Shown here: piece after piece, positions 1-64,000 of the stretch
How positions within the stretch are numbered: the first letter of the stretch is position 1
How the letters are laid out: the number at the start of each line of letters is the position of its first letter
Source of the DNA: Cyanidioschyzon merolae
Taxonomy: Eukaryota
DNA length: 64,000 nt
NCBI GenBank assembly: GCA_000091205.1
Contig: AP006501.2
Strand: one strand, 5' to 3'
Notes under the pieces: model-generated
The model's database searches: none
Told to the model about the DNA's origin: nothing
Seen by the model: the letters and a program-made list of their open reading frames with translations, nothing else
Translations under genes and position numbers: made by a program

Positions 1-1391
1 TCCAAATACTGTTTGAAATGGCCTCCCCGAACGATATAGTCACGGACGTGCGGAAATGCCTCCAATTCGGGTGCAGCTATCATACGTTCGTAGAAGCCGG
101 CGATCCGCGGAACACGCGTACCCACCGGGCGCGTTCGCAATACCAATAAATGCGTACATCCATCCGCAAGAGCGCTTCGAAAGGGGATTGCTTCGAAAAG
201 AATCCCGTCCGCGTAGATATCGTCACCAATGGGAACGAGCGGCCCCGCGATGCCTGGAACCCGCGCGCTCGCCCTGAGGCACTCGCGCAGCTCCGCGTAG
301 GTACGGAACCCGTCGAACGCTACACTACGTGCGTGCGTGAGGCTGCTCGCCACCGGTCGGAGCGGCTGCACCGCATTGTTTTGGGCGAACTTGTTCCAGT
401 CTAATGGTTTGATATGAACCATTACTTCATCGAGAAGAAAGTCGAGATCGAGCACCGGTCGCGTCCGGCTTGACGAACGTAACGGTTGCCAGAGCGCTCG
501 CTTATTGATGAAACGATCGTTCGCAATATCCTCAAAGTAGACAGACGGTCCATAACCTGGTAGCTGCCGCGCAACGACGTAGGCACCGCAGATAGCCCCG
601 GCGGATGAGCCGAAGATCACATCAAAAGCGTCCGCGAACCCGAGGTATCCCAACGCAGCACACATCCCAGCGGCAATACTCCCGCGCATACCACCACCTT
701 CGATGACAAGTCCAATGCGGTAGGGATCGTGGCGTTGTCCGGGTCGCGAGCCGTGTGCTCGTCGTTGGTGCAGGGCCATTAACACCGGATCATCTGCGTA
801 GCTTTGCCAAGGATGATGCGGTTTGTTGGGGGCTTTTTCCCGCTGCAGCAAGAGACGCGGAATGAGACTCAGACTGGCGATGCGTGCTCGTCGCAAGAGC
901 GCTGTACGCAGGGGCGCTCCTGGTGCTGCTGGTGCTGCATCACTTGATGTGGCTGTCTTGTTAGCGCGAGTCGCCGTCTTTGGTGGTGCCGGGTTCGGCT
1001 GCTCCAAAGCCGCTTCCGGTTTCAGCGCGAAAACGAGAGCGCCTCGAGCAAGAAACTGCCGCTGGATAGAGAACCTCGTAAGCAGCCTGGACTGTTCACG
1101 TGCTCGGTTGCAGGCGTTGCTCTTGGGCCAGCAGCTGTGCCTCGTCTTTCCAAAAGCAAGGCTAGTACCCTGGAACTGAAAGCTCATTCGTGACAGCGGC
1201 CGTTGCGTGGCTCCAGTAGACGCTTCCGGTTCGTCCAAAGTGACTCGTGCTGCAAGGATATGAGCGCTCATTCGTGGCGGCAGTGATAGCGTGCTTGCCG
1301 AAGATGCATGTTTCTTGTACAAAACGGCTCGTGCTTCTAGGTGGCGCTCGAGCGACTGCCTGCTGCCGTCAACTGCACGCTCTCTCGCCAT
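1..1391 (-). CDS. patatin-like phospholipase (PNPLA family), 3' end runs off window start
   Basis: Hand translation of the minus strand gives an open frame from the stop at 1503-1505 down to position 1. It contains GGGMRG (oxyanion hole), GSSAG (GxSxG nucleophile) and ADG (catalytic Asp) in patatin order. Candidate start ATGs at 1391, 1271, 1187 or 779. The ORF track omits it because it has no in-window stop. Confidence 0.6.
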   Translation of the reverse strand, partial: MARERAVDGSRQSLERHLEARAVLYKKHASSASTLSLPPRMSAHILAARVTLDEPEASTGATQRPLSRMSFQFQGTSLAFGKTRHSCWPKSNACNRAREQSRLLTRFSIQRQFLARGALVFALKPEAALEQPNPAPPKTATRANKTATSSDAAPAAPGAPLRTALLRRARIASLSLIPRLLLQREKAPNKPHHPWQSYADDPVLMALHQRRAHGSRPGQRHDPYRIGLVIEGGGMRGSIAAGMCAALGYLGFADAFDVIFGSSAGAICGAYVVARQLPGYGPSVYFEDIANDRFINKRALWQPLRSSSRTRPVLDLDFLLDEVMVHIKPLDWNKFAQNNAVQPLRPVASSLTHARSVAFDGFRTYAELRECLRASARVPGIAGPLVPIGDDIYADGILFEAIPFRSALADGCTHLLVLRTRPVGTRVPRIAGFYERMIAAPELEAFPHVRDYIVRGGHFKQYL

Positions 1392-1878
1392 GCGCAGTCC
1401 ATCTACGACCAGTGTCAAACTTGAGCCTGTATGCTTGTTGCTGGATGCTCGCGCTGCTATCCGCACAACGAGCACCCTCCTGCGGATTGATATGTCTTTG
1501 TTCTACAAAGGTTTTCCGGACACTGCCTCACGCTGGACCCGTTTCTGTCGAGAGCCGTGCCTGCTGCTGCCAGCGCACTTGGCTTCGGATCTGGACGTGT
1601 TGGCGCAACCGCATCCGGCACCTGCTCTCCGTTGGCAGGAAACGGCGGGCTCGAATGCTCGCCTCCATCGCTGTGGTTGTGGAATCGACACGTCTCACGG
1701 GATATGCGGATGCGCGAATGCTACCGATATTTAGCCAAAAGAAGTAGATCCTTGGCAGTTGCTCCTGTACCCAACGAGGCCCAGCATGGTCGTCACGTCG
1801 CGCTCGGCGGTTCGATCCGGCGACAAGCCTGGAGCAACGCTTGGCGTGGGCGCTTGTCGCGCCGCTACATCTATGACT

Positions 1879-3247
1879 GATGAAAAGCGAACACTCAAGT
1901 GCGTATTCTGTTCCCGTCTTTGAGGTTTGTACGAAGTTGCTTTTTAGGTGTACAGCCTCGGCGTTCAAAGTGCAGCAACAAAGGGTCACGGATGTATGTA
2001 TCGTTTTCGAGGATGCTTGGTTGTGGTTTCGGAGCGGCGCGTTAGGCGCCTTGCACGCGGAATTCGCGACGTCATCGTAATCAAGACGATTCACAAAGCC
2101 CTGGAACAGCGCTTCGTAAAATAACCGGTCTTGTTATCTAGTTCATACGTACGAGACCGGGCTCTTCGCCCTTGCTTCCGTGTAACACGCCCAATTCACG
2201 CATGCTTCGAGTTTTTGGTCTATCGGTTTCGATGCCATATGTTGATGCAGCAACTCGTGCCGCTGCGCGGACGACGAAAAGCACCCGGCAACATGTCTCG
2301 ACGACCTCTGCACAAGCGCAAGCCGGACACACACTGAACGTGTCACGCCAAACAATCCGTGCTGTTCGAAAGCCAAATCCTCTGATCTGAGTGGCGATCA
2401 ACGGAACGGCATGCCACAGCGGTAGAATGATACCTGGCACGGAACGCGACTGCAGAAGCACCCGTCGCCTATGTTTGCGTAGGAGCGGGTGCTGGACCCG
2501 GACTGGACTGATCACAGCGATCGACTCGGGTGGAGCGTCGACGGATCGACGTCTCTCGAATTGGTTACAAGCCTGGATTCTGCAGTCTGTAGGTGTGTCA
2601 GCATGGACGCCCTCGTACTCCACAACCTGTTTATCGAATGGAAGAGCGTGCGCTTGCGTGTGCAGGTTACGGAGCACTCGCCGAGGCGATCGCCCGGACG
2701 TGGCAAGTGGTGTTACGGTACGGCACCAGGCGCGTAAACGGGGGATAGCACCGAGGGCAGCTTTCTGTACCAGCCACGAGCACGTACCGATCGACGAGGC
2801 AAGCGTTCACGCACCGCACAGAGCAGCCCTCGGAGGACAAGGGCGACAAGCGCGAGAAGAAGGAGGAAGATTCTTGGATGTTCGGTAACGTCCGACCGCA
2901 ATCGCGTGTCACCGTTGCAAAGCGCGCACCGAGCTAGCGTACAACGAAGCTGAACACGGCAAGAGAAGCGTCGATCGCCAACTCCGTCTGGGTGTCAAAT
3001 GCGTCGACAGCAGCCGGAACCCGCGAAACCGGAACCAGAACGCTACCACCAACATCCTTCGAGTGCTCACAAGGGAGCCATTTTGGAATGAAAGACCTGC
3101 GCACCTGACTCTGGAGACAGACGAGCGGTACCGGAAGCAGTCCCCGACAGCCATTGCCGCAGACTGTATCGATGCCATCGGGACGAGACCCAGTCCTGAG
3201 CGGATCCGCTTCTGGAAGTGAATCTGTCCAATTGTGCTCTAAATTGG
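1879..3247. repeat. left arm of 1369-bp inverted repeat flanking PGRL1
   Basis: Track ORFs in 2131-3402(-) recur almost residue-for-residue as ORFs in 4804-5982(+), e.g. 2909..3178(-) vs 4935..5204(+) with one R/P difference. DNA boundaries were located by hand alignment of reverse complements (outer at 1879, inner at 3247). Confidence 0.9.
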
Positions 3248-3682
3248 ATGTAGGGCATTGCCGCAACACGCAACGAATACGCCAGACCCAAGACTAGAAC
3301 GGAATCGGCCCAGCTCGTCGATTCCCATACGCGCAACTGCTTATCGAATGCATATTCTTTACAAGTGTCTCGGCAGACTGCCGCATACACACAGACTTGC
3401 ATGCACTAAGTAGAGCTACGGCTCGCATGCATCTCCTCCGCACAATTCTTTAAATCTACTGGGTAACCGTTCTCTATCGTAAAAATCAAGCACCCATAGA
3501 TTCATACGAGCCGCATCCCTACCTTTTGCGGGTAATGGCGCACTGCACTGCACTCAACTGCACTGCCCGCTCGCGACTCGTAACCGCCAAAGCATGTTGT
3601 GATGCTCCAGGTGCCGAATGCCGTCCAGGTTCATGCAACGGTGCCCGCGTCCAATATCTTGGATGACATCGCCCACAGAGGC

Positions 3683-4705
3683 CTAGTCCGGCGCACTGAG
3701 CTTCTTGCGATCTTGCGGTCTTGCTACGAGAAAGACCTTGCGTTGCGCCACATTGAAGCCGACGATAGCGCCGCAGCGTTTGCAGCGCCGCTCGTCACGC
3801 TTTCTATCCGAAGCGCTCGAGAAAAGACAGGTCACATCGTTTCCGCAATTAGGACAGGGTCCCCGGACTACCTCCGGAGAGCCCAAATCCAAATAGCTCA
3901 GCATTCGTGGCGTCAGGTAGTTGCTGAACCACGCAGTTACGACAGCGATGACCACGAAGAGCACAGACGCTCGAACGGCGACCTGATCATCGAACGTTAG
4001 CTGAATATGGCCGAGACAGATGAGATCAAGGAGCGCAAAACCCAGGATACTCGATAGGCAAAGCAGCACGGCGGGCGCGTAAAGAAGCAGCAGCTTGAAC
4101 CGATCCTCCACTGCGTCTCCGAAAAGCAGATACATAAGTCGTTTGTCCATCGACGAATCAGACTTGAGGATGCTTTGCATGTCGAGGGTGCTGGTTCGAC
4201 TCGCTCCCAGCTTGGCCTTGAGTCCGTCGAGCTCTTCGGGACTTAGACGCAGCTCGTTCAGGAGCCGTCTGTCCATGTCGCGTTGCTGCGCAGCTTGAAT
4301 CCAAACCTTCTCCAAGTCATTTAACCGAAGAGAACTAGAACCTAAATGTTCCAACTCGTCACGGAGAGTCTTGAATTCGCCGTCGGTGAGAACCGGGTTG
4401 CCTTCATAGTATGAGCGCAGCGCTTCAATAAACAGGTTCTCTAGGGCGCCTCTGTACTCACCGTCGTTATTGCCGTCGATGCGCCGAATCCATAAATGGT
4501 CGTCGTTTTCGAACGGTTCTCGTGATATGCTCATATGGTACCGTCGTGGACGCGAGAGCAGTCGCACGCTGGCACCACGGCAAACGGGAAACCGCGCAAT
4601 ACCAACGGAACACGCAAACGGGGCCGCGCACCGTCGAAAAGGCACACCTATGGTGCTTGTCAGCCAACACAGCGGTGCGTTGGAGCGGGACCCGGGCCTC
4701 CGCAT
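3683..4705 (-). CDS. PGRL1: PGR5-like protein 1 (PGRL1), cyclic electron flow around PSI
   Basis: 340 aa ORF. It has two adjacent hydrophobic helices followed by a C-terminal GPCPNCG...CKRCG double-Cys motif, and an N-terminal FIEALRSYYEGNPVLTDGEFKTLRDEL block that aligns to plant/algal PGRL1 (QALQSFYYDGK...NEEFDNLKEEL; LKGPCPNCG...VKCTNCG). N-terminal ~60 aa are R/S-rich, plausibly a transit peptide. Confidence 0.82.
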   Translation of the reverse strand: MRRPGSRSNAPLCWLTSTIGVPFRRCAAPFACSVGIARFPVCRGASVRLLSRPRRYHMSISREPFENDDHLWIRRIDGNNDGEYRGALENLFIEALRSYYEGNPVLTDGEFKTLRDELEHLGSSSLRLNDLEKVWIQAAQQRDMDRRLLNELRLSPEELDGLKAKLGASRTSTLDMQSILKSDSSMDKRLMYLLFGDAVEDRFKLLLLYAPAVLLCLSSILGFALLDLICLGHIQLTFDDQVAVRASVLFVVIAVVTAWFSNYLTPRMLSYLDLGSPEVVRGPCPNCGNDVTCLFSSASDRKRDERRCKRCGAIVGFNVAQRKVFLVARPQDRKKLSAPD

Positions 4706-4865
4706 GGCAGCGAGAACAACAACTGAAACGTTTCTGGCCTAAGTACAGCAAAACGCGGTGCACGTTGCCCAGCTTTGCGGAGAAGATCTCCTCTTGCAAA
4801 TGAATGAAAGGTGGTCGACGACCTGCCTACGGTGGCTGGCTGAGACTCCCGCGCACAGATTATAC

Positions 4866-6234
4866 CCAATTTAGAGCACAATTGGACAGATTCACTTCCA
4901 GAAGCGGATCCGCTCAGGACTGGGTCTCGTCCCGATGGCATCGATACAGTCTGCGGCAATGGCTGTCGGGGACTGCTTCCGGTACCGCTCGTCTGTCTCC
5001 AGAGTCAGGTGCGCTGGTCTTTCATTCCAAAATGGCTCCCTTGTGAGCACTCGAAGGATGTTGGTGGTAGCGTTCTGGTTCCCATTTCGCGGGTTCCGGC
5101 TGCTGTCGACGCATTTGACACCCAGACGGAGTTGGCGATCGACGCTTCTCTTGCCGTGTTCAGCTTCGTTGTACGCTAGCTCGGTGCGCGCTTTGCAACG
5201 GTGACACGCGATTGCGGTCGGACGTTACCGAGTATCCAAGAATCTTCCTCCTTCTTCTCGCGCTTGTCGCCCTTGTCCTCCGAGGGCTGCTCTGTGCGGT
5301 GCGTGAACGCTTGCCTCGTCGATCGGTACGTGCTCGTGGCTGGTACAGAAAGCTGCCCTCGATGCTATCCCCCGTTTACGCGCCTGGTGCCGTACCGTAA
5401 CACCACTTGCCACGTCCGGGCGATCGCCTCGGCGAGTGCTCCGTAACCTGCACACGCAAGCGCACGCTCTTCCATTCGATAAACAGGTTGTGGAGTACGA
5501 GGGCGTCCATGCTGACACAACTACAGACAGCAGAATCCAGGCTTGTAACCAATTCGAGAGACGTCGATCCGTCGACGCTCCACCCGAGTCGATCGCTGTG
5601 ATCAGTCCAGTCCGGGTCCAGCACCCGCTCCTACGCAAACATAGGCGACGGGTGCTTCTGCAGTCGCGTTCCGTGCCAGGTATCATTCTACCGCTGTAGC
5701 ATGCCGTTCCGTTGATCGCCACTCAGATCAGAGGATTTGGCTTTCGAACAGCACGGATTGTTTGGCGTGACACGTTCAGTGTGTGTCCGGCTTGCGCTTG
5801 TGCAGAGGTCGTCGAGACATGTTGCCGGGTGCTTTTCGTCGTCCGCGCAGCGGCACGAGTTGCTGCATCAACATATGGCATCGAAACCGATAGACCAAAA
5901 ACTCGAAGCATGCGTGAATTGGGCGTGTTACACGGAAGCAAGGGCGAAGAGCCCGGTCTCGTACGTATGAACTAGATAACAAGACCGGTTATTTTACGAA
6001 GCGCTGTTCCAGGGCTTTGTGAATCGTCTTGATTACGATGACGTCGCGAATTCCGCGTGCAAGGCGCCTAACGCGCCGCTCCGAAACCACAACCAAGCAT
6101 CCTCGAACACGATACATACATCCGTGACCCTTTGTTGCTGCACTTTGAACGCCGAGGCTGTACACCTAAAAAGCAGCTTCGTACAAACCTCAAAGACGGG
6201 AACAGAATACGCACTTGAGTGTTCGCTTTTCATC
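4866..6234. repeat. right arm of 1369-bp inverted repeat (reverse complement of 1879..3247, ~99% identical)
   Basis: Same as left arm. About 12 single-residue differences across the paired ORF translations. Arms diverge abruptly at 4866 and 6234. Confidence 0.9.
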
Positions 6235-6811
6235 GAACATTCATCTGCGCTCGCTTCGACTCTGGAACGCAGGACAGTCGCGTCAATGAAACAGTACTGT
6301 TCGTGGATTTGTTCAGGATGCGTTCCAAGACATCGAGCGGAGCACTGCAGGAGTTTGACGCGAATCGGCCGGTAGGCTTGGCACCTGCAAGGTCGCAGGA
6401 TAGATCTCGCGTTGGTTCTTAACCAAAATACTGCACTGGGGTCCCGAGTGCGCGGGAGCTTACCTTTGCGGACGACTGTCCCCAACCTGGTCATTGATCG
6501 CATTTGCGTGTCTACGCGGGCGTCTGTTCACATTCATGAGACTCACACCTTCAAATAAAGCAAATCGGAGGCCGAGTAGCCTATACGGTAGCGGCAGGCA
6601 GGCCAAATGCTGATTTGGTGAAGCTCAGCCTCAGAGTGCCCGCGCGACTGAGGCCTGTATTCGCGATCGAGCATGCGACTCCGACATCCTGGCTAGCAAA
6701 TGAGTGTCGGATAATCATGGAGGTCGGTCAAGCGAACACATTGCATTGGGCATCATCGGGGCTTATCAGATCATCATCGGGTCGCTGACGAGGGGCCCAG
6801 TTCGCCCAGCG

Positions 6812-7789
6812 CTAGGGGAGCGATGGCAGCACACCCCAAGAGTCGTCCGCCAACGCGCCGACTCCTGGGCTACGCTCCTCACGAACCGCTCGCAGTGCTG
6901 TGGGCTCTATTGATTCTGTGCACTTTCGTCGCTCGCGAAAGAATCGCCGAAGTAATGATGCGGATTCGTTCGCCAACACCCCGGGAATGATCTCCGAGAA
7001 ACGATGGAACGGATGCGGTGGTGCTACCGTCAATAGTGGAACATACGATTCAATAGCACCTAACCGCAGACCTGGTGCTCCATAGACCAGTCGCGTTACT
7101 CGCGCCAATTGCATGGCGCTGAGACACATAGCGCACGGCTCTAGAGTACAGTAGAGCGTCACATGATACGGAACGGGATGATCTCGACTGCCAGCGCGGT
7201 TCAGTCGCCATGATCGGAGCCGTGCCGATGCCGCCCGTAAACATTCGATCTCAGCGTGTGCTGTGGCATCACAGCACTCCTCAATACGATTCCGACCGCG
7301 TGCCAGAATCACGTCCGGTGCGTCAGTTTCTGGTCCATTTCGCACAACCAAAAGAGCACCAACTGGCACCTCATTGTTCGTGTATGCCTCCTCGGCGAGC
7401 GCAAGAGCCATACGCATGTAGTGCTCGTGCGGTTCAGCTGCAACATTTCTACGAACGGACCCTGCACTCGGCGCGGGTATGCGATACTCGAGGCTGGTGG
7501 GCGTGCTCCGAGCAAGAGCCGCACGCTTGCAGGTAAGCCGGCAGTGCGCAGCCTCCACGCGTTCTCCGACTGCGTGCAGATGACCCTCTGTCTCTCGCGG
7601 CAAGTTGAGACCATCTTTTCGCTCGTTAAATTGAGGATCAGAAATGCATAAGCTAGCGCTGGGGCGGCGATTGATCGACGCCCTCTTTGGAGTCTGCCTT
7701 GTGCTGCTGCTGCTGCTCGTGCGCCGTCTACAAGCAAAGCTCAGCGTGCTCACGATAGAGAACGAGCACCTGTGCACTTTCGGTAACAT
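6812..7789 (-). CDS. cytidine/deoxycytidylate deaminase-family protein, tRNA adenosine deaminase (TadA/ADAT2)-like
   Basis: HAEIECL...PCAMCLSA zinc-binding deaminase motifs (H-A-E and PC-x-x-C). Long S/T/R-rich N-terminal extension suggests organellar targeting. The true start may be an internal Met. Confidence 0.72.
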   Translation of the reverse strand: MLPKVHRCSFSIVSTLSFACRRRTSSSSSTRQTPKRASINRRPSASLCISDPQFNERKDGLNLPRETEGHLHAVGERVEAAHCRLTCKRAALARSTPTSLEYRIPAPSAGSVRRNVAAEPHEHYMRMALALAEEAYTNNEVPVGALLVVRNGPETDAPDVILARGRNRIEECCDATAHAEIECLRAASARLRSWRLNRAGSRDHPVPYHVTLYCTLEPCAMCLSAMQLARVTRLVYGAPGLRLGAIESYVPLLTVAPPHPFHRFSEIIPGVLANESASLLRRFFRERRKCTESIEPTALRAVREERSPGVGALADDSWGVLPSLP

Positions 7790-9303
7790 GACACACCTTT
7801 TAGAAATCTTAGAACAATTATCGTCACTTTTCCGCGCCTAGCACACTAGCGGCTACACGGGACGTTCGCATAGACGATCGTCTTGAACGGCCACGGTCGG
7901 TCAGCGGTAAGCGCTCAGGTTGCCGCATGCGATCGTAGGCGGGCTAGGCGAGGCGCCACGGTAGCTGCCTCACGAGTCTGGGTGCGGCGTACGCTTCTTG
8001 CGTTTGTGAACCGTGAATCAACGAGACTGGTGGTGGAGCTCCATGAGCATGAGTACATCATGCGGATACGATGATGTAGACTTTAAGAGCGCGCTCCACT
8101 GGTTGGCAGGAGAGCCCCGTAAAAGAAGTACCGGGAGAGAATGGGCGGGTACGTTTATCAGCTCCGAGCGGTATCCAGGGAAAGGTCATCGAAGCGCGGT
8201 AACGATGGAGTAACGCGACTGTCTCGATTACGGGTGTCGCTACCTGTCCTTGAGAGTCTCCGTGAATCCGTAATGTTTGTACAATAGCGTGGTAGGTCCG
8301 CAGTCCATGGAAAGCTCCTGTTCATCGCGAGTAGTATCTCTTTGTTTTGCAGATGCACAGACAATCGGTTGGATGCTTCGGCTTTAGTTGCGGGAGATCT
8401 GCACCCAGGAGAGTCATTTGCGCCAGCCATGCTCCATTCGCCCACGTTCTCGTGCGGTGCGAGTGTGGTACAACCGTTGCATGAGAGCTCGCAGCGTGCC
8501 CGCAGCGGGTGCGCATTGCGAGACCTTGATCCCGCTTCCCGTCTTGGTCTTGTGAAGCGGTTCCTGTAACAGAACGTGTCATGCTTTTGCTTTTCGTAAA
8601 AGGTGATCAACAGATCGCCATCTCCCATTGACCGCAAACACGTTCCAAGCATTCCGGTTTTTGGCGCAGCATGCACATACCCCTTTCTTTCCGTATTGCT
8701 TTGCCATCTGCGTACCGCAGTACGACTGGCCTAAAGTACGAATGCAGTCCTGCTTACACTGTTCAGAAAAGAATACATATCCGACATCCAATTCGTCTTC
8801 GATCTATGCGGTGTATCGCAGAGCGATGTCGATCCCTGCTATGCCTCGCGAACTAGCATTCGATTCTACACCGCGAAATTGGAATGAAATTGAGTTGAAA
8901 TTCTAAGGATGTTCACCGTGGCGGCCGCGCGGCGCCCAAAAATCTCCGGGCACAACGTCGCGTGGAGCGTCCGCCGCCGATAGCGCCACCGCCGCTGCCA
9001 CGTGTGCGGATTCGCTGCTTCTAGGGTGCACGCCTCTGCAACGGAACCTGTTCCACTGGATGCAGTCGCGGCAGCTGCAACTGCTACGTGGACGCGTTTA
9101 GGAGCGTTCTATGTGTTTCATGGTTGATTCCGTCATGATCGCCCACTGAGCATATTGGGACGAGAACGTTTGCCCCTCTCTCGTATTCTCAGTTCTGCTG
9201 GGCACAGGCAGTACTGCTTGAGCGTGTGCGGGACAGGCCCGAGCTGGGCGCTTCGAGGCGTTGAGGAGGAGCTCGGTGCCAGCGAGCGCTTCACGAGGGC
9301 GTC

Positions 9304-12300
9304 TTGAAAAGTTTTCCTGGTCTGGTGCGAGAATCTTCATTTATGGTGGCGGTAGGCAAGTTTCTCGTGAGGAAAATCCGTAGTTTTTTTGGCGCGGTTG
9401 ACCGCGCGCTCTTCTTCATTACGTGTTGGATCTCCGTGAACCCGGTACGCGAAACGAGCCTCTCTGAACAAGACGAGCTTGTCGATGGAGGAAACCTATT
9501 CCTGACTCGGCTGGAGAGCGGCCTAGAACCGAAGCTACGTCATTCTTCCGTACAGAAGATACGTGGTGATGAGGCGCTAGCTGGAGGCATCGCACCTGGG
9601 CACGATGTGTCAACCAAAGGGACATGCTCGGGGCCACATGACCTGCCCCAAAAGCCAAGTGATGCCGCGCGTTTTCCAACGTTTCGTGCTGCGCAGAAAG
9701 CGACGAAGGATGGACGGGGGCCGTCTCTCGACAAGCACCCGGTTGTGGACGGACGTTCCTCGCCAGCTGCGCACGGCGCGCGACCAAAGCATGCGCGTAC
9801 CCCCACGAGAAAAGTGTGGCGCCAACATCGCTTTCGACGTGTCGACGCTGATGCTGTCGACGATGCTTATCCCAGAAATAAAGCACCGGCTGCACCGAGC
9901 GAGACATTTTCCCGTACGGACACCAAGCAATGGATCCGAGAAATCCGGGATATCTACGCGAGTCGTATTTCGTTTCCGCGGCACAAGTACGAGGTATTCC
10001 GCCCTTCGCAGCTGAATTTTGTAGTCATCACGCTTTGGGGGCTCATCTTTGTAGCGGTAGCGCTCGTGATTGCTGTCATTATTTACACGCGCGCGGTGAA
10101 CTCCGATTACTTTCTTTATTCAACAACGTTTCTCTATGTGGCAACAATTGGCAGCATGACCGAATCTGCAATATCCCTTCTGCTTTACCTGTTCTTCTAC
10201 GCGCGAGTCGCCCTGGTGCCGGCACGGGAACGCACACGCATCCAGTACGTCATCGCTGCGATGACGCTGGTGCTCTTCTGGCAAACTGAGCCGTTGACTG
10301 CTCTGCTCCGACTCGCTGATAAGGGTCGACTGACAACCCGTGTGCCGCGAGTAGTTGTCGCGTTCCAGTTAGTAGGCAACTCTGCGTTTTACATCGGTAC
10401 CATTGGTTTCATGCTTGTTGTCTGCCACCTTTACCGAATTCGCGAAACGCTGCCTCTTAACTGGCTGATCTTCTTGGGTCCCAAACTTGTTCTCGTTTGC
10501 ACACTCCTGGCGCTCAGCTTTGTACTGTTTTTCGTTGGTCGTGTGATGCCGTCACGCTTGCCGTTGCTGTCGCTCATCGCTCTAGCTCGTGCGGGACGCG
10601 CAACAGGTCTCTGGGCTCGGAAAGCACTCAGCATCGTTGCGGTGCTTACGTTGTGTGAGCTCTACGCGCTCGTTGCGGTCCTGTACGAGATCCGCCGCAC
10701 CTGGCGCTGTTTGAACACAGAGCCGTACACCACGTCGCGGGCGCGACAACTCGGATTCCGGCTCTTTCTCTACACCACCGGCTTGGCGTATTTTGTTTTA
10801 TGGATACTCTTAATCCTTATTGTTTCCATTTGTCCTATGAGTTTCAGTATCGCTTACTACTACATCATGCTCTCATATGATCGGCTTCCATCCTTCTACA
10901 CCGACAACAGTCGAGTAGAACGCTTTCTTGCCTCTGTTTACTTCAATCCGCTCTTTTCGTCCTCTCTGTACTTTATTCTGAATTCCATCACCATCGCGAT
11001 AATGATTTGCAATGTACTGATTTACTTGCCTCCGGAGACACCCGCACTGTTCGCGAAAATCGTCTGTTGCCTCGCTACGAGCCGCAAAGACGTTCTGTCT
11101 AATTATCTGTGTTGTCGCGATGAGCCGCGACCGTTCTTCCGCTGGGGTCCACGCCAAACCTCCCACGGTACCGTAGATGCACCGCCGTCGATCGCTTCGT
11201 TGCCAACTGGACAAGGCGTGACGCGCTGCGACGCATACCCGGTCTCGTGTCCGATCGAGGCTCAAGTACAGGCACCGAACATCATGGCACCGGTGGGTTC
11301 TTCAAAGCCCGTTGCCGGAACTTCATTGGATACGCTGACGACGAATGATGCCACCATGGCGAGCACCAACGAAAACCAGTTGCATCGGGCTCAAGCAGGA
11401 CTCTGGAAGCCCAACGGGGATACGCCCTCGAGAGACTCTGGTACTGCGGGCGCATTAGCAACCCGTATACCCGTGTTGCGACGCTACGTGTTCTCTGTCG
11501 AGACCATGGTGGAGCAGTTCAACCTATCGTGGCTCGCCTACGTTCTAGATCCTGCAAGGTGCTCTGGGCGTTTCATCCAGTCGCAACGTTTCTGGCGCGA
11601 CTCGCTTGAACTCTTCTACGACGCCGCCACCGATACGCTGGGATACATCCTGGAGGCCGACGATCGCATCGTTCTTTCGTTCCGCGGGACTCGTTCCCGC
11701 CGCAACCTCCAAACAGATATGCAGACTCGTCTGGTGCCTCTGCGCTTCCCGAACGGGGATATGGATCACGCTCTCTATCAGTACCTGCTCCGTTGCGGAA
11801 AGTACTACAATCGAAAAGATGCCCGCTGGAGTCCAGTAATGCACATCTCCGATACGGCACTGCGACTAGAGCGGTACCTTCGATTTCGCGCTCGCTCCGA
11901 CCGACCGCGGGTGCACGAGGGTTTCCTTGCCAGCTACCTCACGTTGTGTGAAGCGCTTGAGCGAGCGCTGACCCAGCGCTATCAAAGGAATCCCCGGCCG
12001 GTGCTCATCTCTGGTCACTCGTTGGGCGGGGCACTCGCGAACCTCGCTGCGCTGCATCTCGCCATTCACCTGCAGCTTGGTCAAGACTCGTTGATGTTGA
12101 CGACCTTTGGCTCACCACGAGTAGGCGACCTCCATTTTGCGCGACTGCTGGACTATTTGGTGCCCATTCATTTCCGTGTGACGAATGCTGCCGATGTTGT
12201 GGCACGGCTGCCGTTCACGGGCCTCGGTGGATGGTTCGCCTGCGGGGGCGCAGCGTACGCCCACGCTGGAGTCCAGGTGCTCTTGAACAAGCATGGACTG

Positions 12301-12696
12301 CTGCGGGTGGATCCCTCGGTCGTTGAGCTGGAGTTCCAGTTTCGAGTTGGAGCCTACATTGAGCCCCATCTCAAGCGCGGATATAAGCGCAGCATCGAAG
12401 CCTGGGCGCAACGCTCCGGGAATGACGGATGGCAACCCGACTTGTGGGTATTCCCCAAGAAGAAGAGGATGTTCGGCCTTGGAAGCGGGCCGCAAGAAGA
12501 GAACGACATTGTGCTGGATACAGGTGAAGATGAAATCAAAGAAGATGAAAGCACGAGCAAGGTTCATGAAATGATCGAAGCGGAAGCGGCACTTGAGGAG
12601 AATATGGACGTTCTCGCCAATGAAGGAGAAATTCGAAACCTTGTGCGCGGCATGACTTGGCGTGTGCTTTCTCAGGGCTGGTTGTCATCGTCCTGA
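9304..12696 (+). CDS. multi-pass membrane protein fused to C-terminal class-3 (fungal-type) lipase domain
   Basis: 1130 aa ORF. Residues ~235-560 contain about 8 predicted TM helices (e.g. FVVITLWGLIFVAVALVIAVIIY, LNWLIFLGPKLVLVCTLLALSFVLFFV). The C-terminal part has the lipase_3 signature VLISGHSLGGALANLAALHL with flanking Asp/His-containing segments. The only Met candidates before TM1 are at 9304 and 9343. Confidence 0.75.
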   Translation: MKSFPGLVRESSFMVAVGKFLVRKIRSFFGAVDRALFFITCWISVNPVRETSLSEQDELVDGGNLFLTRLESGLEPKLRHSSVQKIRGDEALAGGIAPGHDVSTKGTCSGPHDLPQKPSDAARFPTFRAAQKATKDGRGPSLDKHPVVDGRSSPAAHGARPKHARTPTRKVWRQHRFRRVDADAVDDAYPRNKAPAAPSETFSRTDTKQWIREIRDIYASRISFPRHKYEVFRPSQLNFVVITLWGLIFVAVALVIAVIIYTRAVNSDYFLYSTTFLYVATIGSMTESAISLLLYLFFYARVALVPARERTRIQYVIAAMTLVLFWQTEPLTALLRLADKGRLTTRVPRVVVAFQLVGNSAFYIGTIGFMLVVCHLYRIRETLPLNWLIFLGPKLVLVCTLLALSFVLFFVGRVMPSRLPLLSLIALARAGRATGLWARKALSIVAVLTLCELYALVAVLYEIRRTWRCLNTEPYTTSRARQLGFRLFLYTTGLAYFVLWILLILIVSICPMSFSIAYYYIMLSYDRLPSFYTDNSRVERFLASVYFNPLFSSSLYFILNSITIAIMICNVLIYLPPETPALFAKIVCCLATSRKDVLSNYLCCRDEPRPFFRWGPRQTSHGTVDAPPSIASLPTGQGVTRCDAYPVSCPIEAQVQAPNIMAPVGSSKPVAGTSLDTLTTNDATMASTNENQLHRAQAGLWKPNGDTPSRDSGTAGALATRIPVLRRYVFSVETMVEQFNLSWLAYVLDPARCSGRFIQSQRFWRDSLELFYDAATDTLGYILEADDRIVLSFRGTRSRRNLQTDMQTRLVPLRFPNGDMDHALYQYLLRCGKYYNRKDARWSPVMHISDTALRLERYLRFRARSDRPRVHEGFLASYLTLCEALERALTQRYQRNPRPVLISGHSLGGALANLAALHLAIHLQLGQDSLMLTTFGSPRVGDLHFARLLDYLVPIHFRVTNAADVVARLPFTGLGGWFACGGAAYAHAGVQVLLNKHGLLRVDPSVVELEFQFRVGAYIEPHLKRGYKRSIEAWAQRSGNDGWQPDLWVFPKKKRMFGLGSGPQEENDIVLDTGEDEIKEDESTSKVHEMIEAEAALEENMDVLANEGEIRNLVRGMTWRVLSQGWLSSS

Positions 12697-13859
12697 TCAC
12701 CGGGAATGCAAGCATGATCCCGAGTGCGCCTGGCTTCTTGTGGACCGTACGCTTGAACCCGGATATGCCGCCCACGATGCCTGTTGTCAGTTCGCACCTG
12801 GAGGTTGGCCTCTGCCGACATTCGGCTTGACACGCAAGCACAAGAACGAAAGGCATGCGCGCTGGTGTGAACAGTGTTACTGGCGTCCTTGACGACAACA
12901 ATATTCGCTGTGCTCACCACGGGCCGTCACCGGCGCTCGCGCTCACACAGCGAACATCCTTGAGCGTGCAACGCAGCGTTGCTGTACACACACCGGCGTG
13001 CTGCGAGCAGGCGGCTGGAGACAAGTCCGCGCGTCAACGATTTCAGCAGGTCATACCTTCTAAAGCACTTGTTTGCACGCGTTTCCCAAGTGACGCATCA
13101 TGCCCAGAGACTCCAGTTGTATCGGTGTTCCTTCGACAACGAGGATTGCGTTCAGATGTTAGCGAAGCGCATAGGGTCTGCTTCGGATGCGCAGCGCCGC
13201 ATTCCCCCGTTTGGGGATCGCTCGAGTCCAGCGGCCTTTTCTCACATGGGACAACGCGTACTCCCCGAGTTCACGAGGCCACGCTCCACCCTAATCGCTC
13301 AGCGTCGCAGTCGAGTCCCCGTTCGAGCCGGTATCCTGTATGCTTTCGCCTGTGAACGGCGACTACAGGCTGCGACTTTGATGCCGTCCGCACCAGCCAG
13401 CACGAGCAGCGACCACAAATCACTTCGCCCGACGCTGACTTGCGCCTAGCCACGAACGATATCGACGAGGCACGTGTCAGTACTGGACGGAAACCCGCAG
13501 ATGACGCCTCCTGTGAGGTATGCGCCGCTTGATGACAGTGATCGCGTGGAGATGTCCTCAACGACGCTGCAACGATCGCGGCAATGCGTCGCTGCCCATT
13601 CAGCGCACACACCGCGTGATCAACGTAAAACGGCTACGCATTCGGACGATGCCTGTACATGCCAACGAACGAGACTGGCATCCTAAACGATATGTCTGGG
13701 GGAGCTTGCGCTCGTGCAGGCGTCTGACGCCGTGCTCAGCGTCTGCCGGGTGCGCCTATAACTCCATACGGCATGCGTCGCTTTCAGTGCACAAGACCGC
13801 GTCATTGTAACAACAAGCTCCAGTGCGAGTGCAGAATACATGCAGGTCCATGGATGCTC

Positions 13860-14615
13860 CTAGGGTTTTAGCATGGATAGATTGCCTTCGAGCGAGGCCA
13901 ATTCGAGCTGCATAGACTTTGGCAACAGATCGCGCGGACGGTGCTGTTGTCGATCTAGCAGCTGCCAAGCCTCTTCGTCTGCATAGGAGACTAGGAGCTG
14001 CAGCACGGGCATTCTTGCTTCCGAACACGCGACATGGAGCACATTCTGGCCTGTTTTCTCGTTGACGTTCGAGATGCGGGCTCCGAGCTCCAGCAGCAGC
14101 TGAACTGCTTCCAGGTGCCCGGCACTCGTCGCCCGCATAAGCGCAGTGTTTCCGTACGTATCCGTTTTTTCGAGGTCAACCGGGACACCACTCGAAAGCA
14201 ACTCCTTCAAAGTGTCCAGGTTGCCCTTCGATGCCGCGAGCAGCACAGGCGTTGCGCCTGTGTGCGTCTCTGCGAGTAGCGCTGCGGATAACTGGCGACG
14301 TCCAGCCAGCGCTTGCAGCAGCGCTCGCACGACAGCTACGCCCTCGGGTCCGGAAACCGTAGAAGCGATATGAAGCGCACTCCAGCCAGCGTCGTCTTGC
14401 AGCAGAGCATCTGCCCCGTGGCTTAAAAGCAGTGGAACGAGTCTTCGTCTCAGGGCAGCGGCCCAGTGCAACGCTGTTCTACCTTCGGTGTCGCGGTCGT
14501 TGACGCTTTCCGGTGACGTTTCCAAAACGTTTTCCAGACCCGCAGTGTCGTCCCTGTTCAGCGCATCAAATATTGCTGGCAAACCTTTCGTATTCACCCA
14601 GATCGGATTTGACAT
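13860..14615 (-). CDS. ankyrin-repeat protein, gankyrin/26S proteasome non-ATPase regulatory subunit 10-like
   Basis: 251 aa with 6-7 ankyrin repeats (TALHWAA, GWSALHIAS, NTALMRATSAGHLEAVQLLLELGA, NVLHVAC). Repeat order and spacing resemble gankyrin (DQDSRTALHWA...DDAGWSPLHIAAS...). Confidence 0.7.
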   Translation of the reverse strand: MSNPIWVNTKGLPAIFDALNRDDTAGLENVLETSPESVNDRDTEGRTALHWAAALRRRLVPLLLSHGADALLQDDAGWSALHIASTVSGPEGVAVVRALLQALAGRRQLSAALLAETHTGATPVLLAASKGNLDTLKELLSSGVPVDLEKTDTYGNTALMRATSAGHLEAVQLLLELGARISNVNEKTGQNVLHVACSEARMPVLQLLVSYADEEAWQLLDRQQHRPRDLLPKSMQLELASLEGNLSMLKP

Positions 14616-14828
14616 GAAAAGGTTCCGCGGGCAACGTTTATCACATCAGTTTGACCCAAGTGCCTCGCTCTCGCTACGAAACGCAGTCCCGGATGCAGCG
14701 TCGACCGTACAGAACGCGACCACTGCACTGGAAGCGCAGACGCTGCGCTTCGTGGAGTACGTCTTATAGTGCGTGTAGCTGCTGGGGTGTCCAGTGCGGG
14801 CGGACAACACACGCCTATGTCATAGACT

Positions 14829-16775
14829 GTGATGGAAAACTCGAAGCTGGATGATACGAACGAAGCCGTGGAAGATGAAGCGCAGCGTCCGCGAGCAGCG
14901 GTCGTTGACCCGACGCTTCAAGGAGCACTGGAGCGGCATCGCAGACTCGCCGCTGGGATGCATAGTCTGTCTGAACTCTTTCTAAAAGCACGAGTTGTGG
15001 TTCAGAGAGCGCTGGAGTCCGATGTTCTGATGAAAGAGTGTCCGCAGCTGGGCGTAACCGCCACGCGGTACGACGCACCTGGACAGGCTGGAGGTGCACC
15101 TGCCGCGGCCCCAGCTGCTGTGGCTACCGCTGACGGCCTGGGTCCGACAAACGTGGTTCACGTTACGATTTCAGAACGGGAACCTGATCCCAGCTGCACA
15201 ACACCAGGTCTAACGGGAACTCCCGACCAAAACGGAGACCGTCTAAGGCACGACGCTCGGGCGGAAGCGCAGGCCCCGGTCGTGGTGTGCTCTCGGGGTA
15301 TCACCTTGAACTTGGTGCTTGCTGCGCTGGAGGCACAGGAAAAGCCCCCCCTGAGCTTCGCCCTGGGGGTGCTCGGCTGGGACTTGCAGCAGACCCCTGA
15401 CTTTGGAGACAAACCCAACGAGCTTGTGGACCTGCAACTCGTGTTAGCGGGTCGTCGCTGTCTCGCTGAACAGTGCGCGAAGCTGTTGCGCGGGGCTGGA
15501 CTCGTTGCCGAACACACCAACGGGGATGTATGTCAAGTTGCCAGCATGCTGGAGTTGCGCATCGATCTTCCGCTAGGTAGCCTGCGTTTTACCGATGGAC
15601 CGGTCATGGACTGGGAAGCATGGTGCGGGGCGCTGCCTCTGGACCGGTGTTTCCGATGGCAGTCATCGCAAACGGCTCTGCAAAGCGCGGCAACTGCTGC
15701 GAGGGAGTCGAGTCGGTCTGATCAGCAGTTGGAGCAGAGCGAGACGAGTCCGAAGGCTCCGTTGTCGCCACAGCGTTCCGCAGACGGACGCCAAGCGAAA
15801 CGTGGACTCGATGAGACGCACGTCTTCCCTATGACCGATACCGCTGCACTAGCACCTGAAAAGCAGCAGCGATCAGCGCGTCGATATCGTTCCTCGCAGG
15901 GAGCCGCAAGTTCGCCACATAAATCGGCGCCGAAACAAGCTGTTGAGACCTTGCGGAAACGCGGTCGCTCGAGAGCATCACCGGTCGCAGCAGCGGATCC
16001 TAACCACGACGAAAGCACCCGATCCGCACATCAGTCAGAAGTTCCTGAACTCGTCCACAAGGCATTCCCGTCAAGCGATGAACATGCATCCTGGCGAGAA
16101 ACAGCCCGAGTCTGGCTCAACGAGCTCCTGCATGACCCTACCTGGGAGCCGTTCTGGGCACCTGTATCCAAAGAGGAGGTACCTGATTATTACGAATATA
16201 TTCGGAAACCCATGGATTTAACGACTATGAGGCAACGACTCGAAAGCGGACAATATCCATCTTTGGAAAAGTTTATGGAAGATGCGAATCTAGTCTGGCG
16301 CAACGCAGTCTCTTACAACCGTCCGCGGAGCGCTGTTTGGCACACAGCGAAGCAGTTCAAAAAAGTTGTCGCAACACAGCTTGCGTCGATGAAGGAGTCT
16401 GCTTTGACGCAGACGACTCGCAAAGCGCGTTCCGCACACTCGCTAAGAACACATGCGGTGCAGCAGGGGCCACCCGGCTCAGGTGCCAGCGGAGGCATTC
16501 ATCATCAGAACATGCCCCGCAAGTTTCGTGGCGATCGACACCCATCCACGGTAGAGGCGGAAGCGCCGGCTCTCAGCAGCAGCCCCGTTCATGGTGAGAG
16601 ACGCCCTAGGTCTGCTCGAAAATCCTCCGCAACGCAAGCGGATCCTGAGCCAGCTGCGCCCACGGGCACAACTGCTCGCCCGGAAGCAGGTACGCGGAAG
16701 CGTTCACCGGACACATCTCGTACGGAGCGGCATACGATGGCGACGCGTCAGGATCGGCGCCTTCGCAAGCGATGA
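14829..16775 (+). CDS. bromodomain-containing protein
   Basis: 648 aa. It has a clear bromodomain WEPFWAPVSKEEVPDYYEYIRKPMDLTTMRQRLESGQYPSLEKFMEDANLVWRNAVSYNRPRSAVWHTAKQF (conserved Y...N acetyl-lysine pocket). The rest is low-complexity. Divergent from the gankyrin gene with a ~210 bp shared 5' region. Confidence 0.72.
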   Translation: MMENSKLDDTNEAVEDEAQRPRAAVVDPTLQGALERHRRLAAGMHSLSELFLKARVVVQRALESDVLMKECPQLGVTATRYDAPGQAGGAPAAAPAAVATADGLGPTNVVHVTISEREPDPSCTTPGLTGTPDQNGDRLRHDARAEAQAPVVVCSRGITLNLVLAALEAQEKPPLSFALGVLGWDLQQTPDFGDKPNELVDLQLVLAGRRCLAEQCAKLLRGAGLVAEHTNGDVCQVASMLELRIDLPLGSLRFTDGPVMDWEAWCGALPLDRCFRWQSSQTALQSAATAARESSRSDQQLEQSETSPKAPLSPQRSADGRQAKRGLDETHVFPMTDTAALAPEKQQRSARRYRSSQGAASSPHKSAPKQAVETLRKRGRSRASPVAAADPNHDESTRSAHQSEVPELVHKAFPSSDEHASWRETARVWLNELLHDPTWEPFWAPVSKEEVPDYYEYIRKPMDLTTMRQRLESGQYPSLEKFMEDANLVWRNAVSYNRPRSAVWHTAKQFKKVVATQLASMKESALTQTTRKARSAHSLRTHAVQQGPPGSGASGGIHHQNMPRKFRGDRHPSTVEAEAPALSSSPVHGERRPRSARKSSATQADPEPAAPTGTTARPEAGTRKRSPDTSRTERHTMATRQDRRLRKR

Positions 16776-16928
16776 GCATTGCAGCATGACCAGTGAATGG
16801 ACGCTCGAGGCCAGTCGCGTATCGCTGCGCTTTGTGTGGCGGTCCATGAAAGCATACTTTACGGCACGCTGGCGAGGCGGTATTTCACCTGACAAGTCGG
16901 AGCTCACGGCAACGCCGGGCCGTACACC

Positions 16929-17633
16929 TCACAGACCGTACTGGGAGGCATGGTTCACTTCGACACGCGAACGGGAATCCGTCGCTAGTGGACGCGCCTC
17001 GTAGACCGCAGCCACTGGTGCTCTCCGATAGCCAGTGGCCTTGCCGTAAAAGCCGATGTGCTCAATCGCGGTGCTCCCGTCGTCCCCGCTGAGGTTCCCC
17101 GGGAAGAACAACGTCACACGCTGAACATTCTGGAACTTTGCTGGTCGTGTTGCGTAAAGTGGTTCCACCTCTGGTCGATGGGGTCCAGCCAATTCCCAGC
17201 TCTGAGTGCACGCCATCTGCTCGACCGTTGCAAAGTCCACATCGTCTCGATTCACGTAAGCGCGCATGGTGGCGGGCCAGCGAGCCTCCTCCGCGGCTGG
17301 TCCAGTGACACCGATGTGTGTGATCTTGACCGTCACCGAAAACGGCACGACGATAATCAGCTGCTGGTCGGCAACGCTACGGCAGAGGTAGGTCTCACCT
17401 GGTCTGCGCTGGTGGTACGGAACGAGAGCGCGCGAAGCAGCACCGCCGTCGTTTAGCGCCGTCACCCGGCTCAAGTCTATATAAGGGTAGAGGTTCGACT
17501 GCTGAAGCAGTGAACGCGCTTCCTCCTCCGTCGGGGGCGGCGGAGCGTGACCATCGGTACCGTGCGTGCTGCAGCCGCACCCACTGTGTCCTTCTGCCCC
17601 GTGATGTTGGTGGAAGTGACCGTCGTCGGCCAT
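16929..17633 (-). CDS. PITHD1: PITH domain-containing protein (PITHD1-like)
   Basis: 234 aa. The His/Cys-rich N-terminus (HFHQHHGAEGHSGCGCSTHG) and the central/C-terminal regions (LYPYIDLSRV...FNVPFSV.VKI, ...LFFPGNLSGDDGSTAIEHIGFYG) align over the full length with human PITHD1 (HGHSHGGGGCRC...LYLRIDLERLQ...FNIPFTGNVKL...VFYIGLRG). Confidence 0.78.
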   Translation of the reverse strand: MADDGHFHQHHGAEGHSGCGCSTHGTDGHAPPPPTEEEARSLLQQSNLYPYIDLSRVTALNDGGAASRALVPYHQRRPGETYLCRSVADQQLIIVVPFSVTVKITHIGVTGPAAEEARWPATMRAYVNRDDVDFATVEQMACTQSWELAGPHRPEVEPLYATRPAKFQNVQRVTLFFPGNLSGDDGSTAIEHIGFYGKATGYRRAPVAAVYEARPLATDSRSRVEVNHASQYGL

Positions 17634-17821
17634 TAGTGGACCAAAGTACCTGAAGTTATGCCGCGTACCTAACGCTTTGCATTCGCCGGCTTGAACGCAA
17701 CACTGAACAGCTGTTTCAACCCTGCTCTTTTGAATGCAGGCAAGGGAAACAACCAGTCAACAAGCTAGCGTCTTCAGACTCGGTTACGCTCTCCGACACC
17801 AGCACCGACAGCTTCGCGAAG

Positions 17822-17866
17822 CACCAGCACTTGCACCAGCACTTGCACCAGCACTTGCACCAGCCA
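17822..17866. repeat. 12-nt microsatellite (cagcacttgcac)x3-4
   Basis: Direct read: gcaccagcacttgcaccagcacttgcaccagcacttgcaccagcc. Confidence 0.85.
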
Positions 17867-18430
17867 AGGAGGAGCTGCAGCTGCGACTGTGTCTCTCAGC
17901 ATCTAGTTCTGTCTCATAGTATTTCACATTGTCTCATCGTACACCATACGCGCATGCGCGATTGCTATCGATTGCAAGCAAAGCGGCGAGTACGCCTCGC
18001 GCTCACGAAAGCGCTGCAATCGATGGAGCTCGGAACATGATTCTCGTTGGGAATGTTGACCGATAAATCGTTTGCACGGGCGCCGCAACATCGATATATG
18101 ATAAAAAGGTGGCGAGTTGACGCAACGCATCTGCCGATTCTTGCTTATCCGTGTGCCGATGAATACAGCGGACGGCTCGACGAGCCCCTGACACCAGAAG
18201 TCTATCGCAGACTAAAGGCGTCCGCCGCACCCAGCTCTGCTGAACGGAAACTCATGAACAGCTTGACTGTCTCTGCAACCAACGCGAAAGCCGACTCTGC
18301 CGAGTCAACTGCTCTGGCAGGTCATTGAAGAATAATACCCGCATGCAGCTGTGCGCTCACAAGAATCGTAGCGCCCAACGTTGAAACCATCCAACGCACG
18401 CGACGCTGTACGGGATATTGGCGTAGCGCG

Positions 18431-18670
18431 CGCATCCCAAGTGACATGTGCACTGGCGAAACGCGTGCACTAGCCATGTGTCCCTTTGGACAGCGCGTTA
18501 CGTCGCAGGCTGATGGCGATCTGCAAGGCACAGACGCCACATGACACCAGCGCATCCCAAGTGACATGTGCACTGGCGAAACGCGTGCACTAGCCATGTG
18601 TCCCTTTGGACAGCGCGTTACGTCGCAGGTTGATGACGATCTGCAAGGCACAGACGCCACCTGACACCAG
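18431..18670. repeat. tandem duplication, 2 x 120 bp
   Basis: cgcatcccaagtgacatgtgcactggcgaaacgcgtgcactagccatgtgtccctttggacagcgcgttacgtcgcagg... is repeated head-to-tail with 3-4 mismatches. It generates the duplicated peptide in track ORF 18322..18660(-). Confidence 0.9.
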
Positions 18671-19655
18671 CGCTCGCGACAGCTGCACGCTTCTGCGCAT
18701 GCCCGGCGACTGCGCTGCTCAACTTGACCTGCTTCGCAGTTGCGCGGATGGGGCGAGCAGACGGCTATCGCGGCGGCGGTTCACGCTTATATGCATGCAA
18801 GCTCGTATGCAATCCGTATCCGAACCATGAGTCGCTCACCAGTGAAGCGCTGAGACGTCAGTCCCAGAGACCATCCAGCGTCATTGGATCTCCGCAATCG
18901 CCTTAGGCTGCTTTCCAAACGTAGGGATCGACGCGAGGTTCTTGATCTGCGCCAAAACGTTGAGAGTGAGCTTTCACCGTTGCAGCGCACGGTGACTACG
19001 TGAGCTGGCGAGTCTGCCCTACACTGGTCAGCAGCGAACGCAGACAATATGCGTACCTAGGACACTGCTCGTGAAATTGGACGATTCAGAGTCTGCGGCA
19101 TCTCTTGAAACTGGCTTTGACGTTCTACGGTTGATGCAAGAGACGCTGGCGCCCTGTATGTTGCGCGTATGTGCCATGTCGCGTGCACTCGCCGCAGGCT
19201 TCTCCAGTGCTGCACCGTGAATACTAGCAGGTTATTCTGGAAAGCCATACGCATATTGCAGTCATCGTTGCGGCATCGGGCACCCTTAACGTACATATGA
19301 TTCCAGCGTAGTTCACGACGAGTGCATATCGAGCTGGATGCTAGGCTGCGGTACGCGCAGGAGAGCGCAAACGAGGCTATCAGGGGCGCTTCCAGCGCAG
19401 ATGCAGCGTATTGGGATTAAAATGTACAAGTATGGACATAGCACCCAACCGTTTGAATTTTCAAAGCGCTTCATCACAGCGGCGCGCGCGCCTTGCAAGC
19501 GGCGCTCCTGTGCGATACGGAACAGCTCCGCAGGCTTTACAGCGTCTGCGACACCGTGAAACCAAAATACCCACAAATTCGTCACTTTTTTCTACCTCTG
19601 ATTTAATTATCAGGCGTGTGCACCACAGAAACTCGGACGCACGTACGGGAGGCCG

Positions 19656-22472
19656 ATGGTGAGTGCAGACGCCCCTGCTTCCCGGCGAGTGTGGCCCCAG
19701 CGTTTACAGCCAACTGCGAGCCATATCGGTGGTTGTGCTGAGCTCATTTCAACGTTCTTCGGTCCCGCTGGGAAGCCAGACCAAGACAACTTTGGCACAA
19801 CATTGAAAAGTGGATCGATTCGCCCCACGCACAAACTGGAAGAGGCAACGACTTCAAATGCTGGACGAGGGCGGCGTGGCGTGCTCCAGCCGATCGCGCT
19901 CGAGAACACGCCCTGTGCGACGGCTTCGCACCCGAGGGCGCTTGCCGCTGAGTCGGCCCATGAGAACAGCGGACTCTGGGCCGGTGATCTCGTACTAAGT
20001 CCCGGAACAAAGGCGACACTGCAGCGGGCAGCGCTGCTTTCTCGAAATGCGAACCGAGAAGCACCGATCCCGGCTAACGACCCTGCTCCGAGTGCTATGG
20101 TGCGTGCGCCAACAGGCCAGTCGGACGCACCGCCCTCACCGCCACCTGAGGAGGACTTCATCGATACGTCGGTGGTGGACGACAGCTCCTCTTTGGAGAG
20201 CAATATGCTCATCCAGACCACGTCGTTCACACAAACCACTATAATTTTATCGGAGCGCAAACGAAAAACAACCAGAAACCGTAACGAATCTCCTCAGCGA
20301 ACGCACAATGGGTGTGAAAATGTCAGGCTATCCCAGCAAGATTTTCAAGCAGCACAAATCCTCAAGGATCAGAACAAGAGCGATCATACGAACAGCTTGG
20401 CGGTGACAATCGGTGACTCGAGCGCCCCGTCTTTGACTGGCATCAGCAGCCCGGGTCGTCCCGACACGCTGGAGCAGCCCAGTCTGGGTGACAAAAAAGA
20501 GGGTTCCAACCGCCTGGAACGCACCAAGGAGACGCTCAATGCCACAGCCGATATGTCTGCGATTCTTGCTGTTCACGCAGGATTGGTTCAAAAGTACGCC
20601 AACATGCCGCCATGTGACAGCGATGCCCTGACACGTGCGAAACACAACGAGTCCGAATTCTTGATGGACAACAGCATCGCTGCGAAGCAAGAGAGCTGTC
20701 TGTCCACAATGTCGCCAATGCTGCACGGCAATGCTGTACACACGGTATCGGCTGCATGGGGCGCGTCACCGGTAGTTTTCTGGGAGTCATCGGCGCTGCG
20801 CAGTCGCAGGGAGTCCCGCGGCCCGCTTACAATCCTGACGTGGAGAAGCAGGCAGCAACTGCGTGATAACAAGCTTGCTCTTGCCCAGGTTTCACCGGAC
20901 GCCGTGCTCAATGCACGTGCGCCTGTCGCAAGTTCAACGTCATCGGACGGTATAGCGCCGCTCTCTGGAGTCGCCCTGGACGCAACGCATCACGTTCAGC
21001 GTGTGGAAGTTGCTCGGAGCGCGAACCTGGCGCCGACGAGTGCAGTCCACGTTTCCGTTCCGCGACGTGTTGCGCAGGTGGTGTCGAGTCCAGCAGATGC
21101 TTCGCCACCAGAAGAGCGCCGACGAGACCGCAGCAGAAAAACGCTTGAGCGGCGTACCGGGTACCTCGCGGACGAGTACGGCAGCGAGGCAGTTGCAGCA
21201 CTGACGCTTGCACCAGCAGCCGTGACCGAGGATCAGGAACACGGTCTCGATCATGAAACTTACGGGCACACCAAGACTGACCGCATTCCAGTGCAGAAGC
21301 GGCAAGGCGCTTCGGCTGTGGCCCTGAAGTCCCATGGCGGCATTGTGCGGCGACCCGAGGTCTGCACGAACGCCGACGCCCCTGCAAACAAGCGCAGTGG
21401 ACTTGCACTGCCAGCGACCCGCGGGTTTCCAGAGCGCACGTCCGATGCAGCCGAACCCGTACGCAATAGGGATCTGTCACCTCGCGCTTGCAAAGACGGA
21501 ACCAAAGACCCTGTATCCAGCCCCAGAGGCCGTGCATTGCAAAGGCATCGAGCACTGGAGCCGTTAACCCTTCCGCCGCAGGTCTCTAGCGCAGCGCAGA
21601 AGACTTGCATTCCTCCCAAGACATACCAAGGTTTGCCACCCAGAATATCAAGACGTCCTCCAGGGGATGAAAGAGCGCCACCGCGCTTGCCAGCGTTCTC
21701 AAAGCACCTTGAGCATGAACGCTATCGAGCCTCGGCTGAACAAGCGCTGTATCGAGTGAGCGTCGACGCGGCTGCTGCGCGTGAGCGGCCTCCACCACGA
21801 CGCCATACGCTACCCCCAGGGGCGGCGCACCGACCGCCCACGGTCGCAAAGACGCCGCACTTGGAAACAGAGCGGCGGGCGAGACTCCGAGCTGCCGCCG
21901 ATGCCGCCGCCAAAGCTGCTTCCATTCATCAAAGTCGCACTCAGGGTGCGCGTGAAACGCAGAAACCCGCAAACAGCTGGAAACCGCGCATCACCGTGCC
22001 GCAGACCCCAAACGTGCTCCGCCATACGAGTGTCTGCCGACGCGAGCGCCCAAAAACTAAGGAGGAAATGGATCTGGAGGAAATGGAGCGAGGTCGACAG
22101 GCAATCCTACGAATGCGGGAAGCAAACGAGCGTTCCCGCCGAAGATGCCTCCGCGTTCAAACGTGCACCGTTTACAGAGGAGCATTAGACGAGCAAGTCA
22201 TGCACGGATCCGACGACTGTGCCAGTGCGGCACCAGGCATGAGCGGGCAGTCCTCGCGTGCACGCTCCGTGGGAACGGGGGCACTATTCCCGCCGTGGTT
22301 CGACAAGCCTTCGACGCCTGAACCTCGAAGGCGCACCATGCCGGCCCCGAGCGACACCACCTACCGCACAGCCTCTCCGCTAGATGCCAACTGGCAGACG
22401 TCCTCTCCGACGAAATGCGCACATCCAGCAGCACCAAGCACCCTGGGGTTATTCCGCAAATGGAGATCGTAA
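19656..22472 (+). CDS. hypothetical low-complexity (Ser/Ala/Pro/Arg-rich) protein
   Basis: 938-codon uninterrupted ORF, very unlikely by chance at this GC. Codon third-position bias matches the confirmed genes. No recognisable domain. Charged coiled-coil-like C-terminal stretch (KEEMDLEEMERGRQAILRMREANERSRRR). The start ATG is immediately followed by GTGAGT. Confidence 0.4.
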   Translation: MVSADAPASRRVWPQRLQPTASHIGGCAELISTFFGPAGKPDQDNFGTTLKSGSIRPTHKLEEATTSNAGRGRRGVLQPIALENTPCATASHPRALAAESAHENSGLWAGDLVLSPGTKATLQRAALLSRNANREAPIPANDPAPSAMVRAPTGQSDAPPSPPPEEDFIDTSVVDDSSSLESNMLIQTTSFTQTTIILSERKRKTTRNRNESPQRTHNGCENVRLSQQDFQAAQILKDQNKSDHTNSLAVTIGDSSAPSLTGISSPGRPDTLEQPSLGDKKEGSNRLERTKETLNATADMSAILAVHAGLVQKYANMPPCDSDALTRAKHNESEFLMDNSIAAKQESCLSTMSPMLHGNAVHTVSAAWGASPVVFWESSALRSRRESRGPLTILTWRSRQQLRDNKLALAQVSPDAVLNARAPVASSTSSDGIAPLSGVALDATHHVQRVEVARSANLAPTSAVHVSVPRRVAQVVSSPADASPPEERRRDRSRKTLERRTGYLADEYGSEAVAALTLAPAAVTEDQEHGLDHETYGHTKTDRIPVQKRQGASAVALKSHGGIVRRPEVCTNADAPANKRSGLALPATRGFPERTSDAAEPVRNRDLSPRACKDGTKDPVSSPRGRALQRHRALEPLTLPPQVSSAAQKTCIPPKTYQGLPPRISRRPPGDERAPPRLPAFSKHLEHERYRASAEQALYRVSVDAAAARERPPPRRHTLPPGAAHRPPTVAKTPHLETERRARLRAAADAAAKAASIHQSRTQGARETQKPANSWKPRITVPQTPNVLRHTSVCRRERPKTKEEMDLEEMERGRQAILRMREANERSRRRCLRVQTCTVYRGALDEQVMHGSDDCASAAPGMSGQSSRARSVGTGALFPPWFDKPSTPEPRRRTMPAPSDTTYRTASPLDANWQTSSPTKCAHPAAPSTLGLFRKWRS

Positions 22473-22598
22473 AAGCGCCATCAGGCCTGCAGACGACGCA
22501 CCCCAATGTCTTGGCCATATGACGCAGCAGTGCTGCCTCGTCTTCCTAGGGACTCAAGTTGCGGCCGGTGCCCGCGCTTCTCGGCATAACCCGGGTAT

Positions 22599-22723
22599 CT
22601 AGGCGATTGCTGAAGCCGCTGAGGCGATCTTCGGCCAAATATCCGCTGCCTCTTTCGCTACCGGTCCGGTGATCGCGCTGCCCTTCATCTCGCCTTTCGG
22701 ATTCACTATAACTCCAGCGTTAT
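22599..22723 (-). CDS. RPL23: 60S ribosomal protein L23 (uL14), exon 2
   Basis: Hand translation after acceptor ...ctttag|AT gives (D)[40 protein letters not shown] matching the human RPL23 C-terminus. Phase-1 junction G+AT = Asp. Intron 22724..22960 (237 nt). The spliced product is 140 aa, the same as human. Confidence 0.92.
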
Positions 22724-22960
22724 CTAAAGTCGCTCATATCAGCGGCAAGTGGTTAGTTTCCTGTTCTCGTTTGGTATGACCAGAGGTCACGATAAGCGCA
22801 AACCCGTGCTCAGCCCCGAAAGATGGTTTGCTGACACTATCCTCTTCATCGCCATAGCTTCCGTAAGCGTTTCCCAGACTCACGGAGTTCGCGTCAACTC
22901 AGCGTTGGATTGTGCGTATGAAGCTTTCATCATCGAACGCGGTTGCACTGTGAAACTTAC

Positions 22961-23258
22961 CCTCAAACATTATGTAGGTGCCATCCTTCCGCCGCCATGC
23001 TTTTCGTTGTCTCACAACAACAGCTGGCATTACTTTCTTCCGCAGCTCCGGTTTCCCTTTTTTCACCGTAACCAGGACCATATCGCCGATGCTTGCAGCA
23101 GGGAGCCGGTTCAAGCGACCGCGCACACCGTGCACCGCGATGATGTACAAGTTCTTCGCTCCGGAGTTGTCGGCACAGTTTATTACTGCGCCAACTGGAA
23201 GACCAAGCGTACAGCGAAACTTGGTGCCTGCTGCACCACCACGCCCGCGTTTACTCAT
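22961..23258 (-). CDS. RPL23: 60S ribosomal protein L23 (uL14), exon 1
   Basis: [99 protein letters not shown] is near-identical to eukaryotic RPL23. The exon ends GAG G | GTAAGT (donor at 22960-22955, minus strand). Confidence 0.93.
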
Positions 23259-24986
23259 GATTCAAGTTGATGACGATGATGGTGACGCTGGTGATGGTAC
23301 TGAAGCCGTCCAAGACGCGTTGGTAATGCGCACCCGACAATGCTGGTACGATCCTCGATTACGAGTCGTGCCGCTTTGGCGTCGACGGGACGGGCGTGAC
23401 CCCGGCGAGGGTGTCAGAGTCTGAACAATAGCGTATATTTTGGTTTGTTTGAATCTTTTTTCGGACATATCTTGACAGCGCTCATCGCGTCCATCGCAGT
23501 GCGGCCGAATCCCGTGGCGGTGCATGATGCTGGCGCCCGTCCAGCGTTCACAAGTATGAAGCAGCGCGCCCGGGCACGCGCTGGAATCCGCAATGAGGGT
23601 CGTCGTCGTCGTCGTCGCCCAGGCATGCTGCGGCTGGTCGGGTACCGACGACACTGGGGTAGCGGTATCGCCAACACTGCGATCACGTGGCTAGCTGCTG
23701 TAGTCACTGTCAGATATCGCGTCACGTCTCGGGCAGATGCGGTTGCACAGGCGGGGACTTTCCCGAATACAGGGGGCTTGCTTTCGTGTTCAGATGCATT
23801 GATGGAGACGATGTATGCGCGAACTGGGTCTCGCCTTTCGTCGGTAGGTATGCGGTGATTCGTCGACATTATCAGTTTTTTTGGACTCAAGAGTGTTGAC
23901 CAATTTGGGCGTGAGCGGTATCCCGAATGCAGCGGATCTTCCGCTCGAATACCCCCGAGCTGCGTCGCTCCAGCGCCAACCGATGCTCGGTTGCCTCTTC
24001 TTGGTCGACTCGCCAACGCGCACATGCATACCTGCACATCGCATCCTGAACCCTTGAGGCCATCCATTTTGTCTGGCAGGTGTGTATCGAGCAGCTTTGC
24101 AACTCCCTGCGGTTGTGATCCGCGCACTCCACTGCACACTGCTGTCAGCGGTGCATGGAAGATACACACCCTAGAATCTGCTGCAGCGAGCTGCGAAGCT
24201 TTCAGCGTCAGGCGAGGGAACGCCTCGTGAGCATGCGAGGCCCGACAGGCTTGCCAAATGGACGTCGACGTCTGCCTGGCAAACACCAGGCATGCGCCCC
24301 ACCGAGATATCTACCTGTTCCTATCACTAGTGGCGACAGAGGGAGACAGAAAGACGCTGATTGGGCTTGTCTGATGCAAGAGTTGGGCATCGTCATCAAG
24401 TGAACGCAGCAACTAGCTACGTATCGTTCCAAGCGTATCGAGCAGTCACGTGATCAGTCATTTGCGTGGATCGAACCAACACATCCGCAAGCATGCCGAT
24501 ACCAGCCACGCTACATATAGCGAGGGCGATGCTTCCCAGTCCATATAAACGTTCTATCAAACGAGAAAATAAGAATACAAGTAACTCGCTCCCAAGCTCG
24601 CATTGCCGAGCGCCCAGGCGCGATGTCGTTCCGTATCGTACAGAGACTGGAGCTGTGCGCTGCTGAGCGCATTCACGGCATATCGCTTTTGCGCCTGCGA
24701 ACTGGGACCGTTCATGGCTGGGAATCACACGCTCAATTGCGGTACTGAGTGCCCATTCACTGCCTCTGCTGTGGCTGGAGCGAACGAGTCTGTTGAGCGT
24801 CTCGGTTTCCAACTGCCGCCCGGAGGCCGAGCAAAGGCGAACACCCCGACCCTGAGGCGAAGCGCTCGGTGCCTGCTGTCTTCGAGCGAGCACAGGTGCG
24901 GTACCTGGTCCAGTCAGCTAGACGTCCAGAAAGTGAAGCGTTGCAATACGAACCGTGTTCGACGACAGCGCTTCGCGGGTGTTCGA

Positions 24987-26099
24987 ATGGACCACCGGAA
25001 ACCCACCAGTGGCCCTGTTGTTCTAGGCCTCGGTGCAACAGCGCTCGACTACCTTGCCACCGTTGAACGATATCCACAACCAGACGAGAAGATACGAAGT
25101 CAATCCTTGACAATACAGGGTGGTGGCAACGTTGCGAATACGCTCACGGCACTGGCACGCCTCGGTGTCGCGACCAGACTCGCAACGAAACTGGGTGACG
25201 ATGCGATCGGGCGGGACATACTCGCAGAGTTGCAGCACGAAGGCGTCGACACAAGCTTCGTCGCTATAAAGACGAATATGAACTCGCCCATAACCTACGT
25301 GATCGTCGATGCGTCCACACGAACACGAACCTGTATCCACACACCGGCCGCGGAGGAGTTGCTCGCCTCGGATGTCGTGAACCGCGACGCACTATGGGAG
25401 CGTGTTGCACTGGTACACCTCGACTCACGTCATACGAGCGCCGCACTGGCTCTGGCCAGAGAGGCGGTCCAACGCGGCATCCCTGTTGTCTTGGATATCG
25501 AAAAGGATCGCCCACATGCGCTTGATTTGGTTGCTCTGGCAGACTACATCATCACGAATGCGACGTACCCGCTGCATTTTAGTGCACAGCCGGGCATGAG
25601 CGCGAATCGCCTAACTGCACTGAGCGGCCTTGTCGCGATCATGGACTATGGAAGGGCAGCGTTTGCAATTAGCACCCAGGGTGCAGAGGGATCGCTCATG
25701 GTTCGTCGACGTCATAATGTCGATGGTCTTTATGCATTGGGTCATGAAACCGAGGAGCCGGCGCCAACTGGCCTTCCGATACTGGTACAGAGCGATACGT
25801 ATCCGCCGGCAACGGCATGCGGCTCATGCGAGCCCCAGTACGACGTGCTGCGCTGTCCAGCGTGGCCGCTCTCCAGACCAGTTGTAGACACGACAGGTGC
25901 AGGGGACGCGTATATCGCGGGTGTAATCTACGCGCTATTGCATGGGTTATCAGACGGGCAAGCGATGGCGCTAGGTTCGTTTGTAGCTGCGGAGAAGCTT
26001 GCTGGACCAGGGGCCCGCTCGGCGCTACCCCGGCTGGAACAGGTGCCTCCAGCGTTGCGCGCGCGTGTTCAAGCGCCGTCGAACTGGAGGTCAGGCTGA
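24987..26099 (+). CDS. PfkB-family carbohydrate kinase (ribokinase/ketohexokinase-like)
   Basis: VVLGLGATALDYL...QGGGNVANT (N-terminal Gly-rich sugar-binding motif) and DTTGAGDAYIAGVIYAL (PfkB signature 2 with catalytic Asp). Start set at the internal Met (MDHRKPTSGPVVLGLG) of track ORF 24603..26099. Confidence 0.78.
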   Translation: MDHRKPTSGPVVLGLGATALDYLATVERYPQPDEKIRSQSLTIQGGGNVANTLTALARLGVATRLATKLGDDAIGRDILAELQHEGVDTSFVAIKTNMNSPITYVIVDASTRTRTCIHTPAAEELLASDVVNRDALWERVALVHLDSRHTSAALALAREAVQRGIPVVLDIEKDRPHALDLVALADYIITNATYPLHFSAQPGMSANRLTALSGLVAIMDYGRAAFAISTQGAEGSLMVRRRHNVDGLYALGHETEEPAPTGLPILVQSDTYPPATACGSCEPQYDVLRCPAWPLSRPVVDTTGAGDAYIAGVIYALLHGLSDGQAMALGSFVAAEKLAGPGARSALPRLEQVPPALRARVQAPSNWRSG

Positions 26100-26831
26100 G
26101 GGCTTTGCAGCCCAGCGTTGTCGCAGGTGCGCGATGAAATGGGTGCCCTTACTCCTCGATAACCATTGCGGTGAAGGATTTGGAGTGAAGAATGCTGCTA
26201 GTGCCGATGCCCGATGCCCGATGCCGTGACCTCCTCGATCGCCGCTTCTGTGACGTATGCGGTGTGAAGGATGCTGCTGATGCTGCTGCATGGTGCAGTT
26301 CCCTGCACACACACTTGTGCTGAGCTGGGCGTCATGCCAAGCATCTCGACTGCGGCATGAGCGCTGCTATCGTTTCCCTGGCAATTGCTGGACAGCTGGG
26401 CGCTTAGACACGGATGCTAGTAGGGCGCTGCGTTTCCGCCCAGGTCGATGTGTACAGGTGTTGTGCACGATACACTTGGGGATAGCGCTGCACTACGATG
26501 AGCATCAGCGTATGACAGCCGGTGGTCCGAGCCTCGATATCGCTCCGACCTGCGCTAGCAGGCACGAAAGCACGCGCAGCCAACGGACGACCGAGTCGGA
26601 CGGGGGTGCAAGCGGCGCGGTCACTGGAGCGCGCGAGACGCACCAAAGGCTCGTGTGTGACGACTTGTGTATCGTCGTTCCGAGACAACGTATGCTTTGC
26701 TTGCGCCAAAAACCATGTCGGTTGGAAAGGTTTACCCCGAAACCAGCTCGAAATCCGACCTCATCGCTCGCAAAGCATTGATCCAGTACAGCAATCATGC
26801 GGGTTGTTGCAGTCGTTTAAACCATAGATGA

Positions 26832-26857
26832 CAGCAGCAGCAGCAGCAGCAGCAGCA
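26832..26857. repeat. (CAG)n microsatellite, ~9 units
   Basis: Direct read acagcagcagcagcagcagcagcagcatg, intergenic between the convergent PfkB and KDSR genes. Confidence 0.9.
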
Positions 26858-26971
26858 TGTTCACAATGTGCCGGGTTGTCCGTTGTGCCAGTAAGCGCCT
26901 ACTGGACGCGTGCTTGTTCGCAAAGCGACCAACTTTGCGTTGGATACTCTATTCAATGCGATGCTTTCACG

Positions 26972-28360
26972 TTAAATAGACTGGCGAATCTCGTCCCGTA
27001 ATCGTCGCTCAGTGTCTCGAGCAATCAAGCGATGGAATCTAACGACATAATAGGCAACGACACAGCGCAAGATCGGGAGAAGCGCGATCGATAGCACCCC
27101 AAAGTTGCCTGGAGCGAAACCTGCGTTCAGTGCACCCATCAAGTACCCATCAAGACCGAAAGTGATCCAGAATTTTCGTTTGGTGATGCCTCGCAGTGTC
27201 ACTCTGGCGACCTCATCAGCTGGCAGAGCAGCGCCAGCGGACATTTCCGTGCACGCTCTGGTGGCAGGCGGCTTGCGTCGATTTTCCACGTCAAAGCCGC
27301 GTGTCAAGGTATCCGGCGGAAATACCACCGAAACACCAATACCGTAGGGCCTCCCCTCATATACCAGCGTTTCTGCGAGACCGCGCAAGGCATACTTTGC
27401 TGGTGCGTAGGCGCTGTATCCGAAAATCGCTGCGAACGCTGCCATCGACGAGAAGAACACGATGTGTCGCGGTCTTTCCGAGCAGTACGGCACCCGTATT
27501 CGAACATCACCGCGTCTGTGCGTATGCTCCGCGACGATTGCCTCAAGAACCTCGCGTTTCCATTCACGAAAGGCAGCCTGAGCGACCAGAGCTGCAGACA
27601 TATAGTTGCACTCCATTTGCGCCCTAAACTCTTCCACTGTGAACTCTTCGAAATAACCCGGTAGTGCACCGCCAGCACAGCAGATAACAACGTCATAAGT
27701 CTCGCGTTTGTTCCCAAAGACACGGGCAACACCCCCTGGAGTTGAGACGTCTGCTTGTATTGTTTCAATCACCGGTTGGTGTCCCGAATCGCTGCCTTGA
27801 GCTGCCTTGGGGCGGCTCGAGAGCAGCACCTGCTTGGCAGTTTCCAGTCGCGACGCGTCCCTTCCTACGATAGTGAGGTGTCGCGGCGGCCCTGGTGAGA
27901 CACTAGCCTCACAGAGCATGCGCGCTATCTCGAAACCAATGCCGCTCGTCCCGCCCGTGATCAGTACCCGCAGGTTCTCCCACCGAATCGGTTGCGAACA
28001 GTCCCAGCGTTTCCTCTTCTGAGGCTTGCTCCGAAGGCCGTCGCGGTCAGCGCGACTTGATTGAAATATTCGGAAGCGGTGGAAGAGTCCCTGAATCAGG
28101 GCCATCAGGAAAGATGCAACCACAAACGCAAGCAGTAAACAGAGAGCGTTCCCCGCTCGTCGTTGCGCTTCGGTGAGCAGTTCCCGTGCTGCTCGGAGAG
28201 GCGGTGCGTCGAGCCAAGACGGCGTACGTTCTAGAAAAGTGAGCTTTGGCAAGCTTCCCATCTGCAGCGACACGAGAAGACCCGGTGCTCGGCAAGGAGT
28301 CGCGGTGTCAGCCACAAGCGAGTCTCTACTTTGTACAACCTGAACAGAGAGGCGTAACAC
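26972..28360 (-). CDS. KDSR: 3-ketodihydrosphingosine (3-dehydrosphinganine) reductase, SDR family
   Basis: LITGGTSGIGFEIA (Rossmann TGxxxGIG), YSAYAPAKYALRGLAETL (catalytic YxxxK), then PPDTLTRGFDVENRRKP...LGLDGYLMGAL...FAPGN aligning to the human KDSR C-terminal region (PPDTDTPGFAEENRTKP...LGSDGYMLSAL). N-terminal TM helix present. The upstream Met choice (28360 vs ~28261) is unresolved. Confidence 0.8.
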   Translation of the reverse strand: MLRLSVQVVQSRDSLVADTATPCRAPGLLVSLQMGSLPKLTFLERTPSWLDAPPLRAARELLTEAQRRAGNALCLLLAFVVASFLMALIQGLFHRFRIFQSSRADRDGLRSKPQKRKRWDCSQPIRWENLRVLITGGTSGIGFEIARMLCEASVSPGPPRHLTIVGRDASRLETAKQVLLSSRPKAAQGSDSGHQPVIETIQADVSTPGGVARVFGNKRETYDVVICCAGGALPGYFEEFTVEEFRAQMECNYMSAALVAQAAFREWKREVLEAIVAEHTHRRGDVRIRVPYCSERPRHIVFFSSMAAFAAIFGYSAYAPAKYALRGLAETLVYEGRPYGIGVSVVFPPDTLTRGFDVENRRKPPATRACTEMSAGAALPADEVARVTLRGITKRKFWITFGLDGYLMGALNAGFAPGNFGVLSIALLPILRCVVAYYVVRFHRLIARDTERRLRDEIRQSI

Positions 28361-28481
28361 CTCCGTCTATTTGGCGGCGACTCCGCCAGGTCTACGACGC
28401 CTCCCATCCCTGGTACTTCAGCGCACCTGCGCCACAAATGGCGCGAAGCGCTCGGCGTCGCCGCAGGACACCGGCAAGCTG

Positions 28482-28622
28482 GTGTGCCATAGGAGTGTGG
28501 TATAGGCGTGTGTGCCACAGGAGTGTGGTATAGGCTTGTGCTATAGGAGTGTGTGCTATAAGGGTGTGCTATAGGCTTGTGCTATAGGCTTGTGCTATAG
28601 GCTTGTGCTATAGGGCGTGTGC
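28482..28622. repeat. minisatellite, ~11 copies of a 12-13 nt unit gtgtgctatagg(c/a)
   Basis: Direct read ...ggcttgtgctataggcttgtgctataggcttgtgctatagg... with degenerate copies upstream. Confidence 0.88.
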
Positions 28623-30499
28623 AATGAAGGTAGAGCACGGAGCAGGCGTTTGGTTTCTGTATGTCGACGTGTTTTCCGGGCTTCTTGTACCTGTCCAGTC
28701 CTGGGAATGGAAATGCAATCGTAAGTTCATTCGAATTGATTCATAGGTCGAGGATGCTTGGTGGTGTTTTTGGAGCGAGTCCTTGGACTGCATGCAGCTG
28801 GAATTCGTTGCGTCACCAGGATCAGGATGATTCGCAATAGAAGAGACAAAGAGCTAGGAAACTGACCGATATCATGATCCAGTGTTTGCGAAGACGTCTC
28901 GGCTCTTCCTGTTTCCTTACGTAGCGTATGTTGAAAAATCACGCATTGTGCACGTTTTTGATCGGTCTGTTTCAAGGCTAGTCATTGCCACAGCACTGCG
29001 CGTCGCTGGGCTGACGAGGAAACGAAAACTCGACTTGGTGCACTGGCGAGTGCTTCACAAGCTCATGGCAAAATTTCACTGAACGTGTCATGTCGAATAA
29101 TTATCGGATTCGTTCGAAGGACAAAAGCTCATTTTTTTGTGACTATTGACGAAACTGGATTCGACATCCGTACGCTACCGCTTACGAGATATGCAGGCAG
29201 TGGTTCTCGTCTCTTCTAATTGCATGGAAATTGGTCTTGGATTAGCACGTGGGTCATTGCGTCGATTGGCTCGAGTGGGGCGTGCGTTACCGCGTTCCAC
29301 GATGAGCAGGTAGACGGATCGAACTTGCTAGACTTGATCTCCAGACCTGACTTTTCTTCCCACACTAGTTTCAACACAGACAGCACCGCTTTCCACGAAT
29401 TCTAACTCATATGGGACATTGTGCGCTCGCATATCCAGCTTACAAAGTACTCAGCATCGGATTACCCAAAAGGAGCTCGTCATTGGAGGGCACGGCACCG
29501 GGTACGGAAACGGAGGCGGACATCGAATGGAGTCCTCTGCACCAGACATAAGCATGCACAGAACGATGAAGCATCCCGTCGCGTGTCAACGAGCAGACCT
29601 CACCGGAGCAGGTGCCGTGGACATAATGGAATACCTGACCAAGGTCGAGTGTCGACGGTTCTCCAGCGCACCAAAGTTGTATACAAAGATGATGATGAGA
29701 CTAGCAAGCGGTGCGTAGCTTGCAGCTTTTGCGAGTGCATGAAATGCATGCACAACAGTCCGAAGGACGGGAAAAGAGGACAAAAATACCGAAACGAGTT
29801 ACTAACAACCAACGTGCTACCAGTTTCTTTCCTCCTCTTCGGTGAGCGTTACAAGAGGAAAAAGTTTTCCCAATTCTCAAAAGGTTACCATCTAGGCGGA
29901 AGGTCTCGCGAGCCGGACGAGCCTGCCGGGCATACGCTCTGTGCGCCTCTGCAGCGACCGATGCTGTAGTGAGATCGCCGCTGCCCTTCGGCAACGCAAC
30001 TCAGTCTGGGACTCGCAGCGAGTATGCTGCATTTCAGCGTCGCGCAGGTCGCAGAGGACCCCTAGCATATCGCATCGCGCTGTCGCAGGCAATACGTCTT
30101 TCTGCGCATCTTGCAGGCTCCCTGAATGACAATAAATCCCGATTCCATGTCGTGCAGAACACGCTTCGAGCCGGCGCCCTCAGCGGTATGACAACGCCGT
30201 TCTGTCTCCGTGATGCATCGGCATCAGCGGTGTAAGCGTTAAGGCGCGTGCTCGAAGTGGCACTCGGCGCACGATAGAACGTACGAAACGAACAATATAC
30301 CCAAAACGAAGTACAAGTAATGGAACTAGAAGGTAGGTGCTTCATCATGGGCGATTTCCCGAAAGCCGATACCTATCCCGCAATCTGGGATCCATGGTCC
30401 AGTTTAGACGTTTTGTCATCGGAAAACGAATCGACGCTTAGCGAGCGCACCTAGGAGATCTGGCAGGCATGAGACACGACGCGTACGGTGCCGTTGTTG

Positions 30500-32958
30500 A
30501 AGGGAAACGCGATTTTGATCAGTAGCGTGTTATTCAGCTGGAAAAGTTGGATTTCCGTTCAGGACGTAGCAACGTATAGTTTTTCAGTTCATTTGTGTTT
30601 CAAAACTCAAACAAGTCTAGTCAAGTGTTTTTTTCGTAGTATATTGGAGAAGCGTTCACAGAGTGCTTCTTTTCAAAAAAACTAAAAGAAAAGGAAAGTT
30701 ATGAAAAACTGAGTCGACGATCCTGGAGGCCCAGGGTCGCTGGCTGCCGGAGATGAACACATTGTTTCGAGTCCAGAAGAAAGAGGAAGAGAAGAAGAAC
30801 CGAAAGAAGGAGGCCCGACGCCAATGGCAGCAAGAAAGACGACGATACGACGAGATGGTGGTGAAAGCCTGTCTTCTTAATTATATCAAGGATCTCTACA
30901 AGCACAAATTGCAAGAGGACATCCAAAACCGTGTCGACTCGTACTCTAAGAGTATTGTCAAGGCCTCGTCAGGACTGATGCATTTGGCGAGGGAGATGTA
31001 CGGAGACGTGGCGCACATGGAAACGGTCGAGATTCCTGACGAGTTTTTCGACATGACCTTTCTTCGTCACCTGATGCTTGGTACAGCGAAAGCGCGGAAG
31101 GAAAATGTGCTAGTGCATGCCCTCCACGAAAACTTCGCGGAATTCCGCTTCGAGGGTAATCGATACAGCGGTGACGGAAATATTTACACCTACGGGCGAT
31201 GAAGTACCTCACGAACCTGAAGAACCATTTGACGATGAACCTCAAAAGTTTCACGATACGTTCCGTGTTTGGACTCTACCCGGACCCATATCGCAAAGGG
31301 ATATGGGCCATCATCAATGGCATCACGAACGATCGCTTTCATGAACAGGAGATCGAATTCTTCGACAAGAAGACATTACACAGGAGAAAGAATGAAGCTT
31401 CTGTGATCTGCGCGGTCATACAAGAGTACCATGCAGTACTGGGGCTGGCGAATCCAGCAGACAAGATATCAGCTACGAAAAAAGATAAGAAATAATGTTA
31501 TCACCTTATCCTGCGCTATTTTGTGTTTTTGGACCGAGAACTCGAACGCAAGGCCGAAAGGCAGCTGAGTGGGGGAAAATGAAGAGTTGTTGGAACGGAA
31601 GGCTGCCCTGATGGGGAAGTGCTTCAACGTCGTTCCGTTGTGCAGCATCAAGTCACATTTTGTGAATATCGACTCCGGAGTCCTTCATGGCATCGTGAGA
31701 GAGATCAGTCCGGAGTTCGATGTAAGGAAGATAGAGTCCACCGACGAAATGCGGGAGACGTTCTAGAAAATTATCCTTAATTTCAAACGTCTCAAAGTGA
31801 GCAAGCAAAACATATTCACTGGGATGATCGAAACCGATGGAGTAGCCATGTGTGTACACTATCGGCGGTTGAAAACAGATCGGCCAGTTCCGTCCTCGGC
31901 TTCGCCCGTGACGAAGGATGAGGAAAACAAAGAGGTGGATCCTGCGACGCAGAAGGTGCATGAGAACGACTTTGTCGTTGGCGCACACCCCGGAAACACA
32001 AATATCGTAACCATCGCTGTGCCCAAGCGTCCGGTAGATGGTACTGACGGCAACTTATGTCAGAAAGACATGCGGCTTTTAAAGCTCTCGAGAGCGAGAT
32101 ACTATCGAGAATCCGGTATGATGAATGGAAGAAAGAAAACTGAGATATGGAATGCAGGATTGAAAGAGCACTTGGGAGCTTTGAGCGAGGTGACGAGCCG
32201 CGGAACGGACTTTCAGGCTTTTCTGAAATTCATGGAAGTTCGCTTTGCTCATTGGGAGGCGCTGTGGGAGGAGTATGCAAAGCCCCGGTGGGCTCGTTTG
32301 CGTATGAACTTGTATTGTGGTAAGCAGCGGGCGTTTGCCAACTTTTCAATCAGTTGAGTGCCTTGAAGGAGGATCAAAGTCAGAGGTTCGTTGTGGCATA
32401 CGGAGCAGGGCGTTGGAAGACCCAAAAAGGTACTACGCCAGCTCCAACGACGAGAACGTACAAGGAGTGTGCACGGCGTTTCGTTACGATACCTGTATGT
32501 GAGTTCCGAACGTCCTATACATACCATGAACTGGGCTGTACACTTCAGAGAGTGGAGATAGAAAAGTGCCAGAGGAGCCCCGAGGATATAGCAAAGTGCG
32601 GACCGCTGACGGAAGAGCAAATGGAAAGGAGGGCGAAAGTTCGTGGCCTACTCGCATTAGTAAGTACAACTCCCAACGGCAAGAAACGGATGGAGTTTGT
32701 TAACCGAGATTTTAACGCCGCTATCAATATACGGAGATGCGCGGTGATGGAGAAAAGACCTCCAGAGCTGACAAGTGAGAATTTTGTTGGACAATCTCTT
32801 AAAGTGGAACTATATGAGAAAAAATTTGAACCAGCCGTGGGTGGCCGGTCGAGAAGAACGGGGAGACGACTGCACGTTAGACGGAGACGTCTTGTCTAGG
32901 GCGGGTTTCTCGCCACTACTGTAAACCGCTTGCGGCAGCGTTTTTCTTTGAAAGGCGT
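30500..32958 (+). mobile_element. TnpB/Fanzor-like (OrfB-family) element relic, copy A, inside an AT-rich island
   Basis: Five consecutive same-strand ORFs (30753..31202, 31199..31495, 31569..31766, 31797..32357, 32354..32899) together encode a ~680 aa protein. It has a K/R-rich NLS-like N-terminus and a C-terminus ...KCQRSPEDIAKCGPL...KRMEFVNRDFNAAINIRRCAV, the Cys-rich finger plus RDxNAAxNI RuvC-III motif specific to TnpB/Fanzor. Local GC is well below flanking DNA. A 3' block of ~60 nt beyond the stop is shared with copy B and ends near 32958. Confidence 0.55.
30753..32899 (+). pseudogene. disrupted TnpB/Fanzor-like nuclease gene
   Basis: Segments are joined only through a frameshift at 31199-31202, a frame change between 31495 and 31569, a single in-frame TAG at 31764-31766 and a 1-nt frameshift at 32355-32359. 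The last is shown by copy B reading straight through the homologous spot (GQQRELAAFVQSAHPETRLQ). No GT...AG pairs restore the frame. Residues that would align to RuvC-I/II (GAHPG, GAGRW) appear substituted. Confidence 0.55.
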
Positions 32959-33052
32959 GCGGTGGTATCACGTGCACAAAGCCACACGCTATTGCCTTCT
33001 CGTGCGTGCTGCGTTTCAATATTTATAGCCGAGTTGGCCCGCTTCGATTCCG

Positions 33053-35391
33053 TTGCTGAAGCCGCGGTCGATAAGCGCAGAGCTGATGAGCGATGTTTCG
33101 CTCCAAGGTGCGGAAAACGTCTCTCCTGTGCGTGAGCAGTTTCAGCAGCCTACGTCTAGTGCAGCAGATCCGCGAGAGCCCGCGGTCGGCAGCCGAGACT
33201 CAGCCGGCTACCCCCGAGAGCACAACGTTACCCCAGGTGTTCGGTCTAGTTCGGGTACGCAGCATGAGCGTCAGCGGACTGCGGCTTTAGCGGCCTGTGT
33301 TCGAGCGCTCGGCTGTTTCGGTGGTGCGCGAAACTCTCAATGGACGCAGGCCCAGGCGAAGCGGGAAACGACGACAGGCGCTACGGACCAATCAGCGGAA
33401 CCGTCGGTCCCGTGCGAGTCGAAAGTCGGGTCAGCAGTTGCGACTGAAAATACTGAGGACGTGCTGGGTGCTGTTGACGGCGACCACGGCGCCCCGGCCG
33501 ACGTGGACGCGGAGCGTTCTTCAGAGGTTTCTTCGGCGAGCGAGGAGCTTCCATTTCGCTCCCTGTATCGGCGGGCGCAGGTGAAATGGGCCCGCCGGCG
33601 ACTCGAGAAGCAGGTTCAGAAGCTGCTTGCATTTACCTCCACACAGCTTAGTAACCTGCAGCATGTTCGTTCCGGACAAAAGTTGGATGCCGAGTTTGCG
33701 ATCCTCGCACGAATATATACCAATGCACATATCGACGAGGATTTCGCAAGGTTTAGTCGTCAGGAGTTTCGAACCTTCGCGGAGCACTTGCCGCTGTTTC
33801 TGAATTACTTGTTGCATTCGCGGCCGCTCGATGCGCCGGCGACGAGCGCAGCGCAACGCAACGCCTGGCGAGAAGTTGCCTCTTCGACGAGAGAGCGCAT
33901 CCGCCGCCATCAGAATACTCGCAAGCTAATCGAGACGCATTTGTTGCGGCGCTGTAGCGAGTCTGTGCGTTTCGCCCTATTTGTTTATTGGTATTTGGAT
34001 GGTTGTCTGCAGCTTGGACCTGAATCGGACCGGAAGGATACCCTCCGAATTATTATTGAGATTGAGAACATCATGTCGAGGAGCATCACATGCGCGACGC
34101 CCTCTTCACAGGTCGCTGGGGCACGCCCCCCGGTCAAGTCGTTCATGGCGTCGGATACGCCGGACGCGGCGACAGCGGACTCGGCCCCGGCGACATGGAG
34201 CCCCGGTGCTGCGCTTGCGGCTCCCGCCGGTGAAGTGCTCAGCCCAGCAGACGCTGCCGACGTTGGGTCTGTTGAGAGGATCGTGCACCAGCGCGCGATC
34301 GTCCATGAGATCGGTAACGAGTCTCGAGGCGAGGGCGTCTTCAGAGATCGCATGCTGCAGGATGAGACATGTTTGGCAGGCATCCTACCTGCAGAGCATA
34401 CGATCGCAGTGGATCTCGACGCGGATGCAGCTGACTGTGCAGTGCGCTCTGCGGACTGCAGTTTTCCAGAGGCGCCTGGCGTTCAGTCAACGACAGAACA
34501 AGAGCCGCGCATGCTCGCCCAGTCAAGCTTGATGTCGAATACGCGCGTTTTTCCACGAGAATCCATAGAAACTGGCCCTGAACGGGAGATAAGTTTCGCA
34601 TATGTTTCCCGTGGTAATCTTTTTCATGCACAGCTAGATTTTATGCGCGCGCTCATATCCATCTCCGAATTGGCGCTAGGCCTGAATCGATCGCAAAGAT
34701 CACGATTCGTCGTGAGGGAACTAGGCCGCCTGAACGCGCTTGTGGAAGCAGAGCGGCGATATGTTTTTCTGCCAACGGAGCGCATTCCACACCGGGTGCT
34801 TCGCATCCTCGCAGACGAGTCACATGTGTTCTCGACAAAGGAACATGCGCCGTACCTGGCCATTGTCGAAGTGCAGGATCTGGAGTCAACCAAGCTCGCA
34901 GAGCGCGAGCCCCGCAAGACATTGGCACGCACCATTGGCGATTGGCTGCATCGGGCAGGAGAGTATCGCCCGCGAGCGCCCCGCTCCGAACAACGACATA
35001 CAATGACCTGGTTCGCTTCACCACGCGGCACCGAAGCCGTCAAATCCCCTGAAAGCGGTCTCGCAGCAGCAACATCACCAGCGACGACTCCCGATCCACC
35101 GACAAGCCCAGCGTCGCGAAGCGCACCCGCTGTCGATACGCCTTCACCTGCAGGAGAGGAGCTTTCACAGAGCCGTGGCGGGAAAAACGCCTCCGTGTCC
35201 GAGAAACGCAGTGCACGCACGCGATTGCACGCACAGGAGCGTCACGCACGGAATCGCGCCCTGCATGGCGTCGCGAATGCGGCGGCGCATTCACTGACGT
35301 TTCCTGGCCCTAATCAGGCGGAGGCACCGTTCCCATTCTCAACGCGAACAGGCACGGATGCCGCTGAGCTACCACCGATGACCCATCGGTC

Positions 35392-35429
<38 letters not shown>

Positions 35430-36529
35430 GTCTACGAGCGGACGGCGTCGGTTCCAGTCATCCAAATCTTGAGACTGCAGCTGCTTCGGCGACGGGTGAC
35501 GGGATGACTGCATCGATGCCTGCATGTAGCGAAGCACAGGATGCGCGGGATCTTGGAGCGGAACTGGAATCTGGTGAAATCAAAAACGCTTTGGCGGAAT
35601 CGCGTGAAGCATGCTCGACACCGACCAGTGTTGGCAGCGATCGTTGGCGACGTCTCTTTGGGGAGCGCTGGGCTGAAAGGGTTCAGCGTTTGCAGCAGAC
35701 GTCACCATTTGGCCGCATGCCCGGTTGGCGACTGACCTCTGTAATCGTGAAAAGCAAGGACCAACTGCGACAGGAAATGTTTGCAACCATGTTGATTGCT
35801 GAGTTTGCGCGCATCTTTGAGTCAGCTCGTCTTGACGTTTGGCTATGTCCGTACCGCATTGTTGCAACTGGGGCCGATTGCGGATTCGTGCAAGTAATCC
35901 CCGATGCGCCCTCCATTGATCAGATCAAGAAAGCTTTCCACGGTAACATGACGCTTTCTGGCTATTTTGAGGAACGGTTCGGAGCGCGCGGCAGCGCTAC
36001 ACATCGCTTGGCGGTTCGCAACTTTGTGAAAAGCATGGCCGCATACTCCGTTATCACATATCTCCTGAACATCAAAGATCGACACAACGGAAACCTGCTC
36101 ATTGATGCTGAAGGCCATATCATCCACATTGACTTTGGATTCTTCTTCACCAATTCACCTGGTGGCAATATCGAGTTCGAGAAGGCTCCCTTCAAACTCA
36201 CCTGGGAACTTGCCGATGTGATGGGCGGCCCCGACTCGAACGCGTTCCGCCTATTCCGACGACTCTGCGGGCATGCTTACGCCGAGGCCTGTGCGCATCG
36301 AAACAAGATCATGCTCATGGTAGAGTTCATGATGATGGGAAATGAGTCGCTGCCGTGCTTCCGCGGCGGGGCCGACCTCACCCTCGAGCAACTGCGAGAG
36401 CGGTTCATGCCGCGCCAGACCCGTGTCAAACGCATTGCGCACATGAACGCGCTTATCGATCGAAGCAGTAACCATTGGACGACGAGATTTTACGATCGCT
36501 ATCAGCGGTGCTGTACTGGAATTTATTAG
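33053..36529 (+). CDS. phosphatidylinositol 4-kinase, PI4KB/Pik1 type
   Basis: C-terminal catalytic domain ...[24 protein letters not shown]...FKLTWELADVMGG...LPCFRGG...FYDRYQ aligns residue-by-residue to human PI4KB ([24 protein letters not shown]...FKLTTEFVDVMGG...LPCFHGS...LYDGFQ). Poly-Gln tract encoded by (CAACAG)n at ~35393-35428. The exact start Met is uncertain. Confidence 0.85.
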
Positions 36530-37417
36530 CTCCACGGTAAATGAGAGATCTCAATGGCTGGTATACACACTGGACAACGAGAACGGTCACCGTTCGGGTC
36601 GGGTCCGACCCTATACCGAAGTCCTGTCGCACGATACGCTGGACAGGTGCACTGCTGATGCGGACGAAGGCACCCCAGTCGAGTGCTGCACGTCGCGACG
36701 GTATGGCAAGCATCACCAACTTGCCGTCCAGTGGGTGCTCGGATTTCCGCTAAGCGAATCATTTAGATTTGTCGAGCGGCTGCGTCGCAGCCAGCGAAGG
36801 CAGGTCGAGTAGCAAGCGAATATATCGCGTGGCTCGCTACCCGGATGCCCGGACCCCAGTGCAGGTATCCTGTACGAGCGCGATCTGCTGTCGCAGACGC
36901 TCGCTACGCATGGGCGTTAGGTTCAGGCAGAAAAGCGACAGGCCAGTTCTCGATACAGCGACACGGCACAAGCAACGGAACGGAACACAAGCGTACTTAC
37001 CGAATGACGAGGCCCGAAGCCATGAGTCGCCGCTCTTGGTTCGGAGCACGCACGCACGCACACCATCACCCGCAGCAGTCTGACAACGATGCGTACGGCG
37101 TTGCAGTGTCCTAGTCGGGGCTCAAGGACACCCGCGGATGACCACTGGGAAGTGCAGGCGTCGTTTACGCGGAGCTGCTCGCGGACTGGCGAGCGGTTTG
37201 CCGGGCTCGTCGCGACACTGCGCGTGCCAACATGGACTGGGCGCCCGTCCGACTTGCGCTGAGCCTCGAGCCTGGTACAGCGCCGATGCGAACACGTGGA
37301 ACACAGAGGCCCACTCCTCTGGCAATGCTCGTCAATAGCATCCGCATGTAGACGGGTCAGCTTTGATGACGTTTTCTGAAGGCTGCCTTCCACAGAAACA
37401 CTGCCCGCTTCGATGTA

Positions 37418-37593
37418 CTACCCTGAACCAGATCGCAGTTTCCCGTGCCAGTATCGAATGCAAGCACTGTACCAGACAGTGCACCGACTGCAATTGACTC
37501 CAGACTATCCTGAACCAGATCGCCGTTTCCCGTGCCAGTATCGGAGGCAATCACTGTACCAGAAAGTGCACCGACTGCAATTGGATGTGTCTG
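37418..37593. repeat. tandem duplication, 2 x ~87 bp, upstream of the radical-SAM gene
   Basis: ctaccctgaaccagatcgcagtttcccgtgccagtatcgaatgcaagcactgtaccagacagtgcaccgactgcaattg... is repeated head-to-tail at ~85% identity. It produces the duplicated peptide in track ORF 37413..37661. Confidence 0.85.
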
Positions 37594-38447
37594 GGTGCCG
37601 AGCAACCACTGCAGCATATAATGAACTCGGAGACGAGCTCATCGCCGCACCTCCCTGGTAAGAACGCCCCAAGCAACAATCAAGCACTCTGATGGGCAAA
37701 GCGATATGAAAACAAGCGGGCTCCTCTTTGAAGCTTCAGTACGAGCATCTGTATCCAAGCGTGTGTACATCGACGCCCGCTCGTGATGCGGCGACTCCGC
37801 ATGAAAAATTCCAACTGCATTACAGAGACACCGAGGCGCTGTGGGTGCCCATTGTCAGCAGGGGTATCTCAATGGACGCTCAGAACATCGAGCATCGGGC
37901 GACATCGTCATGCATCCGGGCAAGTGCCGTTTCCGAAGCACAGAAGCGCTCGCATGCCGCTGTCCAGCGGATAGACGACGACAGGTGCAACTGCGGATGC
38001 CGCGCGCAAAAGATACAAACAAGACATATATGCTCCAAATTAGATATAAAGGACCAAGCTGTTGACGGGCGCATCTGGCGCGCCACCACGCCGCCTTCAC
38101 GACCGCGCTGGGTGCTACCCGACACCCCCGAACGTCTACCTCAGCGGCTGGGATTCCCTGCCGGAATCCTTCGCAGGTTCCGGACCAGAACAGAACGATT
38201 CACCCTATCTTTGCTGTCTTCGTTCGCTTACTTCTTCCATTCAACGCCACAAAGAGGTGACATGTACAGAAACTGTTTTGTAAGTCAAGGTTTCGCGGGG
38301 AAGTGCAGCGCCCCCGCAAAGCACCGCACGGCGAGCGCGTGGTGCAGGTGCCGTGGTGCACGTGGCGCCAGCTGGGCACCCTGCTTCAGAAACCGGTGCG
38401 CACCGCGGCGAACTGCGCGTGAAACTCGGCTCGGCCGTCTCGCAGCG

Positions 38448-39452
38448 ATGTTTCCGAGCGAAGACGCCGGAGAAAACGTTTTCGAAAAGCACATCGGGAG
38501 GCCGCTCTTTCACGAGAACCCAACCACGCTCCAAATTAACATCGGTTTGACCTGCAACATGGCGTGCAGTCATTGCCACGTTGAGTCGTCGCCAAACCGC
38601 AGGGAAACCATGTCCTTCGAGGTTGCCGACAGGATCCTAGAGCTCCTACGGAACTCCTGGTTCATCGAAACAGTGGATATTACTGGCGGTGCGCCCGAAA
38701 TGCACGACGCCTTTCGGTACCTGATCAGGCAGATACGCACGCACATACCGCATGTGCGAACCATCTACGATCGCTGCAACCTGACCATTCTTCGACAAAT
38801 AGAACAGTACGACTTGGTGGAATTCCTCAAACGACACCAAGTGGATATTATAGCTTCACTCCCGTGCTACGTTGAAGAGAACGTCGATCGACAACGTGGA
38901 AACACGGCTTATCGGAGGAGCATTGCGGCTTTGCTCGAGCTGAACCGTGCTGGATACGGTCTGCCCAATTCACCACATCACCTGCATCTGGTTTACAACC
39001 CGCTGGGTCCGTACTTGCCACCGAATCAACTTGGACTGGAAATCCAGTACCACGAGTATTTGTACCGTAATTTTGGCATATTCTTCAATCGACTGATCTG
39101 TATCACGAACATGCCCATCAAAAGATTCCTCGACGATCTCTGTCGGACCGGCTACTACGAAGCGTACATGGAACTGTTGGTCAACAGCTGTAACCTCGCT
39201 GCAGTGGACGGTGTCATGTGTCTCGACCAGATCCATGTGTCTTACGACGGGACGCTCCATGACTGCGATTTCAACTACGCGCTGGAGATGCCGGTGTGCT
39301 GGGGTCATCCTGATGACCCTGGTCCCCAGACCATCTTTGATTTGCAGCGTAGCTTCGATGAAGTCGCCGGAAAACAGATTCGAACGGGTGTGCACTGCTT
39401 TGGATGCACGGCGGGGAACGGATCGAGCTGTACCGGGGCGATCGTCACTTAG
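38448..39452 (+). CDS. radical SAM/Cys-rich domain protein, ArsS-like (arsenosugar biosynthesis family)
   Basis: CNMACSHC (CxxxCxxC radical-SAM cluster motif) near the N-terminus, and a C-terminal Cys cluster HCFGCTAGNGSSCTG typical of the radical-SAM/Cys-rich family. Start set at the internal Met (MFPSEDAG) of track ORF 37728..39452. The upstream 240 codons are unassigned. Confidence 0.65.
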   Translation: MFPSEDAGENVFEKHIGRPLFHENPTTLQINIGLTCNMACSHCHVESSPNRRETMSFEVADRILELLRNSWFIETVDITGGAPEMHDAFRYLIRQIRTHIPHVRTIYDRCNLTILRQIEQYDLVEFLKRHQVDIIASLPCYVEENVDRQRGNTAYRRSIAALLELNRAGYGLPNSPHHLHLVYNPLGPYLPPNQLGLEIQYHEYLYRNFGIFFNRLICITNMPIKRFLDDLCRTGYYEAYMELLVNSCNLAAVDGVMCLDQIHVSYDGTLHDCDFNYALEMPVCWGHPDDPGPQTIFDLQRSFDEVAGKQIRTGVHCFGCTAGNGSSCTGAIVT

Positions 39453-40206
39453 GTTCGCGTGCAACCTTGGCGGGCGATACGAGCGCGCACCGAGTGAACT
39501 GGTGAATGCAGAACCGCTCGCGCGCTGCCGGATCTGCAACACCAACCTTGTGGGGTCCAGATGCCTCTTGTGCTTCATGTGTCGACGCGACGCCATAAAG
39601 AGGGCTATGTACCGGCATGTCGCTTCATGAATATGATGCAGAGCGTGTGAGAGCATCCGTACGAAACTCTGCATGCATCACGCGGATGAGGGACGCTCCC
39701 CCATCGATAGCTGCAAGCCTGGTGCCGCTGTGTGACGTTTGATGCCTGGAGCGTCGCTTTCAAACGAACAAACGAACGAGCGAGCGAGTCCCGTTGACCT
39801 TGGACAACGCGCCGCCGACTCTACGCGTGCGAATAAGAAACCGACCGGTATGCACTGGACGTTGAGGTCGAGTCAGAGGCAGGCGCACCTTGCATCCGTT
39901 TCCAGCGTTGCTTTCCCGGTCGTCGGGTATCCAGGGATTGCGTCCCTGGTTATTCACGGTGAGGCGAGTACGGAAAGCATCAGAGGTTCTGCGCTATGGG
40001 ACAGAAACCGCGCACGGATGAACAGCCGCCATCATGTTTACGCATCCGCAGTGCTATAACCCGCTTGTTCCACCGCGGCATCCGAACGAACCCAAACGAG
40101 TCCCTGTTTCGAAGTAGACGCGAACACCTACGTACAAAGCGAGCGAGGCGTGCACCAAACTGGACGCATCCACTGCTTGAGCAGGCGCAGTCCCTCTGAC
40201 GCAGAC

Positions 40207-41712
40207 TCAGCGAGTCACCACAATATCATCAATTTTGAGAATCATTCGCGCTGCCTCGGTGGCCAAGGTAAAAGCGCTCGAGCTGACCAGGGTCGGCTGG
40301 ACGACGTGTTCGCTCAACATGTTGGCAACGACGCCGCCGCTCCGCCGAATATGGATGCCAACGCTCTTCTCACCGCGAACGTGCCGGTTCCGGAGCTCGG
40401 TGATTACCTGGATCGGGTTGAGTCCCGCGTTCTCCGCTAAGGTGTACGGGATCGTTTCCAGAGCTTCCGCGTAGCTTTTCACACAGTAGGCTTTGGCGCC
40501 ACTCAGCGTTTTCGCCCATTCTCCGAGACGCACACTGACTTCGGTCTCGACTGCTGCCCCGCCGGGAACGAGGCTGCGTTTCCGAACGAGTGACCGAACC
40601 ACACAGAGCGCATCATGCAGGGAACGTTCCGCTTCGTCCAAGATGAGTTGATTGGATCCTCTTAGCACAATGGTCATCGTCTGTGGCAGATTCGAGGTTC
40701 CAGCAGGCAAACTCGTCCAGAAAGCTGGCCGCTCCGACGAGCCATCGGGCAACATCGAGAGGCCGTTGGTATTGCTCGCGAGCGCGGCAGCCGTTGCTGC
40801 CGCCGCAGGACCCTGCACGAAACGTACGATCTTTTCGTCCCCACTGTCAAGTGCGACCTCTTCAACGACGTCGACTTTGGCGAGCTTGTCCGCGGTGAAT
40901 GTGTCCAGGCCGGCAATCGGAACACAACCTAGCGTCTTGCAGATAAATCCCACTTGATCCCGTTCAATATCGCGCACCACCATGATTTTCATTTTGGCAA
41001 GGTAGTGTAGACTCAAATCGTTGGTCGCATCCCGTAGAATCGATTTCTGAATCAACAAAACGTTGCAGCCGGTAGCCTTGATTTTCTTGCACATTTGCAG
41101 GATATGCTGGCGCTCCTCTCGTAGTATCCGATCCATTGCCGCATAGTCCTGCACGACGACGTTGTTTTCAATATCCGTTTTTGGAGCCGACAAGCAGAAC
41201 TGGATCAATGCTACTTGCGCGTTCACGATGCGGCTTGGCCCGCCCGCGGACTTGACCACCGACTGCGTCAGGATCAGTCCTGGGTAGAGGAAAGAGTCCT
41301 CGATGGTGGAGCCGAGTTTCTTGATAATGCGGATCCGCGAGAGGTCCACCGCTTGCGGTGGTGCTTCGGTCGCTTCCGACTCGATGAAGCGACGCTCGGC
41401 TACATGCAAAACAGCATCAACAGCAATCGGTGCGAGCAAACTCGCATGCTGAGAAACTATCTTGGAGTTAAGTGCCGTTGTCGCAAGTTTCACCAGTTCG
41501 TCTCTATCCGAAAGCGAAACCGGTACCGCAATCGAATCGATAATACGGAGCGCCTCCGTGCACGCAGACTGGTACGCGTCAGAGATCGTCGTCGGATGAA
41601 TACCTCGCTCGAGGAGAAGCTGACTCGCAGCAAGCAGCGCACCGCAGATAACGACGACGGTGGTGGTTCCATCACCCGCTTCTATATCCTGCGACTTTGC
41701 CAGGTTCACCAA
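40207..41712 (-). CDS. CCT4: T-complex protein 1 subunit delta (CCT4), exon 2
   Basis: LVNLAKSQDIEAGDGTTTVVVICGALL...GIHPTTISDAYQ...SDRDELVKLATTALNSKIVSQHASLL...LILDEAERSLHDALCVV...LAENAGLNPIQVITELRNRH...LKIDDIVVTR is collinear with human CCT4. Acceptor ..aaaag|TTG at 41714-41713. Confidence 0.9.
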   Translation of the reverse strand: MVNLAKSQDIEAGDGTTTVVVICGALLAASQLLLERGIHPTTISDAYQSACTEALRIIDSIAVPVSLSDRDELVKLATTALNSKIVSQHASLLAPIAVDAVLHVAERRFIESEATEAPPQAVDLSRIRIIKKLGSTIEDSFLYPGLILTQSVVKSAGGPSRIVNAQVALIQFCLSAPKTDIENNVVVQDYAAMDRILREERQHILQMCKKIKATGCNVLLIQKSILRDATNDLSLHYLAKMKIMVVRDIERDQVGFICKTLGCVPIAGLDTFTADKLAKVDVVEEVALDSGDEKIVRFVQGPAAAATAAALASNTNGLSMLPDGSSERPAFWTSLPAGTSNLPQTMTIVLRGSNQLILDEAERSLHDALCVVRSLVRKRSLVPGGAAVETEVSVRLGEWAKTLSGAKAYCVKSYAEALETIPYTLAENAGLNPIQVITELRNRHVRGEKSVGIHIRRSGGVVANMLSEHVVQPTLVSSSAFTLATEAARMILKIDDIVVTR

Positions 41713-42078
41713 CTTTTCGTGACGAAAGTAAGCGTCCAAGGTTAGTTTTTGTTCTCAACAAGTGCGGAAAATGCACAGTCCTGATATCAACGACAACGCG
41801 CTCTACGCGAAGCGTGTCAGCGTACGCGCCGCAGAGGAAGCACACGTCGCCTCCGACGGCCACGGAACGGTGGAAGGTGCCGCCACCGGCGACGCCGAAC
41901 GCCTAGATTGCTCTCGCAAACGCGTTTAACAGCCACCCCATGAATAACAGGCTCATACTATTTCGCAGTTCGAGCCCGAACAGGGGCGCTGCAAAGATTC
42001 ATTTGCAGTTGTTCTAGGTGTTATAACGCTCAGAGACCTGAACGTCTCCGTATTTGATAGATCGGTGATCAAACTTAC

Positions 42079-42348
42079 CATTTTCGCAGCTGGTTCCTGC
42101 ACACCCAAGCGATCCAGAATAGTCGCACCGTCATTCGTGATCAAAACGTCCCCGCGAGCACCTTCGATCATCTTGTCCATGCCTCGCGGGCCGAGGGAGG
42201 TTCGCACCGCGTCCGCCAAGGCTTTCGCCGCAGCGATGTTCGCGACGCGCACATCCCGCGCTTTAGCAGTAGTTGCAGAGGTCGAATTATCACCAGTTCG
42301 TCCCTGTTGTCCCGAACGAATCAAAGCGGTCGCTTGGTGGTTGTTCAT
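42079..42348 (-). CDS. CCT4: T-complex protein 1 subunit delta (CCT4), exon 1
   Basis: ATG at 42348-42346. The 90 aa N-terminal segment ...[51 protein letters not shown] matches human residues 1-90. The exon ends ATG|GTAAGT (plus-strand acttac at 42073-42078). Intron 41713..42078 (366 nt). Confidence 0.9.
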
Positions 42349-42576
42349 TGGCGTCCTATTCGTTCCGCTGCGCTCGAAGAAGAGCGATACACCCCAGCGC
42401 AACGGTACCGCGGAGTACCGCGGCAGGCGCGAATGCCGCGATGGCCTCGGAAGCGCACAGGCGCGCTTCGCAGCGCTGCTGGCGAAATGCACCAGGGAAG
42501 CTGCTTCTGGGGCAGGCACTGGAGCAGTCCACGAGACCTGATAATCAGGCACAGAAGCTCGGTACGAGTCACGTTG
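42349..42576. promoter_or_regulatory. putative bidirectional promoter shared by divergent CCT4 and thioredoxin genes
   Basis: A 228 bp gap between start codons on opposite strands. Inferred from gene arrangement only. Confidence 0.3.
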
Positions 42577-43104
42577 ATGTTTGTACACGCAACGCTTTCC
42601 TTTCCTCGTGGTTTCGTGGGACTCGTGCGTCCATCCGTACAGCGAACGCTTGGTGAGACGTTCAGACGATTTGCGAGTCCAGGGCGTGGAGAGAGACCTC
42701 GCGTGGCGCTGGGAAGAGCGCACCAGGCGCTGCAGAGGCTCGCACGTCGACCGTTATGTGCGCTGGCGGGACGGCAGACTTTCGGTTCCTTCGACGAGAT
42801 GTTGAAGGCAGCGCCAGAACCGGCGCTCGTTGACTTTTACTCGAACACTTGTGGGCCGTGTGTTATGATGGGAAGAACGCTGGATCAGGTCGCTGGTAGG
42901 CTCAAGGCTATTCCCTGTCGGGTCATGAAAGTTGACGTGGACAAGTATCCGTCGATTGCAGACCGTTTCCAGATTCAGGCTCTGCCAACGCTGATTCTAT
43001 TTCGGGACGGCAAGGAGCTGAAGCGCTTTTTAGGCTATCGGGATGGTACCACCCTGGAACAAGAAGTACGCGAAAGTCTCGCCCAGACATCGCCGGCAGC
43101 ATGA
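42577..43104 (+). CDS. thioredoxin (organelle-targeted type)
   Basis: [23 protein letters not shown]...[16 protein letters not shown] has the CGPC active site in thioredoxin-fold context. It is preceded by an R/S-rich ~60 aa presequence. Start moved to the ATG at 42577 because the upstream part of track ORF 42307..43104 overlaps CCT4 exon 1 on the other strand. Confidence 0.75.
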
Positions 43105-43782
43105 GTCCGAGCCTGCACGCTGAGCTCGGATAGCATCGAGCGTGGCTGATACCAGAGCTCGGAAACGATATGCGGGCGATTCATTCTGAGATCGCGTGTG
43201 GACCCTCGTGGCGTCGCGAAGGATAGGCACACAGAACCTATTCCGAGAGTGCTCGCAAAACACTCGCACACTGCAGCGTGGCCCAAGCACTAGAGCGATT
43301 TCGTTTGGAGCCGTTTTGCGCTCCGGCAAAGTACGCGGGTAAGGACGTGGCTGAAGGCACGGCTGCAAACAGGTTCAGTTGCGTCCGCGCCCCTGTGACT
43401 TGTCGTTTCACCCCAAAGGTCTAACGCAATCTGCGGGAACGGTTGGATTACCGGAATTCGTAGTTCCACTGGACCAGACTTTGTGCGCATACCGTGTGCA
43501 AGTCGTGAGAGATTGATTGATTTTGGATATCACTGAATTTCCTCTGAAAAGAAAGTGTCCGTCGTGAGCCAGTGCCCTTCAGTTTTGAGCGTAAACCACA
43601 TGCAGGCCTGGGCCGCAAACGACCAACAGTCGACTTCATCTCTCGTTTCTATTCATTCGCAAAACAATGATCAGCGCGCAAACGCACACCGCGAGGAGAC
43701 TTCACGTTTGCAGCGCGAGCACCCGGTCCTTCGGGCTTTTTCGAGGATAGACAAATGTCGGTTTTTTCGTGTTGGTTGAAAC

Positions 43783-44949
43783 CTAGAGCTTACTGATAAT
43801 GGCTTGCGTGTACTCGGAGCACAAAGCCTTGCCTCCCAGATCACGCGTACGTACCTGACCCTCGCGCAGGACCGTGTAAATAGCATGCTCAATACGATTC
43901 GCGTGTTCCTGCAATCCCATGTCACGGAGCAGAAGAACGGCTGAAAGCAGCAAGGCGGTCGGATTCGCAAGGTCCTTTCCCGCAATGTCCGGCGCTGTTC
44001 CGTGCACGGCCTCTGCCAAAACGGTGTGCTCGCCCTTGTTCAGGGATGCCGTCAGCCCAAGGCCACCTACGAGTCCCGCAGCCAGATCGCTGATGATGTC
44101 ACCCGCAAGATTGGTCAAGACGAGGACGTCGTAGCGTTCTGGCTGGCTGATCAAGTACCCGGAACAGAGCTCAATCAATGCTTCTTTGAACTCGATATCC
44201 GGGTATTCGGCTGCAATGCGTCGGCAGCAATCCAAGAACATGCCGTCGCTTAGCTTCAGAACCGATGCTTTGTGGATCGCCGTAACGCGACGACGTTTGT
44301 TCTGGCGAGCGAACTCGAACGCGAAACGGGCAACGCGTTCACTCGCAACACGCGTGATAACTTTCAGAGATTCCACGACGCCGGGCACCACCTCGTGCTC
44401 AAGGCCAACGTACTCGCCCTCTGTGTTCTCGCGAATAATCACAACATCAACGGCTGGGAATTTCGTTTGGATGCCCGGGATTGTGCGACAGGGGCGAACG
44501 TTCGCATAGAGGCCGAGCGCCTGACGCAGCGTCAAGTTCAGGGATTTGTGACCCTTGCCGATGGGCGTCTCCAGCGGCCCCTTGATGCCGTAGCCGAGGC
44601 GGCGGATGGAATCCAGAACATTGCTCGGAATGAGATCTTGACCTGGAACCACGTTCTTCGTGCTAATGGGATACTCTTCCCACTGAATGGGAACACCTGC
44701 AGCCGCAAGTACCTTCTTAACCGCATCGGATATCTCCGGACCAATGCCGTCCCCCGGAATAAGAGCAACCGTGCGCATCGTGTTCGCCGTCGAGAGCGTC
44801 CTCCAATGGTGTCGTCTCGCGAGCCCAGCATGTCCTTCGCTAGTCGCAGCTCTTATCGGAGAGCCCTCCAGGCCGTGCCGCCACCTGGCCACGAAGGCAC
44901 GTTGGGCGCAAGCGCGCAAGCAGGTCAACGTGCGCTGCAAAGTCCGCAT
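43783..44949 (-). CDS. NAD-dependent isocitrate dehydrogenase subunit (IDH3-type), mitochondrial
   Basis: RTVALIPGDGIGPEIS...IKGPLETPIGKGHKSLNLTLRQALGLYANVRPC...ENTEGEYVGLEH...NLAGDIISDLAAGLVGGLGLTASLN aligns across the isocitrate/isopropylmalate dehydrogenase fold. N-terminal R-rich presequence. Confidence 0.88.
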   Translation of the reverse strand: MRTLQRTLTCLRACAQRAFVARWRHGLEGSPIRAATSEGHAGLARRHHWRTLSTANTMRTVALIPGDGIGPEISDAVKKVLAAAGVPIQWEEYPISTKNVVPGQDLIPSNVLDSIRRLGYGIKGPLETPIGKGHKSLNLTLRQALGLYANVRPCRTIPGIQTKFPAVDVVIIRENTEGEYVGLEHEVVPGVVESLKVITRVASERVARFAFEFARQNKRRRVTAIHKASVLKLSDGMFLDCCRRIAAEYPDIEFKEALIELCSGYLISQPERYDVLVLTNLAGDIISDLAAGLVGGLGLTASLNKGEHTVLAEAVHGTAPDIAGKDLANPTALLLSAVLLLRDMGLQEHANRIEHAIYTVLREGQVRTRDLGGKALCSEYTQAIISKL

Positions 44950-47900
44950 TTTTCAAGGTCAGTGCCGATCCAGTGATATCCTCGAAAGCGAGCTTGGTCA
45001 GATGATCTGCGCTATGGACACCGACAGGGAAAAATAGTAATGCGTTTGCAGCGCTAAACTATTGACGTAGAGCAGATCGTCTCAGAAAGAACGCCTCCTG
45101 GGCACTCGGTTTCACGTTCTATGAGGTGCAGCGCTATGCGCACGCTTAAGTTATGGTGACTTGAGCGTCCAGGTTCACACTGATCTGCCAAGAACAGTTT
45201 CACAGAACAATACGTGCAACCGCAGTTCTTTGGGGTAAAGAAAGCGTTGCCCCTCAAAAGCACCTATACGTACCGTCTCGGAACGGTGGACGCTATCCCG
45301 CCTGCCGATAATAACCACACACTCAGGAAAACACTGGCTCGCGGAGAAGATCCGACACACACACACACACCCGCTGCCCAAAGAAAAGCGCGTATCGTCT
45401 GTTGAACAAGTCGCGCACGTACAACCCGCGTGCACGCATTCGATACGCGAAGCGCTGCATGGATCTTCGCCCTGCCAGTCGGGGGTGTATGTTGGATAAT
45501 CTTCGAGCTTGATCAGGGATACCTGTGCTAGGCTCTGGTGCTTTTTTCCAGCGTATGCGGCTGGCGATACACTGCATGCGTTTACGAGTCGAGCCTCCAC
45601 AGCGCCGGCGCATGCGCGTCCACGGAGGTGCATGCGTGTCGGGGTTGCATGTGCGTTACACGTACACCCTTGCGCGACGACGTCCATGGGCGTCTACGGT
45701 AGGCGTGCATTCAGGGAGCTTGCGTATTTATCTGCATATCAAAGTTAAACTGGAACAGGTGGACTTGCGAACTCGAGGGTACACGCTGACGTTTGCATCA
45801 CGTCGTACTGTCCTTCAAAACAGAGTGTGCGGGATTTCGTTGGGACTGCTCCTGTTTCCTGTCGCTTACATCCAGCTGTGAACAGGCCGGATTTTTTTTC
45901 TAGAAGCGATCGATGCGATATCCAAAGTCCATGGCCGTGGCCATTTCGCATCTCAACCGCAGCAATGGGAGCCAATCGGGAGGAATCCGCTTTAGAGGTA
46001 TGGTGCAGGTGCGGAACTCCTTTTCGCTGATGACCGAAAAAGCGAGGAGGAATTGTCTTCGGGACGGCATCCATTATTTGACATGACAAGTTCAGTGAAG
46101 TTTCGGCATGATCTTGTGGAGAAACCGGCCAGGGGTGACGTCGAGTTTTTCGTTTTCATTTTCAATCCAGTTGCGCTGGCTGCTGCGTCCGCGAGTTGCC
46201 TCGCAACAGCAGGATCGGAAACTTGTACAGTGCGGCATTCGAATATGTGACACGTAAAGCAGCGGAGAAGCGTAGAGCATTGCACCTATGCATTGAATAA
46301 AGACATCAATGAAATTACGAGACTTTGTCGGAAGGTGTCGCAAATGACCCTGATTCCGGTGACGTAACGGATTCCAGCGGTATGGCGAGGAAGCGGCTAC
46401 CCCGGAGAAAAAAACGACCGAGAATCCCAAGACTTTGCGTACATCCATAAGCCGTTATTGTTGCGCTTCAAATGACGAGACCGAACGTCTGAGAAAAATT
46501 CGAAAAATCGAAATACAGAAACAGAGCGAGCAGTTCAGTGTTCCATTTCCATCCGCCGCAAGTGGAGATGAACAAATGCGCTCATTTGCGGGTGATCACG
46601 GTGCGAGACATCCAGCCGGTTTGGTGTAGGTTTCGCGAAACCCGCACGAACGAAAGCAAGCTACTGTGATTAGCTGGAGCGTTCGAATTCCTCACTGAGT
46701 AGCGATTTGCCGTGTTTCTCGACAGCATTTCATTCCACGATGGCCGTCGAATCGAGCACGTCCGATAAGACCTTCTCCGCTGCTCGATTCTCAGTGCACC
46801 ATTCTTCCAAGAATAGAACCCTTCTCTTTCCGGAATCCGTCTCCACGCAGGTCACTAGTTTCTGTCAGCGCGGCGTGCCCACTGCTGTGACACGGGGAAC
46901 AACGCTCCATGCTGCGGCTCCATGTTTTTGACATTCCCCGTACCGATTCTTTCGACCATGCCGAGCACGCAGATTTTCAACGATGGACTCAGCGTCGGAT
47001 TCGAGAACTATAAGGAATATCCAGTATGGCGCAGTAAAGTAATGAGCTTTCGATGAAATGGTAGGTAAGCGTCCTCCTGCTTCGGGGACAAGGTCTAGAA
47101 TTCATCTTTGGTGCTGCAGCTTCCGCAAAAAGCGCGCATGCCATGATTGTCCAGGGACTGTAGACCTGCCAATTCTTACGGTCTTACAAGTCAATTTTGT
47201 TTCCGTACTGCCAGATATCATCGAATGCTTTTTCGCAGTGTATAGCAGGAAATCGAATTCGCGATTCAACGCACCGTATACATCGGAGAAGAATTGCCTC
47301 CAGGATATATATTCTTTACTGAACAGAGCGAGCAGGACTACGCCCCTTCTTCAGGTCAGTCATACTATAGTTCTCTCATGATTGAAGAGCACTGAAAGAT
47401 ACAAATAGATGCACTTTGCCCCAAAAACCGATATTCTGACAGCGTGCCTGCTGTCAGTATGCAATATACGACACCGTGATCACTTTCTGGGGAACGCAAA
47501 AGCGAAGATCGTGGTCACCACGGGCGTCTGCACAGTTCAATAGCTTGTTCGTGTAGTCCTGGAAACACTGAAATACAGTTGCAAAAGAGTCCAGGTTCAC
47601 GCATGGCCATCTTCCACCGAAATTGCAGCAACTAGCGCGTTCCCCGGAACTCACTGCCGAATCTCGTGCTACCGCAGACATTCCATCGAGAAGCGGTCTG
47701 GACTGAGGCTTCAGTGTGGACCCTGTTCGGGAGACGACGGCACGCCTGGGCTGGCGGCGTCTGTTGCTTTGCACGACAGGCGAAGAGGTATCGTTCTATT
47801 CGGGAGACGGTCTCATCAGGCGGGGGGCGGACCACGCCAAAACACACGCTGGATAGCGGCAACTGAGGCGTGCTCGGCTCGCAACCAGCGTACGCCCACA

Positions 47901-48218
47901 GCACGTTGTCGCGTACGTTGAGCGCTGGACACTCGTCGGCGCGAGACTTGACCTTTGGACGCTCGTGTGTGGACCGCTACCCACCGACTAGACAGTTCGT
48001 CTGGTCGTGGGTCGGAAAGCAACGTGCGTACTGCGTACCGACGCGGCTACGTGCAGACAGTTGCAAGCGTTCTCGTAAGCGCTTGCGGGGTCAGAGGCAG
48101 CCGTTTCATCCCCGGCTTTTTAGTCACAAAAAAACTTTACGTTTTGAAGAGGAGGAGGGGTAGGATCCAAGAACGTGTCTGGTACAACTAAAGCCGTCCT
48201 GTTACCAGCGAATCCAAA

Positions 48219-49628
48219 TTGATCACGTACAGCTTGATGGAAGCGAGGAAGCGAGCACGCTTTCTCGAGCGCGTGGCCAAATATGGCTTTCCGTGTGTGC
48301 TGTGCCCTCATCGTGGCGGTGCGCTGAAACCGCTCACAGCATCATCGACTACCGAGCATGAAAACGAGCCCGAACACGTGACTGGTGCGTCGAAGCCGTG
48401 CTTGCCGGTCTCTACTCCAGAGACAGAGAAGCACGACCCCGACGCAGTGCAGCGCCGTTCGCAAGCATCGAGATGGGAGCACCAGGATCCGCGCTTTGCC
48501 CACGTTGCATGCCTGTACTGGCTCCTAGCGAAGCCAAAGGCAGATGAAACTGTCGCAACCAGCGTACAGCGATTGCTCGAAGAGTTAGCAGCCAGCGAGG
48601 ATCCGTGTCTAACACAACGCATTCGAGCGAATGCGGCAGTACGCTGCATTGTCTGCAAGCAGCGGGGCGTAGGTCTCTGTATGCGCTGTAATGCCCCGTC
48701 TTGTGATGTTGGATACCATATTACGTGCGCACAGCGCGCCCAGTTATTCATGGATGTGCATACGCACCAAAGCCTGTGCCCCAAGCACACGCAACTACGG
48801 GTCATTGCCGAAACAGGAAACGCGCTTTTGTTGTCAACGAAGACATCAGGAGGCATTGCCCCGGAAGGGATACCGCCCCGACAACGACGAGGTCGATCGT
48901 CGCGGACCGAGTTACAGCACCGCCACCTGAGCGTACATGATGCCCCAGACAGAACGCGGATGACAGTGCGCGTGCCGCAAAGTATCGAGCTGGGCTTTCT
49001 GCCGACTCGCGTTGACGCTGTGCCGCTTTCCGAAGCTGCAGAATGCTACGCAAACCTTCGCCAATGCCGGCAAAGTCTGGAACACCTACGCACGCTTGCG
49101 GACTTGGTTTGGCGGCGAGAGTCCATGAAACTGGGCCATACCGAGGTTTTCTTCAAGCTTCTGAGGCGATCCATTGCAGCGTTTCTTGCTACCGAGCGCA
49201 TACTAGGTCACGACGCCTCGGCTGCTGCAGAGCTGGTGTCTGCAGCGCGGCTCGCGGAAGCATCGAATACTGATAGTCATGGCAACTCCGCAACTACCGA
49301 GGATGTTGTCGTCAGAAGGCCACGTCGCCGCGGTCGCCGAGCGCGTCAACCTATGCCCTCCAGCGTACGAGAACGAAACGAGTCACCAGCAGTGCAGACT
49401 TGCCTGGACGCATCCTCGCCGACGTTTCCGCGTGCCGAGGCTGCGGTGCCAACAAGCGATAGTCCGATGGACGAGTCGGAGGCTGCTGGCTGTTCTGAAG
49501 AAGCACGGCCAGCAGCAGGCGTCGGCATGCCACCGTCGCTTCGCTTTTCGGGTTTCGTTGAGAACGCGCTTCGTGTTGCCGGGGCGGCCTTTCGGTTTAG
49601 CAGAGGAAACGGTAAACAAGACACGTAA
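48219..49628 (+). CDS. extended-PHD (zf-HC5HC2H) finger protein
   Basis: GFPCVLCPHRGGALKPL...RFAHVACLYWL...CIVCKQRGVGLCMRCNAPSCDVGYHITCAQRAQ is the C2HC + PHD-like module seen in BRPF/JADE/AF10. The rest is low-complexity. Confidence 0.68.
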   Translation: MITYSLMEARKRARFLERVAKYGFPCVLCPHRGGALKPLTASSTTEHENEPEHVTGASKPCLPVSTPETEKHDPDAVQRRSQASRWEHQDPRFAHVACLYWLLAKPKADETVATSVQRLLEELAASEDPCLTQRIRANAAVRCIVCKQRGVGLCMRCNAPSCDVGYHITCAQRAQLFMDVHTHQSLCPKHTQLRVIAETGNALLLSTKTSGGIAPEGIPPRQRRGRSSRTELQHRHLSVHDAPDRTRMTVRVPQSIELGFLPTRVDAVPLSEAAECYANLRQCRQSLEHLRTLADLVWRRESMKLGHTEVFFKLLRRSIAAFLATERILGHDASAAAELVSAARLAEASNTDSHGNSATTEDVVVRRPRRRGRRARQPMPSSVRERNESPAVQTCLDASSPTFPRAEAAVPTSDSPMDESEAAGCSEEARPAAGVGMPPSLRFSGFVENALRVAGAAFRFSRGNGKQDT

Positions 49629-49773
49629 CCCCTCAGTTGACCGAGTGACTGGAGCATGACACGACGCGAGATCATCACGCTAGATCAAGCGACTGGCCTG
49701 CTCGCGTGACCTATACCCCAGAACAGCACGGTGTTCGTGGAGTGGCCATACTCCGCGGTATGCGTATGGATTG

Positions 49774-49793
49774 GTGTGTGTGTGTGTGTGTGT
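49774..49793. repeat. (TG)10 microsatellite
   Basis: Direct read ttggtgtgtgtgtgtgtgtgtgtgttgg. Confidence 0.9.
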
Positions 49794-50429
49794 TGGAGCG
49801 GGTTCCGGAGCCATAGGAAAGCAGCCAACGCCTTAGGTTACCTGCACTTGCACAATCTCGAAAACGCAACGCCATCCTCGAGGACTCGTCACCGCCGAAA
49901 GACAGTGCTGAGCTGTCAGTGAAAAGCCAGCGCTACTTGCGGACGCTTCGGGGTCAGGTGTCATGCGCCGCTTCCACTACTACCACTCGTCGTTCTGCTG
50001 CTGCGATGATGTCGAGTTTGGCTGGCGCTATTCAGACGCTTACGCATCCAAGCACTAGCCTCGGAGAGGAGCGCTCGCGAGCTCGACCGCCACGCGGCTT
50101 AGGTTTGCGTCTCTACACGCACGCACACTCCAAGGCGCTAACCAAATACCTTGCAATAGGGAGCACCGGTGTCAAGGCGTGCTTGCCACATAGACCGGTT
50201 TTGGTGAACGCAACGCTGCTGCCGTTGCCCCCCGACGTCGCGAAGCAGCTACGTCTGCGCAGCACAGGCGACTTGTTCAGGAATACGCAGCGGGAAGACG
50301 TGTGCACACTCGTGCGCCTCGTGTATCTCGCAAAGTGATGCATCACCCGAGCAACAGAAGCAGCAGGCGTCACAGCAGTACCTGGGGCACTTTACGCGTT
50401 ACAAGAACTCTACTGAGAGGTCTCCTGGT

Positions 50430-53400
50430 TTACGGCAGGACGGGTGCGTTAGCCTCAAGGTGGAGCAGCACCTGGCAGGCGTCACAAAACCAGTCGCCTG
50501 CGGGGATTTCGGTGACACCATAGCATTGCTGGTGGACACCAACACCGCATCGATCACAGAGGATAATATCGTTTTCCTTTCCATCGCAGTCACCGTCTCC
50601 ACAGACATCGCAACGCGCATTCATAGCAAGAAGCATTCGTGCATCGCTCGGCAAACTGACGGTAGCTTCAGTTGCACCGGATAGACTGTCCATGAGACGC
50701 CGATGCGGTGCTATCGCGCGAGCACGTTCCAGCTGATGCAAGGCGAGGTCTGCTTCGACTTCGGCAAGCGTTTGTGGTGGACACGAGTCCAGATTCGCGA
50801 GACCGCCATGGCGAATTGCCGGTGGAGCTGGTGCAGAGGCGGCAACCGCAGGAGCTTCGCGCTTCAAGCCACGCACTCGGATGCTTGTGGAGTCCATCAC
50901 GCTACCGTAACGCCGGATTCCACTGATTTGGTTCAAACGCTGGATGTGCGCTTCGAGTTCACGTTCGGAGGCGGCAAGTTGCGCGCGCTCGGCCTGATCT
51001 GTCTTGGAGCGCTCCAGTAACAAAAGCCGATACGCGTGATTCTCTGCGTTCACGCGTTGCAATGCTTCCCATTTGGCGCGCAGCAGGCATTCCAATGACG
51101 ACGACGATGATGATGATGATGATGACGACGACGACGACGACGCTGGAGACGAACCGAATGTTCCTGGGGTGGCATCGGGAGCCAGGAAAGTCGCCGCGCC
51201 AGCAGGCGATGCAGGCGGCACCAAGCGGTACCCGAGCAGCACGAGATCGTTCTGTGCTGAAGACGGTGTTTCAGGGGCACCAGAAAGGTTTTGTTTCTGC
51301 CAACGATAGGCGCCCTCAATCGCCAAGCCACTCTGGTCGAGCACCAGCCGAAAGTGAAGTGCGGATAACGTGCTATCCGCATTCGGTGGTTGCTTCCGCA
51401 TGCGCTTCCGTGGAGCTCCTGCCAGTTCCGGAGACTCGTCATCGGCGTGATCGTCTTCGCCATGGACCCAGCTGCTGCTTGTGGGGTCGTCCAGTTGCTC
51501 CCAGCGAGCGTGGCTGCTCAGCCAGTTCAAGGTATCCGTCGCACTGAGCGCGTCCTGGCTGACAGTACCTGGTGGAGCGCCTCCTTGGGGCGACGACGGT
51601 ATCGATTGCCCGGTGACTGCATCCGGTTTCTCCATACTGTGTAGCATGTTCTGTTGCGAGAGCATTTCTTCAACGCTGCTTATGACGGCGGCGAGCCTCT
51701 CAAACGCAGACAACCCACGAATACCTCTTCCAACGGCGCCACGACTTGTCTCGAAGGTGGCCGCAACGCGGTTGAAACGACAGAGCGCATCGTAGAGTTT
51801 GCGGCTCATACTTTTGCAAAGACATGCCTGGCACGAGAAACCGTTGCTGTGAATGTGCCTCATGCGCTGCTTTGCTTTCTCGAAAGTTTCCAGACCAGCC
51901 ATGGTCCGCATACGAAGCAAGCGCAAGTAGGCACGCAATTCGTTGCGCCGATGCAACTCTCGTAGTTTCTTCAGTGACGGGCTCGCTTCCCAGTATGTCG
52001 ATTCCCGCGAACTGGAGTGCTGAGCATCTTTCACGGCGCGGTGGACGACTTCTTCCGCAACATTCGTGCGCTGGGCGGAAGCAGAAATTCGGTGTAGAGC
52101 GCTTTGCGTATGTTCACGACACAGACAAACGGCTACGATGGAGCCGCGCTTCTCCAGGACATGCCTGTCCACAACCTGCACTAGTTCCGTCTTTTGCAGA
52201 AGTTTTCGTAAAGACTCGCGTTCACCGATGAGAAACAGATACCCGGCTCGTCGCCCACAACTCGCATGAAAGGCTGCGCTGCAGTGCAGCCAGTGGCAGC
52301 GAACAACGCCACCACAACCCGTTGATTTGTGACAAATGACGCAACGGAGATGCCGCCGCTGCACCGGAATCTCGTCAAGGCCGAGAATAGGTTCCATTTC
52401 GCGTATTTCGCCAATAGTTGTATCCGGAGCGCAAAGCGCACAGAAAATATGGGCCCATTCGCCATTCAGGCCCGGCTTGAGGGCGCCCGCAGCGGCACCG
52501 CAGAGCGAGCAGCGGATGCTTCTGCGAAGAATCGATGCTGCTCGGCGCGAGGGTGCGTTCATGTACGTTTGCTGACATGGCCGACATAGCCAATTGAAAT
52601 CCACGGTGTCGTTTTGGGTCACTGAATCCGCTTGAATTCCGTAACACATCTGATGCACGACCGTTCCACAACCATTGCAACGCCACAGTCGGTTCTCCGG
52701 CGAATATTCGTCCGACATGCATACGTCGCATGACCTTTCAGCGACCTCGACTGGGTGGTTGTCTCTTGCCTGCTTCAGTTCAGTACCCGCCATTTCAGTT
52801 ATGCTAACCTGCTTACTTCGTGGAAAGAGTGCATGCGCGTTGAAAAAGACCGCATGGGTGAAGGCGCTTCCAGAGCGTTCCGAACCGAGCCACGACTCAG
52901 TGGCTTCATAGCCCACACTGCCGCCACTCGCATTGCCGCCGCCACTGCAGCGAGCTGTCTCCAACCGGAATCGCATGTTTGGTGCCGGCTCGTCAGGGCG
53001 GCTATCTTGCTCCGCATGGAGCCGAAGGTTCAGGCGAGACTGCTGTGCTCGGAGTCGGCTCTGGAGGAGGCAAGTTTCACAAACGATACCCCGACGGTGA
53101 TCGTGTTTCGCACGTGTCGTCGTCCCCAAGAGCTGAAGCGTCTCTGTGGCCGACGCAGCTGGCATCTTGGGCTCATTCAAAATTCGTCTCGCATGCCCCG
53201 TGGCTTGAACAAGCTCATGAGCATCCTCCGTGAGCCATTTCCAAAGATACGGTACATCGGCGGGGCTTGCGAGCAGTGCATTCTGCATATCTGAGGAAGC
53301 CAATGGGATCTGAATGATCTGGAGGTCGGTCGCGTCCAAGGATTTGAAGCAAAGGCTCACTGGTTGCCATTTCCAGAGTTCCTCACAGCTCGAGGGCCAG

Positions 53401-54077
53401 TGCGACTCGGCGAAACGTGAGAGCCATTCTCTATCGGCGGATGGATCCTCGCTCATGAGAGCGTTGTAGGCACGCAAATAGGCCGTTGCTGCCTTCAGCG
53501 AGCTCGTCTTCAAATCAAGGTCATCATTTGTCGCTGCTGTATGGCCGCCGCGGCCGCATGCATTGACAGTAAATCCGGTGCTTCGACCAAACCGCGATGA
53601 GACCGAGCGCTCGGGCGCGTCGGTCGCGTCCTTTGCCTTTGAGGAATCAGCTTGGCTCATATTCCTATCGTTCGAAGCTGAAACGCGGGGATCCATCGGG
53701 AACGCTTGCACTGATGAAGTAGAAACACTAGACATCAACGTAGCACAGGACGAGTCTCTGCTCGGTCCGTGCCCAGCGACTATTGGCTCGAGCACGTTGC
53801 CTCGCTCAACGTCTTTCGTCCTCGAGGTCTTGAGCTCGGCTGCATCCGTCTGTGGGGCGCTCTCGAGCTCTTCGACCTTCCTTGCACTTCCTGGACCAAC
53901 TCGCAACGGCCGCGTCTGCCAGCTCAGAACTGCCTCTTCGCGGTGGGCGCGGGACCACTTGGGTCGTCTTTTGCACTCGTGGTTTACCTGGACTTCGTGG
54001 GGCTTACTCACGGCTCGTGGGCGTCCCCGACGTCTACCGCGCCCTGCTGACATGTCCGTTGGCCGCACGACAATCAA
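50430..54077 (-). CDS. multi-PHD-finger chromatin protein (PHD-ePHD 'PZP' module plus C-terminal PHD)
   Basis: 1215 aa. Contains CDVCMSDEYSPENRLWRCNGCGTVVHQMCYG...WLCRPCQ (PHD), then IRCSLCGAAAGALKP...WAHIFCALCAP...CVICHKSTGCGGVVRCHWLHCSAAFHASCG (ePHD), and a C-terminal CDVCGDGDCDGKENDIILCDRCGVGVHQQCYGV...WFCDACQ (PHD). Poly-Ser tract encoded by a (GAY)n run at ~51097-51143. Confidence 0.75.
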   Translation of the reverse strand: MIVVRPTDMSAGRGRRRGRPRAVSKPHEVQVNHECKRRPKWSRAHREEAVLSWQTRPLRVGPGSARKVEELESAPQTDAAELKTSRTKDVERGNVLEPIVAGHGPSRDSSCATLMSSVSTSSVQAFPMDPRVSASNDRNMSQADSSKAKDATDAPERSVSSRFGRSTGFTVNACGRGGHTAATNDDLDLKTSSLKAATAYLRAYNALMSEDPSADREWLSRFAESHWPSSCEELWKWQPVSLCFKSLDATDLQIIQIPLASSDMQNALLASPADVPYLWKWLTEDAHELVQATGHARRILNEPKMPAASATETLQLLGTTTRAKHDHRRGIVCETCLLQSRLRAQQSRLNLRLHAEQDSRPDEPAPNMRFRLETARCSGGGNASGGSVGYEATESWLGSERSGSAFTHAVFFNAHALFPRSKQVSITEMAGTELKQARDNHPVEVAERSCDVCMSDEYSPENRLWRCNGCGTVVHQMCYGIQADSVTQNDTVDFNWLCRPCQQTYMNAPSRRAASILRRSIRCSLCGAAAGALKPGLNGEWAHIFCALCAPDTTIGEIREMEPILGLDEIPVQRRHLRCVICHKSTGCGGVVRCHWLHCSAAFHASCGRRAGYLFLIGERESLRKLLQKTELVQVVDRHVLEKRGSIVAVCLCREHTQSALHRISASAQRTNVAEEVVHRAVKDAQHSSSRESTYWEASPSLKKLRELHRRNELRAYLRLLRMRTMAGLETFEKAKQRMRHIHSNGFSCQACLCKSMSRKLYDALCRFNRVAATFETSRGAVGRGIRGLSAFERLAAVISSVEEMLSQQNMLHSMEKPDAVTGQSIPSSPQGGAPPGTVSQDALSATDTLNWLSSHARWEQLDDPTSSSWVHGEDDHADDESPELAGAPRKRMRKQPPNADSTLSALHFRLVLDQSGLAIEGAYRWQKQNLSGAPETPSSAQNDLVLLGYRLVPPASPAGAATFLAPDATPGTFGSSPASSSSSSSSSSSSSSSLECLLRAKWEALQRVNAENHAYRLLLLERSKTDQAERAQLAASERELEAHIQRLNQISGIRRYGSVMDSTSIRVRGLKREAPAVAASAPAPPAIRHGGLANLDSCPPQTLAEVEADLALHQLERARAIAPHRRLMDSLSGATEATVSLPSDARMLLAMNARCDVCGDGDCDGKENDIILCDRCGVGVHQQCYGVTEIPAGDWFCDACQVLLHLEANAPVLP

Positions 54078-57000
54078 CGACGGGATGTACGATCAGTGGC
54101 TAAAGTTCGCCAAACTGCAGCCAAACTGCCCGTTCAGAGTTTCCACCAACGCGAGGCGCTCCCGTCGCACGTACCGGCCTTGTGCAGTCCAGTGGATGTG
54201 CCAAGGCAATCAACTCCCCGAAGCTTGACAGGTCGACACTCGAACAAGACCCGCCCCAGAGAAGCATAAACCGACACGTGGACAAACCTTCGCGCTCACT
54301 AGCCTCCTCAAACCAGCCTCAAACACTTGAGCCTCACAAGAAAGGCTCCCGCGTTTACGACTTTAAGCCTCAGCAGCGAGAGAGGCACCGTGGCGTGTCA
54401 AAAGCGTCTTGTGTAGCGTTTTGTTCGAACACGCACGCACGCAGCCGAAGATCGAGCACGCACACATCTGAACCGCGATGCGTGCGGACGTAACGTGACG
54501 CATGCTTGCGTGACGACACGAAAAGCGACGCGCCGGCCGCCGCGCCTGTTGCGCGCTTGGCGCGCTCAAGAGCGCTGTCCCAATCTAGGACATAGAGGAC
54601 GCCTTTCCAGGCGGCTTCTCTGCGCCATTCAGTTGGCGGCTGCGCGGTTGCGGGTGATGTTTTTCGCGATTCCATTGGCCAGGGATCTCTGATTCCGCGC
54701 TTCGCATCAGCGCGCAGTGAAACAGGTATCGTACCATGGCCTGCTTCTAAGTTGCACGATCCGTACTTTTTTTGTCGGAGATCGTGGTTGTTGTCCGCGT
54801 TCTGTCGTACGCTGCGTGCATGCCGTGAGCGTTCGCAGTGAGCCCTATTGTGCCGCCACGGTCGCAGCACGGAGACAAAGCGGCTTTGCTACAGTCCTGA
54901 GGGCCTCGGCTCGAGGCGTGCTGCCTGCGCGAATGCTCCAAAAACGGGTGTCAGGCGCGTCAGGTATCGGGGGCGTCTCGAACAACTGCGGCTGTGCGAA
55001 GCAAGTTTCCCTTTGGACACCTTTTCATATTAATGCGAAGAAAACTCTGGGCGCTGCCCTCGTTCAGTGTGGCTTTGGCAGTAAAGTATCTTGCGTTCAT
55101 GGTTCTTTCACGCTAATTATTACTTTGCTGTATATACCTGGATTCATTGAGGAAATAGTACTTTCTATTTAGCAGTTATTCTTTGACCTAGGCTATTTTT
55201 AGGGCTAAACAGCTGCAGCAGTCTCGTTTGCATCTATTGAATCGAAAGCTCCATGTCCGAAACTTCAAAAGCAGACTTGGTTGACGTTTCTGCAGCGTCG
55301 TACCTCTCCAGACGCGGCACAGATGAAACGTACAGTTCTGCAGTTGGCATTGTGGTTGCTGCGCGCTTGTGGAGCATGTTTCCGGGACAGGTGCGCATGG
55401 TTCTCATGCGTGACGTCCGATCGAAGGGAACGCGCTCGAAGGAGACGGAAGCGCGTTTGACGGAGGAATATGCGGATGTTGTTGCACCACGTTATGGGAC
55501 GGAAGAAAAGTTCATGGCAAACCTGTGGCTCTTGCGATGACCCGAACTAGGTGTAGAATGGTCTCGGTATGCTGGTCTGCAGTGGACAACCGGCGGGCTC
55601 GCTTCCTTACTAAATGTAGTATGGAATATATCCTGAGAGAAACGAGTAGGGTCCGATACCAGATCTGCTTAAAGTGTTATGGTGGTTACTTCTGCTGCGA
55701 AGCGCTCGCTGGCAAGTCGTTTTCAAGTATGCTGCAGAGCGCGAACTCTATTCTGGACTCGGTGCTGCTTCTGTGTGCTACAAAACGGATCTAGAAGCTC
55801 TCCGCATTCCACTGACTTCGACATGGCGTGCTGTACCCCAACTGCAACCAAGCGTTTGCGAAAGGTTTCGCGTGCTGCAGCATGGGAAACCCAAGTGAAC
55901 AAAGCTGAGTCGATCGCAGAATCCGTACATGATTTGGATCCATCGGCGATAATATCTCGCCACGTGAAATCAGAAGATACTTTATGGGAAGCGCTGTGAA
56001 GTCGAACGGCCAGTTCTAGCGTCCCGGAGCATGAAGAGACACACATACGGGATGAAAGCACCTTCCTTGCAGGTCGTAGACTGCCGCAAGTACATGGCAT
56101 CGGCGTAAGGTACGAATACCTCCCGTTTTTTATGATGCTGGATCCATACGTCAAAGCAGAATCCCCCGTACTGGGAACGGTGCCGATAACCAGGGCCGGG
56201 ACCCCCGCTCGCCTCAGCCGATCCACCGCACCACAGGGTCACCTCGTGTATACCCTCAGAGCCACACATTGGACCGATCTGGTGAGTTCATCCGCACCGG
56301 GCCTCCAGAGTACGCTCGCCAGGACACACGATACACCTTTGAAGTCGTTCACACAGGTGGACAGGACGGCTTCGCGCTGCCTTTGCTGAAATTCGTCCAA
56401 GGGCATATCGCCTGACCCTCTCCAGGCACCCAAATCGCGTTGGAGCACGTATTGCAACTCGCTTAATCTCGCAGAATCTCACCGAGCGCATCCCGCGAAA
56501 AACACACTTTGCATCTTCAGATCAGCGCTACCTAGCAGAGCTGAGGTTCATTCTAGCACATTCTAGAATGTCATTTGGCGAGAGGACGCTTTGTCGGAGC
56601 TCTTGTAGAAAGCGCCCCGAATTCAGAATGCTCAACTTTGCAGCGCAAACACTCGGGAGAGCGCCGAGCCCGTCGCTTGTCCGTGCAGATACAGGTCTCG
56701 GTGTTCATGCTCGCAGCGGCTCCTGCAGCTTGACTTTCCGCAAACTCGCACCGAACCAACGGTGTAAACTCGGTCTCGACAACGGATTCGGCCACTGTAC
56801 TTTTGTACGCGTTTTTCCTTGCATCCGAGTTCGAAATGGGTGTAACACTCAGCGGCACGGTCGGTGAACGGTACCTGCTGTTGGAAAAGCCAACGCACGC
56901 TGCATCTGGTTTCGAATATGCTCGACTGCACCACTCTCGCCGCAGTCTGAATTCATAAACAGCTACGCTACACGATTGAATCTGAACGGAAGCCCGACCG

Positions 57001-57737
57001 GCTTGTTCATTGCAGTAACTGCTTCGGACTCGAGGGTGCACACACGGATACGGTACCAGAATAGAGCATGAGAAATGCCCTGATCGGCCTGGTCGTTGTG
57101 GGAACTGCTTCGGTAATGGCACACGGTGACGAGGTGCTTGAGCAAGCCCCCGCGCACCCGCACCCCTGATGGACACCTCTACCAGAATCGCTCGCGTCAC
57201 TGCAAATGCAACAGGAACCAACCAATACGCCCATATAACTAACAGCATACGTTTACATACACATTCATGAGAACGATAATCGAAAGCACACAAACAAACA
57301 TCTCGCTGCGAAACGCTTCCCAGCACGACAGTACCTGGAATGAACGAATCGCACGCTGCAGGTGCTGAACGCAGCAGGTCGCCAGGGCCTCGGCCCCCGC
57401 TCCGAGGCGTCGCAGCTTCGGAAGGCATCGATCGCTTTTGATGCGTGCGCGCTTGGGCGCGGGCACCTGCATACGTGCACGCTGCGCACGCCGCTTGCGT
57501 GAGTCGACTTGCCGCGAAAACAACCTCAAGGCACACGCTGAACGCAAAAACGCTCCACTTTTCCAAACAGGTGCCTAGTACTTGTGGTGTGAGTTCTGTG
57601 TTAGGGCAGGTTTCGGTCTCCGTTGAGAATAGTGCAGGTTAGGAGCGACCTTATCCAGACGTGGCGTTCCTCGGTGTTTCCAGGCGTTTCTTTCGTTGCG
57701 AGCTGGTGCGTGCTGGTGAGCGCGCCCCTCGGAACCT

Positions 57738-60700
57738 ATGGCAACCTCAGATGCAACCTTTGGGGCGGTTGAATCTGATACAGCGGGATCGCTTCTGAAC
57801 TTTGAGCTGCCAGATCAGGACTTTTTGCTGCAGCTCGAGGCAAAAGTCCAGCAGCTCTATGGGGCGCGGTCTGAAACAGATCGCAAGTCGGCCCAGGAGG
57901 AGCTGACGGCGCTCCAGATGCATCCACAGGCGTGGATGCGTGTCGATAAGATTCTCGATTCGAGCACGACTAGTGAGCCCTCCAAGTTTTTCGCGCTACA
58001 AATTCTCGAGTCTTTAATCAAGTATCGTTGGAAGACTTTGCCGACCGAGACACGAGAGTCCATCAAGCTTTATGTTCAGAACAAGGCAATACTCTTGTCG
58101 TCGTCGGCGGAATCTCTGGTACGTGAACGCACGTTCCTTTCAAAGCTGAACCTCATCTTGGTGCGAATAGTGGCCCAGGAGTGGCCCTCCCGTTGGCGCT
58201 CGTTTATCAGCGACGTTGTGAACGCGAGCAAAACGTCGCCGACACTTTGCGAAAACAACTTGCATATTCTCCGATTGCTGAGCGAGGAGGTGTTTGATTT
58301 CTCAGCTGGGCAAATGACGCAAGACAAAATCGACGAGCTCAAGACGACATTCAACCAAGATTTTAGTGAGGTTTACGACCTCTGTCAGTATGTATTCGCA
58401 CAGCGAGTAATACTGCAGCAGATGCAGCCATCGCTTCTTGTGACTACGGTGCAGACGCTAGAGAAGTTTTTGTCGTGGGTTCCTTTGGGCTATATCTTCG
58501 AGACCGACCTTTTGGAGACGCTGCTTGAGCTGTTCGATTACTCTGCAGAGCTGCGCAATAGTGTGATGCGTTGCCTCGTTGAGATTGCAACACTCTCTGT
58601 TGGTCCCGAGTACGACGAAAGATTTCTGTTTCTCTACATGACACTTCTATCAAAACTCGCCGTTGCGGTACCACTGGAGGTCGACATTGCTGCGCACTAC
58701 GACCAGGCCAGTGAAGCAACCCAGTCTTTTATTATGGACTTGGCGCTGTTCCTCACAGGCTTCTTTGGGGCGCACGCAGCGCTGCTCGAGCAGTCTTCGG
58801 ACCCGGCACATCGTCAGGCACTCGTGACGGGAAACATGTACGTCGTGAAGATTGCTCGAGTCAACGACGTGGAGGTTTTCAAGGTCTGCCTCGAATGGTG
58901 GCGGAGCCTCACGGAGAGCCTATATCGGGCTCTCTTCTCCATGTTAGACTACGCCGTGGGAGAGCGGACGCCACTCACTTTGGACGCGGATCGACCCAAT
59001 TTCGAGCGACTCGAAGATCAGCATGCACGTCGCCAGCTCTACGCCAGCGTACTATACCAGATTGCCCTGGTCATGATCCAGAGAATGGCGAAGCCAGAGG
59101 AGGTGCTCATTGTAGAAGACGAGAACGGCGAGATCGTGCGGGAAACCACGAAGGACACCGATGCGTTGGCGCTATACAAGACAATGCGGGAGACGTTCAT
59201 TTTTCTAACCCACATTGACCCGCTGGATATTGAAACCATCATGATTGAGAAGCTCGATCGTCAACTTGACGGAACCGAGTGGAGTTGGCAAAATCTGAAC
59301 ACGCTCTGTTGGGCCATTGGATCCATCTCTGGTACCATGAGCGAAGAGTCCGAGAAACGCTTCCTCATTCATGTTATCAAGGATCTCCTGCGATTATGTG
59401 AGGAGAAGCGAGGAAAGGACAACAAAGCCGTGGTCGCAGCGAACATCATGTACGTCGTGGGGCAGTACCCGCGCTTCCTGCGAGCACACTGGCGTTTCCT
59501 GAAAACCGTGGTGAACAAGCTTTTCGAGTTCATGCATGAGCTGCACCCAGGAGTCCAGGACATGGCGTGCGACACGTTTCTGAAAATCGCGCAGAAATGC
59601 CGAAGACAGTTTGTCATCGTACATGCAGGTGAACATCAATCTTTTGTGAACGAGATGCTGGACAATCTGGAGAGCATTATCGGCGATCTGGAGCCGCATC
59701 AGGTGCACTCTTTCTATCAGTCTGCCGCAACGATGATCAGTGCAGAGACGGAGAGTAGTACGCGGGAACTCTACATCCGCCGTCTCTACGACGCGCCGAA
59801 TCGTCGCTGGCGATCCCTTTTGGAGGAGGCGACGCTTGACCAGAGCTTGCTGCGGGATAGGAATCGCATGAAGGAGCTCGTTCACGTTTTGCGCCTGAAC
59901 GTGCGAGGCGCGCAGGCTTTGGGTCCCCTCTTCTATCCCCAGCTGGTGCACATTTACATGGATCTGCTCGCGCTGTACCGGCAATTTTCGCAGATGGTCT
60001 CCAATGCGGTCGCATTAGGGGGCATGATCGCAACACGAAGCACCGACGTCAAGAATATGCGCGCCGTGAAGAAGGAGGCACTCCGTCTGCTAGAGACATT
60101 TTTCGAGCTAGTCGATCGTGACCCCGAGGTTCTGCACGCGGCAGCGGAGCAACTGGTGGAGCCGCTCTCCGGCCCCATTCTCGGCGACTATGCGCAATCC
60201 GTACCGGATGCCCGTGACGCGGAGGTGCTTACGCTCTACGCTGTCATTATCGAACATCTGCGGCCGTACGCAAATATGCTGACGCCTCTCATACCAGTCA
60301 TATTCCGATCGTGTTTCAATGCGACGCTAGAGATGATTACGACGAATTTTGAGGATTTTCCGGACCATCGAATAGGTCTGTTTCAGTTGTTGCGAGCAAT
60401 TAACACGTCTTGCTTTTCCGCGCTGTTCTCATTGGATCCGGACCCGGCAGTAGCGGAGCAGTCGTTCCAGCTGGTCATTAACGCTATAGTATGGGCGTTC
60501 AAGCATACGGAGCGGAACGTTGCCGACACAGGACTGCAGACGCTGCTCGAGCTCCTTCGGAATCTGGATAGTAGCGGTTTCACCGAGTACTTTTACGAGC
60601 GCTATTACTTGTTCATTCTTAACGATATTCTTGCAGTGCTTACGGATACCTTGCACAAACCAGGTTTCTCGCTACAGGCACAAGTGCTCATGCATCTTTT

Positions 60701-61079
60701 CACGGCAGCTCGTCGGGGTCAAGTTCGATTGCCGCAAACCGATGGTGGCGAAGCGACTGGCTCCACCACTGCGATGGCCTCTGAGACGATGGTACGCGAG
60801 CATTTGCAAACGCTCCTGGAGAACGCCTTTCCGAATATGGGCCCTGTGGCAGTGCGTCAAGCGGTTGATGGCATGTTCCTCTTCCTGGACGACGAGCGCC
60901 TCTTCAAGCAGCACTTGCGAGATTTTCTGGTCCGGACCAAAGAGTTTCTCGCAGGTGACAATACCGATCTTTACGACGAGGATCGCCGATCACTAGAGAC
61001 GAATGCCCAGAGGGCCTTAGCTGTGGTCCCTGGCATGTCCAAGCCCAGCCAAGCAGCCGATTCAGACGACGAAGACTGA
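57738..61079 (+). CDS. XPO1: exportin-1 (CRM1)
   Basis: 1113 aa single exon. Long blocks match human CRM1, e.g. EWPSRWRSFISDVVNASKTSPTLCENNLHILRLLSEEVFDFSAGQMTQ, DGTEWSWQNLNTLCWAIGSISGTMSEESEKRFLIHVIKDLLRLCEEKRGKDNKAVVAANIMYVVGQYPRFLRAHWRFLKTVVNKLFEFMHELHPGVQDMACDTFLKIAQKCRRQF, RNVADTGLQ and the C-terminal HLRDFLV.TKEF. Confidence 0.96.
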   Translation: MATSDATFGAVESDTAGSLLNFELPDQDFLLQLEAKVQQLYGARSETDRKSAQEELTALQMHPQAWMRVDKILDSSTTSEPSKFFALQILESLIKYRWKTLPTETRESIKLYVQNKAILLSSSAESLVRERTFLSKLNLILVRIVAQEWPSRWRSFISDVVNASKTSPTLCENNLHILRLLSEEVFDFSAGQMTQDKIDELKTTFNQDFSEVYDLCQYVFAQRVILQQMQPSLLVTTVQTLEKFLSWVPLGYIFETDLLETLLELFDYSAELRNSVMRCLVEIATLSVGPEYDERFLFLYMTLLSKLAVAVPLEVDIAAHYDQASEATQSFIMDLALFLTGFFGAHAALLEQSSDPAHRQALVTGNMYVVKIARVNDVEVFKVCLEWWRSLTESLYRALFSMLDYAVGERTPLTLDADRPNFERLEDQHARRQLYASVLYQIALVMIQRMAKPEEVLIVEDENGEIVRETTKDTDALALYKTMRETFIFLTHIDPLDIETIMIEKLDRQLDGTEWSWQNLNTLCWAIGSISGTMSEESEKRFLIHVIKDLLRLCEEKRGKDNKAVVAANIMYVVGQYPRFLRAHWRFLKTVVNKLFEFMHELHPGVQDMACDTFLKIAQKCRRQFVIVHAGEHQSFVNEMLDNLESIIGDLEPHQVHSFYQSAATMISAETESSTRELYIRRLYDAPNRRWRSLLEEATLDQSLLRDRNRMKELVHVLRLNVRGAQALGPLFYPQLVHIYMDLLALYRQFSQMVSNAVALGGMIATRSTDVKNMRAVKKEALRLLETFFELVDRDPEVLHAAAEQLVEPLSGPILGDYAQSVPDARDAEVLTLYAVIIEHLRPYANMLTPLIPVIFRSCFNATLEMITTNFEDFPDHRIGLFQLLRAINTSCFSALFSLDPDPAVAEQSFQLVINAIVWAFKHTERNVADTGLQTLLELLRNLDSSGFTEYFYERYYLFILNDILAVLTDTLHKPGFSLQAQVLMHLFTAARRGQVRLPQTDGGEATGSTTAMASETMVREHLQTLLENAFPNMGPVAVRQAVDGMFLFLDDERLFKQHLRDFLVRTKEFLAGDNTDLYDEDRRSLETNAQRALAVVPGMSKPSQAADSDDED

Positions 61080-61307
61080 GTATCTTCCTCGTCCGAAAAT
61101 CGCAAGCGCAATTCGAATCAAACGGAAACGCGAGCAGCAGAAACCCAGGAAACGATGTTGTTGCTGGTGATGAACGCGAGACGCAGTGCGGACCCTGCAC
61201 CAGCACGCCCTCGACATCTCGTATGCCGCCGTCCATCAAAGCGTTTCCTGCTCTCCGGGCAATGGCAGTGCAAAGCTACGAAATCCGGATTCGCTGACGA
61301 CAGCGAA

Positions 61308-62350
61308 CGCCTTTCTAAAGTCGAAAGCAGTCGTCAGCGATACAGTGGTGGCGGCGAACGCCCGCCCTAGACAAGACGTCGCCCACTGATGTGCAGAGGC
61401 CTCCCAGTCTTTCTCGACCGGCCACCTACTACTGCTTCCAACTTTTTCTCATGTAATTCCACCATGAGAGGTTGTCCATGAAAATTCTCTCTCGTCATTT
61501 CTGGGGGTCTTTTCTCCATCACCGCACATTTCCTTATATTGATAGCAGCGTTAAAGTCTCGGTTCACGAATTCCATACGTTTCTTGCCATCTCTGGTTGT
61601 ACGTACTAATGCAAGTAGTCCTCGAACTTTCGCTCGCCTATCCATTTGCTGCTCCGTCAGCGCTCCGTATTTTTTACAATCCTCAGTACCCCGCTGGCAC
61701 TTTTCCACAGAGACCCTCTGAAGTGTACACCCCAGCTCATGGCGTATGTATGACGTTCGGAACTCATCTACAGGTATCGTAACGAAACATCGTTCGCACT
61801 CCCTGGACGCTCATTCCGAGTCGCTGTAAACCGGAAACGAAACTCTCCTCGACAAGCCATGAAAGTGGTGTTGTGGCTTTCCGCCAGACACGGTGGCTGT
61901 ATTTGCCGTGCCCGTGGCCCTGCAGGCGTGTTTCGGGGTGCGCTGACTGCACAAAAGCGGCGAGTTCGCGCTGCTGCCCTAGTATCTGGATGCTGGCGAC
62001 TCCCCGGCACAGATACCTTACGATGTGCGGACGGAGCATGCTGCTTCAGCACCGTAAGAACGACGCGCTCTCATGCGCGTTCCCTTGTGATCCAAGATAT
62101 GATCCACAGAGTGATAGTGGCGGCTAGCACGGAGCGTCTTCCGCATCGACTGCCGATCTGGGAACTGCGGCCCAGGGTTCGGAGTTTCACGTCACGAATG
62201 GTCCATACGCTCACGAGCGGTACTCGAAGCGGGCGCGCTGGACATTACACACTGCTTTGCTGCACGAGAACAGTGCTATGCTCGGGGCCGGCTAGAGTAC
62301 CTAAAGAAAAGTCAGCGTGAACGTCGCTTGCAGGTACGGTGCATGCCACG
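61308..62350 (-). mobile_element. TnpB/Fanzor-like element relic, copy B (3' fragment)
   Basis: ORF 61367..61708(-) encodes ...KCQRGTEDCKKYGALTEQQMDRRAKVRGLLALVRTTRDGKKRMEFVNRDFNAAINIRKCAVMEKRPPEMTRENF...GRRLV*, ~80% identical to the copy A C-terminus. Upstream frames still show homology (GQQRELAAFVQSA, VWRKATTP) with stops and frameshifts. The ~60 nt after the stop (tctagggcgggcgttcgccgccaccactgta...gaaaggcg) is conserved with copy A, then diverges at ~61308 into the XPO1 3' flank. The upstream limit (~62350) is approximate. Confidence 0.55.
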
Positions 62351-63078
62351 GGCTAGGCGAGCGTGATCCGATTGCCCCTCATTTCGTAATGCGAATTCGC
62401 TGTGCATGAGTGTCTTCCCGTACTAACGCCTCTTTACTTCAGGTCAGAGGCGCGCCTGTTCGAGCTGGGTTAGCGCTTGCGTTCTAGCGCGAGCGCGCCA
62501 CCCAATTTGTCGATTATATGCAGTAAGAGGGAATATACAGATTTGCGTTGGCCCTACACACATCGCAAATCTACTCCACAAACGAGGCAAGGATATGAGG
62601 ATCGCCTCATCGATCGCTGGACACAGCTTGTGTCTACATCACCTAGAGATACGCAGCACAAGCGGCAGCCCAAGCGGCAGCCCAAGCGGCAGCACAAGCA
62701 GCAGCAATCTGCGTCTGTGGACCGAAATGTATAGACTTGGATTCGCCCAACGGATTGGCCAACAAAGTGGCCTTCGGTGGCGTTTTGCGCGCGTATTCGC
62801 TCAGCATACTGTGCGTTCAGGTCTGTTTCAATCCCTGCGTACGCTTTGGGAGCTGGTGGAGCATCGCTTTCTTGTGCATGGTTTCGCTTTGTTATCTGAC
62901 AGGTGTATGGACAAGTGATTCAGACTCGAAAAAACGATGCTGGCGCTGTGTACAGAGAAATGAAACCGTGTTGCCGTTTGTAACGAGACTCCAGCGCAAC
63001 AGCCCAGGGGCGTGCCTCGTGCCGCGCAGGCGCGCTGGCTTGCCCCAAGCTGGTGTTGCGGGAGCGACCTTTTGGACG

Positions 63079-64000
63079 ATGAACCAGTCCATGCCCCATG
63101 AAACCGGTTCGGAACTTTTGGAAAAATTGTGTGGACTCCGTTTGGCTCAGCCTTCTGAGGCAGAAAAACGGAGTTTCGGACTGAATCTTGCACGCCTCCA
63201 GCAGGAGCTGGACTGGCGACGAGACCGTTTGAGTCTTGCGCAGCTACGCGCTCTACTCGACGCATCCGAAACCTTGTTGCCCGCTGAAGCACTTCCGAGT
63301 CTCCTGGACTGGGTGCAGGGGTGTCTGCACAGCACAGTGCCTCGCGCGGAGCGAGACGCGTTGTTCTGGGGCCTGGTAGCTGCCTGGGAGCGCCTCATAA
63401 TCCGTCTGCCGGTGTCGTCGCTGGTGCAGGTGTTGCAACGGAGCCCAACGAGCGCAACTACCTACAACGCCCTGCTATGTGCACTCTCGAGGCGCTCGCG
63501 TCGCTCAGATGCCGAACAGCTTTGGCGTTCGCTCCTAGCGAAACGTGTTCCACTTGCGCCCCATGCCATAAGCTGCGTTCTGGAAATGTATCTGCGCGCC
63601 AACATGCCCGAACACATTCCAATGCTTTTTGAAAAGTTGGCGGTGCACGGTGTCCACCTCGATACCATCGCCCTGAACGCTTTATTGCACTGTATGTGCC
63701 GGATGAGCCGAGTACGGGAATCGCTGGTGCTCTTTCGTATCATGCGCGCGCACCGCGTCGCAGACACCCCTAGTTACAATATCCTGCTGAGTATGTGCCG
63801 GCGGCTTGGGCTCGTCTCCAGTGCGCTGGCGCTGAAAGCGGATCTCGATAGCCAACCGCATCTGGAACCGGACGCGCTGACGTATTCGCTTCTGATGACG
63901 CTGTTGACTACTGCTGACCGACCTCTGGAGACACTGGCACTCTACCGTGAGATGGAGGCGAGGAAACTCCCGCTAACAGGACCTGCCCTGAACGCCTACG
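63079..64000 (+). CDS. pentatricopeptide repeat (PPR) protein, 3' end beyond window
   Basis: Hand translation of the frame-1 ORF open from ~62700 to the window end gives successive PPR-like units (TYNALLCALSRRS..., DTIALNALLHCMCRMSRVRESLVLFRIMRAHRVADTPSYNILLSMCRRLGLVSSALAL, EPDALTYSLLMTLLTTADRPLETLALYREMEARKLP). Start ATG at 63079, with an alternative at 62878 that would add an R-rich presequence. Not in the ORF track because there is no in-window stop. Confidence 0.55.
   Translation, partial: MNQSMPHETGSELLEKLCGLRLAQPSEAEKRSFGLNLARLQQELDWRRDRLSLAQLRALLDASETLLPAEALPSLLDWVQGCLHSTVPRAERDALFWGLVAAWERLIIRLPVSSLVQVLQRSPTSATTYNALLCALSRRSRRSDAEQLWRSLLAKRVPLAPHAISCVLEMYLRANMPEHIPMLFEKLAVHGVHLDTIALNALLHCMCRMSRVRESLVLFRIMRAHRVADTPSYNILLSMCRRLGLVSSALALKADLDSQPHLEPDALTYSLLMTLLTTADRPLETLALYREMEARKLPLTGPALNAY

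Follow-up and report, generated by a model that had tools for sequence, protein, structure and literature searches.

Inverted Repeat Arms Bracket a PGRL1 Segment That Is Reversed Relative to Sister Species in the Nuclear Genome of Cyanidioschyzon merolae

On chromosome 19 of Cyanidioschyzon merolae 10D, two long and nearly identical inverted repeat arms enclose a PGRL1 gene, and the segment between them is inverted relative to two sister species in which the order of the genes is the same but the duplication is absent. Arms and spacer together form a 4.4-kb palindrome-like structure around a gene of cyclic electron flow, in a model alga valued for its exceptionally simple, repeat-poor, and fully finished genome. 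We interpret the structure as a lineage-specific inverted segmental duplication of the nuclear genome, the arms of which would be homogenised by gene conversion and would allow the enclosed segment to flip, probably as a neutral by-product of repeat dynamics; to this reading as a whole we assign a probability of about 0.7. The term window denotes the entire stretch of 64,000 nucleotides that was analysed.

Results

Structure of the Inverted Repeat

The initial annotation had described two 1369-bp arms with about 12 substitutions between them. An ungapped base-by-base comparison reproduced the coordinates (Table 1) and set the count at 11 substitutions and 0 indels, the former located at positions 1937, 2005, 2415, 2584, 2593, 2751, 2880, 2881, 3029, 3030, and 3098 of the left arm. 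A repeat search returned a single inverted pair of 1374 nt (1879–3252 and 4861–6234; 99% complementary, separation of 1608 nt), and similarity dropped sharply beyond each of the four boundaries (1878/1879, 3247/3248, 4865/4866, and 6234/6235). A repeat of 1.37 kb with 99.2% identity cannot have arisen by chance in 64 kb. Microhomology at the junctions amounted to one shared base only (G at 1879). In this assembly, the left arm connects the left flank with the 3' side of PGRL1; the right arm lies upstream of PGRL1, with 160 nt (4706–4865) between its inner end and the start codon, and its outer end is directed towards the 3' end of the deaminase gene.

Table 1. Coordinates of the repeat arms, the enclosed and flanking genes, and related repeat copies in the window.
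Feature	Position	Strand	Basis and remarks
Left-flank patatin-like phospholipase gene, incomplete at window start	1..1466	-	Open frame; PF01734 on orthologous ORFs; collinear with sister species
Left arm	1879..3247	+	1,369 nt; repeat search, boundaries, family homology from 1877-1879
Unique spacer, 1,618 nt, the invertible segment	3248..4865	.	Homologous segment has the other orientation in two sister species
PGRL1 homologue, 340 aa, intronless	3683..4705	-	ORF; protein match
Right arm	4866..6234	-	11 substitutions relative to the reverse-complemented left arm
Right-flank cytidine/deoxycytidylate-type deaminase gene	6812..7789	-	ORF; collinear with sister species
Copy B	28622..29770	+	~58% identical to arm positions 1879-3078
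Copy C	45625..46555	-	nhmmer match reaches 45625

The arms are non-coding, in agreement with the earlier statement that they carry no recognisable coding sequence. Pfam searches of the longest arm ORFs and an Rfam search of positions 1–9000 at E ≤ 1 each gave 0 matches, no tRNA or rRNA genes were found in 1–9000, and the substitutions among the arm and copies B and C showed no 3-base periodicity. Moreover, the left arm contains a 179-aa ORF that a substitution at position 5698 interrupts in the right arm, where two 87-aa ORFs are left.

As had been claimed, PGRL1 is the only gene of the spacer, being the sole long ORF that lies wholly inside it, and its assignment was borne out as well: the encoded protein is identical to C. 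merolae 10D BAM82852.1 / XP_005538888.1, and BLASTP aligned its residues 86–326 with residues 93–318 of Arabidopsis PGRL1A (29% identity, E 2e-22), with the C-terminal CPNCG...C..CG motif aligned between the two. By core homology and by this CxxC...CxxC motif, the 340-aa protein is predicted to belong to the PGRL1 family, for which Pfam has no family model; a Pfam search gave sub-threshold, unrelated matches only. Two hydrophobic stretches, at approximately residues 203–228 and 244–262, were made out by eye. The flanking genes are nuclear and reside on 10D chromosome 19, which, along with the lack of rRNA and tRNA genes in 1–9000, confirms the proposed nuclear rather than plastid context. A plastid-type inverted repeat is ruled out by the nuclear flanking genes and the lack of rRNA genes.

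The Locus in Independent Assemblies

Over 30 independent contigs of environmental origin, which belong to close relatives and are 98–99% identical to the window, have the same four junctions, and contig L007 spans arm, spacer, and arm. Five contigs comprised the spacer only, two of them exactly (L017 and L018, corresponding to 3248–4865) and three with 30–51 nt of arm, as expected because short-read assemblers break at a collapsed repeat. That one arm of the reference was mis-joined or artificially duplicated might be argued on the grounds that mis-assembly classically arises at inverted repeats and that short-read contigs do end at the arm boundaries. However, the left and right flank–arm junctions and both arm–spacer junctions were seen in many independent assemblies, both arms are present within L007, and the reference has kept 11 differences between its arms, which shows that they were not copied from one consensus. 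Since the junctions recur in independent environmental contigs, we regard the inverted repeat as real and give next to no credence to an assembly artefact.

Inversion of the PGRL1 Segment Relative to Sister Species

In two sister species (L011/L012 and L013), the order patatin–PGRL1–deaminase is kept and the flanks are collinear with the window, but PGRL1 is reversed relative to 10D. The deaminase gene lies 0.1–0.7 kb from the PGRL1 stop codon and is convergent with PGRL1, the gap between them measuring 738 nt in L011/L012 and 87 nt in L013. Sensitive blastn, tblastx, and nhmmer with the family HMM detected no arm homology in these three loci. A comparison of the syntenic locus, already named in the initial annotation, thus found the same gene neighbours and no arms in either sister species. 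The PGRL1 segment of 10D is accordingly inverted relative to both, the change in orientation maps to the arms, and the breakpoints lie inside the repeats, with collinear flanks on either side. Because PGRL1 sits between the same neighbours in the arm-free species, it was inverted in place and not captured by a transposon.

The inversion of the spacer relative to the ancestral gene order had gone unmentioned in the initial annotation, which had instead considered a foldback transposon or palindromic amplification intermediate that captured PGRL1. Such a unit, or a composite transposon, would be mobile or amplifiable as a whole, and the arms do have the appearance of long, family-derived terminal inverted repeats, the element terminus pointing outward on either side. 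This contrasts with the conserved position of PGRL1 in arm-free species and with the finding that the gene has one genomic context only in each strain. A target-site duplication at 1878/6235, proposed earlier as a check, is missing: the flanks read ...CTATGACT / ... / GAACATTC... with no direct repeat, and the junctions are identical in all strains. When direct and inverted target-site duplications were sought for the whole unit and for each arm, the best match comprised 4 of 6 bases (ATGTTC versus ATGTAG), which is not significant. Furthermore, one scan of the metagenome collection with an arm 29-mer retrieved only left- and right-flank junction contigs of the PGRL1 locus and no near-identical arm copies elsewhere. 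Capture of PGRL1 by a mobile or amplifying unit therefore appears extremely improbable to us.

Concerted Evolution of the Arms

Arms within one strain are closer to each other than equivalent arms are between strains. The two 10D arms differ at 11 sites from each other and at 17–27 sites from every environmental arm, whichever flank adjoins; likewise, 5 sites separate the arm next to the left flank in L020 from the arm next to the right flank in L025, as against 12–27 sites between these two and other arms. Overall, distances amount to 5–11 sites within and 12–27 sites between strains, regardless of the flank. An exception is L007, the arms of which differ by 3.9% over 583 nt, and homogenisation is hence not uniform across strains. 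The clustering of arms by strain, not by position, indicates concerted evolution rather than recent origin. Of the two explanations offered previously for the near-identity of the arms, gene conversion is thus favoured by their grouping, whereas recent origin is disfavoured because the repeat, with identical boundaries, is common to strains that differ by 1–2%. The arm SNP haplotypes are mosaic, and one strain type has arms that are identical over about 1 kb, which supports recombination without proving the existence of two isomers.

At 1,369 nt and 11 substitutions, the arms are large and alike enough for homologous recombination, and both orientations of the spacer were encountered. Among 18 environmental contigs, 15 showed the ancestral orientation (L001–3, 5, 6, 8, and L020–L028) and 3 that of 10D, with the left flank joined to the PGRL1 3' side (L004, L009, and L019), although short reads cannot fully phase the arms and the linkage of flank and spacer across a repeat of >1 kb derives here from short-read assemblies. 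In the strain type represented by L020/L025, the arms are identical over ~1,060 nt, so that the orientation chosen by the assembler is unreliable; in L009, the right-flank marker 1887C stands beside the left flank, which suggests that this contig may represent a chimeric assembly path. The 15:3 ratio could also result from deterministic tie-breaking by the assembler. The 10D orientation was taken from the published Sanger assembly and should be phaseable, with 11 arm differences spaced at most 410 nt apart.

These orientation data bear on the possibility of a single inversion-with-duplication event without continued flipping. Replicative or aberrant transposition, or staggered breaks plus end joining, would have inverted PGRL1 while making the second arm; all C. 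merolae strains would then have the orientation of 10D, and the contigs with ancestral orientation would be assembler artefacts. The arrangement left flank–arm–PGRL1 3'...5'–arm'–right flank is exactly the primary product that one such rearrangement should yield, the arms end on their outer side at the terminus of a repeat family (see below), neither arm is flanked by a direct target-site duplication, and arms identical over >1 kb are not phaseable by short reads. On the other hand, the 15 of 18 contigs with the other orientation were obtained from numerous samples and are named in two or more styles (among them k141_, MEGAHIT-style), the arm differences in several strains are spaced at most 366 nt apart and can be bridged by paired reads, and concerted evolution implies that the arms do recombine. 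In addition, the inverted target duplication that would be expected was not seen, 4 of 6 bases being the best match. On balance, we consider a single event without later flipping unlikely, while taking it seriously as an alternative to continued flipping.

A Dispersed Repeat Family

The arms are members of an old, dispersed, non-coding repeat family, with two further copies in the window (B and C) that are ~58–60% identical. In the case of copy C, positions 46553–46010 matched arm positions 1879–2478 at ~60% identity in BLAST and in a 200-nt window test. Each arm has its outer end at the terminus of the family: alignments by nhmmer begin at 1877, 6235, 28622, and 46555, and homology z-scores rise at the boundary from <2.5 to 16–31. 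The terminus of copy B adjoins a 13-nt tandem repeat, and the longest ORF of this copy (182 aa) retrieved its own near-identical orthologue only. Copies B and C are located in gene-free gaps of 3.2–3.4 kb; with three family loci in 64 kb (the arms and copies B and C), the family is dispersed, multi-copy, and intergenic. The derivation of the arms from a dispersed repeat family that ends at their outer end is a further aspect that the initial annotation had missed.

A 'novel interspersed repetitive element' of C. merolae, the WSV repeat, has been described with 253 copies of 3.2 kb mean length that make up ~5% of the genome, and is defined by a truncated ORF with weak similarity to the WSSV protein WSV486 (Nozaki et al. 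2007, PMC1955436; Mikulski et al. 2017, PMC5405695). Our family resembles it in being dispersed, non-coding, and multi-copy, in the 3.2–3.4 kb gaps that harbour copies B and C, and in a density of three loci per 64 kb that is of the right order. The arms differ in measuring only 1.37 kb.

Discussion

Efficient homologous recombination has been reported in C. merolae (PMC11376382). We propose that recombination between the arms leads to their homogenisation by gene conversion, and that resolution as a crossover would flip the 1.6-kb PGRL1 segment, such that the locus would exist as two isomers. The second arm may have originated when a duplication was coupled to an inversion, for instance through staggered breaks or through intramolecular transposition of the element, be it replicative or aberrant; the 10D arrangement would then follow directly, and the coincidence of arm end and element terminus would be accounted for. 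As another possibility, the inverted duplication may first have formed in place, with a crossover later. As both arms have the same sequence, the 1.4 kb adjoining PGRL1 to the left and right do not differ between the isomers, and the inversion is for this reason probably without effect on the gene. The structure as such would thus probably be a neutral by-product of repeat dynamics.

Two functional readings were weighed against neutrality. In the first, read-through transcription over both arms would generate a double-stranded stem of 1.37 kb, PGRL1 forming the loop; in the second, the segment would act as an invertible switch: depending on its orientation, transcripts reading through from the deaminase gene would be sense or antisense to PGRL1, which would tune cyclic electron flow. 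A long, perfect stem could form from the sequence; in the 10D isomer, the minus strand carries the deaminase, PGRL1, and patatin-like genes alike, so that read-through would be sense and include both arms; and interspersed repeats of C. merolae were reported to be transcribed (PMC1955436). It has to be set against this that C. merolae reportedly lacks Argonaute and Dicer (PMC11376382), that the inversion does not alter the promoter and terminator context of PGRL1, the adjoining 1.4 kb being identical on both sides, and that the sister species run PGRL1 without the repeat. Taken together, we judge a regulatory hairpin or switch to be very unlikely. A function through hairpin-derived siRNAs is unlikely because Dicer and Argonaute are reported to be lacking, and the hairpin is possible as a matter of sequence only. 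That recombination drives a switch of orientation here, in the nucleus of a eukaryote, seems a still more distant prospect; if true, a flip would set deaminase read-through or arm-initiated transcription sense or antisense through PGRL1, and subpopulations would differ in their capacity for cyclic electron flow, in a nuclear analogue of bacterial invertible promoters.

Returning to recombining, neutral arms, the closest parallels are inversion polymorphisms caused by non-allelic homologous recombination (NAHR) and the flip-flop isomers of plastid inverted repeats or the yeast 2-micron plasmid. The PGRL1 locus shares with these systems two long, highly similar inverted copies, breakpoints inside the repeats, and concerted evolution, probably by gene conversion; to judge from assemblies and the outgroup, an intervening segment that occurs in both orientations may be a further common trait. 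It differs in its very small dimensions, with 1.4-kb arms and a 1.6-kb single-gene segment, in its setting in a haploid and extremely repeat-poor nuclear genome, and, compared with the 2-micron plasmid, in having no dedicated recombinase such as FLP. Inversions flanked by transposable elements (bacterial IS/Tn3-type elements, Ac/Ds, and P elements; replicative or alternative transposition) are similar in that inverted element copies bracket the inverted segment, with the element terminus at the outer boundary and no direct target-site duplication on either copy. In contrast to these, neither a transposase nor terminal inverted repeats nor a convincing inverted target duplication was found for the arms, and the family copies are old and ~60% identical; transposition is nonetheless a candidate origin. 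Long inverted arms with a unique loop are found as well in foldback transposons (FB-type) and in loci for hairpin RNA (inverted-repeat siRNA), but the PGRL1 locus lacks a target-site duplication, mobility, and other copies, its loop gene is at the ancestral position, and the organism is reported to be devoid of RNAi machinery.

In the literature on PGRL1 in C. merolae, we found no paper describing the repeat that flanks the gene. The repeat pair seems to be neither a new mechanism nor a regulatory device; the inversion is a real structural variant, most likely a neutral one. It has practical consequences all the same: homology arms designed for PGRL1 knock-out or tagging would land in duplicated sequence, PCR and short-read mapping over the locus would be ambiguous, and the reference orientation may fail in other strains. 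Beyond this, the locus offers a dated example of an old interspersed repeat seeding structural variation, and, in an alga that is haploid, a natural reporter by which gene conversion and mitotic homologous recombination can be followed without markers.

Results

Coordinates and properties of the features discussed
Feature	Position	Strand	Properties
Left arm of inverted repeat	1879-3247		
Right arm of inverted repeat	4866-6234		
Spacer	3248-4865		
PGRL1 homologue	3683-4705	minus	340 aa; sole long ORF of the spacer
Copy B	28622-~29770	+	~58% identical to arm positions 1879-3078
Copy C	46555-45625	-	~60% identical to arm positions 1879-2478
13-nt tandem repeat	28482-28614		GTGTGCTATAGG-like, ~10 units; directly adjoins copy B terminus
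Frame-broken ORF string	30753-32899	+	ends '...KKRMEFVNRDFNAAINIRRCAV'; shares the gene-free gap of copy B, ~1 kb past its mapped end
Second, truncated ORF copy	61367-61708	-	
DNA repeat shared by the two ORF copies	32454-32964 / 61812-61301		79% identical
Second dispersed repeat module	8583-8900 / 47184-47503	inverted	66% identical over 321 nt; between deaminase and lipase genes / 630 nt outside copy C terminus
Tandem duplication	18430-18669		120 nt, perfect register, 98% identical; outside every listed ORF of at least 180 aa
80-nt repeat	37417-37583		87-nt spacing, 93% identical; just upstream of long ORF starting 37728

The inverted repeat that the initial annotation described around PGRL1 is real. 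A repeat search returned one inverted pair (1879-3252 / 4861-6234; 1374 nt, 99% complementary, gap 1608 nt), the sole one reported whether the first 12 kb or the whole window was searched, and base-by-base comparison of the arms counted 11 substitutions and no indels, with a sharp loss of similarity at all four boundaries. Metagenome and SRA assemblies yielded more than 30 contigs from close relatives (98-99% identity to the window), all with identical sequence at the four junctions; one of them, L007, holds arm, spacer and arm together, and an assembly artefact is thereby rejected. Two contigs (L017, L018) comprise exactly the spacer and three (L014-L016) the spacer plus 30-51 nt of arm, while several flank contigs end 116-170 nt into an arm; spacer-only contigs are the pattern expected of a short-read assembler collapsing the arms. 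The locus is thus genuine and well defined as a structural feature of the reference genome, and our literature search found no paper describing it.

The spacer ORF is identical to BAM82852.1 / XP_005538888.1 of Cyanidioschyzon merolae strain 10D, encoded on chromosome 19 of the finished genome (PMC1955436), in agreement with the nuclear location assumed initially. Pfam held no model for it. Aligned with Arabidopsis PGRL1A, the whole conserved core was covered, including the C-terminal CPNCG...C..CG motif (29% identity, E 2e-22); we regard the PGRL1 assignment as a strong lead, short of a database identification. Gene calls on environmental contigs begin at Met58 (283 aa; residues 1-57 correspond to 4535-4705), and NCBI models in related species span 332-350 aa. 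Rich in Arg, Ser and Ala, the N-terminal extension is probably a transit peptide; if so, the start codon stands just 160 nt (4706-4865) from the nearest arm, and part of the promoter probably lies inside the repeat. The stop codon lies 435 nt (3248-3682) from the other.

The arms are non-coding, as had been proposed: Pfam, Rfam and tRNA searches gave no match, substitutions among arm, copy B and copy C lacked 3-base periodicity, and the longest left-arm ORF (179 aa) is split by a stop codon in the right arm. Nor are the arms unique: copies B and C are old members of the repeat family to which they belong. Alignments of all four copies start within 2 nt (1877, 6235, 28622, 46555; nhmmer), and the z-score of similarity, computed in 200-nt windows, rises from <2.5 to 16-31 precisely at 1879, identifying the outer end of each arm as the family terminus; homology to the family was undetectable in the innermost ~170 nt of the arm. 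The gaps that hold copies B and C are free of genes and 3.2-3.4 kb long, which recalls the 'novel interspersed repetitive element' of C. merolae (253 copies, mean size 3.2 kb; PMC1955436; PMC5405695), although that element is defined by a WSV486-like ORF; the longest ORF of copy B had no homologues. Within the metagenome collection, an arm-specific 29-mer occurred solely in contigs with a left-flank (patatin-like gene side) or right-flank (deaminase gene side) junction; the near-identical version is therefore a two-copy, locus-specific duplication and no active high-copy subfamily.

Copy C and both arms lack the 13-nt tandem tail of copy B. The same composite element may also include the second dispersed module. 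The KKRMEFVNRDFNAAINIRRCAV motif of the frame-broken ORF string is similar to the RuvC-III end of proteins of the TnpB/Fanzor type; the sole database hint for the two ORF copies was PF07282 (Cas12f1-like TNB, E=0.24). Eight 'bacterial-like transposase' elements have been reported in C. merolae, and the two ORF copies may belong to them.

Three PGRL1 orthologue loci were compared from two sister species, one Cyanidioschyzon-like (L011, L012; 87% protein identity) and one Cyanidium caldarium-like (L013; 72%). All three loci share the order DEAD/SPRY helicase - patatin-like - PGRL1 - deaminase - lipase - ankyrin - bromodomain, and align with the window with flanks in the same orientation and PGRL1 reversed. 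PGRL1 and the deaminase gene are convergent there (gap 738 nt in L011, 87 nt in L013), and blastn (word size 7), tblastx and the family HMM found no arm homologue at these loci. This conserved order, with PGRL1 reversed and the arms missing, places PGRL1 at its ancestral position and shows its segment to be inverted in 10D, the orientation change mapping to the arms. PGRL1 was hence not captured by a mobile element; the foldback transposon and the amplification intermediate suggested initially are both contradicted by this synteny, by the absence of a target-site duplication and by the single-locus distribution of the arm. L011 carries its own short inverted repeats (7725-7957 / 9385-9617 and 9449-9607 / 13354-13512; 79-82% identical, unrelated to the arms), one pair enclosing PGRL1 and the deaminase gene; intergenic repeats near PGRL1 are therefore not unique to C. 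merolae.

Eighteen environmental contigs join a flank to one spacer end across a full arm. Three (L004, L009, L019) match 10D, in which the left flank leads through an arm to the PGRL1 3' end; L009 appears to be a chimera or a recombinant. Fifteen (L001-3, 5, 6, 8, L020-L028) have the ancestral orientation, in which the left flank leads through an arm to the PGRL1 5' end, or the PGRL1 3' end through an arm to the deaminase. Some strains have arm differences at most 366 nt apart, which paired reads could bridge; arms of the L020/L025 type are identical over ~1,060 nt, so that the assembler-chosen orientation carries no evidential weight there. From these contigs an orientation polymorphism, with both isomers present, seems likely. 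That 10D is inverted with respect to the sister species is independent of them and rests on the Sanger reference, whose arms, with 11 differences spaced at most 410 nt apart, should be phaseable at the read length we assumed.

The 10D arms differ mutually at 11 positions and at 17-27 from every environmental arm, irrespective of the attached flank. Likewise, the L020 left-flank and L025 right-flank arms, which appear to stem from the same strain type, show 5 differences (all in the outer 300 nt), versus 12-27 from others, and the 2751 C/T and 3029-30 CC/TG polymorphisms sit on either arm, depending on strain. This pattern is one of concerted evolution, with sequence exchanged between arms. The repeat has identical boundaries in strains 1-2% divergent from 10D and hence predates their split; of the two explanations initially offered for the near-identity, gene conversion is supported and recent origin disfavoured. 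The L007 arms differ at 23 of 583 positions (arm coordinates 2665-3247; 3.9% versus 0.8% in 10D), so homogenisation is not uniform and its extent differs from lineage to lineage, or this contig is a mixture of strains.

Discussion

The locus comprises two inverted copies of a repeat-derived segment and, between them, a gene whose orientation is the reverse of the ancestral one; it belongs to the well-known class of repeat-mediated inversions with concerted evolution. Homologous recombination, noted to be efficient in C. merolae (PMC11376382), would yield gene conversion between the arms, and its resolution as a crossover would invert the 1.6-kb segment. Since the arms have the same sequence, PGRL1 keeps identical DNA for 1.4 kb up- and downstream in either isomer, and the flip should be functionally silent.

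For its origin, inversion-coupled duplication is one economical model, whether through staggered breaks or through transposition of the element, intramolecular replicative or aberrant: the 10D arrangement is precisely its primary product, and it accounts for an arm ending at the element terminus and for neither arm having a direct target-site duplication, although the inverted target duplication that it predicts found an unconvincing best match of 4/6 bases. In-place inverted duplication followed by a crossover is the alternative. The hairpin from read-through RNA around PGRL1, as conceived initially, would be permitted by the sequence, which could fold into a 1.37-kb stem; since the deaminase, PGRL1 and patatin-like genes all lie on the minus strand in 10D, RNA of this kind would carry PGRL1 in the sense direction. 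However, Dicer and Argonaute are reported absent from C. merolae (PMC11376382), and the sister species manage without the repeat. The repeat-mediated inversion is relevant chiefly wherever PGRL1 is to be manipulated genetically in this model alga, for which the locus is also a natural reporter of mitotic recombination.

Follow-up and report, generated by a model that had tools for sequence, protein, structure and literature searches.

The gene described here, from the red alga Cyanidioschyzon merolae, encodes a protein in which an eight-helix membrane module resembling Wntless (WLS) is followed by a class-3 lipase domain. It was found as an uninterrupted open reading frame (ORF) of 1130 codons at 9304..12696 (+) in a window of 64,000 nucleotides from contig AP006501.2; all features given below lie on the same + strand and are numbered within this window. 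We regard the architecture and the fold assignment, taken by themselves, as very probable. The functional reading that we favour, with a confidence moderately above even, is that the product is a single integral-membrane lipase in which the WLS-like bundle positions the cytosolic hydrolase and is probably coupled to it. Membrane-tethered class-3 lipases (DAGL, diacylglycerol lipases) and Wntless-like 7TM proteins are known separately. Their fusion appears to be new: no description of it was found in the literature searched, in agreement with the initial annotation, which had supposed that a receptor-lipase protein, if the module was a true 7TM receptor, would be undescribed in algae.

Gene and domain order

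The listed start of the ORF is a TTG codon at 9304, which was assigned mechanically. The first in-frame ATG is codon 14 (9343), which gives a probable length of 1117 aa for the protein in the eukaryotic cell. Orthologs align along the full length of this probable coding sequence (9343..12696). All residue numbers in this text are counted from TTG 9304, not from ATG 9343. The probability of an ORF of such length arising by chance is about 1e-19 at the local GC content, and the two other forward frames contain 46 and 31 stop codons over the same interval. The ORF is continuous and has collinear orthologs in three cyanidiophytes, with 51-52% identity.

Behind a disordered N-terminus lie the eight helices of the membrane module (aa 234-574), which a variable linker connects to a class-3 lipase domain (aa 723-1055). 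The full-length AlphaFold2 model has a pTM of 0.69, with about one third of the protein disordered; by our estimate, this value may exceed the one expected for randomly oriented domains. The initial annotation described a single protein in which about eight helices in a GPCR-like arrangement precede a lipase. The single ORF, hydropathy, the AlphaFold2 model, and the Pfam Lipase_3 match all agree with this description. The helices were also placed in the N-terminal two-thirds of the protein: they do exist, but they occupy about the middle third, and aa 50-204 are predicted to be disordered.

Ahead of the module there is a moderately hydrophobic helix (aa 12-40, 9337..9423; alignment, hydropathy, pLDDT 62-77) that is conserved among cyanidiophyte orthologs only. 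It is followed by a poorly conserved basic region (aa 50-204, 9451..9915) that is predicted to be disordered (alignment, AlphaFold2 model) and is probably cytosolic. The linker (aa 605-720, 11116..11463) is in frame throughout and is predicted to be disordered, given its low conservation and pLDDT below 50. After the lipase domain and an acidic stretch comes a partly conserved C-terminal helix pair (aa 1082-1127, 12547..12684; alignment, AlphaFold2 model).

Helices of the membrane module

With its juxtamembrane segments, the predicted WLS/GOST-type module spans aa 219-604 (9958..11115). Hydropathy reveals seven strong and one or two weak hydrophobic segments in all orthologs, and AlphaFold2 predicts eight long helices over aa 234-574 (pLDDT 82.7, pTM 0.84). 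TM1 (aa 234-265, 10003..10098; hydropathy, AlphaFold2 model) is an extra helix ahead of the 7TM bundle, as in WLS. The loop between it and TM2 (aa 274-304, 10123..10215; AlphaFold2 model) is only about 8 aa long, and therefore the protein has no luminal GOLD domain. This loop is short in most of the family; in some paralogs it carries an insert of 150-190 aa, which we considered as a possible GOLD domain and rejected because it has no Pfam match, is S/T/P-rich, and looks disordered.

The weakly hydrophobic TM3 (aa 312-327, 10237..10284; hydropathy, conservation, AlphaFold2 model) is preceded by a conserved cytosolic R301 / T311 / Q314 motif. The next three helices were delimited from conservation and the AlphaFold2 model: TM4 (aa 349-378, 10348..10437) ends with a conserved cytosolic H375-x-Y377-R378 motif, TM5 (aa 387-410, 10462..10533) starts with a conserved F390..P393-K394 motif, and TM6 (aa 439-472, 10618..10719) contains a membrane-embedded Glu452 that is 87% conserved in the family. 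The most conserved stretch of the module is the cytosolic TM6-TM7 loop (aa 466-488, 10699..10767) with residues T466, L470, Y475, R479, Q482, G484, F485, R486, and F488; of these, T466 and R479 do not vary among 126 sequences. TM7 (aa 479-509, 10738..10830; conservation, AlphaFold2 model) is followed by a conserved P511, and TM8 (aa 553-573, 10960..11022; hydropathy, AlphaFold2 model) by a cytosolic juxtamembrane segment (aa 575-604, 11026..11115) in which an invariant L575-P576 is accompanied by short helices resembling helix 8 and by two Cys-Cys pairs. These pairs, C588/589 and C603/604, are conserved in cyanidiophytes and might be palmitoylation sites.

Assignment of the membrane module to the Wntless/GOST family

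Two independent routes, sequence profiles and predicted models, indicate that the module belongs to the Wntless-like (WLS/GOST) 7TM family. A profile built from cyanidiophyte membrane modules only was searched against 1.84 billion proteins and retrieved the wider family at E 1e-10 to 1e-16; the relatives P0013 and P0017 were found at E=1.8e-10 and E=1e-9, respectively. These two relatives match Pfam PF06664 (WLS-like_TM) with 36.6 and 34.4 bits, respectively, over profile positions 3-235 of 247, and the family consensus matches it with 43.7 bits (E=2.7e-11); the Pfam gathering score is 28.3 bits. The C. merolae protein itself has no match to WLS-like_TM at E<=1 (whole protein), and its membrane module (aa 205-616) matches no Pfam family even at E<=10, so its link to WLS consists of transitive homology and predicted fold. 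Sequence-profile searches of PDB chains with alignments of 3 and 25 membrane modules gave no matches.

The structural route led to the same family. WLS was the best structural match for two independent models in two programs, and 267-270 residues of the predicted model superpose on the 8-TM WLS. In comparisons of predicted models the 7TM fold is closer to WLS and TMEM87A than to GPCRs or opsins. The structure prediction proposed in the initial annotation thus resulted in eight helices and a WLS-like bundle, and its impression that the module differs from the 4-TM anchor of DAGL proved right.

The protein nevertheless differs from WLS/GPR177/Evi and the GOST family (TMEM87A/B, GPR107/108, GPR180, TMEM145, TMEM181) in several respects. 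Those proteins have a luminal GOLD/beta-sandwich domain, which is missing here; no described GOST protein has a C-terminal enzyme; and the C. merolae sequence has diverged too far to match Pfam directly. In addition, we know of no Wnt cargo in red algae.

Topology and the conserved cytosolic face

Among 126 family members, the mean number of positively charged residues (K+R) is 4.1, 2.2, and 6.9 in loops 2-3, 4-5, and 6-7, respectively, and the other loops are approximately neutral. According to the positive-inside rule, this distribution predicts that both termini, and therefore the lipase, are cytosolic.

Conserved residues of the membrane module cluster at the cytosolic ends of the helices. 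Of the 24 most conserved positions of the module, 16 deviate from the consensus in a single Cyanidium caldarium paralog that lacks the lipase, against six in the lipase-bearing cyanidiophyte orthologs. The conserved face could, on the other hand, merely be a packing surface for helix 8, which is also conserved in TMEM87A, and have no relation to the lipase.

Lipase domain

The lipase domain (aa 723-1055, 11470..12468) matches Pfam PF01764 (Lipase_3) over aa 790-972 (E=3.3e-26; 92.3 bits, the cut-off being 22) and has the alpha/beta-hydrolase fold of the fungal-lipase type. Conservation of the catalytic triad was assessed in 126 sequences. The GHSLGG nucleophile elbow, which had already been noticed in the sequence, was located at aa 904-909 (12013..12030); it provides the nucleophile Ser906 and is invariant. 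The catalytic acid Asp964 (12193..12195) aligns with the DxVP aspartate of fungal lipases, and the catalytic base His1022 (12367..12369), assigned from its position and motif, stands in an H-x-x-x-x-Y context; each is 96% conserved. The complete Ser-Asp-His triad, whose presence the initial annotation had left to be checked, can thus be assigned.

An enlarged insert (aa 815-868, 11746..11907), placed after the FRGT strand and before the HxGF motif, appears in the alignment and the AlphaFold2 model as two helices around a disordered loop. Its position probably corresponds to that of the lid in fungal lipases. Among the solved structures compared, a set without DAGL, the closest relatives of the catalytic domain are fungal triacylglycerol (TAG) lipases and a feruloyl esterase. 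Fungal class-3 lipases (Rhizopus, Rhizomucor, Fusarium; Aspergillus feruloyl esterase A) are secreted and soluble and have a short lid, whereas the C. merolae enzyme is predicted to be cytosolic and membrane-tethered, with an insert at the lid position about 45 aa longer and a C-terminal helical extension. Proteins of the EDS1 family were also present among the structural and sequence matches of the domain.

Distribution of the fusion

The initial annotation suggested examining the phylogenetic distribution of the fusion. Both halves are fused in 132 of the 154 collected family members, transcriptome-derived ORFs included, and the fusion is near-obligate. The membrane and lipase halves also lie within one ORF in other red algae whose transcripts were assembled in MMETSP. 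All named members are red algae, and their genera presumably represent six red-algal classes. A stand-alone membrane-module gene is present in Cyanidium caldarium.

Proposed function and alternatives

In the coupled integral-membrane lipase that we favour, an eight-helix bundle homologous to the Wntless/GOST transmembrane domain, without the luminal GOLD domain and with both termini cytosolic, would be joined by a flexible linker to a cytosolic class-3 alpha/beta hydrolase with an intact Ser906-Asp964-His1022 triad. By analogy with the 4-TM DAG lipases, the substrates of the enzyme might be diacylglycerol, phospholipid, or similar membrane glycerolipids, whose acyl esters it would hydrolyse at the cytosolic leaflet. 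The bundle would be more than an anchor, and its conserved cytosolic face might be a docking site for the lipase domain, its own helix 8, or both. Lipid binds in the cavities of WLS and TMEM87A, which are open to the bilayer (PMC9711517); by analogy, a lipid-accessible cavity of the bundle may bind lipid and couple substrate access or activity to the membrane module.

The bundle may regulate the lipase in cis, and we give the proposed coupling mechanism slightly less than an even chance. The cavity of WLS and TMEM87A opens to the luminal/outer leaflet and the lipase is cytosolic, so it is not obvious that substrate could pass straight from the cavity to the lipase. It is a speculative and rather doubtful suggestion that the bundle uses its cavity to bind a specific membrane lipid or to detect the state of the bilayer, and gates or feeds the lipase through the conserved cytosolic face (T466, R479, R486, H375, R378, and K394).

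The membrane module could instead merely target and tether an ordinary lipase, the two domains being uncoupled. This would fit the long, variable, disordered linker and the close similarity of the lipase domain to free-standing fungal lipases, and the simple TM anchor of DAGL serves the same end (PMC2173631). However, eight helices with invariant polar T466 and R479 over all red-algal classes represent far more constraint than anchoring needs, the module decays in the single paralog without the lipase, and the fusion is near-obligate. For these reasons we consider passive tethering unlikely, if still worth attention.

A ligand-regulated receptor-enzyme, whose 7TM part would respond to a ligand or lipid by turning the lipase on or off in cis, with the production of a lipid second messenger, seems improbable to us. 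The initial annotation had compared the protein with the GPCR-bigrams known from oomycetes and other protists, which include GPCR-PIPK, -INPP, -AC, -PDE, and -TKL. The general likeness holds, namely an N-terminal 7TM region with a C-terminal intracellular catalytic domain for lipid or second-messenger chemistry, but membership in a recognised GPCR family does not. At E<=1 the GPCR families of Pfam gave no match to the membrane region, the helices number eight, and WLS and TMEM87A are clearly better structural matches than any GPCR. The D/ERY and NPxxY motifs are absent from their expected positions, where the sequences at the helix ends are HLYRIRE and NVLIYLPPE. Moreover, no G-protein signalling has been demonstrated for GOST proteins, and their structures appear to be incompatible with it, since helix 8 blocks the coupling site (PMC9711517). 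The genome of Cyanidioschyzon merolae is cited as one from which the GPCR signalling system has largely disappeared (PMC3971589), and lipases are not among the described accessory domains of GPCR-bigrams (PMC6033456). The protein also has no extracellular ligand-binding domain and no known ligand. A true receptor of the bigram type is thus not supported.

With DAGL-alpha/beta the protein shares a multi-pass N-terminal membrane region with an even number of TM helices and a cytosolic Lipase_3 domain; in DAGL, too, the N-terminus and the catalytic domain are inside the cell (PMC2173631), and the C. merolae enzyme likewise probably acts on membrane glycerolipids, if the analogy holds. Yet it is very improbable that the protein is a DAGL ortholog whose 4-TM anchor was over-counted. 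At least seven strong hydrophobic segments occur in all orthologs, the eight AlphaFold2 helices are confident and superpose on the 8-TM WLS, and neither Lipase3_N nor any other DAGL-type N-terminal domain was matched at E<=1. The membrane parts have no detectable sequence relation, and the catalytic domain is nearest to the fungal TAG-lipase/feruloyl-esterase type. A 4-TM anchor of the DAGL type was accordingly rejected on helix count and fold.

The poorly conserved linker and the stand-alone gene of Cyanidium caldarium would suit two genes or transcripts that abut in one frame, but the linker has no stop in the coding frame against 1-4 in each of the five other frames and no in-frame ATG occurs after codon 661 up to the start of the lipase domain; this alternative, to which we give hardly any weight, was rejected on the continuity of the ORF across species and on the transcript-derived homologs. 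A non-catalytic, lipase-like scaffold such as plant EDS1, PAD4, and SAG101, suggested by the EDS1-family matches, is equally far-fetched and was rejected on the conservation of the triad.

Implications

If the WLS-like bundle is indeed a lipid-handling module, the protein would be a "7TM-gated lipase" spread across red algae, and with it the Wntless/GOST superfamily would gain its first enzyme-coupled member. It would then be evidence that this 7TM fold ancestrally served for lipid binding rather than for Wnt transport. In a Wnt-free organism, an enzyme-linked relative without the GOLD domain would bear on the role that the 7TM cavity had before it carried lipidated Wnt in animals. Cyanidioschyzon is genetically tractable, which makes the coupling hypothesis directly testable.

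For algal lipid biology, the conserved red-algal family is a candidate for membrane-lipid remodelling or turnover. Mori et al. 2016 catalogued eight putative TAG lipases of C. merolae without a tie to this gene. The annotations of family members go no further than "lipase domain protein", "phospholipase A1-II" or "triacylglycerol lipase".

The open reading frame and the continuity of its product

The feature at 9304-12696 (+) is a single ORF of 1130 codons. The TTG at 9304 is a mechanical start (an in-frame stop lies upstream at 9262-9264) and translation probably begins at the earliest in-frame ATG, at 9343 (codon 14), giving a eukaryotic protein of 1117 aa; residues are nevertheless numbered here from nt 9304. 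At 55.9% GC a stop-free run of 1130 codons has a chance probability of ~1e-19, and the other two forward frames are broken by 46 and 31 stops across the ORF. Ordinary eukaryotic nuclear genes adjoin it (bromodomain, ankyrin, PfkB kinase, PI3/PI4-kinase, CCT chaperonin, isocitrate/isopropylmalate dehydrogenase, PHD-finger proteins, and CRM1/exportin), every one an uninterrupted ORF. The nearest proteins are a JGI entry (99% identical), a Cyanidiococcus yangmingshanensis protein (52%), and one more (51%). Together these data point to an intron-poor cyanidiophyte red alga, probably Cyanidioschyzon.

This single polypeptide combines an eight-helix bundle resembling Wntless (WLS) with a class-3 lipase, predicted to be cytosolic, that has a conserved catalytic triad. 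The initial annotation allowed for the membrane and lipase parts being separate transcripts; ORF continuity and transcriptome assemblies of relatives favour one transcript. The linker (aa 605-720), predicted to be disordered, shows little conservation, and it contains no stops in its own frame versus 1-4 in each of the other five. The continuous two-domain ORF is common to three cyanidiophytes at 51-52% identity. The membrane-module HMM matches 153 of 154 collected family proteins; the lipase elbow is also found in 132, and proteins lacking it are mostly fragments. Several two-domain members occur in the MMETSP transcriptome assemblies of Erythrolobus, Compsopogon, and Timspurckia, which is transcript-level support for a single mRNA in these relatives.

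The membrane module

Kyte-Doolittle profiles contain seven strong hydrophobic segments and one or two weak ones in all orthologs. An AlphaFold2 model of aa 219-604, built from a 25-sequence alignment, is confident (pLDDT 82.7, pTM 0.84) and has eight long helices: aa 234-265, 274-304, 312-327 (TM3, a weak hydrophobic segment), 349-378, 387-410/412, 439-472, 479-509, and 553-573/574, where two models differ in the ends of the fifth and eighth. The module is thus not the 4-TM anchor of sn-1 diacylglycerol lipases (DAGL), to which it might have been reduced.

Alone, the membrane module has no Pfam match even at E<=10, and a sequence-profile search of the PDB with it gave no match. An HMM profile made from the three cyanidiophyte sequences only was searched exhaustively against 1.84 billion representative proteins and matched 45 at E<=1e-3, nine of them at E<=1e-10. 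Among the 46 aligned sequences (these matches and the studied protein), 31 carry Lipase_3 and seven carry PF06664, "Wntless-like, transmembrane domain". The relatives P0013 (36.6 bits) and P0017 (34.4 bits) exceed the PF06664 cut-off of 28.3 bits over nearly the whole profile, and a consensus built from 133 family members reaches 43.7 bits (E=2.7e-11). The predicted fold points to WLS independently of sequence: the top three Foldseek matches of the model are all WLS entries. The structural alignment to WLS is ~35 residues longer than that to TMEM87A, which would fit the extra N-terminal helix preceding the 7TM bundle in WLS.

A luminal GOLD/beta-sandwich domain is the defining feature of GOST proteins, the 7TM family that includes WLS and TMEM87A (PMC9711517). 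Unlike them, the studied protein lacks this domain, since its TM1-TM2 loop has only ~8 residues. In a paralog subgroup (P0031, P0045, P0139, and P0144) TM1 and TM2 are separated by an S/T/P-rich insert of 150-190 aa that bears N-glycosylation sequons, exactly where WLS has its luminal GOLD-like domain. This insert matches no Pfam family and resembles disordered or mucin-like sequence, as would suit a luminal or extracellular TM1-TM2 loop.

The initial annotation proposed a receptor-lipase comparable to GPCR-bigrams. The architectural part of this proposal stands: the protein resembles GPCR-bigrams in its GPCR-like fold and overall layout. A true 7TM receptor is not established, and a role in lipid handling or positioning is, in our view, more likely. 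The described GPCR-bigram partners are PIPK, INPP, AC, PDE, and TKL, and lipase is not among them (PMC6033456); the 7TM groups with GOST proteins, for which G-protein signalling is undemonstrated (PMC9711517); DRY and NPxxY motifs are absent at the expected positions; and most of the GPCR system is cited as lost in Cyanidioschyzon (PMC3971589).

The lipase domain

Pfam Lipase_3 matches aa 790-972 (E=3.3e-26), and among solved structures the best sequence matches are to fungal lipases and Aspergillus feruloyl esterase A (E ~1e-12). As initially noted, the GHSLGG nucleophile elbow is intact (aa 904-909). The expected triad is complete: in the 126-sequence family alignment Ser906 is invariant, while Asp964 (placed by alignment to fungal lipases) and His1022 (within the usual H-x-x-x-x-Y context) are 96% conserved. 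H871, G873, and F874 of the HxGF motif are likewise invariant. Because these motifs and the triad are kept across the alignment, the domain is predicted to be a catalytically competent class-3 lipase, and we reject an EDS1-like pseudo-enzyme. In the full-length model an enlarged insert (aa 815-868) forms a disordered loop between two helices, at a site that probably corresponds to the lid of fungal lipases; an acidic stretch and then two helices follow the lipase domain.

Topology and the conserved cytosolic face

Across 126 members, loops 2-3, 4-5, and 6-7 have a strong basic excess (mean K+R 4.1, 2.2, and 6.9 versus D+E 0.4, 1.1, and 1.7), and loops 1-2, 3-4, 5-6, and 7-8 are roughly neutral. 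By the positive-inside rule both termini, and hence the lipase, are therefore predicted to be cytosolic. WLS has the same orientation, with both termini cytosolic. DAGL is likewise reported to have its N-terminus and catalytic domain inside the cell (PMC2173631).

The best-conserved residues of the membrane module map to cytosolic helix ends: R301, T311, and Q314 before TM3; H375, Y377, and R378 after TM4; F390, P393, and K394 before TM5; T466, L470, Y475, R479, Q482, G484, F485, and R486 between TM6 and TM7 (T466 and R479 being invariant); and L575 and P576 after TM8. The membrane-embedded Glu452 is 87% conserved. The full-length model has a pTM of 0.69 with ~370 of 1130 residues disordered; by our estimate from the definition of pTM, such a value requires the two folded domains to share a common frame, suggesting that they meet at a defined interface. 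After TM8 the cytosolic juxtamembrane segment carries two Cys-Cys pairs, aa 588-589 (11065-11070) and 603-604 (11110-11115), which are invariant in the three cyanidiophyte orthologs and are possible S-palmitoylation sites.

A real exception to the fusion is Cyanidium caldarium P0005 (528 aa; L001 6001-7587, JANCYW010000003.1), a membrane module standing alone. Its 3' end overlaps a downstream HhH-GPD gene on the opposite strand, and nothing lipase-like is found within 6 kb. At the 24 most conserved membrane-module positions P0005 has 16 mismatches to the family consensus versus six in lipase-bearing cyanidiophyte orthologs, with extra losses at Q314, H375, R378, P393, K394, T466, Y475, F485, F488, and P511. 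This single case of decay is what would be expected if the conserved cytosolic face works with the lipase.

Proposed mechanism

The protein would be an integral-membrane enzyme that hydrolyses acyl esters of glycerolipids at the cytosolic leaflet, by a logic analogous to that of DAGL. How strongly and where the bundle is conserved, together with the decay of its conserved positions in the lipase-less P0005, speaks for a role beyond anchoring: the bundle probably provides a docking site for the catalytic domain and/or links lipid binding in its cavity to lipase access. A hydrophobic, bilayer-open cavity with lipid inside is present in WLS and TMEM87A (PMC9711517). That cavity opens toward the luminal leaflet, whereas the lipase is placed on the opposite side, so a simple hand-over of substrate is not obvious. 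The conserved cytosolic surface of TMEM87A merely packs its own helix 8 (PMC9711517), which calls for caution in tying the conserved face to the lipase.

Distribution and annotation

All family members with an organism name are red algae (Cyanidiococcus, Cyanidium, Porphyra, Pyropia, Porphyridium, Erythrolobus, Timspurckia, Rhodosorus, Compsopogon, Purpureofilum, Chondrus, Gracilaria, and Agarophyton). The one exhaustive search used the divergent cyanidiophyte profile, so the family may extend beyond Rhodophyta. Porphyra and Porphyridium genomes encode several paralogs each. Source names are only "hypothetical protein", "Fungal lipase-type domain-containing protein", "Lipase domain protein", "Phospholipase A1-II 1", and "triacylglycerol lipase"; a few database entries carry both precomputed Pfam labels (WLS-like_TM and Lipase_3). 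Membrane-tethered class-3 lipases and GOST/WLS-like 7TM proteins are already known; their fusion is undescribed in the literature searched and in source annotations. With it comes a non-metazoan relative of Wntless that is linked to an enzyme and lacks GOLD; the fusion also defines a red-alga-wide lipase family that is genetically testable in Cyanidioschyzon.

Other features of the window

Four ORFs have no Pfam match at E<=1e-5: 3683-4705 (-), 340 aa; 19656-22472 (+), 938 aa; 23414-24286 (-), 290 aa; and 56571-57566 (-), 331 aa. GC content is low at 28000-33000 (0.49-0.53 versus ~0.56-0.58 elsewhere), with positive GC skew and a 13/28-bp tandem repeat at 28482-28622. Short + strand ORFs in this stretch (29421-29969, 30753-31202, 31797-32357, and 32354-32899) run just upstream of the PI3/PI4-kinase ORF (33053-36529), and all of these may be pieces of one larger kinase gene interrupted by frame changes or introns. 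The 574-aa ORF at 37728-39452 (+) joins a radical-SAM domain to DUF3641 (PF12345), an architecture known for ArsS-type arsenosugar-biosynthesis enzymes; such an enzyme, if confirmed, would be notable for an acid-hot-spring alga.

Follow-up and report, generated by a model that had tools for sequence, protein, structure and literature searches.

The DNA analysed here, a stretch of 64,000 nucleotides from Cyanidioschyzon merolae referred to as the window, encodes four proteins that match the C. merolae 10D proteins BAM82852/53/66/69 exactly, and the genes flanking the locus under study are eukaryotic nuclear genes (PI4K, exportin). Homologues of the PI4K protein, at 51–58% identity, pointed to red algae. 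Same-strand ORF pieces at this locus together encode a protein of ~730 aa of the Fanzor type. The initial annotation had recognized the run of ORFs, the K/R-rich N-terminus and the RuvC-III signature, but put the length at ~680 aa. Translation starts at 30701, not 30753. The AT-rich island that it described was also found, with a GC content of 0.49–0.50 at 30001–33000, compared with 0.585 just downstream and 0.55–0.58 over most of the window.

Alignment to the CMe-1A consensus (taken from supplementary file 2 of PMC3627910) placed consensus positions 660–3169 on window positions 30445–32957, with 85.4% DNA identity over 2521 alignment columns. CMe-1A is a Fanzor1 element of C. merolae (Bao and Jurka 2013, Mobile DNA 4:12; Repbase), with ~150 copies each ~80% identical to a ~3-kb consensus, no TIRs, and an ORF published as a single exon under the table entry '734 (1)' (PMC3627910); according to its authors, a few copies are intact. 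The element is already known, having been described in 2013 as a repeat family of the same genome, contrary to the uncatalogued status that had been implied. The core may start ~16 nt earlier than the aligned consensus, near 30429, and its span is 74–83% identical to ~80 metagenome copies; a metagenome scan recovered 242 relatives of the element. The extent first given as 30500–32958 becomes about 30429/30445 to 32966, with the addition of a rearranged module upstream (Table 1). No convincing TIRs or TSDs were found around the element, the ORF list contained no transposase ORF in or beside it, and Rfam and tRNA scans of 29000–33500 returned nothing relevant.

The 5' part of the copy is arranged differently from the published consensus. 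TE-N2_CMe is an unclassified 635-bp C. merolae repeat with ~70 copies, and the CMe-1A consensus begins with this sequence. A TE-N2_CMe-like module in the window is joined to the Fanzor core by an A-rich linker (30422–30428) and matches TE-N2_CMe, but its 618 bp are reversed relative to the core; the orientation is opposite to the consensus here and agrees with the consensus in ~35 metagenome copies. The mismatch of the copy with the canonical CMe-1A architecture arises because this 5' module is inverted, and we would class the locus as a CMe-1A copy of rearranged or variant type. A T-run precedes the nominal 5' end of TE-N2 in nearly all copies, which suggests that TE-N2 may be an A-tailed element annotated in reverse.

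The locus and CMe-1A have in common the host genome, the single-exon 734-aa ORF, the set of motifs (GADPG, VVAYGAG, VDEFRTS, and NRDFNAAINI) and the lack of TIRs, and the divergence of the locus from the consensus is typical for the family (about 80%). They differ in the inverted module, in the seven disabling lesions of the ORF plus D431H, and in the 3' end, which in the copies reaches 8–15 nt past the last published consensus base and closes a stem. Judged from these sequence comparisons, the segment 30445–32966 is very probably one old, dead CMe-1A copy, with its TE-N2 5' module flipped relative to the published consensus.

Within the 64-kb window, the full copy of CMe-1A is accompanied by a 3' fragment and by a fragment of TE-N2. 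The 3' fragment, reported before as copy B, was confirmed; over 61301–61812 it is 79% identical to the main copy, and its 148-codon remnant is free of stops and indels and retains DEFRTS, NRDFNAAINI, and the 3' tail (43 bits with covariance model R1 at 61299–61369).

Table 1. Features of the CMe-1A copy and related fragments in the window.
Feature	Position	Strand	Basis or remark
TE-N2_CMe-like module	29801..30421	-	Consensus 1–618 aligns to 30421->29801; 79.7%, 622 columns
Fanzor-bearing core of CMe-1A copy	30445..32966	+	Consensus alignment and covariance model (3' end 32966)
CMe-1 Fanzor1 ORF remnant (pseudogene)	30701..32899	+	Codon alignment to 734-aa consensus ORF; three-frame translation
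Premature stop TGA, consensus codon 4 (Glu)	30710..30712	+	Consensus alignment; common to L075
+1 frameshift (1-nt insertion vs consensus)	30777	+	Consensus alignment; common to L075
-1 frameshift (1-nt deletion)	31194	+	Consensus alignment; common to L075
Premature stop TAA, consensus codon 266 (Arg)	31493..31495	+	Private to 10D; L075 reads AAA
-2 frameshift (2-nt deletion)	31575	+	Consensus alignment; common to L075
Premature stop TAG, consensus codon 357 (Trp)	31764..31766	+	Consensus alignment; common to L075
RuvC-I, GAHPG (family GADPG)	31980..31994	+	Asp codon 31986–31988 now His
-1 frameshift (1-nt deletion)	32343	+	Private to 10D; L075 retains T
VVAYGAG, strand at canonical RuvC-II position	32390..32410	+	Identical to family consensus, normally without Glu
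VCEFRTS (consensus VDEFRTS)	32495..32515	+	Alternative catalytic Glu kept, 32501–32503
RuvC-III, NRDFNAAINI, intact	32702..32731	+	Asp 32708–32710; motif region FVNRDFNAAINIRRCAV
Structured 3' tail	32897..32966	+	Covariance model R1, 67 bits, E 1e-12
Short TE-N2_CMe fragment	54798..54916	+	Consensus alignment (consensus 140–256, 74%)
Copy B, 5'-truncated CMe-1A fragment	61299..61812	-	Consensus 2665–3169; 86.2% to consensus

Protein family and catalytic motifs

The concatenated translation recovered 46 homologues (E 2e-295 to 8e-34), and the wider family comprised 3979 representatives at E ≤ 1e-3. When a profile of the 46 sequences was compared with the PDB, the significant matches were to Fanzor1 proteins only (PpFz, 1.8e-25; SpuFz, 3e-20; GtFz, 9e-13), with the SpuFz match spanning profile positions 112–598 of 613. 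A nine-sequence profile gave only a weak GtFz1 match (E 0.0016), and a single-sequence phmmer search of the PDB with the window translation gave no match. Pfam searches with the ORF pieces, the concatenated translation and seven close homologues yielded nothing significant, the best match of a window piece being PF07282 (Cas12f1-like_TNB), whose 12 bits fell short of the cutoff of 26.3; this model is matched at E ≤ 0.01 by 20 of the 46 family members. The precomputed Pfam label of the family is DUF8286 only, a name that a literature search found in no paper.

The fold was assessed using P0043, an intact relative ~40% identical to the window protein, instead of the broken window protein. The top seven Foldseek matches of its AF2 model (pLDDT 87, pTM 0.85) in the PDB were all Fanzor1 (E 1e-16 to 1e-13, TM 0.52–0.70), whereas Cas12f and other Cas12 structures matched at E 5e-4 and weaker, with TM below 0.3 on the query. 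Together with the profile matches and the 85% DNA match to CMe-1A, this structure prediction bears out the main reading in the initial annotation, in which the locus was a decayed gene similar to TnpB/Fanzor that came from a mobile element. By homology and predicted fold, the protein family of the locus is Fanzor1.

CMe-1 is homologous by profile to the solved Fanzor1 proteins SpuFz1 (8GKH), PpFz1 (9CF0), and GtFz1 (9CER), and the fold is alike in the intact relative. Both have a split RuvC in which the canonical RuvC-II Glu is lost and a downstream Glu lies in DE[FY]xTS, both have a K/R-rich N-terminus (consensus GKKRKT..., KTKKQKREARRQR; the window remnant likewise), and both are carried on a multi-copy transposon. 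By contrast, sequence identity to the CMe-1 family is only 12–15%, the zinc ribbon of CMe-1 is degenerate, and its element lacks TIRs and an associated transposase. With bacterial TnpB (IS200/IS605) and Cas12f, CMe-1 has in common the RuvC-III signature RDxNAAxNI, the expected origin of a guide RNA at the element's 3' end, the absence of TIRs and a subterminal 3' hairpin; it differs in the lack of a TnpA partner, the eukaryotic nuclear host, the larger protein, the NLS-like tail, and the rearranged RuvC-II. Membership in the bacterial TnpB / IS200-IS605 group was ruled out by the eukaryotic flanks, the missing transposase ORF, and the far weaker Cas12/Cas12f fold matches.

According to PMC10530073, Fanzors have a rearranged RuvC-II, in which the canonical Glu is replaced by an inert residue and an alternative Glu lies downstream. 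The locus has this arrangement, with VVAYGAG lacking Glu and the alternative Glu ~33 residues downstream. In the 46 family members the RuvC-I Asp (D422 of P0043), the alternative Glu (E593), and R661/D662 of RuvC-III are invariant. The catalytic triad of the window copy is incomplete: the RuvC-I Asp is changed to His (D431H), as it also is in L075, an orthologous environmental copy, and the Glu and the RuvC-III Asp are kept. Only 10D has a Cys in place of the Asp before the alternative Glu. The initial annotation had considered the RuvC-I and RuvC-II residues substituted, citing GAHPG and GAGRW; this is correct for GAHPG but not for GAGRW, as VVAYGAG(R) is the family consensus. The failure of the triad belongs to the dead copy, not to the family.

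In the signature of Bao and Jurka (PMC3627910), which defines TnpB/Fanzor, [TS][TS] and RD enclose a C4 zinc ribbon (PF07282 in Pfam). In CMe-1 and in the window this ribbon is degenerate, with two Cys, no CxxC, and no Cys at the canonical positions, and the Cys-rich finger described before corresponds to the degenerate ribbon. The closest relatives keep one Cys only and more distant family members keep CxxC...C..C, a distribution that we read as a secondary loss in a clade of genuine Fanzor1 proteins.

Decay of the window copy

The ORF remnant is 78% identical in amino acids to the CMe-1 consensus over the consensus-aligned codons, and its longest open piece is 186 aa. Relative to the consensus ORF it carries three premature stops and four frameshifts, which makes seven ORF-breaking lesions where four had been counted before, and an in-frame 3-nt deletion at 30759. 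L075, from a metagenome assembly, is 97.9% identical to the 10D copy; five of the seven lesions are common to both and two are private to 10D, and since the split L075 has gained another stop and has had one indel altered. Relative to the consensus, the differences between 10D and L075 divide 28/26 between the lineages, and the divergence is 2.3% in the element and 1.5–1.6% in the flanks; because the substitutions are symmetric and the element diverges more than its flanks, there is no sign of constraint. The 10D copy is a pseudogene drifting neutrally. Gene conversion, considered for the ortholog differences clustered at 32488–32536, is unsupported, as the changes fall in both lineages.

Three other readings of the locus were weighed against that of a decayed copy. 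The initial annotation had raised the possibility of a domesticated, catalytically dead Fanzor. The host might then keep it for a function other than cleavage, for instance RNA-guided DNA binding, and GAHPG is indeed common to 10D and L075 in a locus retained since their lineages split. This reading fails because the seven ORF-breaking lesions accumulate neutrally: the stops and frameshifts leave only short open pieces, both lineages acquired further lesions after the split, substitution is symmetric and faster than in the flanks, and the GAGRW 'substitution' cited for it is the normal family motif. We regard domestication as very unlikely. Just as improbable is a live gene in which the breaks would reflect sequencing errors, introns, programmed frameshifts or RNA editing. 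Introns do occur in some Fanzor genes of eukaryotes (PMC10530073), and the remnant in copy B is open, but the breaks are 1–2-nt indels and point-mutation stops rather than intron-sized insertions, five of them are reproduced in an independent metagenome assembly, and the published CMe-1 ORF is single-exon (PMC3627910). The probability that RDxNAAINI arose by chance in a protein of some unrelated family is negligible. Although the window translation and seven close homologues have no significant Pfam match and only the label DUF8286, the SpuFz profile match covers most of the protein, the fold search agrees, and the element matches a published Fanzor1 element; the outcome that the initial annotation had named as refuting it, a chance motif with no Fanzor match, was not observed. 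The reading of a dead CMe-1A copy is retained below.

In a search for intact copies among 80 metagenome loci, only one near-intact ORF with all three motifs was found (L002), which lacks the first ~25 codons. Nucleotide diversity in the family was 0.160/0.145/0.234 by codon position (p=4e-27), a pattern that shows, at the level of sequence comparison, that the CMe-1 family diversified while the protein was under selection.

The 3' terminal tail

The element ends in a tail of two hairpins, in which stem-loop 1 starts from the stop codon and is followed by a long stem-loop 2 (ACCGC...GCGGT around GCGUUUUUC-UUU-GAAAGGCGU), with the end of the element near GGTGGT. RNAalifold predicted no structure from the raw MAFFT alignment of 44 3' ends; a covariance model (R1) was used instead of the raw alignment because two hairpin variants differ in register. 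The initial annotation had proposed 32840..32960 as a possible omega-RNA scaffold, and the weakly covarying tail at 32897–32966, which overlaps that segment, was recovered with the model, but not from the raw alignment. Model R1 matches 64 copies. In the alignment fitted to this model, from which the pair counts come, paired cells amounted to 78.8%, compared with 32–42% in controls slid by -3 to +2 (66.9% at +3), and the covariation score was 0.167 versus 0.131 (0/500 shuffles). The window's own tail folded singly with a z of only -1.55, and 17 of 200 shuffles folded as well or better. An omega-RNA scaffold overlapping the end of the ORF would be expected to raise conservation there, but the final 200 nt of the coding sequence showed no such increase (majority-base fraction 0.86–0.91, like the remainder of the ORF), and candidate helices within the ORF end showed no covariation by eye in the alignment of 44 3' ends. 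These data argue modestly for a tail that is conserved and weakly covarying and passes the published consensus end.

Fanzors obtain their guide RNAs from non-coding sequence on the 3' side, immediately next to the right end (PMC10530073), and the tail is the leading candidate for the 3' portion of a guide-RNA scaffold or for a terminal recognition signal. Instead of a guide scaffold, the tail may be a cis signal of the copying machinery, for which rolling-circle (Helitron- or IS91-like), single-strand HUH and reverse transcription in trans are candidates, or a structure that marks an mRNA 3' end or a terminator. Among copies, the core start is constant but follows at least four different 5' modules, the 3' tail is conserved, 5'-truncated copies retain the tail (copy B; solo tails in L046, L050, and L081), TIRs are absent (PMC3627910), and the tail of only ~68 nt is shorter than characterised Fanzor guide scaffolds and follows an ORF end without extra conservation, all of which would suit a cis signal. 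Neither the window nor PMC3627910, however, links a RepHel, a Y1 transposase or an RT to the family, and the Fanzors that have been assayed all draw their guide RNA from exactly that position (PMC10530073). We consider this alternative possible but on balance doubtful; the roles of cis signal and guide scaffold are also not mutually exclusive.

Proposed function of the living element

A living CMe-1A element encodes CMe-1, a Fanzor1 protein of 734 aa with a K/R-rich N-terminus, REC, WED, and a split RuvC, whose putative triad consists of an Asp (GADPG), a relocated Glu (VDEFRTS) and an Asp (NRDFNAA). From its homology to solved and assayed Fanzor1 proteins, CMe-1 should bind a guide RNA (omega-RNA/fRNA), the transcript of which would arise at the element's 3' end and extend into flanking DNA, and the CMe-1-RNA complex would then cut double-stranded DNA matching the guide. 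The tail at 32897–32966 may serve as the 3' part of the RNA scaffold or as a terminal recognition signal. The 10D copy does none of this; it carries three stops, four frameshifts and a His instead of the Asp of RuvC-I, and is in neutral drift.

No transposase is known for the family, and any route by which it moves is a proposal. One scenario is that the CMe-1 lineage represents a zinc-ribbon-less Fanzor1 that is still an RNA-guided nuclease, uses the short two-hairpin tail as its scaffold, and spread by Fanzor-dependent copy-and-home without a classical transposase; we think it unlikely that all of this holds. The family lacks a transposase and TIRs, its 5' modules vary, and its 5' truncations are frequent.

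The locus itself matters little, as one of ~150 decayed copies of an element published in 2013. The genome of C. merolae, a compact and genetically tractable red alga, is very poor in transposable elements. The value lies in the family, a Fanzor1 element without a known transposase in a tractable red alga, and its 3' terminal structure provides a concrete RNA or DNA element that can be tested for guide function or mobility.

A dead Fanzor1 gene in a CMe-1A copy

The window is red-algal nuclear DNA, since four of its ORFs (exportin-1 BAM82869, BAM82852, BAM82853, and isocitrate dehydrogenase BAM82866) are identical to C. merolae 10D proteins. ORF pieces on one strand (~30700-32899), flanked by unrelated host genes with a PI4K-like ORF beginning 87 bp downstream, together translate to a protein ending ...KKRMEFVNRDFNAAINIRRCAV.... 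GC content is 0.49-0.50 over 30001-33000, compared with 0.585 in the following kb and 0.55-0.58 in most of the window. In a GC-poorer stretch upstream of the element, a 13-nt unit (GTGTGCTATAGGN-like) is repeated in tandem, in at least six overlapping register copies. Further GC dips lie at 10001-11000 (AT skew -0.295), 45001-48000, and 55001-56000; the last contains a TE-N2 fragment, and the other two may contain additional repeats.

The initial annotation of a TnpB/Fanzor-like gene was correct in substance. The concatenated translation retrieved 46 homologues (E 2e-295 to 8e-34), and the RuvC-III-like motif is therefore not a chance match in an unrelated protein. A profile of 46 diverse family members matched nothing significantly in the PDB except three solved Fanzor1 nucleases: PpFz1 from Parasitella (E 1.8e-25), SpuFz1 from Spizellomyces (E 3e-20, profile positions 112-598 of 613 aligned), and GtFz1 from Guillardia (E 9e-13). 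An AlphaFold2 model of P0043, an intact relative, was confident (mean pLDDT 87, pTM 0.85), and each of its best seven PDB matches was a Fanzor1 structure (E 1e-16 to 1e-13, TM 0.52-0.70), with Cas12 proteins ranking far below. Neither the window pieces, nor their concatenated translation, nor any of seven homologues had a significant Pfam match; DUF8286 is the sole precomputed Pfam label of the family, and Cas12f1-like_TNB was matched by 20 of the 46 members (E<=0.01). Exhaustive profile search of public data found 3979 representatives at E<=1e-3, 482 of them at E<=1e-30.

A Fanzor1 element, CMe-1A, was described in C. merolae by Bao & Jurka in 2013 as ~150 copies, each ~80% identical to a ~3-kb consensus and some still intact, lacking TIRs and having as its 5' 635 bp a separate repeat, TE-N2_CMe (PMC3627910). 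Alignment of the 3169-bp CMe-1A consensus from the supplementary file of that paper to the window showed that the finding is one catalogued repeat copy plus one fragment, copy B, which is partial and 79% identical to the main copy (minus strand, 61301-61812). The element is thus already known to the level of a published consensus from the same genome, and the window copy contains the remnant of a dead Fanzor1 gene.

Coordinates of the element, its lesions, and related features
Feature	Window position	Strand	Detail	Other loci
Fanzor core	30445-32957	+	consensus 660-3169, 85.4%, 2521 columns	
Copy B	61812->61308	-	consensus 2665-3169, 86.2%	
TE-N2 module, directly 5' of core	30421->29801	inverted	consensus 1-618, 79.7%	L001, L018-L022, L028-L040, L051-L076
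TE-N2 fragment	54798-54916		consensus alignment	
Premature stops	30710 TGA, 31493 TAA, 31764 TAG	+	consensus ORF comparison	
Frameshifts	30777 (+1), 31194 (-1), 31575 (-2), 32343 (-1)	+	consensus ORF comparison	
In-frame 3-nt deletion	30759	+	consensus ORF comparison	
RuvC-I	31980-31994		GAHPG	
Alternative Glu	32495-32515		VCEFRTS	
RuvC-III	32702-32731		intact	
75-78-bp unit	31907-31984		single	tandem 2-4x: L002 11223-11371, L007, L012, L014, L035, others
3' tail	32897-32966		67 bits	
3' tail of copy B	61299-61369		43 bits	
Solo 3' tails or 5'-truncated copies	copy B			L046 25-89, L050 24-88, L081 1269-1339
Variable 5' modules	site of 30429-30460			L004, L010, L015-L017, L046, L049, L050, L052, L053, L081, L082
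T-run before nominal TE-N2 5' end	30422-30432			L022, L029, L037, L039, L057, L067, L074, others
13-nt tandem array	28482-28614			

Decay of the reading frame and catalytic motifs

Lesions were called codon by codon against the 734-aa consensus ORF (window 30701-32899), to which the remnant is 78% identical at aligned codons. The ORF had been recognized as broken, with four breaks and a start at 30753; we found seven (three stops, four frameshifts), and the true start is 30701. The orthologous insertion, set in the same flanking sequence, occurs in metagenome contig L075 and is 97.9% identical. Five of the seven lesions are present there too; the 31493 TAA and the 32343 deletion are absent, and L075 has one private stop. 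The 59 differences between the two copies split 28/26 relative to the consensus, and divergence is 2.3% in the element and 1.5-1.6% in the flanks. The element is in neutral decay on both lineages; sequencing error, introns, and domestication, the last raised earlier as a possibility, are not the explanation. The differences are clustered, with 13 in 49 bp (32488-32536) and 7 in 19 bp (30749-30767); simple gene conversion into one copy does not account for these clusters, because both lineages carry derived states.

All 46 members have the RuvC-I Asp, a Glu in DEFRT, and the RuvC-III RD without exception. GAHPG in place of the consensus GADPG is a genuine loss of the RuvC-I Asp, as first suspected. 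The second proposed substitution, GAGRW, is normal: VVAYGAG(R) is the family-wide consensus, seated at the canonical RuvC-II position. Fanzors characteristically lack Glu there and use an alternative Glu downstream (PMC10530073). In CMe-1, the encoded protein, this Glu lies in VDEFRTS, and the window copy retains it.

The "Cys-rich finger" of the initial annotation was overstated: the zinc-ribbon region of CMe-1 has two Cys, no CxxC, and none at canonical positions. Its nearest relatives (P0041-P0045) have one Cys (WC only), and more distant members (P0282, P0289, P0299, P0307) retain CxxC...C..C. The CMe-1 lineage thus has a degenerate zinc ribbon. We also note stepwise C4 zinc-ribbon loss inside one Fanzor1 clade labelled DUF8286.

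A structured 3' terminus

Across 44-56 aligned copies, homology stops ~65 nt beyond the stop codon, close to a GGTG motif. Two parts recur among the individual folds: stem-loop 1, beginning at the stop codon (UAGGGCGGG-UUU-CUCGCC-A-CUA), and a long hairpin 2, whose apex takes either of two mutually compensated forms (CGUCGUUCGA-CUU-UCGAACGGCG and ACGUUUUUC-UUUU-GAAAGACGU) and whose outer stem varies in sequence while keeping complementarity. A covariance model based on 16 of the copies matched 64 places, including both tails in the window. In the alignment fitted to this model, 78.8% of cells were paired, compared with 32-42% when partners were slid by -3 to +2 columns and 66.9% at +3; two-sided changes numbered 32 cells against 19 expected, and the covariation score was 0.167 against 0.131 (0/500 shuffles). 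The suggested covariance analysis thus yielded a covarying two-hairpin tail in the model-fitted alignment, whereas RNAalifold on the raw alignment of 3' ends gave no structure and the last 200 nt of the ORF had no extra conservation relative to the rest. The fold of the window's own tail had a z of only -1.55.

The published consensus ends at ...GAAAGGCG, within hairpin 2. In ~30 copies, pairing with upstream ACCGC/CACCG continues 8-15 nt further (window 32958-32966) and ends near GGTG, placing the real element end ~8-15 nt beyond the consensus, which stopped early because the sequence past its end varies among copies.

Modular 5' ends and family diversification

One core start (CATCGCGCTCGGTGAGCGCACCT...) is preceded by at least four unrelated 5' modules among copies, the 3' tail is conserved despite these differences, and solo tails and 5'-truncated copies occur. 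A variable 5' end with a kept 3' end is seen more typically with copying driven from the 3' end (rolling-circle or retroposition) than with cut-and-paste. No transposase is known for CMe-1A. TE-N2 has the consensus orientation in ~35 metagenome copies and is flipped in the window and its ortholog, an orientation partly common to L014, L064, L036, L024-26, and L032. TE-N2 is either an independent element that has repeatedly landed next to the core or a module that was inverted in situ. In nearly every copy, a T-run (GATTTTTTT) comes before its nominal 5' end (CGATGACAAAACG). Read on the opposite strand, this run is an A-rich tail, which hints at an A-tailed element annotated in reverse; TE-N2 may accordingly be a SINE-like retroposon. 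Its consensus contains a perfect 10-bp subterminal hairpin (CTTTCCCCCT...AGGGGGAAAG), and tRNA and Rfam scans of TE-N2 gave no match.

Among 38 full-length copies, nucleotide diversity was 0.160 at the first codon position, 0.145 at the second, and 0.234 at the third (p = 4e-27); the 5' UTR had 0.247. The lower diversity at positions 1 and 2 indicates that the lineage diversified via protein-coding masters, as previously argued by Bao & Jurka (PMC3627910). Sampled copies are nearly all broken: among 80 metagenome loci, only a single ORF 600 aa or longer retains all three motifs. A 75-78-bp unit (25-26 aa, ...KHEEKKEADPATQEVQENDF...) directly upstream of RuvC-I is tandemly repeated in several loci, giving proteins of differing length (e.g. 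P0001, 752 aa).

Homology with assayed Fanzors (PMC10530073; PDB 8GKH, 9CER-9CF3) predicts that a living CMe-1 would enter the nucleus and associate there with a guide RNA that arises at the element 3' end and reads into flanking DNA, before cutting matching double-stranded DNA with a D/E/D RuvC site. The 3' tail is a candidate for the scaffold of that guide or for a mobility signal. To the published description, the analysis adds modest new points: the precise set of lesions, with confirmation in the ortholog, the RuvC-II and zinc-ribbon corrections, the structured 3' terminus past the published consensus, and the inverted TE-N2 module.

Follow-up and report, generated by a model that had tools for sequence, protein, structure and literature searches.

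A dead Fanzor1 fragment beside exportin-1 in Cyanidioschyzon merolae retains the right end, probably a former omega-RNA scaffold, of a multi-copy red-algal transposon

Introduction

For SpuFz1, PpFz1 and GtFz1, it has been shown experimentally that the guide RNA arises by transcription through the right end of the element into the flanking DNA, and that the protein binds the scaffold of this RNA and cuts guide-matching DNA beside a target-adjacent motif. The omega-RNAs of Fanzor1 (Fz1) proteins are 75-150 nt long and have in common a 7-bp stem-loop 1 (SL1), and in the cryo-EM structures of SpuFz1 and PpFz1 one further stem-loop precedes the guide (PMC11423790). The GtFz1 RNA overlaps the last 17 codons of its ORF (PMC10432273). 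A survey of Fanzor hosts already lists 'rhodophyta' (PMC10530073); for the Cyanidiophyceae, a full-text literature search returned no paper mentioning Fanzor among the matches listed.

Here we describe two related Fanzor fragments, copy A and copy B, in a 64,000-nt stretch of C. merolae contig AP006501.2 (hereafter, the window), copy B lying just downstream of the exportin-1 gene. In our judgement, copy B is probably a dead, 5'-truncated copy of a ~3.2-kb non-autonomous transposon that encodes Fanzor1 only, and the tail that follows its stop codon is the right end of this transposon and most likely an omega-RNA scaffold. With it the Cyanidiophyceae, whose genomes are very small and poor in introns, gain a well-populated Fanzor1 family. 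The element is of an already described kind, and the known workings of Fanzor systems are left unchanged.

The red-algal family resembles SpuFz1 of Spizellomyces punctatus (Spu-1; Saito et al. 2023, PMC10432273; PDB 8gkh) in being a single-ORF element with many partly decayed copies, no internal transposase and what appears to be a two-stem-loop scaffold. Unlike Spu-1, it has neither 30-nt terminal inverted repeats nor CA by the left end, and it is longer: 2.1 kb for Spu-1 against ~3.2 kb for the red-algal element with its ~650-nt non-coding 5' segment, 25-aa repeats and ~60-nt tail. PpFz1 from Parasitella parasitica (Xu et al. 2024, PMC11423790; PDB 9cf0) is the best-scoring solved relative, as judged by profile search only. 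Its omega-RNA, the smallest known (75 nt in total, with SL1 and a short SL2), is close in size to what a red-algal scaffold of ~60-64 nt plus guide would be; its target-adjacent motif, ATN, has no demonstrated counterpart in the red-algal family. [quoted passage not shown] GtFz1 from Guillardia theta (PDB 9cer) is likewise an algal Fanzor1, whose 17-codon overlap may be set beside ~45 aperiodic codons at the end of the red-algal ORF; it differs in its 150-nt omega-RNA with four stem-loops and is the weakest of the three PDB matches. TnpB of IS200/IS605 elements (ISDra2) also combines an RNA-guided RuvC nuclease with a guide RNA made from the gene's 3' end and the transposon right end, and these elements, too, have subterminal hairpins and no terminal inverted repeats. 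In contrast, the red-algal element has no TnpA, lives in a eukaryotic host and encodes a much larger protein (~700-750 aa) that matches the TNB domain weakly.

Two decayed copies in the window

A blastn comparison of positions 28001-34000 with the whole window aligned 61301-61812 (minus strand) to copy A at 32454-32964 (plus strand) with 78.9% nucleotide identity over 516 columns (E = 4e-120), and a Smith-Waterman alignment of the two copies gave identical end points. The features of copy B and its neighbourhood are as follows.

57738..61079, plus strand: exportin-1 (XPO1/CRM1), a single ORF of 1113 aa
61306..61812, minus strand: copy B, a 5'-truncated, decayed copy of the ~3.2-kb Fanzor1 element, with the last ~145 codons, the stop codon and a 61-nt tail
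61370..61812, minus strand: coding remnant of copy B (three-frame translation) with RuvC-II (VDEFRTSY) and RuvC-III (FVNRDFNAAINIRKC), which line up with catalytic motifs in PpFz1 and SpuFz1
61367..61369, minus strand: TAG stop codon of copy B, which in many copies can form the base of SL1
61306..61366, minus strand: tail following the stop codon of copy B and forming the element's right end, where similarity ends in the multiple alignment of 45 copies; putative decayed omega-RNA scaffold
61346..61369, minus strand: remnant of SL1 (UAG GGCGG ... CCGCC A CCA; per-copy RNAfold), with the GGCG/CGCC core kept and the lower stem damaged (CUA to CCA)
61306..61331, minus strand: remnant of the terminal stem-loop 2 (CUUUC ... 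GAAAG), with only ~5 bp plus outer pairs left
61286..61305, minus strand: flank outside the right end of copy B, its first 5 nt (CGCTG) fitting the weak family bias yGkTG; by analogy with SpuFz1, the guide site if the tail is an omega-RNA

Copy B lacks RuvC-I and everything N-terminal to it, about two thirds of the ORF. Aligned with copy A, its remnant spans 145 codons at 76.6% amino-acid identity; the ~113 codons at ~80% given in a preliminary description of this locus correspond to the ORF counted from its first GTG. That description also extended the interval to position 62350, overshooting the end of copy B (~61812) by ~540 nt, since 61813-62350 contains nothing homologous; from 61813 on to 63200 we found nothing resembling copy A or any other copy. 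Its other measurements hold: nucleotide similarity, described as continuing for ~60 nt past the stop codon and then stopping abruptly, ends 60-65 nt past the shared TAG by both blastn and Smith-Waterman, and the boundary, placed ~230 bp past the exportin-1 stop codon (61077-61079), lies 226 nt from it when measured to the right end of copy B at 61306, the gene and copy B being convergent.

The long genes of the window are uninterrupted ORFs. Its exportin-1 shares 73% identity with the Cyanidium caldarium protein, and the other best named matches are red-algal too, which places the source among the Cyanidiophyceae. The exact XPO1 protein is also encoded on one short-read (Logan) contig, the end of which falls inside copy B, as is usual for assemblies at repeats. 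At three loci of related species (L081-L083; XPO1 81-85% identical), no Fanzor fragment is present downstream of XPO1; a precise empty site was sought there and none was obtained, the intergenic DNA being too diverged to align. We are highly confident that a Fanzor1 element left copy B behind as a dead fragment, and that the tail is the right end of this element. The stretch downstream of exportin-1 is a transposon relic, neither a gene nor a regulatory element of XPO1.

Copy A retains much more of the element, in the following parts.

30431..32959, plus strand: body of the copy A Fanzor1 element (5' leader, decayed ORF and tail), covered by 80+ paralogous matches with coverage falling to zero just past 32959-32966
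30753..32899, plus strand: copy A Fanzor1 pseudogene (ORF list and three-frame translation), with at least 3 frame changes and in-frame stops
32900..32959, plus strand: post-stop tail of copy A, its right end and putative omega-RNA scaffold, with stem-loop 1 at 32897-32918 and a terminal stem-loop 2 of 9 bp at 32938-32958
29652..30430, minus strand: 5' segment 'S' of copy A, ~650-780 nt without a conserved ORF, inverted relative to the arrangement in most copies

A 21-nt direct repeat, at 29652 and 30431, borders segment S of copy A on either side. The RuvC-I motif of copy A reads GAHPGNTN, with Asp changed to His as compared with GADPGNTN in its relatives, and its EFRTS and NRDFNAAINI motifs are present. 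The intact relatives P0001-P0004 read through the points at which copy A has its frame changes and stops. Both copies are pseudogenes and decayed relics; nothing functional is to be expected from either, because copy A has frameshifts, stops and the Asp-to-His change and copy B is without about two thirds of the ORF.

The TAG stop codon is common to both copies (32897-32899 in A; 61369-61367 on the minus strand in B). The window contains just two exact instances of the 15-mer CTTGTCTAGGGCGGG, one per copy, as against 0.06 expected. Past both tails there are 5 weakly similar bases (CGGTG in A, CGCTG in B), after which similarity is lost. Copy B is 81-84% identical to family copies elsewhere as compared with 78.9% to copy A; judging by these identities, A and B are not sister copies, and their sharing one window is therefore no evidence of local transposition. 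The suggestion that the family has transposed within this chromosome region thus gives way to a picture of at least 45 dispersed sites, in which A and B are not closest relatives.

Membership in Fanzor1

Assigning the protein to a family required deep profiles. A Pfam scan of the window ORFs and of the relatives P0001 and P0006 gave only a sub-threshold match to the Cas12f1-like TNB domain (E ~0.2, for copy A and P0001), and neither phmmer with P0001 nor hmmsearch with a shallow family profile (A3) found a relevant match in the PDB. An exhaustive HMMER search detected 1516 library proteins at E <= 1e-3, counted as one representative per 50%-identity cluster and mostly 600-700 aa long. A deeper profile, A4, built from 55 of these 1516 relatives (28-39% identical to P0001), matched only three proteins in the PDB: PpFz1 (9cf0, E = 2.7e-20), SpuFz1 (8gkh, E = 4.8e-14) and GtFz1 (9cer, E = 1.6e-7). 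The DPG, DEFRT and NRDxNAAxN motifs of this profile align to the corresponding motifs of PpFz1 and SpuFz1. In the 55-sequence alignment the Asp of DPG, the Glu of DEFRT and RDxNAAxN are invariant or nearly so; the window copies depart from this pattern, copy A by its GAHPG and copy B by lacking the region. In addition, 11 of the 55 relatives match the Pfam Cas12f1-like TNB domain, the best at 3e-5. AlphaFold2 run on alignment A3 yielded no usable fold (mean pLDDT 35.7), so that membership rests on sequence profiles. Since profile A4 matches Fanzor1 structures only and the catalytic motifs are aligned, it is at this level that the protein family is shown to belong to Fanzor1, which makes the earlier label 'Fanzor-like' more specific.

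The right end and the architecture of the element

A search with the reconstructed copy-A protein found 42 relatives, which share 55-82% identity with it and come without exception from JGI metagenomes. Some of them carry a TAG-to-CAG change and read on into 'QGGFLATTV', which is the translated tail; other copies therefore have the tail as well. Metagenome contigs were found to encode 344 relatives, and the loci of the best 79 of these 344 matches were fetched. Three of the loci (L002-L004) are copy A's own locus, 98-99.5% identical through the flanks. After dropping loci with shared flanks, 45 copies from six metagenomes were left, with 3' flanks mutually unrelated by blastn. In the Cyanidiophyceae, which are thermoacidophilic red algae, the family thus occupies 45 or more distinct insertion sites.

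From copies A and B alone, it could not have been excluded that their common boundary is a coincidence of two independent truncations or alignment noise, their tails (32900-32959 in A, 61366-61306 in B) being identical in only 45 of 63 columns. What refutes such a coincidence, to which we give virtually no credence, is that the same end position, 60-65 nt past the stop codon, recurs in the 45 copies with unrelated 3' flanks. In none of these copies does similarity continue beyond the proposed end, and around copy A coverage by paralogous matches drops from >80 to zero, with no match beyond 32966. Because 45 copies with unrelated flanks stop at one position, the boundary is the genuine right end of a mobile, multi-copy element. 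It is fixed to within ~5 nt, at 32959-32964 in copy A and 61306-61301 in copy B. The right-end consensus closes with ...GAACGGCGTT; past it, position frequencies in the 45 flanks show only a weak bias, yGkTG, over 5 nt. The alignment consensus reads ...GTC TAG GGCGCG TTTC TCGCC ACTACTGTACAC CGCCGG CGTCGTTCGA CTT TCGAACGGCG TT, then diverges completely; split more coarsely, the same end is ...GTCTAG GGCGCG TTTC TCGCC ACTACTGTACACCGCCGG CGTCGTTCGACTTTCGAACGGCGTT, then unrelated flank.

Full-length copies are ~3.2 kb long (e.g., L065 1443-4604), and the Fanzor ORF, which carries a variable 25-aa tandem repeat, is their sole long conserved ORF. On the left, the element begins with the non-coding segment S of ~650 nt, whose outer end reads (T)GATTTTGTTTCCGATGACAAAACGTTTACATTGACC.... 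No transposase gene, including a TnpA gene as in IS200/IS605 or IS607 elements, was found inside full-length copies, segment S having no conserved ORF. Nor did we find terminal inverted repeats joining the two termini: the best match of the left end to the reverse-complemented right end was a marginal, subterminal one of 21 nt (z ~3.3), set back by 15 nt from the left terminus and by 62 nt from the right. About 12 left flanks revealed neither the target-adjacent motif that the preliminary description had suggested inferring from the collected copies nor a consistent target-site duplication, only a T preference at -1.

No intact ORF is present among the 79 loci, and activity may therefore be extinct. 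Along most of the ORF, pairwise identity is 0.66-0.79 at third codon positions as against ~0.9 at first and second positions, which means that the protein was under selection while the family diversified. Over the last ~45 codons this codon periodicity is lost. A modest overlap between RNA and ORF would fit this loss, as would simply a C-terminus under little constraint.

A separate, composite subfamily is built from two 3' halves in head-to-head arrangement and has an outward-facing right end on either side (L073 2429-4489). L070, L077 and L036 share its junction, as does L069 in a more diverged form. The left arms of the composites are 94-95% identical to each other and 74-78% identical to their own right arms. 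Being alike across sites and unlike their own right arms, the left arms indicate that the composite has spread as a unit, to at least four sites.

Structure and possible role of the tail

When the tails were folded individually with RNAfold, a common layout emerged: a GGCG/CGCC stem at the stop codon, an unpaired linker and a terminal hairpin that stops 0-2 nt short of the boundary. The GGCG/CGCC pairs are kept in 41-44 of the 45 copies, and in many of them SL1 is lengthened by inner pairs and by UAG:CUA pairing, which involves the stop codon. The conserved unpaired linker is ACUACUGUACAC (ACTACTGTACAC in the consensus). Of the copies, 73% have at least 8 bp within their terminal 28 nt as compared with 17-24% in flank, ORF and shuffled controls, and the mean MFE of this segment is -8.9 kcal/mol versus -3.1 to -4.5 kcal/mol in the controls; the copies are related, so that the p-values of these comparisons overstate independence.

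The hairpin is also strand-dependent. The sense strand is the more stable one in 41 of 45 copies (-8.85 kcal/mol versus -5.15 kcal/mol antisense), owing to ~1.8 G:U pairs per hairpin. Such a bias argues for a sense RNA or a top-strand single-stranded DNA, and against a double-stranded palindrome. Two subfamilies of the hairpin, CGTCGTTCGA-CTT-TCGAACGGCG and AACGTTTTTC-TTTT-GAAAGGCGTT, differ at 7 of 25 positions, and both form a 10-bp hairpin with registers shifted by two. Seven random substitutions preserve such stability in 2.7% of trials, and in 0.7% when placed at the same positions. In L062 and L041, TTCGA/TCGAA has become TTCTA/TAGAA, a compensatory G:C to U:A change.

Covariation in fixed registers is weak. 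In the second register, paired cells amount to 67.3% versus 63.8%, a modest excess reached by 1 of 500 shuffles, and double-sided changes number 23 versus 13.9 expected, which none of 500 shuffles reached. In the first register (SL1 plus the subfamily-1 hairpin), the share of paired cells, 71.9%, equals the shuffle mean of 71.8%. RNAalifold applied to all 45 tails returned 3 pairs only, because decayed copies and the register shift between subfamilies defeat a single consensus. Variants with TAG changed to TAA show no compensating change, which leaves the lower three pairs of SL1 unsupported; the support for this stem lies solely in its invariant 4-bp GGCG/CGCC core. An Rfam scan of 32300-33100 at E <= 10 gave chance-level matches only.

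Mean pairwise identity of the tail as a whole is 0.68 versus 0.71 at four-fold degenerate sites (Mann-Whitney p = 0.79), and within the tail only the GGCG and CGCCACTACTGTACAC blocks stand out. We therefore rejected extra conservation as proof of function; location inside a transposon already accounts for the tail's 'conservation' relative to the flanks. Conservation at the synonymous level and weak covariation in fixed registers are also what might be expected if the tail were only a cis-acting right end, acted on by a trans-supplied transposase, and/or a 3' UTR belonging to the Fanzor mRNA, its hairpin being recognised by a protein or recombinase and having no guide role. The two-right-end composite at four or more sites points the same way, as right ends alone appear sufficient for mobility. 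However, G:U pairs bias the hairpin toward the sense strand (41 of 45 copies), which is not expected of a binding site in double-stranded DNA, and on balance we find it unlikely that the tail was a cis-acting end or 3' UTR only.

The preliminary description had proposed that the post-stop block is an omega-RNA scaffold and transposon right end. The right-end part is borne out by the 45 copies and the hairpins do favour the sense strand, whereas the omega-RNA part draws on analogy and has weak covariation to set against it. With moderate confidence, we infer that the tail encoded an omega-RNA scaffold and that the guide lay in the flank, i.e., that the tail was transcribed and bound as a guide-RNA scaffold. 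Such a scaffold would comprise the GGCG/CGCC stem-loop at the stop codon, the single-stranded linker ACUACUGUACAC and the terminal stem-loop of 8-10 bp. In an active copy, transcription would proceed across the ORF and beyond the right end, giving an RNA whose 3' 15-20 nt would derive from flanking DNA and serve as the guide. The Fanzor1 protein would then bind the scaffold and cut guide-matching DNA next to a target-adjacent motif. At ~60 nt the putative scaffold is compact, and it could be tested together with a consensus-reconstructed protein.

Mobility of the family

The composite elements suggest that right ends carry cis-determinants of mobility. They also fit a dual role of the tail as both a transposon end and a guide-RNA gene, as in other Fanzor/TnpB elements, and argue against a strictly strand-specific, IS200/IS605-like mechanism.

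Helitrons have the termini 5'-TC ... CTRR-3', carry a hairpin that stops 10-12 nt short of the 3' end, and are inserted between A and T. We considered the red-algal element as a Helitron and rejected this assignment: the right end reads ...GGCGTT(yGkTG), the hairpin reaches to within 0-2 nt of the boundary and an A/T pattern is absent from the flanks. More generally, the element might move as single-stranded DNA in the manner of IS200/IS605 or Helitrons, its hairpin being read by an HUH-type transposase encoded elsewhere. This would agree with a subterminal right-end hairpin that is better formed on one strand, with the lack of terminal inverted repeats and of a recognisable target-site duplication, and with the remark of Saito et al. 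that HUH-type transposases, Helitrons among them, co-occur with some Fanzors. Yet there is no transposase gene inside the element, the end is GGCGTT rather than the Helitron CTRR, insertion between A and T is not seen in the flanks, and two inverted right ends are hard to square with strand-specific chemistry of left and right ends. All in all, we consider movement as single-stranded DNA by such an enzyme quite improbable.

A bolder idea, which we regard as a long shot, is that mobility depends on the right-end/omega-RNA module itself and not on a classical transposase acting on paired ends, by way of either an unrecognised single-strand or recombinase mechanism or RNA-guided cut-and-copy. It is prompted by the lack of terminal inverted repeats and target-site duplications, the strand-specific hairpin and the spread of the two-right-end derivative.

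As for 'ghost' elements, i.e., ones without an ORF, the tail-only copies lying upstream in L025 and L035 were examined as candidates and turned out to be no ghost family but one old truncated copy, the two loci being 84% identical over ~1.9 kb.

Rearranged and truncated copies of the Fanzor1 element

Among the fetched loci we observed a derivative of the Fanzor1 element composed of two 3′ halves arranged head-to-head, with the right end and the tail (the stretch of about 60 nt between stop codon and right end) facing outward on both sides.

L073 2429-4489, two opposed 3′ halves: head-to-head derivative; the same junction is found in L070, L072, L077, L036 and L069

The junction common to these loci lies at about positions 31945 / 31889 of copy A, the longer Fanzor1 copy in the window. 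Between loci the left arms share 94-95% identity, whereas each matches the right arm of its own locus at only 74-78%. Since the left arms are closer to each other than to the right arms they are joined to, the head-to-head composite has spread as a single block, reaching four sites or more.

Rearrangement is also seen at the 5′ side of the element. Segment S, its non-coding 5′ part (about 650-780 nt), has in copy A the orientation opposite to that in most copies, as it has in L044, in L076 and in the first of the L055 copies.

29652-30451: segment S of copy A, as compared with L065 1443-2110

In copy A a direct repeat of 21 nt, TCGACGsTT..GCGCACC, stands on either side of this segment, at 29652 and at 30431; the segment may have been inverted, or may belong to a partial copy joined head-to-head. 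Short repeats of 70-75% identity, unrelated to the Fanzor tail, connect the region left of copy A with distant parts of the window.

28942-29101 and 46234-46073: short repeat pair
28748-28837, 2007-2096 and 6106-6017: short repeat set
30150-30216 and 54932-54864: short repeat pair

In two other loci, a fragment reduced to the tail, with some 35 nt of sequence preceding the stop codon, lies upstream of the main copy at a distance of 3 kb.

L025 ~923-1010: tail-only fragment
L035 ~883-979: tail-only fragment

These loci share 84% identity along some 1.9 kb, and the fragment is probably a single old truncated copy present in diverged metagenome lineages rather than an ORF-less 'ghost' family, a reading that we also considered.

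Element ends and the Fanzor ORF

Near the left end, GACAAAACGTTTACATTGAC forms a subterminal inverted match with GTCAGTTGGAGACGTTTTGTC, located just before the stop codon.

L065 ~1458-1478: left-end partner
32876-32896: partner in the last codons (consensus GTCAGTTGGAGACGTTTTGTC)

The match scores z of about 3.3 relative to shuffles and is asymmetric, lying 15 nt inside the left end and 62 nt inside the right end; it may be a remnant of older inverted repeats. Within the first ~13 nt past the right end, five copies (L023, L018, the second copy of L036, L052 and the left arm of L073) have TGTTTCCAGGGGT directly after GGCGTT, their flanks being otherwise unrelated, and GTTGGTGCG is common to several others. 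These shared sequences could represent a preferred target or a short 3′ extension of some subfamilies.

Just upstream of the RuvC-I motif, the ORF contains a 75-nt tandem repeat (25 aa, '...DPATQKVQDNDLVVDA.KHEE.K.A') whose number of units differs between Fanzor copies, from one to about five.

31907-31984: 75-nt tandem repeat, found at the corresponding place in most loci

In the last ~45 codons (32765-32899), third positions no longer show the usual lowest conservation: values by codon position are 0.77/0.84/0.78, 0.87/0.86/0.79 and 0.77/0.80/0.74, compared with about 0.9/0.9/0.7 upstream. Two readings are compatible with this loss: the segment may overlap an RNA element, or the C-terminus may be under weak constraint.

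Host and genomic setting

The only public contig carrying the identical exportin-1 (XPO1) protein, L001 (Logan contig SRR31784488_411761), ends 359 nt past the XPO1 stop codon, at a point equivalent to window ~61438 within copy B, the second Fanzor1 copy, as assemblies break at a dispersed repeat. XPO1 (57738-61079) shares 73% identity with its Cyanidium caldarium counterpart and 81% with the one in NCBI/JGI assembly GCA_041825655.1; the host organism belongs to the Cyanidiophyceae, a group of red algae. The long genes of the window are uninterrupted ORFs, among them one resembling PI4-kinase.

33053-36529: PI4-kinase-like ORF

G+C content is about 56% in the window and falls to 49% within copy A.
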